The notes beneath the pieces are model-generated. The model did not search any database. It was given only the letters and a program-made list of their open reading frames with translations, and was not told where the DNA came from. From the NCBI GenBank assembly GCA_030390025.1, contig CM059453.1, forward strand, positions 7,688,001 to 7,752,000: DNA of 64,000 nucleotides. The letters run 5' to 3'. This DNA comes from Squalus acanthias. Taxonomy: Eukaryota. Made by a program: the position numbers and the translations under genes. Shown here in pieces: positions 1 through 64,000 of this stretch; within the stretch, counting starts at the first letter, position 1, and each line of letters starts with the position of its first letter.

Positions 1-720
1 GTATTCCCACTCCAATTGCCGGTTTTCTGCATGCCCTGCGCATGCGCTGAAAACCGGCAATTGGTCTTTTGAAAAGGGGGCGGTTCCTCGGTGCATCGCG
101 TGCGCGCTACAGGCTGCGCGCACGCTGTGCACTTCATGCTTTGGACGCGCAGGTTAGTACTGAAGATTTTAGAAATGGAAAAAGGAGGAGTAAGACCCAC
201 TTTTAACAAGGTAAGTTGTGAATTAAGTATGTTTTTGAATTTTTTTTAACAGGTATATCTTTTTTAGAGACTTTAAAGACAGGTAAGTTTATTTTTATAA
301 CTTTTTAAAAGATTTAAAACAATTTCAAAAATTTTATTTTTTATTTAAAATGGTTAATTTATTTAACTATACTTATTTTATTAATGTGATGGTTTTTTTT
401 AATTTAATTGAGGTTTAGATGTTATTTTGGGGGGGTGTAAGATTCATAGATTTCACAGCACGTAAGTGAAACTTATGAATGGAAGATGGTGTGCTGCCAT
501 TGGCTCTAACTGAGTCACGTGATCCCACAGCTCGCACGAATTCACTGCGCCGGTGGGATACGCAAGCACTGCCCAGCTGATGTCTCGAACATCAAGTTCG
601 TGCGAGCTGCATCTGAAAAAGCACAAGCGGAGTGAGAGAACGCGGGGAAGCCTTGCCCCCGCGGGAACAGAGCGAGATCAATGTCTGGGCCATTGAATCA
701 CTCTCAGCTGCTTTCAAACA
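1..720. mobile_element. Probable non-autonomous DNA transposon/MITE remnant with internal inverted repeats
   Basis: Perfect 16-bp IR at 12-27/49-64, 13-bp IR at about 528-540/596-608, CpG-rich flanks around an AT-rich core. Confidence 0.4.
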
Positions 721-835
721 TATTATGCAATGTATTAATAGACTATTAAACAGGAGAGCCAACCGGATTATTAAAGCGCTTTCACTGTAAGGTTGGTTAG
801 TATATATTTGTTTGTCAATATGCAGGGCCACATTA

Positions 836-1330
836 TGGTTATGTTACTGGTGTAGTAAACCAGAGGCCTGGATTAATGATCCAGAGACATGTTTTCAACT
901 CCCACCACGGATGCTGGGGAAATTTAAATTGAGTTAAACAAATGAACCTGGAATAAAAAGTTAGTATCAGTAATGCTGACCAGGAAAGTACAGGATTGTC
1001 GTAAAAACCCAACTGGTTCACTAATGTTTTTTAGGGAAAGAAATCTGACGTCCTTACCCGGTCTGGCCGACATCTGACACCAGAACCACAGCAATGTGTT
1101 TAACTCTTAACTGCACTCTGAAATGGCGGAGCAAGTCACTCAGTGATTGGGCAATTAGGGATAGGCAATAAATGCTGGCCTTGACAGCGACGCCCACATC
1201 CCGTGAATCAATAAAAACAATATATTGCATGTGTTCAAGTAAGCGGCTCAGCACCACCTTCTCAAGGGAAACTAGGGATGGGCAATAAATGCCGGCTTTG
1301 CCAGCAACGCCCACAGCCGAGAGCTATTTA
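836..1330 (+). mobile_element. tRNA-derived LF-SINE-like element with duplicated LINE-type tail
   Basis: Tail AGGGATGGGCAATAAATGCTGGCCTTG.CAGCGACGCCCACATCCC is shared with LINE fragments at 16480-17150, 25500-25750 and 27110-27540. Confidence 0.6.
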
Positions 1331-2309
1331 AAAAATGTCCCTGCATTTTTCCACGGCCAATTTTCCAATTATGCCCCCTTCTGAACATCGCGTTTCTTGT
1401 TGAAATGTGATTCCCGCCGGCAGCTCTCAAATGATCAGATCTTAGCTTTCAAGCCTCAAAGCGAGTGTCGGCGGGATTTTTAACAGGAGCGGGAGCACTG
1501 ACTGACCTTTAAGTGCCTAGCCCAGTTGAGCTAGACAGCAAACAGACTGATTGCTGTATTGGTTCTTGGTTTTTCAGAATGTTGGACAATCTACAATTGC
1601 AATTTAAATTGCAGTTTATTATAATTTCACTGGTTCCTCCTGCAGCCCGAGGTTTTGCTTGTTTCATGTTCTGTGTGAATGAAGTCTTCGCAATCCAATA
1701 GCGCCACACAGTGGCAGACCAACAGCATTACATAGGCGATCTGTCACTGTATCATCAGACACATCTGAGTCCAACAGGGGCAGAAATCCCGCATCTTGCG
1801 CAGACAAACTGCTAGTTTACCTCACCCAACCCAACATAGACTGTTTAAGTATGTACAGGTGCGTTGACCGAAGCAGATGCGGATGGAGAATGTGCTCTGC
1901 TTGATGCGATGCACTTGCTTCCTTTGTCCGTTAGATGGCGTGCGCTGTGATCTGGTCGCTTTGTGCACAACCTCTCCAAGCGCAAAAGACCATTTGAACC
2001 AATTTGCAGAGCAAGCACAGGAAGCTTCAGTTAGCTGAAGGGAATCTTAACCAGGAAACGCACTAATTCTTGTAAAGGTCCTGTCGGAATGCCTGTTCCG
2101 TTCAGCAATACCTCCTGGGTGTATTATGTTGAATTAAGGCTAAGTTTGGCGATTTACCAAGGTGACTGTTTGCTTCACTTCATGCATATTATCTGTTTGC
2201 AGTTTGAACACAGAGTCATTTTCTGGCAATCAACCTGCTTTTTAAATGTCACTGGGACATTGGAATCTGTTACACTGTGACGGCAAATAAATTATTGTAA
2301 AAAAAAATA

Positions 2310-2860
2310 CTAAAGCAAATTATTGTGGAGGCTGGAAATCTGAAATTAAAACAAAAAATGCTGGAAATACTCAGCAGCTCAGGCAGCATCCGTGGAGCGA
2401 GAAACAGAGTTAGCGTTTCAGGTCGATGAGCTTTCGTCAGATCTGGAAAACCTTTGAGATGTAACAGGTATAAGCAAGTGCAGATGCAGGGAAAGGGGGA
2501 GGGGAGGAAAGAACAAAAGGGAAGGTCTGTGAAAGGGTGGAAGGCAGGTGAGATTTTATGACAAAAAGCATGATGGTGCGAGGCGAAAGGAGGTGGTAAT
2601 GGAGCAAGTAAATAAACAGAAGATGGATTTAGAGGAGGTGTAAATGGGAATAGCAGAATCACCAGCAACAGCTTCCGTCCGAAAACAATGCGGGCAGAGG
2701 TAATGAACTGAAAAGTGGAACGCAATGTTGAGTCCGGAGGACTGTAAAGTGCCGAATCGAAAGATGAGGTTCTGTTCCTCGAGCTTCCATTGAGCTTCAT
2801 TGGAACATTGTAGGAGGCGGAGGAAAGAAAGATCAGAGTGGGAATGGGGAGCTGAATTAA
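2310..2860 (-). mobile_element. Penelope-like element 3' remnant (GIY-YIG C-terminus plus hammerhead-containing repeat)
   Basis: Minus strand encodes ...SNEAQWKLEEQNLIFR; CTGACGA...GAAAC core at 2401-2440. Confidence 0.7.
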
Positions 2861-3369
2861 AATTTGCTTCTTACTGTACAAAACGGTAGGGAATGTAGTG
2901 AGAGTAATCCAGAGAACAAGAGTTCAAATCCAAATATGGCAGTTTGAGAATGTGAATGCAGGTTTTACAAATCTGCACGTAAATAAGCTGGAATCTCAGA
3001 GAGTGACCTTGTAGCTGGTGAATGCCACTTAGTCGAATCAAGCTCAGCGCAGTTTCGAATGAGCAAGAAATAAATTATTTGACATGCTATGTCTAGGTAG
3101 CGTGTCGAAAAATATTCTAAGCATGAAGCTCAAGTTGAATTAATCGCAGACCCGCCTCTTTATAATTCCATCCTTTCAGAAGGATAACGATGGAATCAGA
3201 ATAACTATTTCTGAAATTTTAGCTGCTGTAATGAAGGAAACTGGTGGAAGTTGACAGAAAGGTGAAAATTTATTACACTGGGCTGGGATAGTTTGCACAT
3301 CTAACTCTACAACCGACAGAGAGACTCAACGGTATCCGGCAGGACTATTTAACAACATAATAGGGAGGG

Positions 3370-4090
3370 GTCCCCTCCAGAGACTTGAGCACAAAAATCT
3401 AGACTGAAACTCCAGTGCAGTACTGAGGGAGCGCTTCACTGTCAGAGGGGTAGTACTGAGGAAGCGCTGCACTGTCAGAGGGGCAGTACTGAGGGAGCGC
3501 CGCACTGTCGGAGGGGCAGTACTGAGGGAGCGCTGCACTGTCGGAGGGGCAGTACTGAGGTAGCGCTGCATTGTCGGAGGGGCAGTGCTAGGGGAAGCAC
3601 TACTCTGTCGGAGGGGCAGTAATGAGGGAGTGCTGCACTGTCTGAGGGGCTGTACTGAGTGAGCGCCGCACTGTCGGAGGGGCAGAACTGAGGGAGCACT
3701 GCACTGTCGGAGGGGCAGTACTGAGGGAGCGCTGCACGGTCTTAGGGGCAGTGCTGAGGGAGCGCCGCACTGTTGGAGGTGCCGTGTTTCAGAGGAGCCG
3801 TTAAACCAAGGCCCCGTCTGCTCTTTCAGGTGGACGTAAACGATCCCATGGCCACTATTTCGAAGAAGAGCAGGTGAAGTTCTCCCCGGTGTCCTGGGCC
3901 CAATATTTATCCCTCAGTCAACATAACAGAAACAGATGATCTGGTCATTATCACATTGGTGGTGTTGGGAGCTTGTTGTGCGCATATTGGCTGCGACATT
4001 TCTTACATTACAACAGTGACCACACTTCAAAAGTACTTAATTGGCTGTAAAGAACTTTGGGATGTCCTGAAAGGCGCTATAGAAATGCTC
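3370..4090 (+). mobile_element. Shark Deu-domain/SacSINE1-like SINE with L2-type 3' tail
   Basis: Recognisable body and tail ...TTGGCTGTAAAG..CTTTGGGA.GTCCTGAAAGGCGCTATA.AAATGC; family name from recall. Confidence 0.7.
3418..3780. repeat. 33-bp minisatellite (CAGTACTGAGGGAGCGCTGCACTGTCGGAGGGG), about 11 copies inside a SINE
   Basis: Head-to-tail copies; 11-aa periodicity in ORF 3326-3571; the same motif is single-copy in SINEs at 7298 and 62480. Confidence 0.92.
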
Positions 4091-4128
4091 GGAAAGAAAA
4101 GCAAATTTCGAATTAGGGAAATAGTTAT

Positions 4129-4134
4129 TTTATT
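4129..4134 (-). terminator. Candidate polyadenylation signal AATAAA of gene A
   Basis: AATAAA on the minus strand about 270 nt after the stop codon, followed by a U-rich tract. Confidence 0.45.
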
Positions 4135-4405
4135 ATTAAAGCAGTTAAAAAAGTTTAAAATTACATTGACCATTCACGTCCCCTTCCTGCACCGTTACGG
4201 AAGTATGATTGGAGTGGACAATCTTTGGGATTGTATACAAACTGTCTCAGGAAGAGATTTTAAAATGTTAGCGATTACTCTCGGAATGATATCCATTATC
4301 ACAGTACCTCCTGGAGTGCGAGGTTCTGTTCTAACTTATAAAAAACAGTTTTCTTAAGATATTGACCAGTTCCATCTGTCAGAATAGGGTGAATGCCGCT
4401 GATTT

Positions 4406-4573
4406 TCAATTGCATTTAATTGCGGCGTATTCACACGACTCCTCGTTCTGGAGATATCGCTCCTGCTTTCGAACCTTTGAAACACTGACAGCTGCATACA
4501 GGACCTCTTCACTTTGAGCTGACTGGTTTGATGGAGCCCCTCTCACACCAGTTTTTCCATACTTTTCTTGTCT
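4406..4573 (-). CDS. Gene A exon 8, cytoplasmic tail with ITIM (VLYAAV) and terminal ITIM/ITSM-like motif (CEYAAI)
   Basis: tttacag phase-0 acceptor; RQEKYGKTGVRGAPSNQSAQSEEVLYAAVSVSKVRKQERYLQNEESCEYAAIKCN*. Confidence 0.88.
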   Translation of the reverse strand, partial: RQEKYGKTGVRGAPSNQSAQSEEVLYAAVSVSKVRKQERYLQNEESCEYAAIKCN

Positions 4574-4719
4574 CTGTAAACGAAAGCAGTGCGTTAGATG
4601 TGGAGATACTGAACCGGGTGAGAGTGTGGTTACTGAACCAGAATAACCCGCTTTATTCCATCACTGTCACCATTCTAATTTTCCTATTCAGCTCCTTCTG
4701 CCTCGAAAAGGAAACCGTG

Positions 4720-5340
4720 GGCTTCCCCTGGCCCCGAGAACCGCCGCGCCGATAGTATTCGCCCCTCCTCAACACTTACCCGACTGCTGGGGGGCAGTTC
4801 CCGCTGTGTCCCCCTGGGCCAGCTTGATTTTAGTTCTCCGCTCCACTCCCACTCTGACCTCTCTGACCTCGGCCTCTTACACTGTTCCAATGAAACTCAA
4901 CGGAAACTCGAGGAACGGCACCTCCTCTTCCGATTAGGCATTTATCCGCCTTGCAGGCTCTACATTGAGTTCAACAATTTCCGATCGTCACCACTGCCCT
5001 ATTGTTTCGGACGGTAGTTGTTGGTAATGTTTCTGCCGTTGCCATTTACACCTCCTCTAGACCCAATTTAGATTGCTTTACTTGCCCAATACCATCTCCT
5101 TTTGCATTGCACCATCATCTCTTTTGTCATTTAATATCTCCTGCCTTCCACCCTATCACAGAACTTCCCTTTTGTCCTATCCTCCTTTCCCTGCATCTGC
5201 ACTTGCTTAAAATCTGTTACTTCTCGAATCGTTTCCAGTTCTGACGAAAAGTCATCGACCTGAAACGTTAACTCTGTTTCTCTCTCCACAGACGCTGCCT
5301 GAACTGCTGAATATTTCCAGCATTTTCTTTTTTTATTATA
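4720..5340 (+). mobile_element. Penelope-like element 3' remnant
   Basis: GLLHCSNETQRKLEERHLLFRLG-like frame; inverted relative to 2310-2860; hammerhead core at 5241-5280. Confidence 0.72.
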
Positions 5341-5967
5341 GCCAATGATTGCAGTCGGGTTCGGGTGGGAGTCGGGGCTGGATATTGAATTAAGACCCCG
5401 GATTTAAAATTTGTCCGGTCTTGGTCATGCCAGCCTATTGCTCACACAGGCCCCTCGCACGGAATGTTGCCGCCTCGCGGTAAAATAGAGCCTTAAAATC
5501 CAGGGAGGACAATGTTAATAATCCCAGCAAAATACCATGCTATTTGACCCTCTCAAACCCCTCATACTACGTGATCTTGTTGATTATTTAAACCACCGGT
5601 GGTAATGTGGTGTGAGAGAGGAGCGTAAACATTATTCTGTTTAATACATGTAGTGACACGGTCAATCGGTTTTCTCAGACACACTTTGAATTCAATAGAA
5701 ATCCACTACAGAGAAAATGCATGATGCATTTATCAGGACATGACCTTTTCTGTTAGTCGTGTGAGGTGCTCATTTTATCCCTTATAAACTCCGTCAAACA
5801 GGTGTCCAGAACACGTGTTGACCCGTTGAACTGCACGGTTAATGTGTCTCACTCTGGTTACAAACAGTGCCAATATCAGGCAGGGGTAACTCCTTCGGAT
5901 GCTGGGCCGTTGTCATGCCCTCACTTATCTCGGTGTTAAACGGGGTCTACGCCACAAATTAACTCAC

Positions 5968-6016
5968 CGAATCGTTGTTGGTAAGGGGGACACCAGTGGT
6001 AGCTCTTGTCTTCTTC
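5968..6016 (-). CDS. Gene A exon 7, juxtamembrane cytoplasmic (RKKTRATTGVPLTNNDS)
   Basis: tttttttgaatcag acceptor, phase 2 matches the TM exon, basic stop-transfer residues, TCG|GTGAGT phase-0 donor. Confidence 0.75.
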
Positions 6017-7189
6017 CTGATTCAAAAAAAATGCAATTAAGTCACATCATATAATTGATTAAAATTATCTCTAAAAAATCCGTTCGGAAATTCAGGTCAT
6101 TGCATATTTCCAAATGAAGATTTCTCCCTATCTCAAGGAACTGGTTAATGACGTGGTGCAGTCCGCACTGAGAGGAATGTTCAGCCTGTACAATGGTTCA
6201 TCACAATTGTAGAGAGTTTGTTCGCACCTATTCAAATAACGCCACAGGAATTCCGCACACTAAGATAACACTATTTAAACAGCAAATAGAGGAGTTTTGA
6301 AAAGTGCGTGCACACCGAGTACGTATCTGACAGGGGAGTGTTGCTGTTTATTAAGACTGTGTTTGAACGGCAGGCATGAGTTTCACACATTACCTTAACA
6401 CCCTATTAAGCAGACAAGTGTTTCATACAATGTGTTCACACCTTGTTAAATAGACAAGATTTGCACACATTGGCTTAACACGCTATCTGAAGAGCAGACG
6501 GAAGAGTTTAATGCAAAATCCGAACGACATTTGATAATTGCAGACGGGACTGCCATGTAGTTGCGGTAACACGTTAATTCCTGATATTACACAGCTCAAT
6601 TCTGGTCCATTGGTGTTGTGAAATGATGGAGAAAGAAATTTCCTTTTTGATTTAGTTTGAAAGTTTGGATTCTGTGTTCTTGATTCTGTGACTAAAACGA
6701 ATGATTGTGTATTTAAACTTAGTTAGTTATTGTTTTTTTTCTAATACTCTCATGTTAAATTGTAGATAACAAGCAGCTTCACTCAAACAGGAATATTGGA
6801 GCTCATGGATATACACTTGCTGCACAGTCTATGGCTGTTGTCAGGCATGGGCCTGAGGAAAGAGCCAAGCCTTTCTTTTCAAACACAGACTTCTTCTGTG
6901 ATTATTTAAAATATCTTTGTATTAGCTGCTTCTTTTGAATTGTCGATTTATTTAAAGTCACTTGCTTCCAGTTACTTTGATGATGGCATTTCACAACCTA
7001 CCTTTTTTCAATTGAGAAATTCTGGCAGAACCCTTGGAAGATGCATAGTGAAACTAAACAGCTTCAGAAGAAAGAGTGACAGATAAGAATAACACGTTTC
7101 TCCAAATTCCGCTGTTTTTCTATTGCACCCTAATAACTAACGTAAAAATATACTCTGAGAACTTGCTACCAGCTTTCGGCTGTTAGCTT

Positions 7190-7885
7190 GTCAGCCGTGT
7201 CTCAGTGTACAGCACCCTCGCCACTGAGTCAGAAGGTTGTCTGTTAAAGTCTCACTCCAGGGACTTGAGCACCAAAATCATGGCTGACACTCCACTGCAG
7301 TACTGAGGGAGCGCTGCACTGTCAGAAGTGCCGTCTTTCGGAAGAGACGTTAAACCGAGGCCCCGTCTGCTCTCTCAGTTGGGCGTGAAAGATCCCAAGG
7401 CACCATTTCGAAGAAGAGCAGGGGCGTTATCCCCGGTTTCCTGGGCCAATATTTATCCCTCAATCAACATCACTAAAGCAGATTATCTGGTCATTGTCAG
7501 ATTGCTGTTTGTGGGAGCTTCCTGTGGTGAACCTGTTGAATTCTCTACCACAGAAGGTAGTTGAGGCCAAGTCATTAAATATATTCAAGAATGAGTTAGA
7601 TATATTTCTTAACGCTAAAGGGATCAAGGGATATGGGGAGAAGGCAGGTACAGGGTACTGAGTTTGGATGATCAGACATGATCTCATCGAATGGCGGAGC
7701 AGGCTCGAGGGGCCGAATGGCCTACTCCTGCTCCAATCTTCTATGTTTCAATGTGCGCAATTTGCCTGCCGCGTTTCCTGCATTGCATCAGTGACTACAC
7801 TTCAAAAGGATTTCATTGGCTGTAAAGCGCTTTCAGACGTCCTGTGTCAGTGAAAGGCGATGTTTCAATGCAACTCTTTCTTTAC
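7190..7885 (+). mobile_element. Same SINE family with a nested CR1 3' fragment (about 7525-7750)
   Basis: SINE body interrupted by a CR1 3' end; the copy at the paralogous position, 62165-62615 (minus), lacks the CR1. Confidence 0.75.
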
Positions 7886-9032
7886 TTTCTTAATATTGGA
7901 GAGATTATTTCTATAAAACCATTCGTGGCCCCCACACTGCCTCTGTAACGGCCTCTGGTCCTACAACAATCGGCACCGGTTCCAAATCTCCGATGTTCTG
8001 ATCCCAGCCTCTTGTTCCCCCTTTCGATCACCCTCCATTGGCGGCCGTGCCTTCCATCACTCAGCCCACACACTCTGGAATTATCTCCTTGGAATCAACC
8101 GCGGCTCCACTTCCCTCTTCTCCATTCAGACCCTACTTAAACACCCCATCATTGACCAAGATTTAAATCACTGATCATTACATCAGCTTCTTTGAATTGG
8201 TGTCCGAGTTATGTTCCCTTGTGAAGCCCTTGCAACTGTTCTTACAAGATGCTATAGGAATGCAAGTTGTTGGTTAGCTGTGGAAGGCCAAATCCAGAAG
8301 AATAAACTTGCAATTATATAGTGCCTTTACCTCAGGATCTTCCCAAAGCATTCCGCAGCCAATGAATTATGATTTGAAACTAGTTTTATAGACAAACATG
8401 GAAGCCACTTTGAGCACAGCAATATCCCACAAACAACAATAAGACAAATGAAGAGTTAATCTGCTTTCCTGGAGTGATTGGGAAATATATGTTTGTCGTG
8501 ACACAGGGAGAACTTCACTGCTCTTCCACTAATATTGTCATGGGATCTTTAATATCCACTTGAGCAGGCAAATGGTGTTTCTGATTAAATGTCTGGTATG
8601 AAAGACGGCATCTCCCACAATGCCGCTCTCCACCACAATGTCAGACCAGAAGTGGTTCTCAAGTTTTGGTTTAATGCTTGAACCCAAAAGCTTTGGACAT
8701 GGAAGCGAAAGCTACTGGGGCAAAGGCTAGAGAACCACTATTCTGGTGTTATTGGAGCTGGGAGAAGCGATAGGCCGGCGATAGACCAGCGATAGACTGG
8801 CCATAGAGCGACCAGGGGCAGGTGAGCCTTTAACACTTCCCTACTTGCACCACAGAAGCACTTGACCTCTTTAATCCTCCCCTTTACAAATCTTAGCTGA
8901 GGTTCAGGGTCAATGCTCTCATGGGTTAATTATTTGAAACAATTGTTTCTCACAGGCAGATATCCTGATGTCATGGCCCCTATCAAATCTGTGATTTACA
9001 CAATAGTTTAAGTAATTATGAAACACACATAC

Positions 9033-9117
9033 CTGTGCACCATCACCACGATCAGGATCAAAAGGATAACTGCCGCGGCTGCCAGTACTGAGATGAGAAT
9101 TTCCCAGGGAAATGTTT
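9033..9117 (-). CDS. Gene A exon 6, transmembrane (ETFPWEILISVLAAAAVILLILIVVMVHR)
   Basis: ttttag acceptor, CAG|GTATGT donor, 85 nt phase 1-2, uncharged hydrophobic span; paralog at 60971-61055. Confidence 0.88.
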
Positions 9118-9499
9118 CTAAAATATTCAAAAAGACTTTGCTGTTTATTATTGCTCTAAGATTACATCATGGTTTTAGGATAACTTTTGTCAGCTAGTGT
9201 AGGAAAGTTTCCTCGAAATTCTCATCTTAAAAGTAAGAGTTCAGTATTTCTATCCATTCCTAAAAAGACAGGACTCTGACCCGGCTATCAGAAGATGGAG
9301 GACTTGGAAATGACCCCCAATCTGATCTCCCTACAAATCCTTATTATATTTTATTCATCTATTGGGCAATGTTCACTCAACACAGAGAGAGCATCATTTG
9401 AACGGATTTCTCTTTCCAAAGACTAACACTGAATTTCAGCAATGGATTTGTCCCCTGTGTAAATTTGAAATAATTGTCTTAAGATTGCTGTCCTATATA

Positions 9500-10862
9500 G
9501 AGTCATAGTCATAGAGTCATCGAGTTATACAGCACAGAAAGAGGCCCTTCGGCACATCGTGTCCGCACCGGCCATCAAGCCCTGTCTATTATAATCCCAT
9601 TTTCCAGCACTTGGTCCGTAGCCTTGTATGCTATGGCGTTTCAAGTGCTCATCTAAATGCTTCTTCAATGTTGTGAGGGTTCCTGCCGCTACCACCCTTT
9701 CAGGCAGTGAGTTCCAGGTTCCAACCACCCTCTACGTGAAAAGGTTTTTCCTCAAATCCCCTCTAAACCTCCTGCCCCTTACCTTGAAACTATGCCCCCT
9801 GGTTAGTGACCCCTCTACTAAGGGGAAAAGTTACTTTCTATCTAGGCTATCTATGCCCCTCATAATTTGGACAAATCAATCAGCCTTCTCTGCTCTAAGG
9901 AAAACAACCCCAGCATGTCCAGTCTCTCCATAGCTGAAACGCTCCAGCCCAGGTAACATCCTGGTGAATCTCCTCTGCACCCTCTCTAATATTCTATATC
10001 TCGGCAAATGAAGGCAAGTATCCCATATGCCTTCTTAACCACCTTATCCAAGTGTCCTGCTGCCTTCAGGGATCTATGTACAAGCACATCAAGGTCCCAC
10101 TGATACTCTGTCCTTCATTGGGTCCTACCATTCATTGTTTATTCCCTTGCCTTGTTAGTCCTCCCAAAACACATCACCTCACACTTTTCAGGGTGAAATT
10201 CCATTTGCCAATGTTCTGCCCATCTGACCAACCGTCCAAATCATCCTGTAGCCTGAGGCTTCACTCCTCGCTATTTACCACACCACCAATTTTCGTGTCA
10301 TCTGCGAACTTACTGATCATACCTCATAAATTCATATCTAATTCATTAATGTACACTACAAACAGCAAGGGACCCAGCACCGATCCCTGCGGTACACCAT
10401 TGGACACAGGCTTCCAATCACAAAAACAACCTTCGGCCATCACCCTCTGCCTCCTACCACTAAGACAATTTTGGATCCAATGTGCCAAATTGCCCTGGAT
10501 CCCATGGGCTCTTATCTTCTTGACCATTCTCCAATGCTGGACTTTGTCAAAAGCCTTACTGAAGTCCATGTAGACTACATCAACTGCACTACCCTCAAAC
10601 ACACACCTAGTCATCCCCTCTAAAAATTCAATCAAATTGGTTAGACATGATCACCCCCGGACAAAGCCATGCTGATTATCCTTGATTAATCCTTGCCTCT
10701 CCAATTGGAGACTAATTCTGTCCCTCAGAATTGTTTCCAATAATTTCCCTACCACTGATGTTAGGCTCACTGGCCTGAAAATTCCCAGGTTTATCCCAAC
10801 TACACTTCTTGAATCATGGTACTACGTTCGCTGACCTCCAGTCCTCTGGTACCTCCCCTATG
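9500..10862 (-). mobile_element. CR1 LINE, 5'-truncated RT and 3' end
   Basis: VDVVYMDFSKAFDKV, GVPQGSVLGPLLF, WNSLP; paralog at 59106-60575. Confidence 0.92.
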
Positions 10863-10954
10863 TTAAATTCATAAGAAAACGAAATAAGAAAATGTAAATA
10901 AAAAATACCCGGTCCACATCTCAGCATTGGTAACGCATGTTGATTCATTTAATG

Positions 10955-11330
10955 CAAATTGTTCGTGTATAAAATTATGTGGATCATAGAAAGAGTGGAT
11001 TGGAAGGACGTATTTCCCTTAGGAGAGATGTCAAAAACCAGGGGGCATAGATTTAAAGTAATTGGTGGAAGGATTAGAGGGGATTTGAGTGGAACCTATT
11101 TCACCCAGAGGGTTCTGGGGGAATGGAACTCACTGCCTGAAAGAGTGATAGAGGCAACACCCTAATTGCATTTCAAAAGTACTTGGATATGCACTTGAAG
11201 CACCGTAACCTGCAAAGCTACGGACCAAGAACTGAAAAGTGGGATTGGGCTGGATAGCTCTTTTTCGGCCGCCACACACACGAATAGCCGAATGATCTCC
11301 TTCTGTGCCGTAAATTTCTATGATTCTAAC
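10955..11330 (+). mobile_element. CR1 LINE 3' fragment
   Basis: KTRGHRFK...FTQRV..WNSLP; paralog at 58640-59010. Confidence 0.85.
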
Positions 11331-11714
11331 TGAGATGTTTTTGCAAAATTGTGCCTTAAAGAACTCGCGACTCCTCTTCATACGATACGATGTTTGAATT
11401 GCATGGGACCATCAATCTTGAAAACATGTGATTAATGATCTGACTAAATATATGATTCCAGGTATAAACCCGACAGCCTACCTATATCATCGCTGCACAC
11501 TCGGATCTGTTCGCCTGCTATCCAATAATTCAAATCAATCTAGTTTCTGCTCTTTCAATTATCCCAAATATTCTCGATCAATTTTCAGGATTATCTCATG
11601 TTATCTTCTCATAATATCTCCATGACAACTATCCAGGGGCTATCTGAAATAGCTCTAAAAAGTGTTTTATTGAGCGAGGTGAAAAAGTTGAACTAAATGT
11701 TCAAAACTACCAAG

Positions 11715-12365
11715 TTCATAAGAACAAAATAACTTAAGAATTAGGAGCAGGAGTCGGTGCTACGGCCACTCCAACCTGCTCCGCCATTCAATAAGATCAT
11801 GGCTGATCTTGGACCACAACTCCACTTTCCCGCCCGATCCCCATATCCCTTAATTCTCCTGCAGTCCAAAAATCTATCGATCTCAGCCTCCACAACCCTC
11901 TGGGTTAGAGAATTCCAAAACTTCACAATCCTCTGAGTGAAGAAATGCCTCCTCATCTCAGTCTTTAATGGCCCACGCCTTATCCTGAGAATATGCGCCC
12001 GAGTTCTGGGCACTCAAACCAGGTTAAATAGCCTCTCCACATCTACCAGGGGAAACAACCGCTCCGCATCTATTTGGAGATCGGGCACTAAAGTGGAGTT
12101 GAGGTCGATGATCATTCATGAACTTATTGAATGGCGGAGCAGGCTCGAGGGGCCGTATGGCCGACTCCTGCTCCTACTTCTTATGTTCTTACCCTGTCAA
12201 TCCCCTCAGAAGCTTATATATTTCACTGAGATCACCTCTCATTCTTCTAAACTCCAGAGAGTATAGGCCTAGTCTGCTCAATCTCACATCATATGTCAAC
12301 TCTCTCATTCCAGGTATCAATTTATTGAATCTTCGTCGCACCGCCTCTAAGTATATCCTTCCTCA
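11715..12365 (-). mobile_element. CR1 LINE 3' fragment with a nested opposite-strand CR1 tail (about 12075-12190)
   Basis: KTEMRRHFFTQRIV.FWNSL; paralog at 57760-58250. Confidence 0.85.
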
Positions 12366-12561
12366 GAAAACGAGACTAAAACTTTGCAAGTTAAATTAAA
12401 TGAAAGACTGCTGCCGGCTACCGTTAGACTGAGAGGAAACCTGACTTCATAAGGAGTTTAATTAACTCAGTAGTTTCTGTTTTATTAACGATTGCGGGCT
12501 GCTTCTATTGCTTTATATTAATCCTTTCCATTCGAGATAAAAAGAAGGCGACAAGAAACAG

Positions 12562-12920
12562 ATAAGATCCTGAGGAGTCTTGACAGGGTGGATGTGGAGA
12601 GGATGTTCCCTCTTGTGGGAGAATCTAGAACTAGGTGTCACTGTTTAAAAAAAAGGGGTCGGCCATTTAAGACAGAGATGAGGAGAATGTTTTTCTCAGA
12701 GAGGGTCGTGAGTCTTTGGAATTCACTTCCTCAGAGGGCGGTGGAAGCAGAGTCTTTGTATATTTTTAAGGCAGTAGTAGATATATTCTTGATTAGCAAG
12801 GGGGGTGAAAGGTTATCGGGGTTAGCAGGGAATGTGGAGAAATCAGATCAGCCATGATCTTATTGAAAGGTGGAACAGACTCGAGGGGCCGAGTGGCCGA
12901 CTCCTGCTCCTAATTAGTAT
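12562..12920 (+). mobile_element. CR1 3' fragment specific to gene A
   Basis: GESRTR.H...WNSLPQRAVEA; flanked by a repeated AAACAGA; empty site in gene C near 57535. Confidence 0.85.
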
Positions 12921-13174
12921 ATAAACAGACCCGGAAATGAGAGACTGATTTTAAATGCATTCATTATTCCCACCGCAACTTTCAACGAGATGTTGGCCAG
13001 ACCATAAACTACTCCAAATATCCATGGATTCAGACTTAAATTACCAATGGATTTGGCATGCAGCTATCGAATGGAACTGTTATTTGCTGACATTAACACC
13101 GTTCAGTTAGTCACTGACAGGTGAAGGACCAAACCGTCCGCCGTACTTATTTTACAGTAAAATGTAATATATAC

Positions 13175-13462
13175 CTTCAGTTTTGAGCTGGTATTTTCCG
13201 ACAGTAACGCCATGCTCGTTTACTCCAAAACATGAGATCAGTTGTCCAGTTCCAGTTGGGTGAGTCAGTGTCAGGGAGCTCTGCTCCAGGTAGATATTCA
13301 ACTGCGAGGAGAGGATATTGATATCTGAACTGTTCGCAGTGATGTTTCTCCCATTGATGCCCCAGGTGATGTTTGCTGGGGGGTTGGCTCTCACACTGCA
13401 GGTACAATGAATCCAACTCTCAGCACTGGTGCAGGTCGGGCCTGATACTATTGTCGGTTTAA
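13175..13462 (-). CDS. Gene A exon 5, membrane-proximal Ig domain c (canonical acceptor mutated)
   Basis: Open frame GPTC...CTCSVRANPPANITW...SSLTL...ISCFGVNEHG, donor G|GTATAT; acceptor AG>AT relative to the paralogs; in-frame cryptic TAG 15 nt downstream. Confidence 0.75.
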
Positions 13463-13714
13463 ATAAAAAAAAGTGAAGTCATATTGAAATAGTTTCCATG
13501 CAGCGGTTTGCAGTGTCTAAATAGAACCAATTTCGGCGATTAGATTAAGAAGAGAGGTCACTGCACATAACGAATTTGATTAGAACCATTCAATGTTACT
13601 TTCATTTCATGCTTCATCAGACTTTCCTTTCCCCTATTTCTAGCAAGGCAGTTAATAAGGTATGGAATTGCATCAAGCAGTCAATCGATCCATATATTTC
13701 CTGGAATAACATGT

Positions 13715-14070
13715 GGGATCAGTCGGTTGTCCTTTGAGTAGAGATTGAGTAGTTTGGACCTATACTCGCTGGAGTTTAGAAGAATGAGAGATGATCTCAT
13801 TGAAACATGATATTCTGAGGGGGATTGTCAGGGTAGATGCTGAAAGATTGTTTCCCCTGTCCGGAGAGCTGAAAACTATGGGGCATAGTTTCATGATAAG
13901 GGGACGGCCGTTTTAGACTGAGATCAGGAGGAATTTCTTCACTCAGAGGGTAGTGAATCTTTGGAATTCTCTGCCCCAAAGGGTTGTGGATGCTGAGTCA
14001 TTGAGTATATTCAAGGCTGAGATAGACAGATTTTTGGACTCTAGGGGAATCAAGTGATATGGAGATCCCA
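13715..14070 (+). mobile_element. CR1 3' fragment
   Basis: CR1 3' coding motifs; paralogs at 34455-34660 and 56285-56750. Confidence 0.8.
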
Positions 14071-14326
14071 CATATTCATTCAGTTGGTTTTAACCCATCA
14101 GAGATACATTTTACCTGGAGTTGTGTATCGGGGTGTCCAGTTGTTTTTTAAAAGTGTCATTTACTCAATTAATTTGGTTGAACTCTCCTTTTACTGACAT
14201 TTCAGGCAATATTACTACGGATTTTGAGACAGTTGTGTGAACACTGGGGGGAAAACACCGAGGCCTAATCACTGTAAGACGGATTGATGTCCCAATATAC
14301 ATTTGATAGGTTGACACAGCACTTGC

Positions 14327-14584
14327 ATTGTACAGAAATCTTTGAGGAGCTGTTCGCTTTGCCCAAGTTATTATCAGCCACGCACCAATATTCACCGTTA
14401 TATTCAAAACTAATGTTGTGGAATATGTGCTTCAGTTCACCAGTGGAAGACTTGCTGATCTCCTCACCATTTCGGACCAAGGTTAAGTTGCTCGCTATGG
14501 TCCCCCTGGCCGTGCAGTATAATAATAAAGAGCTCCCTTCCACTGCTGCTATAGAGGAATTGATGGCTGGTTTCTGTGGGCCAT
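14327..14584 (-). CDS. Gene A exon 4, Ig domain b (non-canonical GC donor)
   Basis: tccag acceptor, 258 nt, EGSSLLLYC...GEYWCVADNNLG; donor is T|GCAAGT where the gene C paralog has T|GTAAGT. Confidence 0.85.
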
Positions 14585-14959
14585 CTGGAAGAGATGATGC
14601 CATTGTTTCTAAATGCGGTTATCAGTGCGGATGAGGAAAATAAAACAATATATGTGACAACTAAAGAAGAATATAAAACTTTGATATGTTGGTTTTCTTG
14701 TAAACTATGAATTCAAAATGCAGCACATGACTTTTACGCCCTAGATGATAAGCTTATTTCAAAACTAAGCCTTCTTTTCCTTCTTATCTTCAAGGATTTG
14801 AAGAGTTATATGTTTTCCCGCATAAGGTTCTATTCCTCCGGTACATCAACCAAGTGGCCATTCCTCCCAGAATAAGTAGGGTGGACTTTCCCATCTCTTA
14901 CACAGTGGTGGTGAGGCCAATTGTAGAATCCCGAACACCGCCCCAGCTAAATTGCGCCA

Positions 14960-15625
14960 CAGGTTAGCAAGACCATAAAAAAGCAAACCAAGCACTAGGG
15001 TTTATTCCGAAATGGATAAAATTAAAAAGTAGGAAAGTTATGCTAAATCTATATCGAACCATGGTTAGACCACATTTAGAGTACTGCATGCAATTCTGGC
15101 CGCTATATTATAAAAATGATATAGAGGCACTGGAGAGTGGGTAGAGAAGAATTGCAAGGATGGTGCCAGAAATGCGAGTGTATACATATCAGGGAAGGAT
15201 GAACAGGCTGAGTCTTTTTTGTCTTGAAAAAAGACGGCTGAGGGGTGACCTAATAGAGGTCTTTTAAATTATGAAAGGCATTCATAGAGCGGATACAGAG
15301 AGAATGTTTCCACTTGTGGTGAAGAAGATAACTGGAGGCCATCAATATAAGATAGTCACCACAAATCCAACAGGGAATTCAGAAGAAACGTATTTACCCA
15401 GAGAGTGGTGAGATTGTGGAACTCGTTACCACAGGGAGTGGTTGAAGCGAATAGTATAGATGCATTTAAGGGGAGGGTGGACAAGCATATGAGGGAGAAG
15501 GTAATAGCGGGTTACACTGATAGAGTTAGATGAGGAAAGACGGGAGGAGGCTCAAGTGGAGCATAAACGTCGGCATAGACTGGTTATGCCCAATGACCTG
15601 TTTCTCTGCCGTATGTCCTATGTAT
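14960..15625 (+). mobile_element. CR1 3' fragment
   Basis: VRPHLEYC.QFW motif; paralogs at 37500-38170 and 53295-53955 (both minus). Confidence 0.85.
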
Positions 15626-15914
15626 ATATGTGAGTTAGCTCAAACCATGAATGGACTCTCCTTGGCCTGCATGTTCCAGTTACTATGTGGCTGAACAAAA
15701 ATCAGGTGTTGGAAGCCTTTGCAATTATATTTCATATAAACCACATCCCTGGAGTGACCAATATTACTCCATGGTTCTGGGGCAAATGTGAAATAATATG
15801 ACTTACAAGAAGCTTCAATTATCCAGGCGAGCTATCACTATATTTAGCATACAGACATCTATTGAACCGCTTCATCAATAAGTTGGTTGAATGAAGCGCA
15901 GAGCAGGCACTTAC

Positions 15915-16226
15915 TTTTAACATCCAGTGTAAGAGTTTCTTCATCAGTAGCTGTGACACCGTCGACTATAAGTTTACATCCCAGCTTCTTCCCATGATGG
16001 TCCAGTGATGGGCTGAAGTTGAAAGTGGATGAAACCTTCTGGGAATCGTCGAAACTGTTATCATATCCTTTTGAAGTTTTAATCGCTGGCAGAAATGCAG
16101 GTACAACATTGTCATGGGTCCACATCAATTCAAGGTTGGCGGACGGGCAACTGTGGGTGACTGAGCAGGTCAGGTGTGCTGGCTTTCCGGCAATCAATTC
16201 CCCAGAGACTGATATCCGTGGTTTAT
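15915..16226 (-). CDS. Gene A exon 3, C2-set Ig domain a
   Basis: tacag acceptor, A|GTAAGT donor, 312 nt; LTCSVTHSCP...W...F.PS.DHHGKKLGC is typical of Siglec domain 2, including the extra Cys for the V-C2 disulfide. Confidence 0.92.
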
Positions 16227-16479
16227 CTGTAAGGAGAGAAGGACATTCGCGTTACAGTAGATTTTAATTTAAATAATGTCCAACGGTGTGAAATTTGATT
16301 TAGCCCAAATAATTTGAAACACGACCCTATGATATGGGGGTCCATAAATGATCAGATTGAAGCAATCCCTCCTAAGTATTGACCATGTCCTCTGACCTGT
16401 CCATTAGAAGTACAAATCTTGATTTAATTAAACACATCCTTGAGGGATTGAATTTTGACAAACCGGTCTTGACTTTTAT

Positions 16480-17150
16480 TCATTCATGGAATGTGAGCGT
16501 CGCTGACATGGCCACCATTTATGACCCATCCCTAATTGACCTTGAGAAGGAGCTGGTGAGCCACGTTCTTCAACCGCTGCAGTCCGTGTGCTGAAGGTAC
16601 TCCCACAGTGCTGTTAGAGAGGCAGTTCCATGGATTTGACCCTGCGACAATGAAAGTTCGGCGATATATTTCCAAGACAGGATGGTGTGTAACTTGGAGG
16701 GGAACTTGGAGATGGTGGTGTTTCCATGCGCCTGCTGCCCTTGTCCTTCGAGGTGGAAGAGGTCGCCTGTTTGGGAGGTGCTGCCGAAGAAGCCTTGGCG
16801 AGTTGCTGCAGTGCATCTTGTAGATGGTAGACACTGCAGCCATGGTGCGCCGGTGGTGGAGGAGTGAATGTCTAAGGTGGTGGATGTGGTGCCAATCAAG
16901 CGGGCTGCTTTGCCCTGGATGGTGTCGAGCATCTTGAGTGTGGTTGGAGCTGCACTCATCCAGGCAAGTGGAGAGTATTCCATCACACTCCTGACTTGTG
17001 CCTTGTTGATGGTGGAAAGGCTTTGCGAGTCAGGAGGTGAGACACTCGCTACAGAATACCCAGCCTCTGACCTGCTCTTTTTGCCACAGTATTTACGTGG
17101 CTGGTTCAAATAAGTTTCTGGTCAATGGTGACACCCAGGATGGTAATGCC
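16480..17150 (-). mobile_element. Non-LTR retrotransposon (CR1/L2/Crack-like) RT 3' end
   Basis: KAQVRSVMEYSPLAWMSAAPTTLK.LDTIQ.KAARLIG; shared with gene B (39010-39700), absent from gene C. Confidence 0.8.
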
Positions 17151-17398
17151 ATCTAGCATTGCACTTACTGACTGATCAACAGAGGGTGCTTCTGTAAGTT
17201 ACTATGAAGGCCAGCGCCCCATTTCAGTTCAAGTCAAAATATAATACACACCTGGGTATTACACAATGGACCAGTCCTGCCGGTGTAGCCTGTGACATGG
17301 GGCAAGAGTAACACGAAATCTTTCCATTTTATGCTAAAATTAAATGGCACTGGCGCGATGGAATATAAACTACATAAGGAACAAATCGAAAAACCTAC

Positions 17399-17779
17399 CT
17401 AAAATAGAAAGAGTGACCTTAGATTCGGTAGAATATCCTTCTCTCTTATTCTGGGCATTGATGATCTCCAATTTGAAATAATAAACACCTTCATCGATCT
17501 TCCTGATGTCCTTCAACTTTAAGGAACATTGTTTCTTTTCAAAGTCGCCGGTGAACTGAGCTCGCCCTCTGTAGTTCAAGGACACGTTGTCTGAATTCCG
17601 TGAATCACAGATAATCGACACCCCTGAGGTACCAGGTTTAGGACCCCCCTTTAACCACATACCCTGTGGACTGCGGCCATAGGCGGGATAATCAAATGTA
17701 CACGGGATCTCTGCACATGACCCGTTTACCGCCGACACCTTCCACGGCACCTTCACAGACCATCGTGAACTATGGACAA
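17399..17779 (-). CDS. Gene A exon 2, Siglec-type V-set Ig domain
   Basis: ccag acceptor, G|GTAGG donor, 381 nt phase 1-1; GSCAEIPCTFDYP...W...GRAQFTGD...CSLKL...D.GVYYFK has the Siglec Cys pattern (two N-terminal Cys, E-strand CSL, no F-strand Cys). Confidence 0.92.
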
Positions 17780-18175
17780 CTGGTGAAAAAACAGAAATTA
17801 AAAACCCAATGAAATCCGCAATAATATCGCAATTTAAACATACCCTGACCGTCAAGTTAAATACTGTTAATTTAACCTTTAATAAACATCCACAAACATA
17901 TTCATTAGTACATCCATTAATACTCGTGAAAGTTTCATTAAAACTCTTTAGATTCCATTAAGTATTCCATTGAAAGTCGATAAATCATAGAGTAAATATT
18001 AGATCATTCTTATAAAATATAAGATAATTTTTCTAATGAAATATACATTAAATGGGCAAATCGGTCATTTGTAAATTTCCAACTAAACATGTACTATCTC
18101 CACAAACAATGAACGTGTTAATTTGCCACACAATGGAAATCGCTTCTATATTAATTATTAAAATGAATATTTTAC

Positions 18176-18218
18176 CTTCGCTAAATATCAGAAGGGAGAT
18201 CAATCTAATACTCTTCAT
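18176..18218 (-). CDS. Siglec-like gene A exon 1, leader peptide (MKSIRLISLLIFSE)
   Basis: ATG at 18218, hydrophobic 14 codons, phase-1 donor GAAG|GTAAAA; homologous 43-nt exon at 51069-51111. Confidence 0.85.
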
Positions 18219-18354
18219 GACTGGAGGCGGTTGACGATGTCAGAATGTCGGAAATTGTTTTTATCACAGATATAATTAATCAGGTTTCTAGATTCCATTC
18301 GCCGGTAATAGACTGGAGTTCATAGCTTAACGAATCAGAGTATTAGGAGGTCAG

Positions 18355-18490
18355 CAGTTCGCCACCCACCAATCATTGGGAACCGTGGTAGCTCAGACAG
18401 CTTGCGCCACTTCTCAAATGTTGGCGATTAAAACTGCTGGAAATCTGAGCCACTTCGAGTATGACAGTGTGCATCAGTGATTGGCCCTCA
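18355..18490 (-). promoter_or_regulatory. Putative proximal promoter (CCAAT boxes, CACCC/GT box) of gene A
   Basis: gccacccaccaatc and gattggcc lie about 150-270 nt upstream of the ATG and are retained upstream of genes B and C; motif-only evidence. Confidence 0.3.
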
Positions 18491-18586
18491 GTTACAGGAT
18501 ATAATGAGGCCCGGTTACTGCTGATTAACCCTGAGCAGAGATGAACCCAGCCCCCTTATCATCTGTACAGTTACAGGACAGGCAGT

Positions 18587-21500
18587 GGCACTTTAGATTG
18601 CAATATCTAAAATAGCCTCTCCACCAGCTTTAGACGCCCCGACTCCCAACTCCCACACACGGAGCTATTTAACAGCCCTTGAACTGCGAGTCTTTGAAGT
18701 GTGAAGCTGTGGTTAGCTCTGCAGCCGTTGTCTGTAGACGTGTGGGTGGATCACCTTCAGTCGTTCGGGGGCACAACACGTATCTGAAATGTCAAAAGAC
18801 ACAAAAGAGTTTATCTTTCAAGAGTTTCAAGTGGGTAAAGTGCCATTTTTAGAAGTCACTTCAATTGTTTATACTGACACTGCAGCGAGATGAAATCTGC
18901 TGAAATTAACTCATTGAGATCCGAGATTATAAAATTTCTGACTTTAGTGCTGGAACTGAGAGGTGTGTCTTGATCTTTTAGATTGAAGTGCCAATGCTGC
19001 TGGAAACAACATGGATATTTTTTTAATCTGCGGGAACAAATCTCTGCGGATTGTTCAATGGAATGAAATCCTGAATACCAACTGGGCGCAATTGGAATCA
19101 GATTAAGAAGCAGAATCAGTCCAGATTAGTTGGAAGATAAGAGGACCGTATCACTGCTACAATGAAGGGGTTAGTGATCAATCGCTACCTTACCTTATAG
19201 ATCTCAGTAAAGCACCTCGGATGAGCCTCGTGCAGTTTGAACAACTCATCTTTCCCATTTTCACAATTCTAAATCTGAAATCCGTTATACTTTCCTGAGG
19301 AAATTGCTTATTTTTCTGCCGCTCTCCCATTACAATATGTTGAGCGTTCTATTCATACTAATTGGACTTCTCCACACAGGAAAGATATTTAATTATCTGG
19401 GTTTTTCCAACGCACACAATAGGAGGGGCTCGGCAGCCGCGACAGATAAATATGGGCTCCTGAACATCCCGGGCACGCAAAGCCTTGTAGAACACTAGGA
19501 ACTGTTGAAAAGGCAAAACAGGTCAGTTGCTGTCTGTGGGGTGAAGATATCAGTGAATATTTTGGGAGAAGAATACAGCAGAATTGAAAACCAAAGATTA
19601 TCAAACTGTTTTGTAAAGCGAGAAAGAAGAAGCCCTGACGAGACAACAGAGGCCCACATTACAGGATGAGGATCACTGGCTTACAAACCAGTTAGTACAA
19701 GGCTGTTACAACATATAAATTATCATCGGGCAGTGAATGGAAATACAATATAAGAACTGAGGAATGTGCAATCGGTACAGAGGATGATAATTGTCCAGCA
19801 GGAACACAACATGTGACTTTCTGAATGTGACTGATTTTAACATTCTAGGATATATACGCATTAAATTGAACATGCAGTCCCGGTGCAATGCCAATTTCTC
19901 TGGATTATCTCTGGGTTTGGGAATTCCGGAAAGCAAACAGTGCCTTCGCGGGAGTACCTCGTGGTTATTCCACTCCCTCAAGGATATTAAATAAGCGAAT
20001 GAGAGTCAGTGAGAGTGAAATGCTACGGGCAAGTTGCAGCGTCCACGCGACCAACAGTCATTCACCCGCTCAACTAATTGTCTTACAATCGGTGCTGACA
20101 ATAATTGGAGGGTATATGGTACTTTAGATTGCAATATCTAAAATCGTCTCTCCACCTGCTTTAGAAGCCCCGACACACAACTCCCACACACTGAGCCATT
20201 TATCAGCCCTTGCACTGTGAGTGTTTGAAGTGTGAAGCTGTGGTTAGTCCTGTAGCCGTTGTCTGCAGACGTGTGGGTTGATCACCTTCTGTAGTTCGGG
20301 GACACAACACTTATCTGAAATGTCAAAAGATACAAAGGAATTTATCAGTAAACAGTTTCAAGTGGGTAAAGTGCCATTTTTAGAAGTGACTTCAGCTGTT
20401 TATACTGATACTGCAGCGAGATGAAATCTGCTGAAATTAACTCATTGAGATCCGAGTTGCTACAATGACTGGTTTATGAAGATTCTGACTTTAGTGCTAG
20501 AACTGTGAGGTGTGATTAAGCATTTAGATTGGACTGTCAATGCTGCTGGAAACAATGTGGATATTTTTATCTACAGGAAGAAATGCCTGCAAATTGATCA
20601 TTGGGCTCAAATCCTGGATCCAAACGGGAACCTCATTCGCACACAGTCCAGATTCAAACTGGGCGCATTTGGAATCAGATTATGAAGCAGAATCAGTTCA
20701 GATTATTTGGAAGATAAGAGGACCGTATCACTGCTACCATGAAGGGGTAATTGATCAATCGCTACCTTACCTTATAGATCTCAGTAAAGCACCTCGGATG
20801 AGCCTCGTGCAGTTTGAACAACTCACGCTTTTCCATTTTCACAATTCTAAATCTGAAATCCGTAACAATATCTTGAGGAAATTGCTTATTTTTCTGTCGC
20901 TCTCCCATTACAATATGTTGCGCGTTCTATTCATACTAATTGGACTTCTCCACACAGGAAATATATTTAATACTCCGGCTTTTTCTGAAGCATACCAGAA
21001 GAGGGGCTCGGCAGCCGCGACAGATAGATCAGGGCTCCCGAACATCCCGGGCAACCAAAGCCTTGTAGAGCAGCAGGAACCGTTGACAAGGCAAAACAGG
21101 TCAGTCGCTATCTGTTGGATGAAGATATCAGTGAACATTTTTTGTAAAGAATTAATCAGAATTGGAAACGGAAGGTAATCAAACTGTTTAGTAAAGCGAG
21201 AAAGAAGAAGCCCTGACGAGACAACAGAGGCCCACATTGCAGGATGAGGATCACTGGATAACAAACCAGTTAGTACAAGGCTGTTACAACATATAAAATA
21301 TCATCGGGCAGTGAATGGAAATACAATATAAGAACTGAGGAATGTGCAATCGGTACAGAGGATGATGATTGTCCAACAGGAACACACCATGTGACTTTCT
21401 GAATGTGACTGTTTTTAACATTCTAGGATATATACGCACTAAATTGAACATGCAGTCCCGGTGCAATGCCAATTTCTCTGGACTATCTCTGGGTTTGGGA

Positions 21501-22475
21501 ATTCCGGAAAGCAAACAGTGCCTTCTCGGGAGTGCCTCGTGGTTTTTCCACTCCCTCAAGGATATTAAATAAGTGAATGAGAGTCAGTAAGAGTGAAATG
21601 CACACGGGCAAGTTGCAGCGTCCACGCGACCAATAATCATTCACCCGCTCAGCTAATTTTCTTACAATCGGTGCTGACACTAATTGTAGGGTATATGTTA
21701 CTTCAGATGGCAATATCTAAACTGGACTCTCCACCAGCTTTAGAAGCCCCGACAAACAACTCCCAAACACTGAGCTATTTAGCAGCCCTTGAACTGCGAG
21801 TGTTTGAAGTGTGAAGCTGTGGTTAGTCCTGTAGCCGTTGTCTGCAGACGTGTGGGTTGATCACCTTCAGAAGTTCGGGGACACAACACGTATCTGAAAT
21901 GTCAAAAGATACAAAAGAGTTTATCAGTAAACAGTTTCAAGTTTTTAAAGTGCCATTTTCAGAAGTGACTTCAGCTGCTTAAATTAACAGTCCAGCGAGA
22001 TGAAATCTGCTGAAATTAACTCATTGAGATCCGAGTTGCTACAATGACGTGTTTATGACGATTCTGACTTTAGTGCTAGAACTGTGACGTGTGACGTGTG
22101 CTTTCAGATTAGTGTGTCAATGCTGCTGGAAACAACGTGGATATTTTTATCTACGGGAAGAAATGCCTGCAAATTGATCAGTGGGATCAAATCCTGGTTA
22201 CAAACGGGAACCTCATTTGAACACAGTCCAGCTTCACACTGGGCGCATTTGGAATCAGATTAAGAAGCAGAATCAGTTCAGATTAGTTGGAAGATAAGAG
22301 GACCGTATCACTGCTACCATGAAGGGGTTAGTGATCATTCGATACCTTACCTTATAGATCTCAGTAAAGCACCTCGGATGAGCCTCGTGCAGTTTGAACA
22401 ACTCACTCTTTTCCATTTTCACAATTCTAAATTTGAAATCGGTTACAATTTCCTGAGCAAATTAATTATTTTTTT
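18587..22475. repeat. Tandem array of an unidentified ~1.55-kb unit (starts near 18587, 20118, 21697; third copy partial)
   Basis: Recurrent ACTTTAGATTGCAATATCTAAA starts and repeated ORFs (19706-19981 vs 21284-21559); further copies at about 41088-42875 and, inverted and partial, 49925-50703. Confidence 0.9.
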
Positions 22476-23179
22476 CTGGTGTCTCGGGAATAATCTCCAC
22501 GCCCAACCCTCCGCCCCAACCTACTTCCACCACCTATGATATTCCAAATTGCACAGATTTCCTTCACACTGTATTAATAGTCTTCATTTTCTATTTCTTG
22601 TCATGTATTTATTATCTCATTGTAGGTATTCTATTTGCTTTTTGCTGGTTTTCTTAAGCACGATCCTGCTGTTGATTTAAGCAGTTACCTTAATTTCTTT
22701 ATGCCACTGACAATATCAAATTCTACCCCAGTTAATTACTCTTACAGTTCTTGCTGCACCTGGTAAATTCCTATTACTAGCTGTTGCTGTAACTATTAAA
22801 AAGCGTTGTTACACACTATTTAATAACATAAATATTAGGCCACTATTTACTTTAAAAAATCTCAGCTCTTAAGATCAAATGTACATGGTATCTATTAGGT
22901 TTTCTACAGAATAAAGAGTGAGAGAGAGAAAGCCTGTGAGAGAGAATATGACAGAGAAAGATGGAGACAGGGAATGCGTGCTAAGATCCATGTCACAAAC
23001 TGGATTTACAGGTTAGTTTATGGATGTGTTTTCAGTTCCAGGGCCCAGTTTTTCTTGTTAAAAAAATAAAATGATTATATCATAAGTGGGGACACCCGTT
23101 GCTTTATGTCTGTGTGTGTTGGTGGGCTTGGGTACAGATCCAGGGCCCAGTGTGTTTGTTTTTCTATTCACTTTGCGGG

Positions 23180-23420
23180 CCAAGTTTGGTTTGACTGACT
23201 AGTTTAGGGATGTGTGTTCAAACCCAGGTCTCAGCTTGGCTTTACTGACTAGTTTAGGGGTGTATGGTCAGACCCAGGTCTCAGCTTGGCTTTACTGACT
23301 AGTTTAGGGATATGTGTTCAGACCCAGGTCTCAGCTTGGTTTACTGACTAGTTTAGGGATGTGTGTTCAGACCCAGGTCTCAGCTTGGCTTTAGTGACCA
23401 GTATAAAAATATATGTTCAG
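23180..23420. repeat. 50-bp minisatellite (CCCAGGTCTCAGCTTGGCTTTACTGACTAGTTTAGGGATGTGTGTTCAGA), about 4.5 good copies, degenerate over about 23010-23660
   Basis: Direct reading; shorter paralogous arrays at about 44120-44210 and 49090-49220 (inverted). Confidence 0.85.
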
Positions 23421-24164
23421 GCCCAGAGACCCTTTGGGTTTTATGGACACATTTAGGGATGTGTGTTCAGATTGAGGACAGAATTTGTTTTTTTATTGCT
23501 TTTTCTTTTGGTTGTTTCTTGACTAGTTTATTGAATGTGTGTTCAATCCAGGCCACCGCTTGGTTTTGACTGTCTGGATGAGAAATGTCTGTGCAAATCC
23601 AGGGCCCAGTTGGGTTTTACGGACTCAATTAGGGATATGTGTTCAGCTCCAGGGCCCAGTTTTGTATTAACCACAGATGATGCCGAATGGCTGGTCAATC
23701 CCAGAGTGGAGGTTTGTGCAATGCACTCTGCTCAATTATGCCCCAAACAAGACCCAGTTGGCTTTGAGAATGTCAGGTGATGTGATGTGTGTCAACTTCG
23801 GGACAAAGTTCATGGTTAACACAGAATGTTCCTTGGTGTCTGCTCAGTGTCTCATTCAGTGTGGCTGCACCGAGGTGGATTTACTTACACCGTGTGCCAG
23901 TATAGCACCAGCGCAGAGGTGTGAAGTGCTGTGTTCGATTAGAGCCCCTGTAGCTGTGGTTACAACAGCACACAGCCCGCTGCTATCTATGACGTTCTTG
24001 GGTGTGAATCATTCTGGACAATGGAACCAGAATGAGTTTATATGTGATCAGGCACCATCCGCTTATACTCTATGCTGCATCTTGAAATGAGTTGTTGTGT
24101 TTGCAGCTCTGTGTTTAAACTGTACTGCAAAGTGAGAGATCAGAATTGACAGTGAATTACAGGA

Positions 24165-25345
24165 AAAATAGAATCATAAAAGATAGGAGCAGGAGTAGGC
24201 CATTCGGCCCCTCTAGCCTGCTCTGCCATTCAATGCGATCATGGCTGATCATCCAAATTCAGAACCCTGTCCCTGCTTTCTCCCCATATCCCTTGATCCC
24301 TTTTGCCTTAAGAAATATATTCAACTCCTTCTTGAATATATTTAATGAATTTGCATCTACTGCCTTCTGTGGTAGAGAATTCCACAGGTTCACTACTCTC
24401 TGGGTGAAGAAATTCCTCCTCATTTCTGTCATAAATCGCTTACCACTTATCCTTAGACTGTGGACCCTGGTTCTGGACTCCCCGATCATCGGGAAAATCC
24501 TTCCTGCATCTAGTCTGTCCAGTCCTGTCTGAATTTTATAAGGTTCAATGAGATCCCCTCTCATTCTTCTAAACTCCAGCGAGTATAACCCAATCGACCC
24601 AATCTCTCCTCATACGTCATTCCTGCCATCCCAGGTATCAGCCTGGTGAATCTTCGCTGGACTCCTTCAATGGCAAGAACCTCCTTCCTCAGATAAGGCG
24701 ACCAAAACTGCACACAATACTCCAGATGGGGTCTCACCAAGGCCCTGTACAACTGCAGCAAGACATCCTTGTTCCTGTACTCAAATCCTCTCGCTACGAA
24801 GGCCAACATACCATTTGCCTTCTTAACCGCCTGCTGCACCTGCATGCTTACCTTCAGCAACTGGTGCACAAGGACACCCATGTCTCATTGCACTACCCCT
24901 TCTTCCAATTCTATTGCCATTCAGATAATAATCTGCCTTCCTGTTTTTGACACCAAAGTGGACAACCTCGCATTTATATTGCATCTGCCATGCTTCTGCC
25001 CAGTCACCAACCTGTCCAAATCATCCTGCAGTTTCTCGGCATCCTCCTCACAGCACACACGCCCAGCCAGCTTTGTGTCATCTGCAAACATGGAGATATT
25101 ACATCGAGTTCCCTTGTCTACATCATTAATATATATTGTGAATAGCTGGGGTCCAACGACCGATCCCTGGGGTAACCCAAAATCACTGCCTGCCACTCGG
25201 AAAAAGACCCGCTTATTCCAACTCTTTGCTTTCTGTCTGCCAACCAGTTCTCTATCTAAGTCAATACCTTGCCCTCAATCCCATGTGCCTTAACATTACA
25301 CGCTAATCTCTTACTCAGGACCTTATCGAAAGCCTTTTGAAAGGA
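24165..25345 (-). mobile_element. CR1 LINE RT and 3' end
   Basis: PQGSVVGPQLFTIYIND, FADDTKL, LVRPHLEYCVQFWSP; empty site in the inverted copy near 48325. Confidence 0.92.
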
Positions 25346-25499
25346 CGGGTCGGAGATATGCCGCAACACTGAGCGCGATTCTCTGACCAACCATTGCTGC
25401 ATGTTCGGCCCACTGCTTGGAGAATGGGTTTGTGCATTTATCCCTATCATCAGAAAGTAAGATACAACGAAGATGTCACTCCCTCTATATCAGGACAAT

Positions 25500-25750
25500 A
25501 GGTGCATTGGAGGTCCATCAACTCCAAGTTCCCATCCAAGTCACAACCCACCCTGACTTGGAAATACACAACCGTCCCTTCTACATCGCTGGGTCAAAAT
25601 CCTGGAACTCTCTCCCTAATAGCACTGTGGGAGCACCTTCGCCACACGGACTGCAGCGGTTCAAGAAGAAGGCTCACCACCACCTTCTGAAGAGCAACTA
25701 GGGATGGGCAATAAACGAGGACCTGCAAGTGACGCCCAAATACCAAGAAT
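25500..25750 (+). mobile_element. Crack/CR1-like LINE 3' tail
   Basis: GSKSWNSLPNSTVG; paralog at 47915-48170. Confidence 0.75.
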
Positions 25751-27109
25751 TAATTAAAATTATGCCCTTTTATTTTTCCATGCCCCTCCCATGTTGCAAT
25801 TCTGCCCCGGTTGTGAAATTGTTGCCCATTATTAAAATACATTCCCACCAGTACCTCAAACAATTGCCCATTTTTAACTTGCAAGCCTAATAAAGAGTGT
25901 ATGTGGGATGTTAGACCGGAGAGAGGGCCCTGACTGATCTTCAAGTGCCTGGCCCAGGTTAGCCTGGATGGCGAACTACTAATGGCTGAATTGTTCCTTG
26001 GATTTTCAGAGTGCTGGAAAATCTGCAATTGCATTTTGAATTGCTATTTGTTGCAATTTCTCTGATTCCTTCTGCAGCCTGAAGTCATGTTTGTTCCTTA
26101 TGCTCAGTGTGATTGAGAGAAGCGTCTAAATCCAACAGCGCCACACAGTGGCCGACCGCCGGTATTACATGGGCTATTTGTCATTGTATCATCAGACACA
26201 TCCGAGCCCAACTGAGGCAGACATCCTGTATCATGCCAAGATAAACTCCGAGTCCACCTCACCCTCCCAACATAGACTATCGAAAGTTGTTACAGCGTGT
26301 GCAGAACGAAGCAGCTGTGGCTGGATAATGTCTTCTTCCTGATGCAATGCACTTTCCACCATTGAACAAAAGATGTGATACGTATTGTGATCTGGTCGAT
26401 TTCCACACATCCTCTCAATAGAAGGAAGCGCACCAACTGCCATTTCAATCACTTTGGAGACCAGGCCCATGAATCTTCTGTTATCCAAGCTAAACGCATC
26501 CGGAACAAGTTTTGAAGCTTGCTATATTCCTCTTGTTAAGACACTCTGCTCTTACTGGCATACAGAGTCTGGGTGTATTAAGTTGAATTATAGTAAAGTG
26601 TGGAGTTTTGCTTAGGTGACTCGTTGCGACATTTCATGCAAATTCTTCTGTTTGATGCTTGGAACACAGTGTGATTTTATGGAAATCAAGGTGATTTTCA
26701 AATTGAATTGGAACATTGCAATCTGTTAGACTGTGATGGCAAATAAGTTACTGTTGATTTTTGCACTGAGTTTCAGGAAACCCGACTAACCCGCCTCTCC
26801 AACATTCCTGTTCTGATGTTTATTGGTAGAATCATAGAATAATACAGTACAGAAGGTAATTATTCACCCCATCGTGCCTGTGCCGTCTCTTTGAAAGAGA
26901 TATCCAGTCAGTCCCATCCGCCTGTTCTTTCTCCATGACCCTGCAAATTATTCCTTTTAAAGTATAACTCCAGTTCACTTTAGAAAGATACTATTGAAAT
27001 TGATACTATCACAGCTTCAGGCAGTGCATTCCATGTCATAACAATTCTCCGTTTATACTCTGCAATTTTTTCCAAAATTTACATTCCAGCACCTTGTAGT
27101 ATTCTGCAT

Positions 27110-27540
27110 GTTTGATCGTCACCCCATCCACCACCTTAAACATTCACTCCCTCCACCACCGGCGTATCGTGGCTGCAGTGTGTACCATCTGCAAGATGCA
27201 CTGCAGCAACTCGCCAAGGCTTCTTTGGCAGCTACTCCCAAACCAGAGGCCCCTTCCACCTAGAAGGAGAAGGGCAGCAGGCGCAATGGAGCAAAAGCAC
27301 CTCCAAGTTCCCCTCCGAGTCACACACCACCCTGACTTGGAATTATATCGCCGTTCCTTCATCGTCGCTGGGTCAAAATCCTGGAACTCCATTCCTAACA
27401 GCACTGGGGGAGTAACTTCACCACACAGACTGCAGCCATTCAAGAAGGAGGCTCACCGCCACCTTCTCAAGGGCAATTAGGTATGGGCAATCAATGCTGG
27501 GCTTGTCAGCGACGCCCACATCACATGAATCAATAAAAAA
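27110..27540 (+). mobile_element. Crack/CR1-like LINE 3' end
   Basis: NIHSLHHRR.VAAVCTI.KMHCSNSPRLL; paralog at 46135-46560. Confidence 0.8.
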
Positions 27541-28904
27541 TAATTGTGGCGTCATGTGCATATCTCCTTTGCATGCATCCCACCATTTGTTCCCTGGAAT
27601 TACTGTTGCCGAGGCCTTGTGGAACCCCCCATTATATCCACTTCCCCTCTCTATGTCTCTATCATCCTTCAACGTCATATTTTGGTCCAAGCCTGAAATT
27701 TACTCTCTCTCTAAATCTCTTAAACTTTCTCCACTGTCTTGGAATGTACTTCTCTTGCTATAAACTCTGAAAGCGCTTCAGGACGTTTTATACTTCAAGG
27801 CACTATGTTGAAGTTGATTTTCATAAGAGGTTGTACATCACCCAATATATCTCACATTGGCGGGAGTTAGTGGATTGCCAATGGACACATGTAGATTACC
27901 CATTGAATATTGCAGACGGTGCTTTCAAATGAACTTCCCTGAGGGCACCTGAACCACGCATTGTATCTCAGAGTGGGTGGTCTGAATGGACTACCTGTGG
28001 CGATGTGTAATGGACCTATTGTTTCGTACAGTGGGAGCAGTTATTGATTATCCCTGAAGCCCAGTGTCTCACCCATTGAATCTCAGATTATGATTGGCTA
28101 ATTGATAACGGTGGGGAGATGAAGATTGTTCATTGTATCTCGCACTGGGAGCTGTGGATGCTTGTTTGGGACCCGCTCATATATCCATGCTCCGAAATCC
28201 AGCGGAATTGTTGTGCTAATTTACAACAGAGGAAATACATAATCTAATATATATGCTAAATACCACTGACCTGACAGACAATAGTGAAAAGTGAGCAGAT
28301 ATTGCACCACTGATAAACAGGTAGAAATAACCAGAGTCCTATTATTATAACAAATTTTATAATCTTAGTTGTTCGGTTGGCCTCTCTTGACCTGAAGTAG
28401 AGAGTCATATGAAGCAGATTGTCGGAATATTCCTCCGGTGGCTGTGTTTTAGTCACAGTGTGACCCTCATGGTAAGGTTTATTTCTATTGCAATCATAAC
28501 ACCCAGGGAACGTTTGCGATTTCAGTGGAGATACTGAGAGGGAAGTGTTCACGATGTGCATTTGCAATGTCACTAACTAAATATAATCCCCCAGAAATAT
28601 TCACACTGTCAGGACCACAAACAGATAAAAGGGGATGATTTGCAGTTTTTGTACAGAAGCCTTAACAGGAGACTATTCGTTCAGTTGACTGCACTGAGCC
28701 TGACCGGGGAAAGTTGGATGATTATTTTAAATGTATGTCAAGTGTTCCACTCTCAGCTCCACTGAGCTCAAGTAACAGATAACAAGGGAAATGATTTATG
28801 ACTTTTTAATAAAGCATTGGATACACTAAACAATGACAAATTATGTGTTACATCGTGATCCTCTTCTAACACTGGCCTCGCCATTTTTGAACAAGAATCC
28901 ATTT

Positions 28905-29275
28905 TCTGAGGGGGCTTGTCAGGGTAGAAGCAGAGAAGGTGTTTCCCTTCGAGGAGGAATCTAGATCTAGGGGTCATAGTTTCAGAATAATATGTCTCCC
29001 ATTTAAAACGGAGATGAGGAGGAATTTCTTCTCTTAGAGGGTCGTGAATCTTGAAATTCTCTTCCCCAGAGAACTATGGAGGCTGAGTAATTGAATATAG
29101 TAAAGGTGTAGATAGACCGATTGTTGAACTATCGGGGAGTCAAGGGTGATGGAGAGCGGACAGGAAAGTGAAGTTGAGACCAAGATCAGATCAACCATGA
29201 TTTTTTGAATGTCGGAGCAGGCTCGAGGGGCCGAATGGCCTACTCCTGCTCCTATTTCTTATGTTCTTATGTTCT
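28905..29275 (+). mobile_element. CR1 3' end
   Basis: CR1 3' UTR ending TTCTTATG; paralog at 44440-44780 (minus). Confidence 0.8.
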
Positions 29276-29879
29276 GTACAGTTTGATAACGAGCGGAATC
29301 TAATGCGTGCAGCAATACTTGACAAAATACCCAGATCCATTATTTATAATGTTTTGCTTACACTGTAAACTGATTCTGAAAGTCTCTTATAGAATTCAAA
29401 TGTTGATAAAAGTCCGGCTGTTGTAAAGGAAACTGATGGGAACTGGCAGTGAGATGTGAAGGTTTATTATACTGGGCTGGCAGAGGCTGACAACGTAATC
29501 CAGCTGACGATAGAGAGGTTCATCGTTGATCGCCAGGGTTGTCTATGAATGTAACAGAGGGAGCTCTGCAATGAAAACACTGTTAACATTACTTAGGAAG
29601 ACTGCTATTCTATTAAAGCACATCAAAAACTGTTTCAAAGTTACTCTGACCTTTAAAGCCCAAAGCATTTCAGACATGTGGTTTGAATGAAAACATGTGC
29701 GGGATTGTAAATTTAAAAAGCAACAAGCAGAATTGAAAAATGCTAACAATTAATCTGCGAAATATGCTCATTTTCACAGCAATCCCTGGAATGTGAGGTT
29801 TTTTTCTATCTCATGAACCGGTTGTGTTGAGATATTGATGAGCTCCAACAGTCCAAAAGGATTAAATCCCGCTGGATTT

Positions 29880-30046
29880 GATTTAAGCTTAATCGCGGTC
29901 TATACACTGGACTCCTCATTCTGGAGATATCCTTCATGTTTGTGAAGACTTCAAATATTCACCGATTGCGAGCAGAACCTCTACACTCTGCGATGATTAC
30001 TGGATGTAGATCATCTGATAGCAATATTTCGATACTGGTCTTGGCT
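29880..30046 (-). pseudogene. Gene B decayed ITIM exon
   Basis: Alignable to gene A exon 8 (CTC CAG AAT GAG GAG TCC...), with a TGA after 11 codons, frameshifts, and both Tyr motifs destroyed (distal Tyr codon is TAG). Confidence 0.75.
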
Positions 30047-30489
30047 CTGTAACAGAAAGGAGTGGATAAGAGAGGGAGCAAGAGATACGGGTATGAGGGC
30101 GCTTCCTCGATCAGAATAACCCTCTTTCTCGCTTCTCTGATCATTTTTCATTGTTCTCACTCAGGGAGGGACTCATTCTGAGCTTTGGAACATACAGTCG
30201 TCTGAAAAGACGAACAGGAAATAATCGACTGGTCAATGAGCCTATCCAAAACAGTCAAGACGCAACAATGCACCATGACGACAGTATTCCCTCTCACCAC
30301 ATTGCAACCTCTCGCGGGAGGCAAACATATGTAAACAGCACTCGGCCAATTCAGAAATCTGTAAAATTCTTCTCCGACCCCGAAGATGAACAAAACGAGT
30401 TCCAAGGGGATAACAGTGTCCATGAGGTAGATCACCCAACATCCCACCTAAGATTTGTATACACTGATATTAGCCAAAGGAAGGAATTT

Positions 30490-30948
30490 GTCCTTAGGAC
30501 TTATGAAGAAGGGTTGAGCAGGTTGGGCCTATACTCACTGGAGTTTAGAAGCATGAGAGGTGATCTTATTGAAACATATAAGATACTGAGGGGGCTCGAG
30601 AAGGTCGATGCAGAGAGGATGTCTCCCCTCGTGGGGAAATCTAGAACACGGGGGCATATTTTCAGAATAAAGGATCGCCCTTTTAGAACTGAGATGAGGA
30701 GGAATTTCTTCTCTCAGAGGGTCGTAAATCTGTGGAATTCTCTGCCCCAGAGAGCTGCGGAGGCTGGGTCATTAAATACATTGAAGGTGGAGATAGACAG
30801 ATTTTTGCAAGATAAGGGAGTGAAGGGTTATGGGGAGCGGGCAGGGAAGTGGCTTTGAGCCCGAGATCATTCATGATCTTATTGAATGGCGGAGCAGGCT
30901 CGAGGGGCCTAGTGGCCTATTCCTGCTCCTGTTTCTTATGTTCTTATA
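30490..30948 (+). mobile_element. CR1 3' end
   Basis: YEE.LSRLGLYSLEFR.MRGDLIETYKIL...WNSLPQ; makes up the 3' half of ORF 30151-30858. Confidence 0.9.
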
Positions 30949-31954
30949 TTGGTCCAGTTTCTTTTTGAATTGTTGCAGCGAATTCGCACTCATCACACGA
31001 GCCGGTAACTTATTAAAAGTGTCGATGAGCCCCTGGGTAAAGAATAACCATCAGATATCTAAAATAGTTTTAGGTATTCATCTGGCGAATTATCAGGACA
31101 GCAACACTTTGTACCCAATGCATTACAATGTACGTGCTCCAGTAAACCTGCTTCCAACAAGCGACTGCAGACTGCAAATGAGATAATTGGCCAAGCAGTC
31201 ACAATTTGCTGGCTTTGGAGGAGTTCAAACCACCACGTGTGTTGCAATCCCTATTCTTCTTCAGTAGTGCGTGAAGTTTCTAACATCCAACTGAACCATT
31301 AGAACAGGCAGCCTGGGCCTGAGATTAAGATGTGTGGAGGAGTCTGTCCTCTCCTTCTCACAGTGCATGGCATTGAGAACATCGAGTTGAAGCCAGAGCC
31401 TCGGTATATCGGAAAGTCTGCAGCTCCGACAATGCAGCACGCCCGGAGTACGACACCGGAGTCACACGCGAGCTGAAAGGCTCAAATCGTGACGTGAGGT
31501 TGCAAACCACAACCTTCAGCCTCAGAGAGAGCGCGCTAGCAAATCAGCCAAACTGACACCAAGATACATGGAGGAAGGTGCAAAAATGCTGGAGAAATGC
31601 GATGTGATTTGGCCCTGCTTTGGCCTCACACTATGTGTTTAGAATTTTAACCGCAAGAGATAATATAGTCGGGGAGTATTCATTAGTGTGGTTAACGTGT
31701 ATAATGACATTTAAAGGTGTTATTTAGACCGGCTCATTTCAAAAGAAGTCCAAACCAGAGAAAATGTTCATGATGCCATTTACCCGATCATTTCACACAA
31801 TGGCCACTGCAACATTTCCCTGTTCATGAAGTGAGGAGGCCATTCCACCCTTTAAGAACACCCTCAAACCAGTTCCTATAACATCTGTTTAACTTTGGAT
31901 GTGCCTGTAATGTGATCCCAGACAATGGTCTAAACTCTCCATCTCCTCACTTAC

Positions 31955-32040
31955 CTCAGTTCAGTGGGTTCTCCAACACACAGTATTTCGCTGCACCCTA
32001 GTCTGTAGGAGAGACCCCAACAGGGACATTTACCTTCTTC
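31955..32040 (-). pseudogene. Gene B juxtamembrane exon with early stop (RKKVNVPVGVSPTD*)
   Basis: tgtttcag acceptor, TAG at 31998-32000, GAG|GTAAGT donor. Confidence 0.65.
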
Positions 32041-32828
32041 CTGAAACAGAAAATACAAATGATTCACGTCTCCTAATTACAGATAATTCGCTTCAGTACA
32101 CCGCCCAGTGTCCCTGTGTTGAACAACAGGGTTCGCACTATAGTAACTTGTTCTTGTTACTGTTTCCTGATTGGCTGCGACCAGATTTAATTCCCGTTTC
32201 TTTTCTATCTCTACACTTTCCTAATTCCAAAGCAAGCATTCTCTCTATCTGATGAAGCTGGTTATATCTATCTTGATCTGCTTTGACAAATTCAGTGTTC
32301 ACTGAACATTTTAAGAGAGCGGCCTCTACTGGTGCACAATAACCATTGCAATTTCCGCCAAGTCTTAAAATTGCACCGGAATTTGACTTTTAGTCTGCAG
32401 CAATGGTTCTGTGGAGCATTTTATGACCTCCTGATTCATGAAGTCCTCCGCCAATATGGCCACGGGAGCTTTGAGCTGCCAAACCGTGCTCAGCTTAAAT
32501 TGTCTGTTATGAAATACGGCGCCTCCGCTCAAGTGACAGGCTAGATTTTGCACCCATGTTCTGGACTGGCCCTTGATGTACAATCTTTGAACTAAGAAGT
32601 GAAAGACCAGACATGGGACGCTGAACTACTGACATTCCCCTGCTTACCCCTCACAAGACACCTGAACTCCAGCAAGCATTCCCTTGTCAACTCTTAGCTG
32701 AGATTCAGGGTCAATGATATCTGGGGTTAATTACATTAAGCAATATTTGCTCATGGGCTGAATTCTGATGTCACGTCCTTTTGAAATCTGTCTTATTAAA
32801 GCACGAGTATAAGTAATATGAACCATAC

Positions 32829-32928
32829 CTGTGTGAATCAATCTCTATCGTCACCAAGACAATGATGCCAATCAGAATGAGAACTGCGACGGCGGCTCTG
32901 ATTGGCATGACAAATCTCCAAAATGATC
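32829..32928 (-). pseudogene. Gene B TM exon (GSFWRFVMPIRAAVAVLILIGIIVLVTIEIDSHR)
   Basis: ttttag acceptor, CAG|GTATGG donor, 100 nt phase 1-2; flanking intron homologous to gene A's TM exon flanks; Arg codon at 32897-32899. Confidence 0.8.
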
Positions 32929-33029
32929 CTAAAATATAAAAAAAAATCCGTGCTCGTCATTATTGCACTAAGATTATACCAAGATTCAAGACAGCATTTA
33001 ACAGCATGTAGGGGAAGCTGTTAAGAACA

Positions 33030-33270
33030 AAATGAACTTATTTTTATATAGCGCTTTTGCCGACGTCTCAAAGCGCTATACAGCCAATGAAGTACTTTTG
33101 AAGTGTAGTCACTGTTGTAATGTAGGGAACGTGGCCGCAAAATTGCGCACAGCAAGCTCCCACAAACAGCCATAAGGTAAATCAGCAGATAAATCTGTTT
33201 CTGTGTTATTGGTTGAGGGATAAATATTGGTCAGGGCACCAGAGGGAACTCCCCTGCTCTTCTTCAAAAG
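33030..33270 (-). mobile_element. Deu-type SINE 3' fragment
   Basis: Reverse complement of the SINE tail. Confidence 0.65.
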
Positions 33271-33907
33271 ATTAAATATCGCAGTCTCCCTGAGAGACTG
33301 CATCAATCCACGCCGCATACTCGGATCTGCTCGCTTGCTATCCGAGATGTTGCTTCAGTCTATAACCTGCTCTTTCAGTTATCGAAGTTATCCTGGCTCA
33401 ATTGTCAGTGTTATCGCACTGTATAGTTCTTTCAGAATATCTTCAGTACAACAAAACCGGCAGTAGGCTGAAATATCCGTGAAAAAATGTTGAACTGATC
33501 GACTGTACCCCACTACCGTTACAATGAGAGGAAACATGATTTCATCGAGTGTGTCACTAAGTCAGAAGGTTCTGTTTTATTAAAGACCACACGCTGCTTC
33601 TAGTGTTTTATATTACCCCTCCTATCTTTACAAAAACTAGGCGAAAATAATCAAATTTAAAAAATAGACTCTAAACTTTACCTGAATTATTTCCATCGTA
33701 ACTTTCAGTGAGGTAGCGTTCAGTCATGAACCAGTCCCAAACACTACTGAAATTAAAATTGGATTCTATCCTACTTTGCAGATAAGAATAATATTTCAGC
33801 TCAGTGGAACTGGTACTTGCTGACACTAACACCGTTCAGTTAATCACTTACAGGTGATGGACCGAACCGTTCGCAGTAATTAAATTACAGGAAAATGCAA
33901 TATATAC

Positions 33908-34195
33908 CCCCAGATTGTAGCTGGTACTTTCCGACAGTAACGCCATGCTCATTTACTCCAAAACATGAGATCAGGTGCCCAGTTCCAGTTGGGTGATTCA
34001 GTGTCAGGGAGCTCTGCACCAGGTGCCTATTCAACTCCGAGCAGAGGATATTGAGAACTGAACTGTTCGCAGTGATGTTTCTCCCATTGATGCCCCAGGT
34101 GATGTTTGCTGGTGGGTTGGCTCTGATACTGCATGTACAATGAATCCCACTCTCAGAACTGGTGCAGGTCGGGCCTGATACTATTGTGGGTTCAT
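33908..34195 (-). pseudogene. Gene B C2c exon (open frame, intact splice sites)
   Basis: tttttag acceptor, G|GTATAT donor, 288 nt, EPTIVSGPTC...ISCFGVNEHG. Confidence 0.85.
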
Positions 34196-34659
34196 CTAAA
34201 AAAAGAGAAGTAAAATTGAGATAGTTTCCATTCAGTAGCTTGCAGTGTCTAAATAGAACCAATTTCGGCGTTTCGATTAAACAGAGAGTTCACTGCGCAT
34301 AACGAGTTTCGTTAGAATCAGTTAATTTTACATTCATGTAATGCTTCATCAGACTTTACTTTCCCCTAATTTCGAGCAAGGCAATAAATCAGGTATAACA
34401 TTGCATGAAGCCAATTTGCAATCAATTGATCCATATATTTCCTGGAGCAACATGTGTGATGAGGGTGTTGTCCTATGATGAGAGATTGAGTAGATTGGGC
34501 CTAAACTCTCTGGAGCTTAGAAGAATGAGAGATGATGTCATTGAAACATATAAGGTTCTAAGGGGGATTGACAGGGTAAATGCTGAGAGGCTGTTTCCCC
34601 CGACTGGAGAGTCTAGAACTAGGGGGCATAGACTCAGGATAAGGGGTCGGCTATTTAGA

Positions 34660-37348
34660 ACAGCGGCAGCGGCGAGAATCCGATTCAAAAACAACAAAAA
34701 AAGCAGAGTGATGTCACAGGAAAGCAGGTAGGTGATTGGTTGGTGAGTATTACAGCTCTTTTAGGCTCTATAAGTTAGGGAAGGGGTTAAATTAAGAGCC
34801 GAGAAACTGTAACTTCCAATACTTATTAAATTGAAAACTTAAATTAGATAAAATAATCAAAAATAAAATATCGTTTGAATAAAAGCTTTAACTAATTAAT
34901 TAATAAATGACACAAGGTTAGAGATGACAGGGCAGGTGGTGTGTCGTACCTGCAGCATGCGGGAGACTGCGGAGAGCATCGCGATCCCGAGCAACCACAT
35001 CTGCAGTAAGAGTTTGCGACTCGAGGAACTTCGGCTCAGAATTGTTGAGCTGGAGTACGAGCTGCAGACATTGCGATGCATCAGGGAGGGGGAGAGTTAC
35101 CTAGACACATTGTTCCAGGAGGCAGTAAAACCCTTTATGTTAAGTTGTACTTTAGAGTTCGTCAGTGGTCAGGGACAGGAGTGTGTGCCCGCGATTCAGG
35201 AAGGTATGGGGAGCCAGGATATACTGATGGAGGAGCATTAGCCCTGGATCTTGTCCAACAGGTACGAGGTACTTGCTACCTGTATGAATGAGGAAAAGGA
35301 CTGCAAGGAGAATGAGCAAACTGACCACGGCATTGTGGTACAGGGGGCCATTCAAGTAGGGGGAGAAGGAAGGAATGTGGTAGTAGTAGGGGACAGTATA
35401 TTCAGGGGTGTAGATACTATTCTCTGCAGCTGCGAAAGAGAGTCCCGAACGCTCTGTTGCCTGCCCGGTACCAGGGTTAAGGATATCTCCTCATGGCTGG
35501 AGAAGAATTTGGAGCGGTAGGGGTTGGATCCATTTGTCATGGTCCATGTAGAAATCAACTACCTAGGTAGAACCAGGAATGATGTTCTGCTGAGGGAGTT
35601 AGAGGAGCTATGATATAAATTAATAAGCAGAACAACAAGGATAATAATCTGTGGAATACTAACTGAGCCACGCGCAAATTGGCATAGGGTCAAGCAGATC
35701 AGAGAGTTAAATGCGTGTTTCAAAGTGTGTGTGGGAAGAAGTGTTTTCAATTCATGGGGCAGTGGCGTCTGTAGATAGGTTTTTAACCAAAAAAAATGGG
35801 GGAGTGTTCAGTTTCGGGGGAATTTAGAAATCTAAAAAGAAAAGTGCAGGGAATAGAGCAGTGTAGCGATTTGGGTAAAAATAAGAGGATTGTGACAGGT
35901 AGGGGCGGAAAGTTTAATGGTGGCAGTGCAGCAGAGAATAAGGTGAAAACAGGGATTAATGGTAAAAAAATAAAGCCTCTTTATCTGAAAGCACGAAGCA
36001 TTCGTAACAAGATAGACGAACAAGTGGGACAGATAGAATTAAATGGGTTTGATGTAATAGCCTGTACAGAGACGTGGTAGCACGGTGAACAAGGTTGGGA
36101 ACTAAATGTTCCAGACACTTGACATTTCAAAAAGACAGGCGAAATGGAAAAGGAGGGGGAGTAGCGCTGATAATAAAGAATAACATAAGGAAAGTAGAGA
36201 AAAAGAATCTCGGCTCGGAAGATCAGGAAGTAGAATCAGTATTGGTGGAGATTGTGAATAACAAGGGGCAGAAAACTGGTGGGACTAGTATATAGGCATC
36301 CTAAAGTAGCTATACCGTTGGACAGAATATTGATCAAGAAGTAGTAGGAGCTTGTTACAAAGGTAATACAATAATCGTGGGAGACTTTAGTTTTCATATA
36401 AATCTGGAGGACGAGTTCATTGAATGCATTCGGGACAGTTTCCTTGAACAATGTGTCATCGAACCAACCGTGAATCAGGCTATTTTCGATCTTGTACTCT
36501 GTAATGAGACAGGATTAATGAATAATCTCATAGTAAAGGATTCTCTGGGGCAGAGTGAGTCAACATAATATGATATAATTTCAAATTAAGTTTGAGAGTG
36601 ACTTACCTAGGTCTGAAACTAGAATCTTAATCTTAAATAAATCCAATTACATAGGTATGAGGGGCGAGTTCGCTAAGGTAGATTGTAAAAATAGATTAAA
36701 ATGTATGGTGGTAGATAAGCAGTGGCTAGCATTTAAAGAAATATTTCATAATTCTCACCAAAAATACATTCCATTGAGAAACAACAATTCTACGGGAAAA
36801 CTGATCCAACCCTGGCTACTTAAAAAATTAAGGATAGCATTAGATTGTAAGAAGAAGGTTATAACGTTGCAAATAATAGCAGTAAGCGTGAGGATTGGGA
36901 CAGTTCCAGGAACCAGCAAAGGACGACCAAAAATTGATGAGAAGGTATAAAATAGAATGAGAGAAAACTAGCAAGAAATATAAAAGCAGATTTTAAGAGT
37001 TTAGACAAGTATGCAAAAAGGAAGAGAAGAAGCAAAAGTCAATGTTGGTTCCTGAGAGGCTGAGACAAGATACATTCTTATGGGAAATAAGGAAATGGCA
37101 GAAACGTTAAACAAATATTCTGTATCTGTCTCCACAGTACAAGACACAAAAAGCATACCACAAATGGTGGGGAACCAAGGGTCTAATGAGGGTGAGGTAC
37201 TAAACGTAATTAATATAATTAGAGAAAAAGTGCAGGAGAAAGTAATGGGACGAAAAATCGACATATCCTCTGGAACAGACGGCCTACATCCTAGGGTTCT
37301 AAAAGAGGTGGCTGAAGAGATAGTTGATGCATTGGTTTTGATCTTTCC
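34660..37348 (+). mobile_element. CR1 LINE 5' portion: 5'UTR, ORF1 (zinc finger + SGNH esterase), ORF2 APE endonuclease; RT deleted
   Basis: CxxC...HIC, VVVVGDSIFRG...CCLPGTRVKDI; ARSIRNK, IACTETW, GKGGGVAL, GDF, DLVLCNE, SGTDGLHPRVLKE; multiple stops. Confidence 0.9.
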
Positions 37349-38458
37349 CAGAACCATGGAGTAATATTGGTCACTACAGGGATGTGGTTTATATGAAATA
37401 TAATTGCAAAGGCTTCCAACACCTGATTTTTGTTCAGCCACAGAGTAATTGGAACATACAGGCCAAGGGGAGTCCATTCATGGTCTGAGCTAACTCACAT
37501 ATATACATAGGACATACGGCAGAGAAACAGGTCATTGGGCCCAACCAGTCCATGCCGGCGTTTATGCTCCAGCAGAGCCTCCTCCCGTCTTTCGTCATCT
37601 AAATCTATTAGCCTAACCCGCTATTAACTTCTCCCTCATATGCTTGTCCACCCTCCCCTTAAATGCATCTCCACTATTCGCTTCAACCACTCCCTGTGGT
37701 AGCGAGTTCCACATTCTCATCACTCTCTGGGTAAAGAAGTTTCTTCTGAATTCCCTGTTGGATTTGTGGTGACTATCTTATATTGATGGTCTCTAGTTAT
37801 CTTCTTCCCCACAAGTGGAAACATTCTCTCTGTATCCGCTCTATGAATGCCTTTCATAATTTTAATGAGCTCTATTAGGTCACCCCTCAGCCTTCTTTTT
37901 TCAGGAGAGAAGATAACCAGCCTGTTCATCCTTTCCTGATATATATACCCCCGCATTTCTGGCATCATCCTTGCAATTCTTCTCTACATCCTCTCCAGTG
38001 CCTCTATATCCTTTTTATAATATGGCGGACAGAATTGCACGCAGTACTCTAAGTGTGGTCTAACCGAGGTTCGATACAGATTTAGCAGAACTTCCCTGCT
38101 ATTTAATTCTATCCTTCTCGGAATAAACCCTAGTGCTTGGTTTGCTTTTTTATGGTCTTGCTAAACTGTGGCGCAATTTAGCTGGGGCGGTGGTCGGGAT
38201 TCTACAATTGGCCTCAGCTCCACTGTGTAAGAGATGGGAAAGTCCAACCTACTTATTCTTGGAGGAATGGCCACTTGGTTGATGTACCAGAGTAATAGAA
38301 CCTTACACGGGATGTACCGGAGGAATAGAACCTAACACGAGAAAACATGCAACTCTTCAAATCCTTGAAGAGATGAATGTTTATTTTTGGAATAAGCTTA
38401 ACATCTAGTGCGTAAAAGTCATGAGCTGCATATTGAATTTATAGTTTAAAAGAAAACC

Positions 38459-38762
38459 ACCAGTGTAAGAGTTTCTTCATCAGTAGCTGTGACACCGTCG
38501 ACTATAAGTTTACATCCCAACATCTTCCGATGATGGTCCAGTGATGGGTTGAAGTTGAAAGTGGATGAAACCTTCTGGGAACCCTCGAAACTGTTATCAT
38601 GTTCTTTTGAAGTTTTAATCTCTGGCACAAATGCAGGGATAACATTGTCATGGTTCCTCATCAATTCAAGTTTGGCGGACGGGCAACTGTGTGTGACTGA
38701 GCCGATCAGGTGTGCTGACTTTCCTGCAATCAATTCCCCAGAGACTGATATCCGTGGTTTAT
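38459..38762 (-). pseudogene. Gene B C2a exon, truncated at the inversion breakpoint
   Basis: HLIGSVTHSCP (Cys lost), ELMRNH (Trp lost); the 3' end and donor are replaced by inverted intron sequence. Confidence 0.85.
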
Positions 38763-39009
38763 CTGTAAGGAGAGAAGGACATTCGCGTTACCGTAGATTT
38801 TAATTTAAAAAATGGCGAATGGCGTGCAAGTTGATTCAGCCCAAAGACTTTGAAACATGACCCTAAGAGATGGGGGCCTGTAAATGATCTGATTGAAAAA
38901 AACCATCCTAAGTATTGACAATGTCCTCTGACCTGTCCATTAGAAGTACAAATCTTGATTTATTTTTCCACATCCTTCAGGGATTGGATTTTGACACACC
39001 GGTCTATTC

Positions 39010-39700
39010 TTTTATTGATTATGGAATGTGAGCGTCGCAGACAAGGCCAGCATTTATTGTCCATCCCTAATTGCCCAAGAGAAGGTGGTGGTGAGCCAAC
39101 TTCTTGAACCGCTGCAGTCTCCCACAGTGCAATTAGGGAGGGAGGTCCATGATTTTGACCCAGCGACAATGAAATTTCGGCGATATATTTCCAAGTGAGG
39201 ATGGTGTGTGACTTGGAGGGGAACTTGGAGATGGTGGTGTTCCCATGCGCCTGCTGCCCTTGTCCTTCTAGGTGGTAGAGGTCGCTGGTTTTGGAGGTGC
39301 TGCCGAAGAAGCCTTGGCGAGTTGCTGCAGTGCATCTTGTAGATGGTAAACACTGCAGCCACGGTGCGCCGGTGGTGGAGGGAGTGAATGTTTAATGTGG
39401 TAGATGGGCTGCCAATCAGGCGGGCTGCTTTGTCCTGGATGGTGTCGAGCATCTTGATTGTTGTTGGAGCTACACTCATCCAGGCAAGTGGAGAGTATTC
39501 CAGCACACTCCTGACTTGTGCCTTGTTGATGGTGAAAAGGCTTTGAGGAGTCTGGAGGTGAGACACCCGCCACAGAATACCCAGCCTCTGACCTGCTCTT
39601 TTTGCCACAGTATTTATGTGGCTGGTCCAGTTAAGTTTCTGGTCAATATTGAACGCCAGGATGTTGATGGTGGGGGATTCGGCGATGGCAATGCCATCTA
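39010..39700 (-). mobile_element. Crack/CR1-like LINE RT 3' end, paralogous to 16480-17150
   Basis: ORF 39054-39704. Confidence 0.8.
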
Positions 39701-39943
39701 GCATTGCACTTACTGAATGATCAACAGAGGGAGATTCTGCAAAGTTACTATGAAGGCCAGCGCCCCATTTCAGTTCAAGTCAAAATATAACACTCACCTG
39801 GGTATTACACAATGGACCAGTCCTGCCGCTGTAGCCTGTGGCATGGGGCAAGTGCAACACGAAATCTTTCCATTTTATGCTCAAATTAAATGGCACTGCC
39901 GAGATGGAATATAAACTACATAAGGAACAGATCAAAAACCTAC

Positions 39944-40324
39944 CTCAAAAAAGAAAGAGTGACCTTAGATTCGGTAGAATATCCTTCTATTTTATTGTTG
40001 GCATTGAAGATCTTCAATTTAAAATAATAAACACCTCCATCGATCTTCCTGATGTCCTTTAACTTTAAGGAACATCGTTTATTTTCAAAGTCGCCGGTGA
40101 ACTGAGCGCGCCCTCCATAGTTCAAGGGCACATTGTCTGAATTCCGGGAATCACATAAAATCGACACCCCTGAGGTACCAGTTTTAAGACCCCCCTTTAA
40201 CCACATACCCAGTGGGCTGCGGCCATAGGCGGGATAATCAAATGTACACGGGATCTCTGCACATGACCCGTTCACCGCCGACACCTTCCACGGCACCTTC
40301 ACAACCATCGTGAACTTGGGACAA
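39944..40324 (-). pseudogene. Gene B V-set exon (frameshifted)
   Basis: Nearly identical to gene A's V exon; a 1-nt deletion gives TGG TTG TGA (stop at 40299-40301); 1 extra nt before the donor. Confidence 0.85.
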
Positions 40325-40693
40325 CTGGTGAAAAAACAGAAATTAAACACCCATTGAAGTCCGCGATAATATCGCAATTAAAACATACCCTGACCGTCAA
40401 GTTAAATACCATTAATTTAACCTTTAAACACCCACCAACATATTATTTGGTACATCAATTAAACTCGTGACATTTTCAAAAAAACTCTTCAGATTCCATT
40501 GAAAGCCGATAAATAATAGAGTAAATATTAAAACAATTTTATAAAATACAAGATCAAGTTTCGAATGAAATATACATTAATTGCGCTAATCGGGAATTTG
40601 CAAATTAGCAACTAAACATGTACTATCTCCACAAATATGAATTGTTTTATTTTCCACAAAATGGAAATCGCGTCGGACATTAATTATTAAAAC

Positions 40694-40726
40694 TATCAGA
40701 ATGGAGATAAATCTAATACTCTTCAT
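40694..40726 (-). pseudogene. Gene B leader exon remnant
   Basis: ATG AAG AGT ATT AGA TTT ATC TCC ATT CTG ATA, then a deletion of about 20 nt that removes the AGCGAAG|GTAAAA donor. Confidence 0.8.
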
Positions 40727-42007
40727 GACTGGAGGCGGTTCACGATGTCAAAATAACAGAAATTGATTTTAACACAGAAAGATCACATTTCTTCATTCCA
40801 TTCGCCGGTCATAGGCTGGAGTTCATAGCGAATCGAATCAAAGTATTAGTCAGTCAGCTGTTCGCCACCCACCAATCATTGGAAGCCGCGGTAGCTCACA
40901 CAGCTTGCGCCACTCCTGAAATGTTGATGATCAAAATGCTGGAAATCTGGGGCCACTTCGAATATGACAGTGTGCATCAGTGATTGGCCCTCAGTTACAG
41001 GATATAATGAGGACGGTTACTGCTGATTAACACTGAGTAGAGATGCACCCAGACCCCTCATCATCTGAACAGGTACAGGACAGGCGGTGGCACTTTAGAT
41101 TGCAATATCTAAAATCGCCTCTCCACCAGCTTTAGAAGCACCGACACACAACTCCCACACACTGAGCTATTTATCAGCCCTTGAACTTCGAGTGTTTGAA
41201 GTGTGAAGCTTTGGTTAGTCCTGTAGCCATTGTCTGCAGACGTGTGGGTTGATCACCTTCAGTAGTTCGGGGACACAACACGTAAATGAAATGTTAAAAG
41301 ATACACAAGAGTTTATCAGTAAACAGTTTCAAGTGGGTAAAGTGCCATTTTTAGAAGTGACTTCAGCTGTTTATACTGACCCTGCAGCGAGATGAGATCT
41401 GCTTAAATTAACTCATTGAGATCCGAGTTGCTACAATGACGGGTTTATGAAAATTCTGACTTTAGTGCTAGAACTGTGATGTGTGACGTGAGCTTTCTGA
41501 TTGGAGGGTCAATGCTGCTGGATACAATGTGGATATTTTTATCGACGAGAACAAATCCCTGCAAATTGATCAGTGGGATCAAATCCTGGATACAATCGGG
41601 AACCTCATTCGAACACAGTCCAGCTTCAAACTGGGCGCATTTGGAATCAGATTAAGAAGCAGAATCAGTTCAGATTAGTTGGAAGATAAGAGGACCGTAT
41701 CACTGCTACCATGAAGGGGTTAGTGATCAATCGATACCTTACCTTATAGATCTCAGTAAAGCACCTCGGATGAGCCTCGTGCAGTTTGAACAACTCACTC
41801 TTTTCCATTTTCACAGTTCTAAATCTGAAATCCGTTATATTTTCCTGAGGAAATTGCTTATTTTTCTGGAGCTCTACCATCACAATATGTTGAGCGTTCT
41901 ATTCCTACTAATTGGTCTTCTCCAGAAAGGAAAGATATTTAATTATCCGGGTATTTCCAACGCACAAAGTGAGAGGGGCTCGGCAGCCGCGACAGATAAA
42001 TCAGGGC

Positions 42008-42202
42008 GATAGCAAAATACTGCGGATGCTGGAAATCCGAAATAACAACAGAAAACGCTGGAAAAACTCAGCAGGCCAGACAACATCCGTGGAGAGAGAA
42101 AGAGAGTTAACGTTTCAGGTCAATGACCTTTCATCAGTTCTGATGAAAGGTCATTGACCTGAAAAGTTAACTCTCTTTCTCTCTCCACGGATGCTGCCTG
42201 GC
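42008..42202. mobile_element. Penelope-derived palindromic insertion with 15-bp flanking duplication
   Basis: CAGATAAATCAGGGC at 41993-42007 and 42203-42217; IR arms 42074-42137 and 42140-42203. Confidence 0.85.
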
Positions 42203-42879
42203 CAGATAAATCAGGGCTCCTGAACATCCCGGGCACACAAAGCCTTGTAGAAAACCCGGAACTGTTGAAAAGGCAAAACAGGTCAGTTGCTGTCTGTGGG
42301 GTGAAGATATCAGTGAACATTTTGGGAGAAGAATACAGCAGAATTGAAAACCAAAGATTATCAAACAGTTTTGTAAAGCGAGAAAGAAGAAGCCCTGACG
42401 AGAAAACAAAGGCCCACATTACAGGATGGGGATCACTGGCTTACCAACCAGTTAGTACAAGGCTGTTGCAACATATAAAATATCATCGGTCAGTGAATGG
42501 AAATACACTATAAGAACTGCGGAATGTGCAATCGGTGCAGAGGATGATAATTGTCCAGCAGGAACACACCATTTGACTTTCTGAATGTGACTGTTTTTAA
42601 CATTCTAGGATATATATGCACTAAATTCAACATGCAGTCCTGTTGCAATGCCAGTTTCTCTGGACTATCTCTGGGTTCGGGAATTCAGGATAGGGAACAG
42701 TACCTTCTCGGGAGTGCCTCGTGGTTATTTCACTCCCTCAAGGATATTAGATAAGTGAATGAGAGTCAGTGAGAGTGAATTGCACATGTTCACGTTGCAG
42801 CGTCTACGCGACCAATAGTCAGTCCTTGTTCAATTCTCCTTACAAACGGTACTGACACTAATTGAGGGGTATATGGAAC

Positions 42880-43452
42880 GGTAGCTGTATTTGGGGTGTG
42901 CAGACCAAAGGATGGTACTTCGGCAGTTTAATAATTAAATCAAGACACAGTTCCGATCTACATCTTACAGAAAAAGATATAGATGCAGTGGCGAAGGTGC
43001 AAAACAGATTTTCAAGTATTATACCAGAAATAAGAAGTTATAAGCAGAATGAACGGTCTGGGGAGCTTTTCTCTAGAAAAGAGAAGGCTGAAAGGTGACC
43101 TAATAGAGAGCTTTAATATTATGACGGGGTTCGATAGGTTTGACGTAGAGAAGATGGTTCCATTCGTAGGGAGATCAAAACTCGAGTTCCTCGATATAAG
43201 TTAGTCACTGAGAAATACAATAAGGAATTCAGGAGAAACTGTTTTACCCAGCGAGTGATTAGAAGGTGGATCTTGCTAGCACAAGGAGTAGTTGAGGCGA
43301 ATATCTTAGATGCATTTAAGGGGCTGCTAGATAAGTACATGAGTGGGAAAGCAATGTAAGGTTATGTTGATAGAGTTAGATGAAGAGGGGTGGGAGAAGG
43401 TTCAGACCAGTTGGGCCTAATGGACTGTTTCTAAGCTGCAAATTCGATGTAA
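42880..43452 (+). mobile_element. Degenerate CR1 3' fragment
   Basis: KDIDAVAKVQNRF; RRLKGDLIE-like motifs. Confidence 0.75.
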
Positions 43453-46400
43453 TGAACTCATCGCATTCAGCGAATTGTTTCCCTTCCTCAGAGCTATACA
43501 TGGTGTCTCAAAGAAATTCCTCGCACCTCCCTCCTCCTCCAAATACTCTACCCAACCTCTGCCGCAATGTTCCTACTGGTGTCTTGGGAATTATCTACAC
43601 CCCCACCCCTCCGCCTCAACCTACCTCAACCACCACCTGTGATATTCCATATTGCACTGATTTCCTTCACACTGTATTAATAGTCTGCATTACCTATTTC
43701 TTGTCATGTATTTATCATCTGCTTGAAGGTATTCTATGTGGTTTTAGCTGGTTTTCTTAAGCACGATCCTGTTGTTGGGTTAAGCAGTTCTTTTCAATCC
43801 CTTGATGCCACTGACAATATCAAGTTATTTCCTACTTAGTAACTCTCACAGTTCTTGCTGCAACTGGTCACTTCCGAGTGCCACCTGTTTTTGTAACTAT
43901 TAAATAGAGCTATTACACATTTACAGTAAATATTAGTCCACTATTTAATGTATGAATCTCGGCTTCTTAAGATCAAAGTTTCAAGATATCTATGAAGTCA
44001 CTGCTTAGTCTTCTTGTTTTCTAGAGCAGAGAGAGACAGAGAGAAAGTGTGTGAGAGAGAGTATGACAGAGAAAAAGGGGCACAGGGAATGCGTGCTAAG
44101 ATCCATGTCATAATCTGGATTTACAGGCTAGTTGAGGGATGTGTGTTCAGACCCAGGTCTTAGCTTGGCTTTACTGACTAGTTTAGGGATGTGTGTTCAG
44201 ACCTAGGACCCAACTCTGCTCTTACTGGCATACACAGTCTGGGTGTACTAAGTTGAATTATAGTGGAGGCTGGAGTTTTGCAAAAGGGGACTCGATGCAA
44301 TATTTCATGCAAGTCATTCTGTTTAATGCTTGGAACACACAGTTACTTTATGGAAATCAACGTGGTTTTTAAATTGAATTGGGACATTTCAATCTGTTAG
44401 ACTGTGATGGCAAATAGGTTATTGTTGTTTTTTGCAGGAGTAAACCATTCGGCCCCTCGAGGCTGCTCCGCCATTCAATAAGATCATGGTTGATCTGATC
44501 TTAGCCTCAACTCCACTTCCCTGCCCGCTCCCCATAACCCTCGACTCCCCTATTGTTCAAAAATCTGTCTGTTTTCACCTTAAATATATTCAATGACTCC
44601 TCCTCCACAGTTCTCTGGGGAAGATAATTCCAAAGCTTCACGACTGAGAGAAGAAATTCCTCCTCATCTCCGTTTTAAATGGGCGACATATTATTCTAAA
44701 ACTATGACCCCTAGATCTAGACACCCCCTCTAGGGGCAACACCGTCTCTGCTTCTACCCTGACAAGCCCCCTCAGAAAATTGATTCATGCTCAAAAATGG
44801 TGAGACCAGTGTTTGAAGAGGATCACGATGTAACGCATAATTTGTCATTGTTTAGTGTATCCAATGCATCATTAAAAAGTCATAAATCGTTTACCTTGTT
44901 ATCTGTTACTTGAGCTCAGTGGAGCTGAGAGTGGAACACTTGACATACATTCAAAATAAGCATCAACCTTTCCCCGATCAGGCACAGTGCAGTCAACTGA
45001 AGGAATAGTCTCCTGTTAAGGCTTCTGTACAGCAACTGCATATCATCCCCTTTTACCTGTTTGTGGTGCTGACAGTGTGAATGTGTCTGGGGGATTCCAT
45101 TTAGTTAGTGACATTGCAAATGCACATCGGGAACACTCCCCTTCTTCAGTATCTCCACTGAAATCGCAAACGTTCCCTGGGTGTTATGATTGCAATAGAA
45201 ATAAACCTTACCATGAGGGTCACACTGTGACTAAAACACAGCCTCCGGAGGAATATTCCTGCTTCATCTGAGTCTCTATTTAAGGTCAAGAGAGGCCAAC
45301 CGAACAACGAAGATTATAAAATATGTTATAATAATAAGACTCTGGTTATTTCTGCCTCTTTATCAGTGGTGCAATATCAGCTCACTTTTCACTATTGTCT
45401 GTCAGGTCAGTGGTATTTATCATATATATTAGATTATGTATTTACTCTGTTGTAAATTAGCACAATAATTCTGCTAGATTTCGGAGCATGGATATATGAG
45501 CAGGTCCCAAACCAACATCCACAGCTCCCAGTGCGAGAGACAATGATCAATCTTCATCTCCCCACCGTTATCAATTAGCCAACCATAATGTGAGATTCAA
45601 TGAATGAGACACTGGGCTTCAGGGATAATCAATATCTGTTCCAATGTACGACACAATAGGTACATTACACATCGCCACAGGTAGTCCATTGAGAACACCC
45701 ACACCGAGATACAATGCGTGGTTCAGGTGCCCTCAGGAAAGGTCATTTGATAGCCCCGTCTGCAATATTCAATGGGAAATCTACATATGTCCATTGCCAA
45801 TCCACTAACCACCGCCAATGTGAGATATATTGGGTGAGGTACAACCTCTTATGAAAATTAACTTTAACATAGTGCCTTGAAGTACAAAACGTCCTGAAGC
45901 ACTTACACAGTTTATAGCATGAGAAGTTCATTCCAAAACAGTGGAGAAATTTTAAGAGATTTAGAGAGAGAGTAAATTGAAGGCAAGGACAAAAAATTGG
46001 CGTTGACGGAAAATAGACACATAGAGAGGGGAAGTGGATATAATGGGGGGTTCCACAAGGCCTAGGCAACAGTAAGTGCTGGGAACCAATAGTGGAATGC
46101 ATGGAATGGGTAAATGTACAGGACGCCACATCTTTTTTTATGATTCATGAGAAGTGGACGTCGCTGACAAGGCCAGCATTGATTGCCCATCCCTAATTGC
46201 CCTTGAAAAGGTGGTGGTGAGACGCCTTCTTGAACCGCTGCAGTCCGTGTGGTGGAGTTACTCCCACAGTGCTGTTAGGGATGGAGTTCCATGATTTTGA
46301 CCCAGCGACGATGAAGGAACGGCGATATAATTCCAAGTCAGTGTGGTGTGTGGAAGGAGAACTTGGAGGTTGTGGTGTTCCCATGCGCCTGCTGTCCTTG

Positions 46401-49400
46401 TCCTTCTAGGTGGAAGGGGTCTTTGGTTTGGGTGGTGCTGCAAATGATGCCTTGACGAGTTGCTGCAGTGCATCTTGTAGATGGTACACACTGCAGCCAC
46501 GGTATGCCGGTGGTGGAGGGCGTGAATATTTAAGGTGGTGGATTGGGTGACGATCAAACATGCATAACACTGAAAGGTGCTGGAAAGTATATTTGGAAAA
46601 AATTGCAGAGTATAAACGGAGAATTGCTATGACATGGAGTGCACTGCCTGAAGCTGTGATAGTATCAAATTCAATAGTAACTTTCTGAAGTGAACTGGAT
46701 TTATACTTTAAAAGGAATAATTTGCAGGGTGATGGAGAAAGGACAGGCGCGTGGGACTAATTGGATATCTCTTTCAAATAGCCGGCACAGGCACGATGGG
46801 GTGAATAATTACCTTCTGTATTGTATTATTCTATGATTCTACCAATACACATCAGAACAGGAATGTTGGAGAGGCGGGTCAGTATGGTTTCCTGAAACTC
46901 AGTGCAAAAGCCAACAATAACTTATTTGCCATCACAGTCTAACAGATTGCAATGTTCCAATTCAATTTAAAAACCACGTTGATTTCCATAAAATTATTGT
47001 GTGTTCCAAGCATAAAACAGAGAGTTGCATGAAATGTCTCACCGAGTCACCTTGATAAAACCCCACCCTTTACTAGGATTCAATCTAATACACCCAGACT
47101 CTGTGTGCCAGTAAGAGCAGAGTATCTTAAAAGTAGGAATGTAGCAAGCTTTACAACTAGTTCCGGATGCATTTAGCTGGGATAACAGAAGATTAATGGG
47201 CCTGGTCACCAAAGTGATTGAAATGGCAGTTGCAGCGCTTCCTTCTATTGAGAGGATGTGTGGAAATCGACCAGACCACATCACACGTCATATCTGTTGG
47301 ACAATGGTGGAAAGTGCATTGCATCAGGAAGAAGACATTATCCGGCCACAGCTGCTTCGTTCTGCACAAGCTGTAACAACTTTCGATAGTCTATGTTGGG
47401 GAGGGTGAGGTGGACTCGGAGTTTTTCTTGGCATGATACAGGATGTCTGCCTCAGTTGGACTCAGATGTGTCTGATGATACAGTGACAAAAAGCCCATGT
47501 AATACCGGCGTTCGGCCACTGTGTGGGGCTGTTGGATTTAGACGCTTTTCTCAATCACATTGAGCACAAGGAACAAACATGATTTCAGGCTGCAGAAGGA
47601 ATCAGAGAAATTGCAAAAAATGGCAATTCAAAATGCAATTGCAGATATTACAACACTCTGAAAATCCAAGGAGAAATTCAGCAATTAGTATTTCGCCATC
47701 CCAGCTAACCTGGACCAGGCACTTAAAGATCAGTCAGTGCTCCCGCTCTGGTTTAAAACCCCACAGACACTCTTTGTTAGACTTGCAAGTTAAAAATGGG
47801 CATTTGTTTGAGGTACTGGCTGGAATGTATTTTAATAATAGACAAGCATTTCACAACAGGGGCAAAATTGTAACATGGAAGAGGAGTGGAAAAATACAGG
47901 GGCACAATTTTTAATTCATTCTTGGGATGTGGGCGTCGCTGGCATGGCCTCGATTATTGCTCATTCCTAGTTGCCGTTGAGAAGGTGGTGGTGGGCCTTC
48001 TTCTTGAAACGTTGCAGTCTGTGTGGCGAAGCTGCTCCCACATTGCTGTTAGGGAGGGAGTTCCAGGATTTTGACCCAGCGATGTTGAAGAGATGGTCGT
48101 ATATTTCCAAGTCAGGGTGGGTTGTGACTTGGAGGGGAAATTGGAGGTGATGGATTGCCCATGCACCTATTGTCCTGATATAGAGGCAGTGACATCTTCC
48201 TTGTATCTTACTTTCTGATTTTAGGGATAAATGCACAATCCCATTCTCCAAGCAGTGGGCCGAACATGCAGAGATGGTTGTTCAGAGAATCGCGCTCAGT
48301 GTTGCAGCCTATCTCCGACCCGTGCTTCCTGTAATTCACTGTCAACTCTGAGCTCTCACTTTGCAGTACAGTTTAAACACTGATGTGCAAACACAACAAG
48401 TCCTTTCAAGATGCAGCATTGAGTCTAAGGCGGATGGTGCCTGAGCATAGATAAACTCATTCTGGTTCAATTGTCCAGAATGATTCAAACCATAGAACGT
48501 CACAGATAGCAGCGGGCTGACGGCTGTAGTAACCACATGCAGGGGCTCTAAATAGAAACCAGCACATCACACCTCCGCTTTGGTGTAAATTTGGTGTACT
48601 TTCCCTGAAGTAAATAAAACCACCTCGGTGCAGCCACACTGAATGAGGCACAGAGCAAGCACAATAGGAACATTCTGTGTTAAACCCAAAGTGCGCCCCG
48701 AAGTTGACCACACCTCACATCACCTGACATTCTCAAAGCAAACTGGGCCTTGTGTGGAGCATAATTGAGCAGAGTGCATTGCACAAACGTCCACTCTGGG
48801 ATTGACCAGATATACGGCATCAACTGTTGTTAATGCAAATCAGTGCCCTGGAGCTGAACACATATCTCTAAATGAGTCCCTAATACCCAACTGGGCCCTG
48901 GATCTGGACAGACATTTCTAATCTAGACAGTCCAGCGAAGCAGACGCCTGGATTGAACACACAATCAAAAAAATAGTCAAGAAAGAAACAAAAGAAAAAA
49001 AAGAAAAAAACAATTTCAGTCCTCAATCTGAACACATATCCCTAAATGTGTCCAGAAAACCCAACTGGTCTCTGGGCCTGAACATATATTTTTATACTGG
49101 TCACTAAAGCCAAGCTGTGACCTGGGTCTGAACACACATCCCTAAACTAGTCAGTAAAGCCAAGCTGAGACCTGGGTCTGAACATACACCCCTAAACTAG
49201 TCTGTCAAACCAAACTGGGCCCGCAAACTGGATAGAAAAACAAACAAACAGGGCCCTGGATCTGAACCCAAGCCCACCAACACACACACAATGCAACGGG
49301 TGTCCCCACTTATGATTTTATCATCTTATTTGTTTAACAAGAAAAACTGGGCCCTGGAACTGAACTCACGTCCCTAAACTAGCCTGTAAATGCAAAGTGT

Positions 49401-51068
49401 GACATGGTTCTTAGCATGCATTCCCTGTCTCCCTCTTTCACTGTCATATTCTCTCTCACAGAATTTCTCTGTCTCACTCTTTATTCTGTAGTAAACCTAA
49501 TAGGTACCATGAAAATTTGATCTTGTGAAGCTGAGATTTTTGAAGTAAACAGTGGCCTAATATTTATGTTATTAAATAGAGTGCAAGAACTCTATTTAAT
49601 AGTTACAGCAACAGGTGGTACTAGGAAGTTACCAGGTGCAGCAAGTACTGTGAGAGTAATTAAGTGGGTTAGAACTTGATATTGTCAGTGGCATAAAGAA
49701 ATTTAGGGAACTGCTTAACTCAACAACAGGGTGGTGCTTAAGAAAACCAGCAAAAAGCACATAGCATACCTTCAAGGAGATAATAAAGATAAATACATAA
49801 CAAGAAATAGAAAATGCAGACTATTAATACAGTGTGAATGAAATCAGTGCAATGTGGAATATCTCAGGTGGTGTTGGATGTAGGTTTGGGCGGAGAGGTG
49901 GGGGTGGTGAATATTCCCGAGACAGCAGAAAAAAATAAGCAATTTGCACAGGAATATGTAACGGACTTCAGATTTAGAATTGTGAAAATGGAAATGAGAG
50001 AGTTGTTCAAACTGCACGAGGCTCATCCGAGGTGCTTTACTGAGAATCTATAAGGTAAGGTAGCGATTGATCACTGACCTCTGCATGGTAGCAGTGATAC
50101 GGTCCTCTTATCTTCCAACTAATCTGAACTGATTCTGCTTCTTAATCAGATGCGAAATGCGCCCAGTTTGAAGCTGGACTGTATGCGAATGAGGTTCCCG
50201 ATTGTATCCAGGATTTGATCCCACTGATCAATTTGTAGGGATTTGTTCCCGTAGATAAACATATCCACATTGTTTCCAGCAGCATTGACCCTCCAATCTG
50301 AATGCTCACGTCACACCTCACAGTTCTAGCACTGAAGTCAGAATCTTCATAAACCCGTCATTGTAGCAACTCGGATCTCAATGAGTTAATTTCAGCAGAT
50401 TTCATCTCGCTGTACTGTTAATATAACTAGCTGAAGTCACTTCTAATAATGGCACTTTACCCACTGGAAACTGTTTTCTGAGAAACACTTGAACTTTTGA
50501 CATTTCAGATACGTGTTGTGCCCCCGAACTACTGAAGGTGATCAACCCACACGTCTGTAGACAACGGCGACAGGACTAACCACAGCTTCACACTTCAAAC
50601 ACTCGCAGTTCAAGGGCTGATAAATAGCTCAGTGTGTGGGAGTTGTGAGTCGGGGCTGCTAAAGCTGGTGGAGAGGCGATTTTAGATTTTGCAATCTAAA
50701 GTGTGACCGCCTGTTCTGTAACTGTACAGATGATGAGGGGTTCATCTCTGCTCAGGGTTAATCAGCAGTAACCGGGCCTCATCATATCGTGTAACTGAGG
50801 GCCAATCACTGATGCACACTGTCATATTCGAAGTGGCCCCAGATTTCCAGCTGTTTTGATCATCAACATTTGAGGAGTGGCGCAAGCTGTGTGAGCTGCC
50901 GTGGCTCTCAATGATTGGTGGGTGGCGAACAGCTGACCTCCTAATACTCTGATTCGATTCGCTATGTACTCCAGTCTATTACCGGCGAATGGAATCTTGA
51001 AACTTGATTAATTATATCTGAGATAAAAACAATTTCTGCCATTTTGACATCGTCAACCGCCTCCAGTC

Positions 51069-51111
51069 ATGAAGAGTATTACATTGATCTCCATTCTGAT
51101 ATTTAGCGAAG
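51069..51111 (+). CDS. Siglec-like gene C exon 1, leader (MKSITLISILIFSE)
   Basis: ATG at 51069, GAAG|GTAAAA donor, 43 nt. Confidence 0.85.
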
Positions 51112-51505
51112 GTAAAATATTTATTTTAATAATTAATGTCAGAAGCGCTATCCATTCTGTGGCAAATTAATACGTTTATTGTTTGTGGAGATAGTACATG
51201 TTTAGTTGATAATGTGCAAATTCCCGATTTGTGCATTTAATGTATATTTCATTCGAAAAATTATCTTATATTTTATTAGATTGATTTAATATTTACTCTC
51301 TGATTTATCGACTTTCAATGGAATACTTAATGGAATATGAAGAGTTTTAATGAAACTTTCTCGAGTTTTAATGGATGTACTAATGAATATGTTAGTGGAT
51401 GTTTAAAGGTTAAATGAATAGTATTCAACTTGACGGTCAGGGTATGTTTTAATTGCGATATTATTGCGGATTTCAATGGGTGTTTAATTTCTGTTTTTTC
51501 ACCAG

Positions 51506-51886
51506 TTGTCCATAGTTCACGATGGTCTGTGAAGGTGCCGTGGAAGGTGTCGGCGGTGAGCGGGTCATGTGCTGAGATCCCGTGTACATTTGATTATCCC
51601 GCCTCTGGCCGCAATCCAGGGTGTATGTGGTTAAAGGGGGGTCCTAACCCTGGTACCTCAGGGGTCTCGATTGTCTATGATTCCAGTGATGCAAACAATA
51701 AAGACTATAACGATAGAGGACGAATTGAATTCACCGGCGATTTTCTAAAGAAACAATGTTCCTTACAGATTAATGTCACCAGGAAGAGCGATGCAGGTGA
51801 CTATTACTTCAGAGTGAAGATCACCACCGCCCGGAATATAACAGATCAATACGTTTCCAAATCTCCTGTCTCTCTTTCTATTTTAG
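51506..51886 (+). CDS. Gene C exon 2, Siglec V-set domain with essential Arg (GDYYFRV)
   Basis: ccag acceptor, G|GTAAGT donor, 381 nt open frame. Confidence 0.9.
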
Positions 51887-52691
51887 GTAAGTGTTTTTAT
51901 TTGCTCCTGTTGTATTTTATATTCCATCTCCTCAGTGCCATTGAACTTACGACTAACATACCAATATCCCGAGTAACTGTTGACCCATGTCAAAGGATAC
52001 AGCGGCAGGACTGCTCCGCTGCCTATAACCCAGGTGTGTGCTATGTTTTGACTTGAACTGTAATAGGGCGCAGGCCTTCTTAATAACTTACAGAAGCTCC
52101 CTGGCAAGGCAAGAATAATTATTTATCATAAGAATATAATAAACTGCAGGTGGAGGAAATATACAGGTCGATGTGAAATCCTTTGCAAAGAAGGCAGGTG
52201 GACCCATTGTGAAAATAGACTGCTTGATGTGGTGCCGAAGCGTTACGCCAACAGTGTCCCAGATTCTATCCCATGTCTGTGCTTGGGATAGAATCTAGGA
52301 CACGCTTAGTCTAATGACTCAGTGTCAGATCAAACAATTAATTTACCCAAAGCGGCATGGGCGGGTAGAATTGTTGCTGATATTTGAAAGTTTCATTTTG
52401 CATTTTGAGCAATGCAGTGAGTGCGTGCTCAATAAATCACCTGACAATAATGTGAATAATTCACGTGAGAAAGCGACTGACTATTAATTGAACGAGTACA
52501 TAAATGCTCCGATTGATTCTTTAACTCTAAGAACTTTTGGCATATTTCGATGCACCATAGCGCGGGAGGAAAACAGTAGAATTAATTCTTAAGGGGATAC
52601 TTTCTCAGACTTTGGGCTGAATCACCTTGCATACCATTGGCCATTTTAAAATTGAAATCTACTGTAACTCGAATGTCCTTCTCTCCTTATT

Positions 52692-53002
52692 ATAAACCAC
52701 GGATATCAGTCTCTGGGGAATTGATTGCTAGAAAACCAGCACACCTGACCTGCTCAGTCACCCACAGTTGCCCGTCCACCAAACTTGAACTGATGTGGAC
52801 TCATGACTAAGTTGTCCCTCCTTTTCTGCCAGAGAGTAAAACTTCAAAAGGAAATGGCGACAATGTCGAGGGTTCCAGAAGGTTTCATCCACTTTTAACT
52901 TCAGCCCATCACCGGACCATCATGGGAAGAAACTGGGATGTAAACCTATAGCCGACGGTGTCACAGCTACCGTTCAACCAACTCTTGCACCGGATGTTAA
53001 AT
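52692..53002 (+). pseudogene. Gene C C2a pseudo-exon
   Basis: Acceptor cag lost (ccttatt|ATAAACC), in-frame TAA at 52808-52810, 1-nt deletion near 52876; donor T|GTAAGT intact. Confidence 0.85.
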
Positions 53003-54303
53003 GTAAGTACCTGCTCTAAGCTTCATTCAACCAAATTGTTGATAAACCGGTTCAATAGATGTCTTTATATTGAATATAGTGATAGCGCACCTGGATAAAC
53101 AAGTAATCGAAGCTTCATGGAAGGCACATTATTTGACATTTACCCCAGACCCATGGAGTAATATTGGTCGCTCCAGGGTTTATCTGAAATTTTATTGCAA
53201 AGGCTCCCAATGTTTGATGTCGTTTCAGCCACAGAGTAACTGAAACATACAGGCCAGGGAGAGTCCATTCATGGTCTGAGCTAACTCACATACATACATA
53301 GGACATACGGCAGATAAACAGATCATTGGGCCCAACCAGTCCATGCTGGCGTTTATGCTCCACTCGAGCCAACTCCCATCGGTCCTCATCAAAATCTATC
53401 AGCGTAACCCTCTATTCCCTTCTCCCTCATATGCTTATCCAGCCTCCCATTAAATGCATCTTTACTATTCGCATCAACCACTCCCTGTGGTAGCGATTTC
53501 CACATTCTCGCCACACTCTGGGTAAAGAGGTTTCTTCTGAATTCCCAATTGGATTTCTTGGTTACCATCTTATATTGATAACCTCCAGTTATGCTCTTCC
53601 CCACAAGTGGGAACATTCTCTCTGCATCGACTCTATCAAAGCCTGCCACAATTTTAAAGCCCACTATTTGGTCACCATTCAGCCTTCTTTTTTCAAGAGA
53701 AAAGAGACCCAGCCTGTTCATCCTTTCCTGATATGTATACCCTCGCATTTCTGGTATCATCCTTGTAAATCTCTGCACCCTCTCCAGTGCCTCTATATCC
53801 TTTTTAAAATATGGTGACCAGAACTGTATGCAGTACTCCAAGTGTGGCCTAACCAATGTTCGATACAGGTTTAGCATAACCTCCATACCTTTCAATTCTA
53901 TCCCTCTCGAAATAAACTCTAGTGCTTGTTTTTTTTTATGGCCTTGCTAACCTGTGGCACAATTTAGCTGGGGCGGTAGTCTGGATTCTATAATTGGCCT
54001 CAGCACCCCTGTGTAAGACATGGGAAAGTCCACCGTACTTAATCTGGTAGGAATTGCCACTAGGTTGATGTACCGGTGGAATAGAACGTTATGCGGGCAA
54101 ACATATAACTCTTCAAATCGTTGAAGAGAAGAGGAGAAGGAATGCGTATGTTTGACATCAGCGTAAGATCGAGGGCATAAAAATCATGAAATAGATTTTG
54201 AATTTATAGATTGCAAGATAGCCATCATATCTTACTTCAATATTCTTCTTTAGTTGTCACATATATTGTTTTATATTCCTCATCCGCACTGATAACTACA
54301 TTT

Positions 54304-55535
54304 CATAACATAAGAATATAAAAAGTAGGAGCAGGGGTAGGCCATACGGCCCCTCGAGCCTGCTCTGACATTCAATAACATCTTGGCTGATCATCGACCT
54401 CAACTCCACTTTCTCACCCGATCTCCATATCCCTTGATTCACCTCAGCCTTGAAACTCAGCATTCACAGCAGTCTAGAGCAGAGAATTCCAAAGATTCAC
54501 AACCCTCTGAGTGAAGAATTCCAGCTCATCTTCAACTTATATGGCCTACCCCTTATCCTGAGACTATGCCCCCTAATTCTAGGCAATCCAGCCAGGGGAA
54601 ACAACCTCTCAGCATCTACCCTGTCAATCCCCTTCAGATCTTGCATGTTTCAATGAGATCACCTCGCATTCTTCTAAACGCCAGAGATTATAGGCCCATT
54701 CTACATAACCTATCATCATAGGACAGCCCTCTCATCCCAGGAATCAATCTAGTGAACCTTCGTTGCACCGCCTTCAAGGCAAGTATATCCTTCCTTATTT
54801 AAGGAGACGAAAACTGTGCACAGTACTCCAGGTGTGGTCTCACCAAGGCCCTGTACAATTGTACGAAGACTTACTTATTCTTATACTCCAATGCCCTTGC
54901 AATAAAATCCAACGTGCCATTTGCCTTCATTATTGTTTGCTGTACCTGCATGTTAGCTTTCTGTGTTTCTTGCACGAGGCCACCAAAATCTCTCTGAACA
55001 CCAACATTTGAAATTTTCTTACCACTTAAAAAATATTCTGCTTTTCTATTCTTCCTAGCAAAGGAAATAACCTCACATTTCCCTACATTATACTCCATCT
55101 GCCACCTTACTGCCCACTCACTTAGTCTATCTATATCTGTTTGCAGACTCTTTGTGTTCTCCTCACAGCTTACTGTCCCAACTAGCTTTGTATCATCAGC
55201 AAACTTGGACACATTACACTCGGACCCTTCATCTTGGTCATTAATATAGATTGTAAATAGCTGAGGCCCCAACACTGATCCTTGTGGCACCACACTAGTT
55301 ACAGCCTGCCAACCTGAAAAAGATCCGTTTATCCCTACTCTCTGTTTTCTGTTCGTTTACCACTCCTCTATGCATGCTATTATATTACACCCAATCCCGT
55401 GAGCCCTAATCTTGTGTAATAAACTTTTATGTGGCACCTTATCGAATGCCTTTTGGAAATCCAAATATACTACATCCAATGCTTCCCCTTATCTATCCTG
55501 CTAGTTACATCCTCAAAAAACTCGAATAAATTTGT
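54304..55535 (-). mobile_element. CR1 LINE RT and 3' end specific to gene C
   Basis: VPQGSVLGPQLFTIYIND, SKFADDTKL; empty site in gene A near 14612. Confidence 0.9.
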
Positions 55536-55566
55536 CATTCAGAACCAATGACCTCATCTCTTGCAG

Positions 55567-55824
55567 ATGCCCTACAAAAACCGTTCATCAATTCCTCTAT
55601 AGCGGCAGTGGAAGGGAGTTTGTTATGGTTATACTGCACGACCCGGGAGATCATACCGGGCAACTTAACGTTGGTCCGAAATGGTGAAGAGATCATCACG
55701 TCTTCCACAGGTGAACTGAAGCACATATTCCATAACATTAGTTCTGAAGATAACGGTGAATATTGGTGCGTGGCTGACAATAACTTGGACAAAGCGAGCA
55801 GCTCCACACAGATTTCTGTACAAT
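55567..55824 (+). CDS. Gene C Ig domain b exon
   Basis: ttgcag acceptor, T|GTAAGT donor, 258 nt open frame, GEYWCVADNNL. Confidence 0.85.
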
Positions 55825-57002
55825 GTAAGTGCTGTGTCAACCTATCAAATGTATATTGGGACATTAATCCGTTTTACAGTGATTAGGCATCGGTGTTGTT
55901 TTCCCCCAGTGTTCACATAACTGTCTCAAAATCTGTCAGTTAGATTGTCAGGATAGTCAGTAAAAGAAGGAGAGTTGAACCCAATTCTTGGAGTAAACGA
56001 CACTGTTGAAAAAACAACTAGAGACCCCAATACACAACTCAAGTTGAATGTATCTCTGATTGGCTGAAACCAACTGAATGATTAATTGGGAATATTTTCT
56101 GCTCGGCGTACTGAACCCAGTGGCCAGGAAGTATCAGAACATTTTAGTCCATCACAAAGGTAGAAATCTATAACATTAACTAAAGACACAAACTGAGCAG
56201 AAGTTATTGAGGTGTTCGCCAGAAATGACATGTTGGAGGAGTTAGTCGGGTTTATTTCTAAGATTGTATCTCGGGAGGCCTCACAACATAAGAACATAAG
56301 AATTAGCATCAGGAGTTGGCAATTCGGCTCCACGAGTCTGCTCCGCCATTCAATAAGATCATGGTTGATTTTCGACCTCATCTCCACTTTCCTGCACTAT
56401 CCCCATATCGCCAGATTACCCTCGAGTCCAAAAATCTATCAGTCTCACCTTTAAAATACTCAACGATTCAGCATCCACAGCCATCTGAGGTAGAGAATTC
56501 CAAAGATTCACAACCCTCTGATTGAAGAAGTTCCTCATCATCTCAGTCTTAAATGGCAGTCCACTTATCCTGAGACTGTGCCCCTTGGTTCTAGACTCCC
56601 CAGCCAGGATAAGCATACTCTCAGCATCTAACCTGTCAATCCCCCTCAGAATAACTTGTTTCAATGCGATCACCTCTCATTCTTCTAATACTCCAGCTCG
56701 TATAGGCTCATTCTACTCAATCTCTCCTCAAAGGACAACCGTCTCATCCCACATGTTGTTCCAGGAAATATAGCGATCAATTGACTGCTTGACGCAATTT
56801 TAAACCTGATTTATTGCCTTGCCAGAAACTAGGGGAAAATAAAGTCTGATGAAGCCTTAAATGAATTTAACATTTAATGGTTCTGATCGAGCTCGTTATG
56901 CGCAGTGACCTCTCTTCTTAATCTAAACGCCGAAATTGGTTCTACTTTGGTGCTGCAAACTGCTCGATGGAAGCTATCTCAATTTGACTTCACTTTTTTT
57001 AG

Positions 57003-57290
57003 ATAAACCCAAAATAGTATCAGGCCCGACCTGCAACAGCTCTGAGAGTGGGATTCATTGTAACTGCAGTGTCGGAGCCAACCCCCCAGCAAACATCACC
57101 TGGGGCATCAATGGAATAAACATCACCGCGAACAGTTCAGATATCCAAATCTTCTCCTTGGAGTTGAATAGTCACCTGGTGCAGAGCTCCCTGATACTGA
57201 CTCACCCAAATGGAACTGGACACCGGATCTCATGCTTTGGAGTAAACGAGCATGGCGTTACTGTCGGCAAATACCAGCTCCAATCTGGAG
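57003..57290 (+). CDS. Gene C Ig domain c exon
   Basis: tttttttag acceptor, GAG|GTAAAT donor, 288 nt open frame. Confidence 0.87.
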
Positions 57291-59105
57291 GTAAATACTA
57301 AATTTTCCTGTAATATAAGTACTGCGAACGGTTTGATCCATCACCTGTCATTGACTAACTGAACGGTGTTAATGTGAGCAAATAACAGTTCCATTCGACT
57401 GCTGCATGCCAAATCCAAGTACTTTAAGTCTGATCCATTGGACATTTTAAGCAGTGTATGGTCTGGCCAAAACCTCATTGAATGTTGCGTTGGGAATATT
57501 GAATGCATTTGAAATCTGTCTCTCATTTCCGGGTGTGTTTCTTGTCGCCTTGTTTTTCTCACGATTGTAAGGGATTAATATATAACATTAGAAGTAGCGC
57601 GCAATCGTTAATACAACAGAACCTTCTGAATCAATTAAACTCTTTGTGAATTCAGGTATCCTCTCACTCTAACGGAAGCCGGCAGCAATCTATCATTTCA
57701 TTGAACTTTGCACAGTTTTAGTTTCAATTTCTGATGTAGGATACACTTGTCTTAGAGGCGGTTTATTAGATTGATTCCTGAGATGAGAGGGCTGTCCTAT
57801 GAGGAGAGATTGAGTAGATTGGCCCGACACTCTCTGAAGATTAGAAGAATGAGAGGTGATTTCTTTGAAACATATAAGGTTCTGAGGGGATTGACAAGTT
57901 AGATGCTGAGAGGTTGTTTCCCCTGGCTTGAGAGTACAGAACTAGCGTGCATAGTCTCAGATATGCCGTGAGCCACTTAAGACTGAGATGAGGAGCAATT
58001 TCTTCACTCAGAAGGTTGTGAATCTTTGGAATTCTCTACCCCAGACGGTTGTGGATGCTGAGTCGTTGATTATATTCAAGGCTGAGATCGATAGATTTTT
58101 GTACTACAGAGGAATTAAGGGATACGGGGATCGGGCCGGAAAGTGGAGCTGAGATCGAAAGTCAGCCATGATCTTATTGAATGGCGGAACAGGTTGGAGG
58201 GGCCGTAGCACCGATTCCTGCTCCTAATTCATATGTTCTTTTGTTCTCATGAACTTGCTAGTTTTGAATATTTAGTCCAATGTGTCCAGCTCGCTCAATA
58301 AAACACATTTTGGAGCTAGTTCAGATGGCCCCTGGATGGTTGTCATGGAGATATTATGAGAAGATACCATGAGATAATCCTGAAAATTGAGCGAGAATAT
58401 TTGGGATAATTGAAAGAGCAGGAACTAGATTGATTTGAAGTATTGGATAGCAGGCGAACAGAACCGATTGTGCAGCGAGGATATAGGCAGGCTGCCGGGG
58501 TTATACCTGGAAACATATATTTAGTCAAATCATTAATCACATGTTTTCAAGGTTGATGGCCCCATGTAATTCAAACATCGTATGGTATGAAGAGTAGTCG
58601 CGAGTCCCTTAAGGCCCAATTTTGCAAAACAACTCAGTTAGAATCATAGAGATTTACGGCACAGAAGGAAACCATTCGGCCAATCGTGTCTGTGGCAGCC
58701 GAAAAAGAGCTATCCAGCCCAATCCCACTTTCCAGTTCTTGCTCCGTAGCTTTGTAGGTTACGGTGCATCAAGTGCATATCCAAGTACTTTTTAAATGCA
58801 ATTAGGGTTTTTGCCAATATCACTCTTTCAGGCAGTGAGTTCCATTCCCCCAGAACCCTCTGGGTGAAATAGGTTCCACTCAAATCCCCTCTAATCCTTC
58901 CACCAATTACTTTAAATCTGTGCCCCCTGGATATTGACCTCTCACCTAAGGGAAATAGATCATTCCTATCCACTCTTTCTACGATTCACATAATTTTATA
59001 CACGAAAAATTTGCATTAAATGAATCAACATGTGTTAACTATTCTGAGATGTGTACCGAGTATTGTTTATTTACATTTTCTTATTTTGATTTCTTATGAA
59101 CTTGA

Positions 59106-60575
59106 CATAGGGGAGGTACCAGAGGACTGGAGGACAGCTAACGTAGTACCATTATTCAAGAAGGGTAGTAGGGATAAACCAGGGAATTTACAGGCCAGTG
59201 AGCCTAGCATCAGTGGTAGGGAAATTATTGGAAAAAATTCTGAGGGACAGAATTAGTCTAGACTTGGAGAGCCAAGGATTAATCAAGGATAATCAGCATG
59301 GCTTTGTCAGGGGGTGATCATGTCTAACCAATTTGATTGAATTTTTCGAGGGGGTGACTCGGTGTGTGGATGAGGGTAGTGCAGTTGATGTAGTCTATAT
59401 GGACTTCAGTAAGGCTTTTGACAAAGTCCCACAGGGGAGACTGGTCAAGAAGGTAAGAGCCCATGGGATCCTGGGCAATTTGGCACATTGGATCCAAAAT
59501 TGGCGCCGTGGCAGGAGGCAGAGTGTGATGGTCGAAGTTGTTTTTGTGACTGGAAGCCAGCGTCCAGTGGTGTACCGCAGGGATCGGTGCTGGGTCCCTT
59601 ACTGTTTGTTGTGTACCTTAATGATTTAGATATCAATGTAGGAGGTATGATCAGTAATTTCACAGACGACACGCAAATTGGTGGAGTGGTAAATAGCGAG
59701 GAGGGAAGCCAAAGACTACAGGACGATATAGATGGGTTCGTTAGATGGTCAGAACAGTGGCAAATGGAATTTAACCCTGAAAAGTGTGAGGTGATGCATT
59801 TTGCGAGGACTAACAAGGCAAGGGAATACACAATGAATGGTAGGACCCTAGGAAGGACAGATGATCAGAGGGAACTTTGTGTGCTTGTACAAAGATGCCT
59901 GAAGGCAGCAGGACAGTTAGATAAGATGGTTAAGAATGCATACGGGATACTTTTCTTCATTAGCCGAGCCATAGAATATAAGAGCAGTGAAGATTTGATG
60001 GAGCTGTACAAAACGCTAGTTCGGCCACAGCTGGAATACTGTATGCAGTTCTGGTCGCCACACTATAGGAAGGATGAGACTGCATCAGAGAGGGTGCAGT
60101 GGAGATTCACCAGAATGTTACCTGGGCTGGAGCGTTTCAGCTATGAAGAGAGGCTGGACAGGCTGGGGTTGTTTTCCTTACAGCAGAGAAGGCTGAGGGG
60201 GGACCTGATTGAGGTGTACAAATTTATCAGGTGCATAGATAGCGTAGATAGAAAGGAAGTTGTCCCCTTAGTATAGGGGTCAATAACCAGGGGGCATAGT
60301 TTCAAGGTGAGGGGCAGGAGGTTTAGAGGGGATTTGAGGAAAAACTTTTCCACCCAGAGGGTGGTTGGAATCTGGAACTCACTGCCTGAAAGGTTGGTAG
60401 AGTCAGGAACCCTCACAACATTCAAGAAGCATTTAGATGAGCACTTGAAACGCCATAGCATACAAGGCTACGGACCAAGTGCTGGAAAATGGGAATGGAA
60501 TAAAAGGGCTTGATGGCCGGCGCGGACACGATGGGCCGAAGGGCCTTTTTCTGTACTGTATAACTCTATGACTAG
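59106..60575 (+). mobile_element. CR1 LINE RT and 3' end
   Basis: VPEDWRTANVVPLFKKG, DFSKAFDKVP, ORF 59488-60276. Confidence 0.92.
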
Positions 60576-60970
60576 ATGAATATGACTCTATATAGGACAG
60601 CAATCGTAATACAATTATTTCAAATTTACACAGGGGTCAAAACCATTGCTGAAATTCAGTGTCAGTCTGTGGAAGGAGAAATCAGTTCAAATGATGCCCT
60701 CTCTGTGTTCAGTGCACATTTCACAAAAAATCTATACAATAAAATAAGGATTTGTAGGGAGATTAGATTTGGGGTCATTTCCAAGTCGTCCATCTTCTGA
60801 TTGCCGGGTCAGAGTCTTGTCTGTTTAGGAATGGATAAAAATACTGAACTCTTACGTTTAAGATGAGAATTTCTAGTAAACTTGCCTGCACAAGCTGACA
60901 AAAGTTATCCTAAAAGAAGGATGTAATCTTAGAGCAATAATAAACAGCAAAGTTTTTTTGAATATTTTAG

Positions 60971-61055
60971 CAACATTTCCCTGGGAAATTGTCATCCCAG
61001 TACTAGCAGCCGCCGGAGTTATACTGCTGATCCTGATCCTGGTGATGGTGCACAG
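60971..61055 (+). CDS. Gene C TM exon (ATFPWEIVIPVLAAAGVILLILILVMVHR); cytoplasmic exons expected beyond the window end
   Basis: ttttag acceptor, CAG|GTATGT donor, 85 nt; near-identical to gene A's TM exon. Confidence 0.87.
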
Positions 61056-62164
61056 GTATGTGTGGTTCCTAATTACTTAAACTATTGTTTCAAATAATTA
61101 ACCCATGAGAGCATTGACCCTGAACCTCAGCTAAGATTTGTAAAGGGGTGTATTCGAGAGGTCAAGTGCTTCTGTGCCGCAAGTATGGAAGTGTTAAAGG
61201 CTCACCTGCCCTTGGTCGCTCTATGGCCAGTCTATCGGTGGTCTATCGCTGGCCTATCACTTCTCCCAGCACCAATAACACCAGAATAGTGGCTGTCTAG
61301 CCTTTGCCCCAGTAGCTTTCGCTTCCATGTTCAAAGCTTTTGGGTTCAAGCATCAAACCAAAACATGAGCACCACATCTAGGCTGACATTGTGGTGGAGT
61401 GCGGCATTGTTGGAGATGCCGTCTTTCATAGCAGACATTTAATCAGAAACAGTATTTGCCTGCTCAAGTGGATATGAAAGATCCCATGATAATATTGGTG
61501 GAAGAGCAGTGAAGTTCTCCCTGTGTCACGGCAAACATATGTTCCCCAATCAATCCAGGAAAGCAGCTGGAATACTGTATGCAGTTGTCAATTGTCTTTT
61601 TGCTGTTTAAGGCATATTGCTGTGCTCAAAATGGCTTCCATGTTTGGTTACAAAACTAGTTTCAAATAATAATTCATTGGCTGTGGAATGTTTTGGGGAG
61701 ATCCTGAGGTAAAGGCACTATATAACTGCAAGTTCATTCTTCGGGATTATGTGAATTGAAAGCCAAACAACAAATTGGCTTCCTACAGCATCTTGTAAGA
61801 ATAGTTGCAAGGGCTTCACAAGGAAACATAACTCGGGCACCAATTCAAAGAGGCTGATCTATTGAACAGTGATTAAAATCTTGGTCAGAGACGTGGGGTT
61901 TAAGGAGGGTCTGAATGGAGCAGAGGGAAATGGAGCCGCGGGGGAGACGAAGGAGATGATTCCAGAGTGTTTGGGCTGAGTGGTGGAAGGCACGGCCGCC
62001 AATGGAGGGTGATCGCAAGTGGCAAAAAGAGGCTGGAATTACAACATCGGAGATTTCGAACCGGTGCCGATTGTTGTAGGACCAGAGGCCGTTACAGAGC
62101 CAGTGTGGGGGCCATTGATAGTTTTATAAAAATATTAATCTGTTCAATGGTAAGAAAGTAAAGA

Positions 62165-62615
62165 ATGAAGACTTGCATTTATATAGCGCCTTTCACTACC
62201 TCAGCACGTCTCAAAGCGATTTACAGTCAATGAAGTCCTTTTGAAGTGTAGTCACTGTTGTAATGTGGGAAATGCGGCAGTCAATCCATGCACAGCAAGC
62301 TCCCACAAACAGCAATGTGATAATGACCAGATAATCTGTTGATTGACGGATAAATATTGGACAAACCCCTCGCGTAGAACTCCCCTGCTCTTCCTCGAAA
62401 TAGTGCCATAGGATCTTTTACGTCTGCCCGAGAAAGCATATGTAACCTCGGTCGAACGTCTCATTCGAAAGACGGCACATCCGACAGTATAGCGCTCCCT
62501 CAGTACTGCAGTGGAGGGTCAGCCTGGATTTTAGTGCTCAAGTCCCTGGAGCGGGACTTTGAACCCACAAACTACTTGACTCAGAGGCGAGAGTGTTATC
62601 CACTGATCCACGGCT
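62165..62615 (-). mobile_element. Deu-type SINE, paralogous to 7190-7885
   Basis: Reverse complement of the SINE head and tail. Confidence 0.7.
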
Positions 62616-62934
62616 GAAAAGCTACCAGAGGGTAGCCGTTAGCAGGAACGCAGTATATGTTTACGTTAGTTGTTAGGGTGTAATAGAAAAACAAGGGTAT
62701 TTGGAGAAAAGTGTTATTCTTATCTTTCACTCTTTCTTCTGAAGCTGTTTAGTTTCACTATGTTTCTTCCAAGGCTACTGTCAGAATTTCTCAATTGAAG
62801 AAAGGTAGGTTGTTGAATACCATCAACAAAGTAACTGGAAGCAAGTGAATTTAAATAAATCGACAATTAAAAAGAAGCAGCTAATTTAAATATATTTTAA
62901 ATAATCACAGAGGATGTTTGTGTTTGGAAAGCCA

Positions 62935-63678
62935 GAATAGGGAATTGTTGAGGTTCAGTGGGACCTGAGTGTCCTTCTACACGGATCAATTAAAGTTAAC
63001 ATGCAGGCACAGCAAGCAAATGGTATGTTGGTCTTTATTACAAGAGGATTTTTGTATAAGAGTAAAGACGTCTTACTGCAATTATATCGGGCCCTGGTGA
63101 GACCACACCTGGAGTATTGTGTACAGTTTTGTTCTCCTTACCTAAGGAAGGATATACTTGCCATGGAGGGAGTGAAACGAAGGTTCACCAGACTGGTTCC
63201 TGGGATGGGGGGATTGTCCTATGAGGAGAGATTGAGTAGACTAGGTCTATATTCTCTAGAGTGCAGAAGAATGAGAGTTGATCACTTTGAAACATAGAAA
63301 ATTCTTACAGGGCTTGACAGGGTAGATGCAGAGAGGTTGTTTGCCCTGGTTGGGGAGTCTAGGAGCAGGGGTCACAGTCTCAGAATAAGAGGTCGGCCAT
63401 TTAGGACTGAGATGAGGAGAAATTTGTTCACTCAGAGAGTGATGAATCTTTGGAATTCTCTACCCCAGAGGGCTGTGGATGCTCAGTCGTTGAATATATT
63501 TAAGACAGAGATCGGTAGATTTTTTGGATATTAAGGGAATCAAGGGATATGGCGATAGCGCAGGAAAGTGGAGATGAGGTAGAAGATCAGCCATGATCTT
63601 ATTGAATGGCGGAGCAGGCTCGAGGGGCCGAATGGCCGACTCTTGCTCCTATTTCTTATGTTCTTATGTTCTTATGTT
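62935..63678 (+). mobile_element. CR1 3' portion with (TTCTTATG)n tail, specific to gene C
   Basis: LVRPHLEYCVQF; three tail repeats at about 63653-63676; empty site near 6870. Confidence 0.9.
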
Positions 63679-64000
63679 TTCTTTCCTCAGGCCCTTGCCT
63701 GATAACAACCACAGACTGGGCAGCAAGTGTATCTCAGTGAAGTCCAACAGTCCTGTTTGAGTGAAGCTGTTTTTTTAACGGCAATTTCGAATAACAGAAT
63801 CTGAAAAAAAATAACAAGCTAAATTTGAAGACAAATTGATTCGTTTTAGTCACAGGAATAACAAAACAGAATCCAGGTTTTCAAACTGATTCAAAAAGGA
63901 AATTCCTTTCTCTCGCAGTTGATAACTCCAATGTACTGGAATTAGACTATGTAATATGAGGAATGAATGTATGTTACCGCACTTTCACAAAGTCCTGTCT

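Follow-up and report, generated by a model that had tools for sequence, protein, structure and literature searches.

A Siglec-type terminal exon and a putative splice-donor shift at the first ITIM of a Squalus acanthias gene

Introduction

The described systems closest to the locus reported here are the mammalian CD33-related Siglecs (Siglec-3, -5 to -11 and -XII), which combine an ectodomain of V-set and C2-set domains with an ITIM and a distal tyrosine motif, are encoded by clustered, fast-evolving paralogs and have repeatedly lost an essential V-set arginine (PMC6288428). All of these features recur in the shark genes described below, as does the tyrosine spacing of Siglec-9, in which Y433 and Y456 lie 23 residues apart (PMC10906256). 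The V-set arginine is critical for sialic-acid binding and is listed as a feature of the CD33-related family (PMC9659267). The consensus of the membrane-proximal ITIM is given as (I/V/L/S)xYxx(L/V) (PMC7226832, PMC10906256), and the phosphorylated tail tyrosines of Siglec-6, -3 and -9 recruit SHP-1/SHP-2 and inhibit (PMC9659267, PMC10906256). Siglec-XII, which is without the essential arginine, still recruits SHP1/2 (PMC11343606). In the primate pairs SIGLEC11/SIGLEC16(P) and SIGLEC5/SIGLEC14, near-identical ectodomains are joined to divergent transmembrane and tail regions, and the activating members have a basic transmembrane residue and frequent null alleles (PMC6288428, PMC5701461).

Fish genomes are reported to be without inhibitory CD33-related Siglecs in a fish Siglec paper in which sharks are not mentioned; the same paper describes fish MAG (Siglec-4) in blood cells and with an ITIM (PMC7226832). 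Siglecs are mentioned once in a whale shark paper, as a gnathostome-enriched family (PMC8455134). Our literature search, whose scope took in few subscription papers, found no study of the shark Siglec family treated here. Comparative papers by Cao et al. from 2009 and by Bornhofft et al. from 2018 reportedly discuss lower-vertebrate Siglecs and may cover it.

Here, we analyzed a window of S. acanthias DNA, that is, the whole stretch of 64,000 nt, which contains three Siglec paralogs termed genes A, B, and C.

Results

The terminal coding exon of gene A and the features belonging to it are as follows.

4406..4573, minus strand: terminal coding exon, 55 codons and TGA, phase 0, 68–69% identical to named Heptranchias and Heterodontus proteins
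4487..4504, minus strand: ITIM VLYAAV by translation, the second tyrosine motif of the shark family, with tyrosine in 17/20 relatives' tails
4415..4435, minus strand (CEYAAI at 4435-4418): distal ITIM-like/ITSM-like motif CEYAAIK by translation, with tyrosine in 14/20 relatives' tails
4129..4134, minus strand: candidate polyadenylation signal AATAAA seen in the sequence, about 270 nt past the stop of the terminal exon

Translation of the minus strand from 4573 to 4406 gave a 55-residue peptide without an internal stop, followed by TGA, and reproduced exactly the exon coordinates and the two motif sequences claimed in the earlier note. The acceptor is canonical, with a pyrimidine tract and CAG (tttcgtttacag|AGA), and the distal tyrosine stands 23 residues past the ITIM tyrosine. 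VLYAAV fits the membrane-proximal ITIM consensus. In CEYAAIK, the residue at -1 is acidic and positions +3 and +4 are Ile and Lys, yet -2 is Cys and +2 is Ala, and the motif fails the strict ITSM TxYxx(V/I) given in PMC10906256. The order of ITIM and distal motif that had been likened to a TEYSEIK-type arrangement was thus found, but with Cys instead of Thr at -2 and Ala in place of Glu. The exon had also been described as missing from the ORF track. It is also absent from our own 85-aa ORF listing, as ORF finders pass over an exon with no in-frame ATG and only 55 codons, but this is no sign of novelty, because orthologous tails are already present in named, public shark proteins of RefSeq and UniRef. 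A match of the tail to the Pfam family GyrB-hook was sub-threshold (E value, 0.48) and was disregarded.

A chance control was performed with 30 shuffled windows, in which an acceptor-led short ORF containing an ITIM and a distal Yxx[IVL] was counted as a match. This pattern matched only one place in the window, the terminal exon, with two overlapping acceptors, while at least one match occurred in 6 of the 30 shuffled windows (mean, 0.27). The motif pair by itself is not rare, and a chance ORF is ruled out by the shark homologs and by the position of the exon behind a Siglec transmembrane exon rather than by the motif statistic.

The remaining exons of gene A, and the decayed piece adjoining its penultimate exon, are listed below.

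18176..18218, minus strand: leader exon, ATG at 18218, matching the N-termini of relatives
17399..17779, minus strand: Siglec-type V-set exon, with Lys at the essential Arg position (YYFKLE)
15915..16226, minus strand: Ig domain 2 exon, containing CxxxxxC as in Siglecs
14327..14584, minus strand: Ig domain 3 exon, with a GC donor (AAT|GCAAGT) where paralog C has GT
13175..13462, minus strand: Ig domain 4 exon, most similar in the PDB to MAG domain 5, with AT in place of the AG of the homologous acceptor
9033..9117, minus strand: transmembrane exon, 85 nt, phase 1 to 2, helix without a charged residue
5968..6016, minus strand: penultimate exon as now usable, 49 nt, phase 2 to 0, ending at the internal in-frame donor TCG|GTGAGT
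5929..5967, minus strand: decayed 39-nt rest of the ancestral 88-nt exon, with TAA as the first-ITIM Tyr codon, a second stop TAG, and the old donor ATAAGT

The eight minus-strand exons join in consistent phases into one open frame of 527 codons with the Siglec layout of a V-set domain, further C2-type Ig domains, a single transmembrane segment, and a cytoplasmic tail. The V exon scored above the cut-off for Pfam V-set and Ig_CD22, and 18 of its best 19 PDB matches were Siglecs, with sialoadhesin at the top (E value, 1e-13) and Siglec-10, Siglec-8, MAG, Siglec-5, and CD33 among the top matches. The Siglec cysteine pattern consists of a B-E intrasheet pair and an extra cysteine for the link between domains 1 and 2. 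In alignments, from which the bonds are predicted only, the cysteines of GSCAEIPC and KQCSL correspond to those of sialoadhesin, and CSVTHSC corresponds to CMVPDNC of MAG. By its predicted domains and cysteines, gene A is a Siglec-family gene. The essential arginine of the V-set F strand, by which Siglecs are also recognized, is Lys in genes A and B and Arg in gene C.

In the region 13175-14584, the intron between Ig domains 3 and 4 is non-canonical at both ends, and the acceptor change adjoins a T run, where an assembly error is possible. At the domain 4 acceptor, gene A has AT at 13463-13464, where paralogs B and C have AG, and an in-frame cryptic AG lies 15 nt inside the exon (start at 13447). 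As all Ig exons are in phase 1-1, exon skipping keeps the frame, and because the damaged sites flank one intron, skipping of domains 3 and 4 would give a V plus C2 receptor with the layout of CD33. The ectodomain of gene A probably consists of two Ig domains, with domains 3 and 4 skipped, or of four obtained through the GC donor and the cryptic acceptor.

Three protein searches returned 29 named relatives, all from sharks and rays; these counts leave out three unnamed matches of the tail search. The protein of gene A itself was not among the matches, of which the closest reached 66% identity with the V exon and 69% with the tail. Tail counts refer to the 20 of 29 proteins with a transmembrane segment and a tail of at least 40 residues, and the nine without the former or with a shorter tail were dropped. 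Three tyrosines recur in these tails: the first in 15/20 (including P0017, whose tyrosine stands outside the usual context), the second in 17/20, and the third in 14/20. The spacing of 23 residues was found in 12/12 relatives having both tyrosines, among 14 aligned tails. The essential-Arg column of 22 alignable relatives held Arg in eight, Ile in five, Thr in three, Ser in two, and Ala, Lys, Leu, and a gap in one each. This distribution suggests that usual sialic-acid binding has been given up in much of the shark and ray family. The closest V-set relatives of gene A keep the Arg where gene A has Lys.

RefSeq labels of the relatives are MAG-like or Siglec-5/13/14-like, and several Siglec paralogs occur per shark genome. 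Two RefSeq models named hemicentin-1-like, P0002 and P0016, each seem to merge a tandem pair of Siglec genes into one, and in the Heptranchias model P0003 the transmembrane exon is missing and the tail exons are read in another frame. Gene A was compared with annotated chondrichthyan proteins of Heptranchias perlo (P0002, P0003, P0012), Heterodontus francisci (P0009), Mustelus asterias (P0005), Scyliorhinus (P0007, P0008), and Chiloscyllium (P0004). Domain types, transmembrane segment, and the 23-residue spacing were the same, and the terminal exon was 59–69% identical. Gene A adds a member to a shark family that is already annotated, and its terminal exon is an ordinary one.

The main difference between gene A and these proteins lies in the penultimate exon. 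In the relatives, the residues NDS that end the 49-nt exon are followed by 13 further residues holding an ITIM of the VTYAVV type, and most chondrichthyan Siglec-like proteins keep this first ITIM, which gene A appears to have lost by a donor shift. The corresponding 39 bases of gene A translate as VS-stop-FVA-stop-TPFNTE and are followed by ATAAGT, the ancestral donor having changed from GT to AT at 5928, 39 nt beyond the internal donor. Where gene A has its first stop, paralog B carries a Tyr codon, and the ATAAGT of gene A corresponds to GTAAGT in paralog B. As reconstructed from these comparisons, the ancestral penultimate exon was 88 nt long and the 49-nt exon of gene A is its shortened form. 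Use of the 88-nt exon in gene A is ruled out by the two stops and the AT at the donor. Because the ancestral donor is dead in gene A, the internal TCG|GTGAGT is the only in-frame route to the terminal exon; it agrees with the consensus at 7/9 positions, including all six intronic ones. The earlier note had stated that the exon phases join cleanly and that the tail is a CD33-related-style double-tyrosine tail. The phases do agree, but the join depends on a donor at a place that is translated in the relatives. A Siglec-family terminal exon with a consensus ITIM and a distal motif at the Siglec-9 spacing was likewise confirmed, but the shark family has three motifs, of which gene A has lost the first. 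The layout with two tyrosines is thus a derived one.

Both stops of gene A lie in the dropped stretch of 39 bases, while the 1584 retained bases are free of stops, an arrangement with a probability of (39/1623)^2 = 6e-4 if stops were uniformly placed, calculated post hoc. At least 9/24 bases of the first eight dropped codons would have to change to match the closest relative, and for the kept segments the figures are 6/48 and 19/144 (0.12–0.13 per base). The dropped piece looks like sequence that has long been relaxed. In the proposed course of events, a new in-frame GTGAGT donor would have arisen 39 nt inside the penultimate exon, cutting out the first ITIM, and the excised piece would then have decayed as intron, gaining two stops and losing the old donor. 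The paralogs cannot date this shift, as the tail of B is decayed and that of C lies outside the window. The first motif has also been lost elsewhere, by a 7-residue gap in Chiloscyllium and Stegostoma and by Asp in Heptranchias P0002.

Self-comparison of the window placed the three paralogs within 60 kb. The features of B and C are as follows.

29880..40726 (ends approximate), minus strand: paralog B, a putative activating-type pseudogene, by self-comparison and exon models
32829..32928, minus strand: transmembrane exon of paralog B, 100 nt, encoding a helix that has an Arg close to its outer end (MPIRAAV); Mustelus P0006 and Cetorhinus P0018 have an exon of this type
31955..32040, minus strand: penultimate exon of paralog B, 86 nt, ancestral donor GTAAGT kept, with an early stop
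51069..61055, plus strand: paralog C from leader to transmembrane exon, an inverted copy of A, essential Arg kept, tail exons beyond the window end

Genes A and B are 93% identical in the V exon and 93.5% in domain 2, but identity falls to 71% in the transmembrane region and to 68% in that of the tail. A and C share 83% in the V exon and 91.5% in the transmembrane exon. Paralog B has lost its leader donor, has a 1-nt deletion in the V exon, a deleted domain-2 donor, and stops in the tail, and its tail motifs are decayed. It appears to have the layout of an activating twin, with an Arg-bearing transmembrane segment and no inhibitory tail, but it is dead in the window. FcR-gamma and DAP12 would both be suitable adaptors for a transmembrane Arg placed in this way. 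Exons of the B type were found in 2/29 relatives, Mustelus P0006 and Cetorhinus P0018, whose transmembrane exons score 94 and 86 against B and 41 and 40 against A; this 100-nt exon is a candidate activating Siglec module of sharks. In paralog C, the Ig2 exon has lost its acceptor and carries a 1-nt deletion, and in-frame skipping is possible; relatives without this domain exist (P0011, P0019). Paralog C, which keeps the Arg, may be the functional sialic-acid binder.

In a domain-4 tree of 27 rows, each Arg-TM protein stands beside inhibitory proteins from the same lineage, with support of 100/98 for the Mustelus pair and 100/99 for Cetorhinus with Carcharodon. The Mustelus and Cetorhinus Arg-TM proteins are not grouped together, and A, B, and C do not sort into a resolved order. 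In the V tree, A and B group with support of only 90/44. Grouping by lineage may reflect concerted evolution, as in the paired receptors SIGLEC11/16 and SIGLEC5/14.

Genes B and C stand head to head, with start codons about 10.3 kb apart, and an inverted duplication pairs 3748-29249 with 44434-64000 in blocks of 72–91% identity, with gene B between the arms. A 50-nt minisatellite occurs in both arms (23186-23471, 4.4 copies; 49072-49202, 2.6 copies). A unit of about 1.5 kb is present in about three tandem copies upstream of the gene A leader (18586-23040) and recurs upstream of B and C (near 41088-44157 and 49353-50702); its two long ORFs had no Pfam match, and it may represent a promoter that was duplicated or a repeat of unclassified type. 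The stretch 3417-3779, immediately downstream of gene A, holds 11 tandem copies of a 33-nt unit, presumably the repeat portion of a SINE-like element of sharks. LINE fragments, which we take to be of the CR1 type, lie at 59422-60276 on the plus strand and in many pieces of 300–1000 nt, and one of nine other long ORFs searched against Pfam matched (RVT_1; E value, 7e-12). A search of the window against Rfam gave 0 matches, and no flanking non-Siglec gene was recognized within it.

In gene A, 3/14 ancestral splice dinucleotides are altered, and lesions are present in each of the three copies within the window. The 1584 retained bases of gene A contain no stop or frameshift, unlike B and C, each of which has frameshifts; taken by itself, freedom from frameshifts does not reach significance (P0 = 0.13). 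Neither the changes specific to A (4 synonymous and 13 non-synonymous, pN/pS 1.02, with 1 and 8 in domain 4) nor the comparison of A with C (overall pN/pS 0.76, p = 0.07) gave a signal of purifying selection on gene A, and consequently this test could not decide between a gene and a pseudogene. When neutral decay was simulated for divergences of 3 and 5%, the frame stayed open in 4.3 and 0.7% of 1500 runs, respectively; the simulation assumes death at the A/C split and is powerless against recent death.

Discussion

Whether gene A can be ranked with the CD33-related Siglecs, as the earlier note proposed, depends on the feature considered. The window has the traits of a fast-evolving cluster, with three paralogs in 60 kb, an inverted duplication, and mosaic identity, and B has those of a paired-Siglec partner, with a similar ectodomain, a basic transmembrane residue, and no ITIM, although it is a pseudogene here. 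A and B in this respect resemble SIGLEC11/SIGLEC16(P) and SIGLEC5/SIGLEC14, including the null activating member; the difference is that B is broken in the window and the activating form rests on the gene models of two relatives. Unlike the mammalian CD33-related Siglecs, the shark family has a ground state of three tyrosines and a distal motif of the form xEYAAIK rather than TEYSE(V/I), and its sequence is no closer to them than to MAG. The Lys at the essential position lowers CD33-related kinship, but it does not exclude it, as accepted members such as Siglec-XII are without the Arg. By analogy, gene A would work like a CD33-related Siglec, but we do not class it as one.

MAG scores equal or higher than CD33-related Siglecs and has an ITIM in fish as well (PMC7226832), which limits the CD33-related style that had been proposed. 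The family profile gave 151.5 bits against three-domain constructs of MAG, 141.9 against Siglec-8, and 112.6 against CD22, and a single relative scored 97.8 for MAG and 62.9 for Siglec-8, though such scores favor the slow-evolving MAG. MAG is also the best PDB match overall, being so for domain 4 (which resembles MAG domain 5) and marginally for domain 2, and many relatives carry MAG-like labels. On these grounds the gene might encode a neural, glial adhesion molecule that binds axons, with tyrosines serving Fyn-type signaling or endocytosis. We regard this as highly improbable: a MAG ortholog would be a conserved single-copy gene with five Ig domains and the Arg, whereas the shark genes have four or fewer Ig domains, gene A with four Ig exons, and are multi-copy. 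Their fast divergence, variable domain number, frequent loss of the Arg, and activating-type twin are traits of immune paired receptors; the RefSeq labels are best-hit names, and fish MAG itself is found in blood cells (PMC7226832).

It is moderately probable, judging from the sequence, that the terminal exon ends a functional inhibitory receptor of an expanded shark Siglec family. The splice lesions leave room for another reading, in which gene A may be a young pseudogene, its terminal exon a real but silent relic, the GTGAGT donor incidental, and no receptor made. The GC donor at 14327, whose -1 base departs from the consensus, the loss of the AG at 13463-13464 and of the old donor at 5928, the two stops in the ancestral exon, the replacement of Arg by Lys, and an A-specific pN/pS of about 1 all point this way, and the damage to B and C shows that genes die fast in this cluster. 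Against this stand the intact 1584 retained bases, the confinement of both stops to the 39 dropped nucleotides next to a strong, in-frame replacement donor, and the phase 1-1 Ig exons, which let skipping rescue the frame in a family whose domain content varies; the Arg is also missing in 14/22 relatives. We consider death of the gene unlikely on balance, but not negligibly so. A lesser chance is given to expression mainly as a tyrosine-free or soluble decoy, through skipping of the weakened penultimate exon or retention of its intron, the terminal exon then being read in another frame or not at all. Skipping 6016-5968 would give the tail RDKKSMEKLV* and intron retention the ending DSVS*, both without tyrosines; read-through of the GC donor would terminate after domain 3, and in the Heptranchias model P0003, which has no TM exon, the tail is translated in the alternative frame. 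Such a product is improbable, as the phase-0 frame preserves the two tyrosine motifs at an unchanged distance and the new donor is strong.

With gene A taken as a working receptor, a signaling mechanism can be proposed by analogy. The receptor would cluster with an activating receptor, and Src-family kinases would phosphorylate both tyrosines, as for Siglec-3, -6, and -9. The tandem SH2 domains of SHP-1/SHP-2 would then bind pY-AAV and pY-AAI, 23 residues apart, and signaling would be damped, with the ITIM as the main site. Gene A likely encodes an inhibitory receptor that recruits SHP-1/SHP-2. Lys in place of the essential Arg also impairs sialic-acid binding. As gene A carries this Lys, its product probably binds sialic acid weakly or not at all, like Siglec-XII, in which case the trigger of the receptor would be another ligand.

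A wider reading, which we put forward tentatively and with rather more doubt than the functional assignment of gene A, is that sharks have their own system of the CD33-related type, composed of an expanded, rapidly evolving set of inhibitory Siglecs with an ancestral tail of three tyrosines and of paired activating members that gene conversion keeps similar and whose Arg-bearing TM exon is old, with gene A live. This system would either predate the split from bony vertebrates or have originated in parallel from a MAG-like ancestor. In the same tentative reading, gene A would have reached the mammalian two-tyrosine layout independently through the 39-nt donor move and would have left sialic-acid binding, like Siglec-XII.

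The terminal exon alone is of small import, as it completes a gene model with public orthologs. The donor shift that would have removed an ITIM and the activating-type twin are most worth following, and in gene A nature would provide a compact example of a receptor whose ITIM number is tuned by a splice-donor shift. If the wider reading is true, inhibitory and activating pairs, loss of the essential Arg, and null activating alleles, which have been described from primates, occur in cartilaginous fish too, and the shark family would provide a test of whether CD33-related Siglecs date from the first jawed vertebrates or arose twice.

Follow-up and report, generated by a model that had tools for sequence, protein, structure and literature searches.

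The question raised by this locus is whether an arginine in the membrane segment of a dead Siglec-like gene marks a class of activating receptors or is a product of decay. The stretch of DNA analysed here (the window; 64,000 nt, G000:C30:7688001-7752000, in a genome of 3.7 Gb) contains three Siglec-like genes: gene A (4406..18218, minus strand), the inhibitory-type partner of gene B; gene B itself (29882..40726, minus strand), an Arg-type pseudogene; and gene C (plus strand, 51069..61055), also of the inhibitory type, which starts at 51069 and whose tail exons lie beyond the window. In a protein search the closest relatives of the window genes were shark proteins. The genes have the layout of a type I membrane protein with a Siglec-type V-set followed by C2-type domains. 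The V exon of gene A matches sialoadhesin, MAG, CD33 or Siglec-5/7/8/10/15 in 18 of its 19 top PDB matches and scores above cut-off for Pfam V-set and Ig_CD22, and that of gene B is 93% identical to it. The F-strand arginine with which Siglecs bind sialic acid is found in only six of the 18 V exons with a readable motif; lysine takes its place in gene A, in gene B and in both intact genes of the Arg class described below, which is why gene B is termed 'Siglec-like'. Gene C has retained this arginine in its V exon and has a broken C2 exon.

Gene B is a pseudogene (all its features are on the minus strand). The leader exon (40684..40726) has lost its donor, the V-set exon (39944..40324) is frameshifted near its start, the donor of the C2 exon (38451..38762) was destroyed at an inversion (~37337-38462), and the C3 exon is missing; the membrane-proximal Ig exon, C4 (33908..34195), is open. 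The first-pass annotation of this DNA had pointed to a transmembrane (TM) exon that keeps its frame and both splice sites, and this exon is indeed present at 32829..32928 (100 nt, AG/GT intact), with the translation SFWRFVMPIRAAVAVLILIGIIVLVTIEIDSH. Its arginine (AGA, 32897-32899) lies near the outer end of the membrane segment, as had been proposed, at residue 6 of the best 23-residue span, and six extra codons make up the C-terminal end of the exon, with EID encoded at 32837-32845. The open frame was rejected as proof of selection, for which it is weak evidence: in simulations, 10-33% of neutrally evolving copies keep the TM exon open, spliceable and hydrophobic. It is the conservation of the exon across species, and not the open frame alone, that takes the feature beyond chance. 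The first tail exon (31955..32040) holds a TAG at 31998-32000 directly after RKKVNVPVGVSPTD, a Tyr codon at 31983-31985, and the stop common to the whole class (31956-31958), one base ahead of the GT donor. The decayed last exon (29882..30046) is the homologue of the gene A exon that carries two tyrosines, and the reported loss of both ITIM tyrosines was confirmed: the first has been replaced and is also frameshifted, while a stop codon stands in place of the second.

Gene B belongs to a large family, since more than 90 of the 150 V-exon matches listed are on contig C30 (a hand count, in which a few matches are split pieces). Twelve copies of the Arg-type TM exon were found in the genome, all between 6.91 and 7.91 Mb of C30 and in agreement between DNA and protein searches; the DNA search gave one further partial match to the flank. 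Exons were extracted from 600 kb of C30 around the TM exons (6.87-7.18 and 7.75-8.04 Mb). The AGA codon is present in all 12 copies, of which 11 are in frame. Ten of the 12 genes carry lesions, and the other two (6.907-6.922 and 7.773-7.789 Mb) are free of them from leader to tail exon. The 12 copies are not independent of one another, as their TM exons are 97% alike. Uncharged TM exons are seen in gene A (9033-9117, minus strand) and gene C (60971-61055, plus strand), and exons of the gene A type number 11; on a strict check, none of the 11 ITIM-class genes of the sub-cluster is free of lesions. Gene A itself has AT at the C4 acceptor, which is thereby lost, and GC at the C3 donor (window 13175-14584).

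The same Arg segment occurs in two other shark orders. It is present in Cetorhinus P0017, alone among 21 cartilaginous-fish proteins, and in Mustelus P0058, alone among 140 new proteins from a profile search; because both libraries show a single representative of each cluster, the counts cannot be read as frequencies. A query with region 242-378 of P0017 gave four proteins and no further Arg-type member. P0017 and P0058 share the arginine, the exon length and the SHR end with the local exons. Between species the segments are about 50% identical and the membrane arginine is invariant, preceded by five apolar residues in all three species and followed by 15-17, while another arginine just upstream of it is Asp in P0058. 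The first-pass annotation had named Gly or Ile at this position, together with an intact ITIM tail, in related sharks as the outcome that would speak against it, which the arginine of P0017 and P0058 does not bear out, and had cautioned that the arginine and the acidic residues might be mutations acquired after inactivation. For the arginine, a post-inactivation origin is ruled out by the AGA codon in 12 of 12 copies, the two intact genes, P0017 and P0058. Of the acidic residues, the position 18 residues after the arginine is Glu in all 11 open local copies and Asp in Mustelus, that is, acidic in two of three species, and Gly in Cetorhinus. The proposed pattern IRxxxAxLxL fits gene B, but beyond IR it is lost in Cetorhinus and only partial in Mustelus. 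These comparisons identify gene B as the inactivated member of an old Siglec-like class of sharks in which the membrane arginine is conserved.

The tail of this class is longer than gene B suggests. A stop after SPTD had been taken as the end of the tail; it exists in gene B, where it is a private lesion (one of 11 tail exons; the others read AAG, ACA or ACG), and it was therefore rejected as a class-defining truncation. All 11 exons share a later stop, 1 nt ahead of the GT donor, and in ten of them the frame is open for 14 residues beyond the place of gene B's TAG until this stop is reached, which in this genome arises from a 2-nt gap (deletion) relative to gene A. The class tail thus has 28 residues and one degenerate Tyr motif, a YxxL found in nine of the 11 exons, with Ala at Y-2, which differs from the usual ITIM residue. 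In the Heptranchias ITIM protein P0003 the segment aligned with this YxxL is the proximal VTYAAV, and the last third of the exon aligns with VTYAAVQHPFN of Heptranchias ITIM proteins. These alignments mark it as the long form of the tail exon that is ancestral here, of which gene A has dropped the last third through an earlier donor. The tail exons of gene A (5968-6016 and 4406-4573, minus strand) contain the motifs VLYAAV and EYAAI. The ITIM-class genes here splice from the earlier donor (gene A 5915-6016) and no longer have the proximal Tyr motif, which most ITIM-class proteins of other sharks retain and which the Arg class keeps in degenerate form. The last exon has two to six in-frame stops in each of 13 distinct copies (14 rows, one duplicate) and is likely to be 3' UTR throughout the class. 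By the established rule, nonsense-mediated decay should not be triggered by a stop so near the last exon junction. In other species, the P0058 model stops shortly past the membrane segment and P0017 has an unrelated tail.

The ectodomains tell a different story from the membrane and tail exons. Mean identity between the Arg and ITIM classes is 88.0% for V, 91.7% for C4, 71.5% for TM and 70.3% for the last exon, and for V and C4 the identity between classes is about equal to that within them. In the tree of 21 V exons, the classes were separated in no bootstrap tree and three starred clades mix both, and at 6.91 Mb the V exons of the intact Arg gene and of the adjoining ITIM-class gene are 98.4% identical. 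In the TM tree (30 rows with only 35 columns), by comparison, a single clade unites the five Arg segments tested (three of the 12 local copies, P0017 and P0058), with support of 99/100 and recovery in 100% of 200 bootstrap trees. The C4 tree groups them otherwise: P0017 is joined to the Carcharodon ITIM protein P0013 and P0058 to the Mustelus ITIM protein P0007, with 100/98 in both cases. Near-identical, interleaved ectodomains are therefore combined with opposite TM and tail modules, and by this measure the Arg and ITIM genes show a paired-receptor pattern like that of Siglec-5/14, in which ectodomains are mixed between classes and membrane and tail exons stay apart. The pattern matches gene conversion, which is known for Siglec-5/14 (PMC4042635) and Siglec-11/16 (PMC5701461); exon shuffling by unequal crossing-over would look alike in these unrooted trees.

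The primate pairs Siglec-5/14 and Siglec-11/16, as described in these sources (PMC4042635, PMC5701461), share with the shark genes the Siglec-type V-set ectodomain, the inhibitory and charged-TM forms side by side, the homogenised ligand-binding exons next to differing signalling exons, and the frequency of null copies of the activating form. The shark system differs in that it belongs to cartilaginous fish, comprises 12 Arg and 11 ITIM genes in a single sub-cluster instead of one pair, derives its Arg exon from the family's own inhibitory exon, has Lys or Ile at the place of the sialic-acid arginine in most V domains, and retains a short tail with one Tyr motif in the Arg class. A number of shark proteins in the databases (P0001-P0021, P0043 and P0058) are of the same family as the window genes and carry automatic annotations under mammalian names; P0017 and P0058, with the Arg segment, are among them. 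In the open-licence literature searched, no description of shark Siglec-like paired receptors or of shark DAP12 was found.

The explanation that we favour is that gene B is a dead member of a class whose intact genes likely encode activating receptors, in which the membrane arginine would pair with the two Asp residues of an ITAM adaptor; FcR-gamma or CD3-zeta is the probable adaptor. Relative to its ITIM sisters, the Arg class is set apart by the arginine, by six added residues at the inner face of the membrane and, in this genome, by the 2-nt deletion that places a stop before the last exon. The class would have arisen once from an ITIM sister gene, and repeated gene conversion or recombination would keep both classes on the same ligands, so that microbes engaging the inhibitory receptor would be countered by its Arg partner. 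In a bolder form of this reading, to which we give a probability of about 0.45, sharks made from their own inhibitory membrane exon an activating Siglec-like receptor that couples to FcR-gamma or CD3-zeta instead of DAP12, converged in this on the membrane design of LILRA and GPVI, kept the module across shark orders, and time and again refitted it with the ectodomain of the local inhibitory partner. The Arg receptor likely works like an activating partner of the Siglec-14 type with a LILRA-like membrane geometry. Signalling through some acidic adaptor is, on these data, highly probable; for FcR-gamma or CD3-zeta in particular the balance is only slightly favourable.

The depth of the arginine bears on the choice of adaptor. 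According to section 2.4.1 of PMC13107469, an arginine in the top half of the membrane segment goes with FcR-gamma or zeta, and a central lysine with DAP12. Depth was scored in the best 23- or 19-residue TM span, on a rough scale. The arginine is residue 6 of the 23-residue span in all three species, that is, in the outer quarter, and the central basic residue (Lys) of DAP12 partners is not seen; in 19-residue spans it is at position 2, at the interface, in two of the three species. Acidic C-ends have been noted for FcR-gamma-coupled segments (PMC6557307). The genome contains TM exons of FcR-gamma (L075) and of CD3-zeta (L074), and both encode the membrane Asp. The published FcR-gamma-coupled signature consists of NxxR and an upstream DYT consensus (PMC6557307, PMC2413239). 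None of the three species shows NxxR: the residue at Arg-3 is Met, Leu or Phe. The DYT consensus is likewise missing upstream of the arginine in the Arg-class segments.

Receptors described with NxxR include LILRA, PIR-A, NKp46, GPVI, OSCAR, FcalphaRI and Xenopus XFL TM1 (PMC6557307, PMC2413239, PMC13107469). From what these sources describe, the Arg class resembles them in the arginine near the outer TM end, the short tail and, in two of three shark species, an acidic residue at the inner end, but it lacks Asn at Arg-3 and DYT and has a Siglec instead of an LRC ectodomain; its tail also lies on an exon of its own, unlike in the XFL TM1 genes, where TM and tail share one exon. Since the Arg TM exon shares 71.5% identity with the inhibitory TM exon of these sharks, from which it would derive, homology with the NxxR segment was rejected and the likeness is read as convergent. 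On this evidence, the Arg class is not a member of the NxxR type.

The rival that fares best keeps the same activating paired class and couples it to DAP12 or DAP10, as in known activating Siglecs; we regard this as possible, although clearly less probable than our preferred reading. Human Siglec-14 uses DAP12 (PMC4042635), as do Siglec-14, -15 and -16 in other reports (PMC13358205, PMC13233462, PMC6288428), and DAP10 has been named as a possible alternative for Siglec-15 (PMC11550040). A wallaby protein labelled Siglec-14 in the database, P0127, has its arginine at position 7 of the same spans and 8 residues past a Trp, where the Arg class has 7, which means that the depth of the arginine is not enough to tell the adaptors apart; the protein suggests that there are exceptions among Siglecs to the central-Lys rule for DAP12. 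The arginine of human Siglec-14 is placed alike. Against DAP12 stand the central Lys of its partners (PMC13107469, section 2.4.1), the absence from P0127 of the acidic C-end that two of the three shark species have, and the fact that the name of P0127 is a database label only. A genome search for the DAP10 family (PF07213) was blank, as were its controls. DAP12 and DAP10 are described as linked to NFKBID (PMC4536121).

It is unlikely, and somewhat more so than coupling to DAP12 or DAP10, that the receptor uses no adaptor at all, with an interface arginine and a role as a tail-less decoy, as an endocytic lectin or in weak signalling through the remaining Tyr motif. Position 2 in 19-residue spans would suit such an arrangement, and the YxxL aligned with VTYAAV of P0003 could signal by itself; however, the 15-17 apolar residues after the arginine are short for a full span, five more precede it in every species, and the residue is invariant where the segments are only about 50% identical. 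As to the Tyr motif, it has Ala at Y-2 and is missing from the P0017 and P0058 models. Chance mutation in a decaying, much-copied pseudogene lineage, as ten broken genes of 12, non-independent copies and the 10-33% of open frames under neutrality might suggest, is a very improbable source of the arginine and the acidic residues. The proteins of Cetorhinus and Mustelus, which share arginine, exon length and SHR end, largely refute it, and the two intact genes also speak against it.

In the literature surveyed, paired Siglecs are described mainly from primates. A shark array of activating and inhibitory Siglec-like receptors whose ectodomains evolve in concert would extend this arms-race design to cartilaginous fish, where the activating module would have evolved separately. 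FcR-gamma or zeta as the adaptor would break the rule of DAP12 for activating Siglecs, and would provide a natural test of whether an outer arginine without NxxR suffices to choose the adaptor. Gene B itself is dead, and the finding draws its value from the two intact paralogs and from the orthologs.

Several further observations were made in the family. All six genes with the Siglec arginine in V (gene C, window 51506-53002, and those at 7.05, 7.10, 7.84, 7.86 and 7.91 Mb of C30) share a dead C2 exon, with TT at the acceptor and a stop in at least five; two of them are Arg-TM genes with no lesion besides C2. The C2 exon is phase-symmetric, so that a dead copy may be skipped. Stegostoma P0053 has a Lys in a TM segment of the gene A type and a short, Tyr-free tail, and is perhaps a second, independent activating form, while Chiloscyllium P0099 has an internal hydrophobic stretch containing Arg. 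About 90 related V exons are found on C30, at 6.0-8.03 Mb and 0.19-0.31 Mb, and contigs C17, C3542 and C3 hold further clusters with more distant V exons (~30-38% identity). The regions 6.88-7.17 and 7.69-8.04 Mb of C30 resemble segmental duplicates, and their TM regions show 99% identity; duplicated haplotypes in the assembly may be an alternative source of these blocks. Finally, several repeats of a block of about 1.6 kb lie upstream of genes A, B and C (window 19443-23042 and 41088-44157), with a palindromic insert of 130 nt in gene B (42074-42203).
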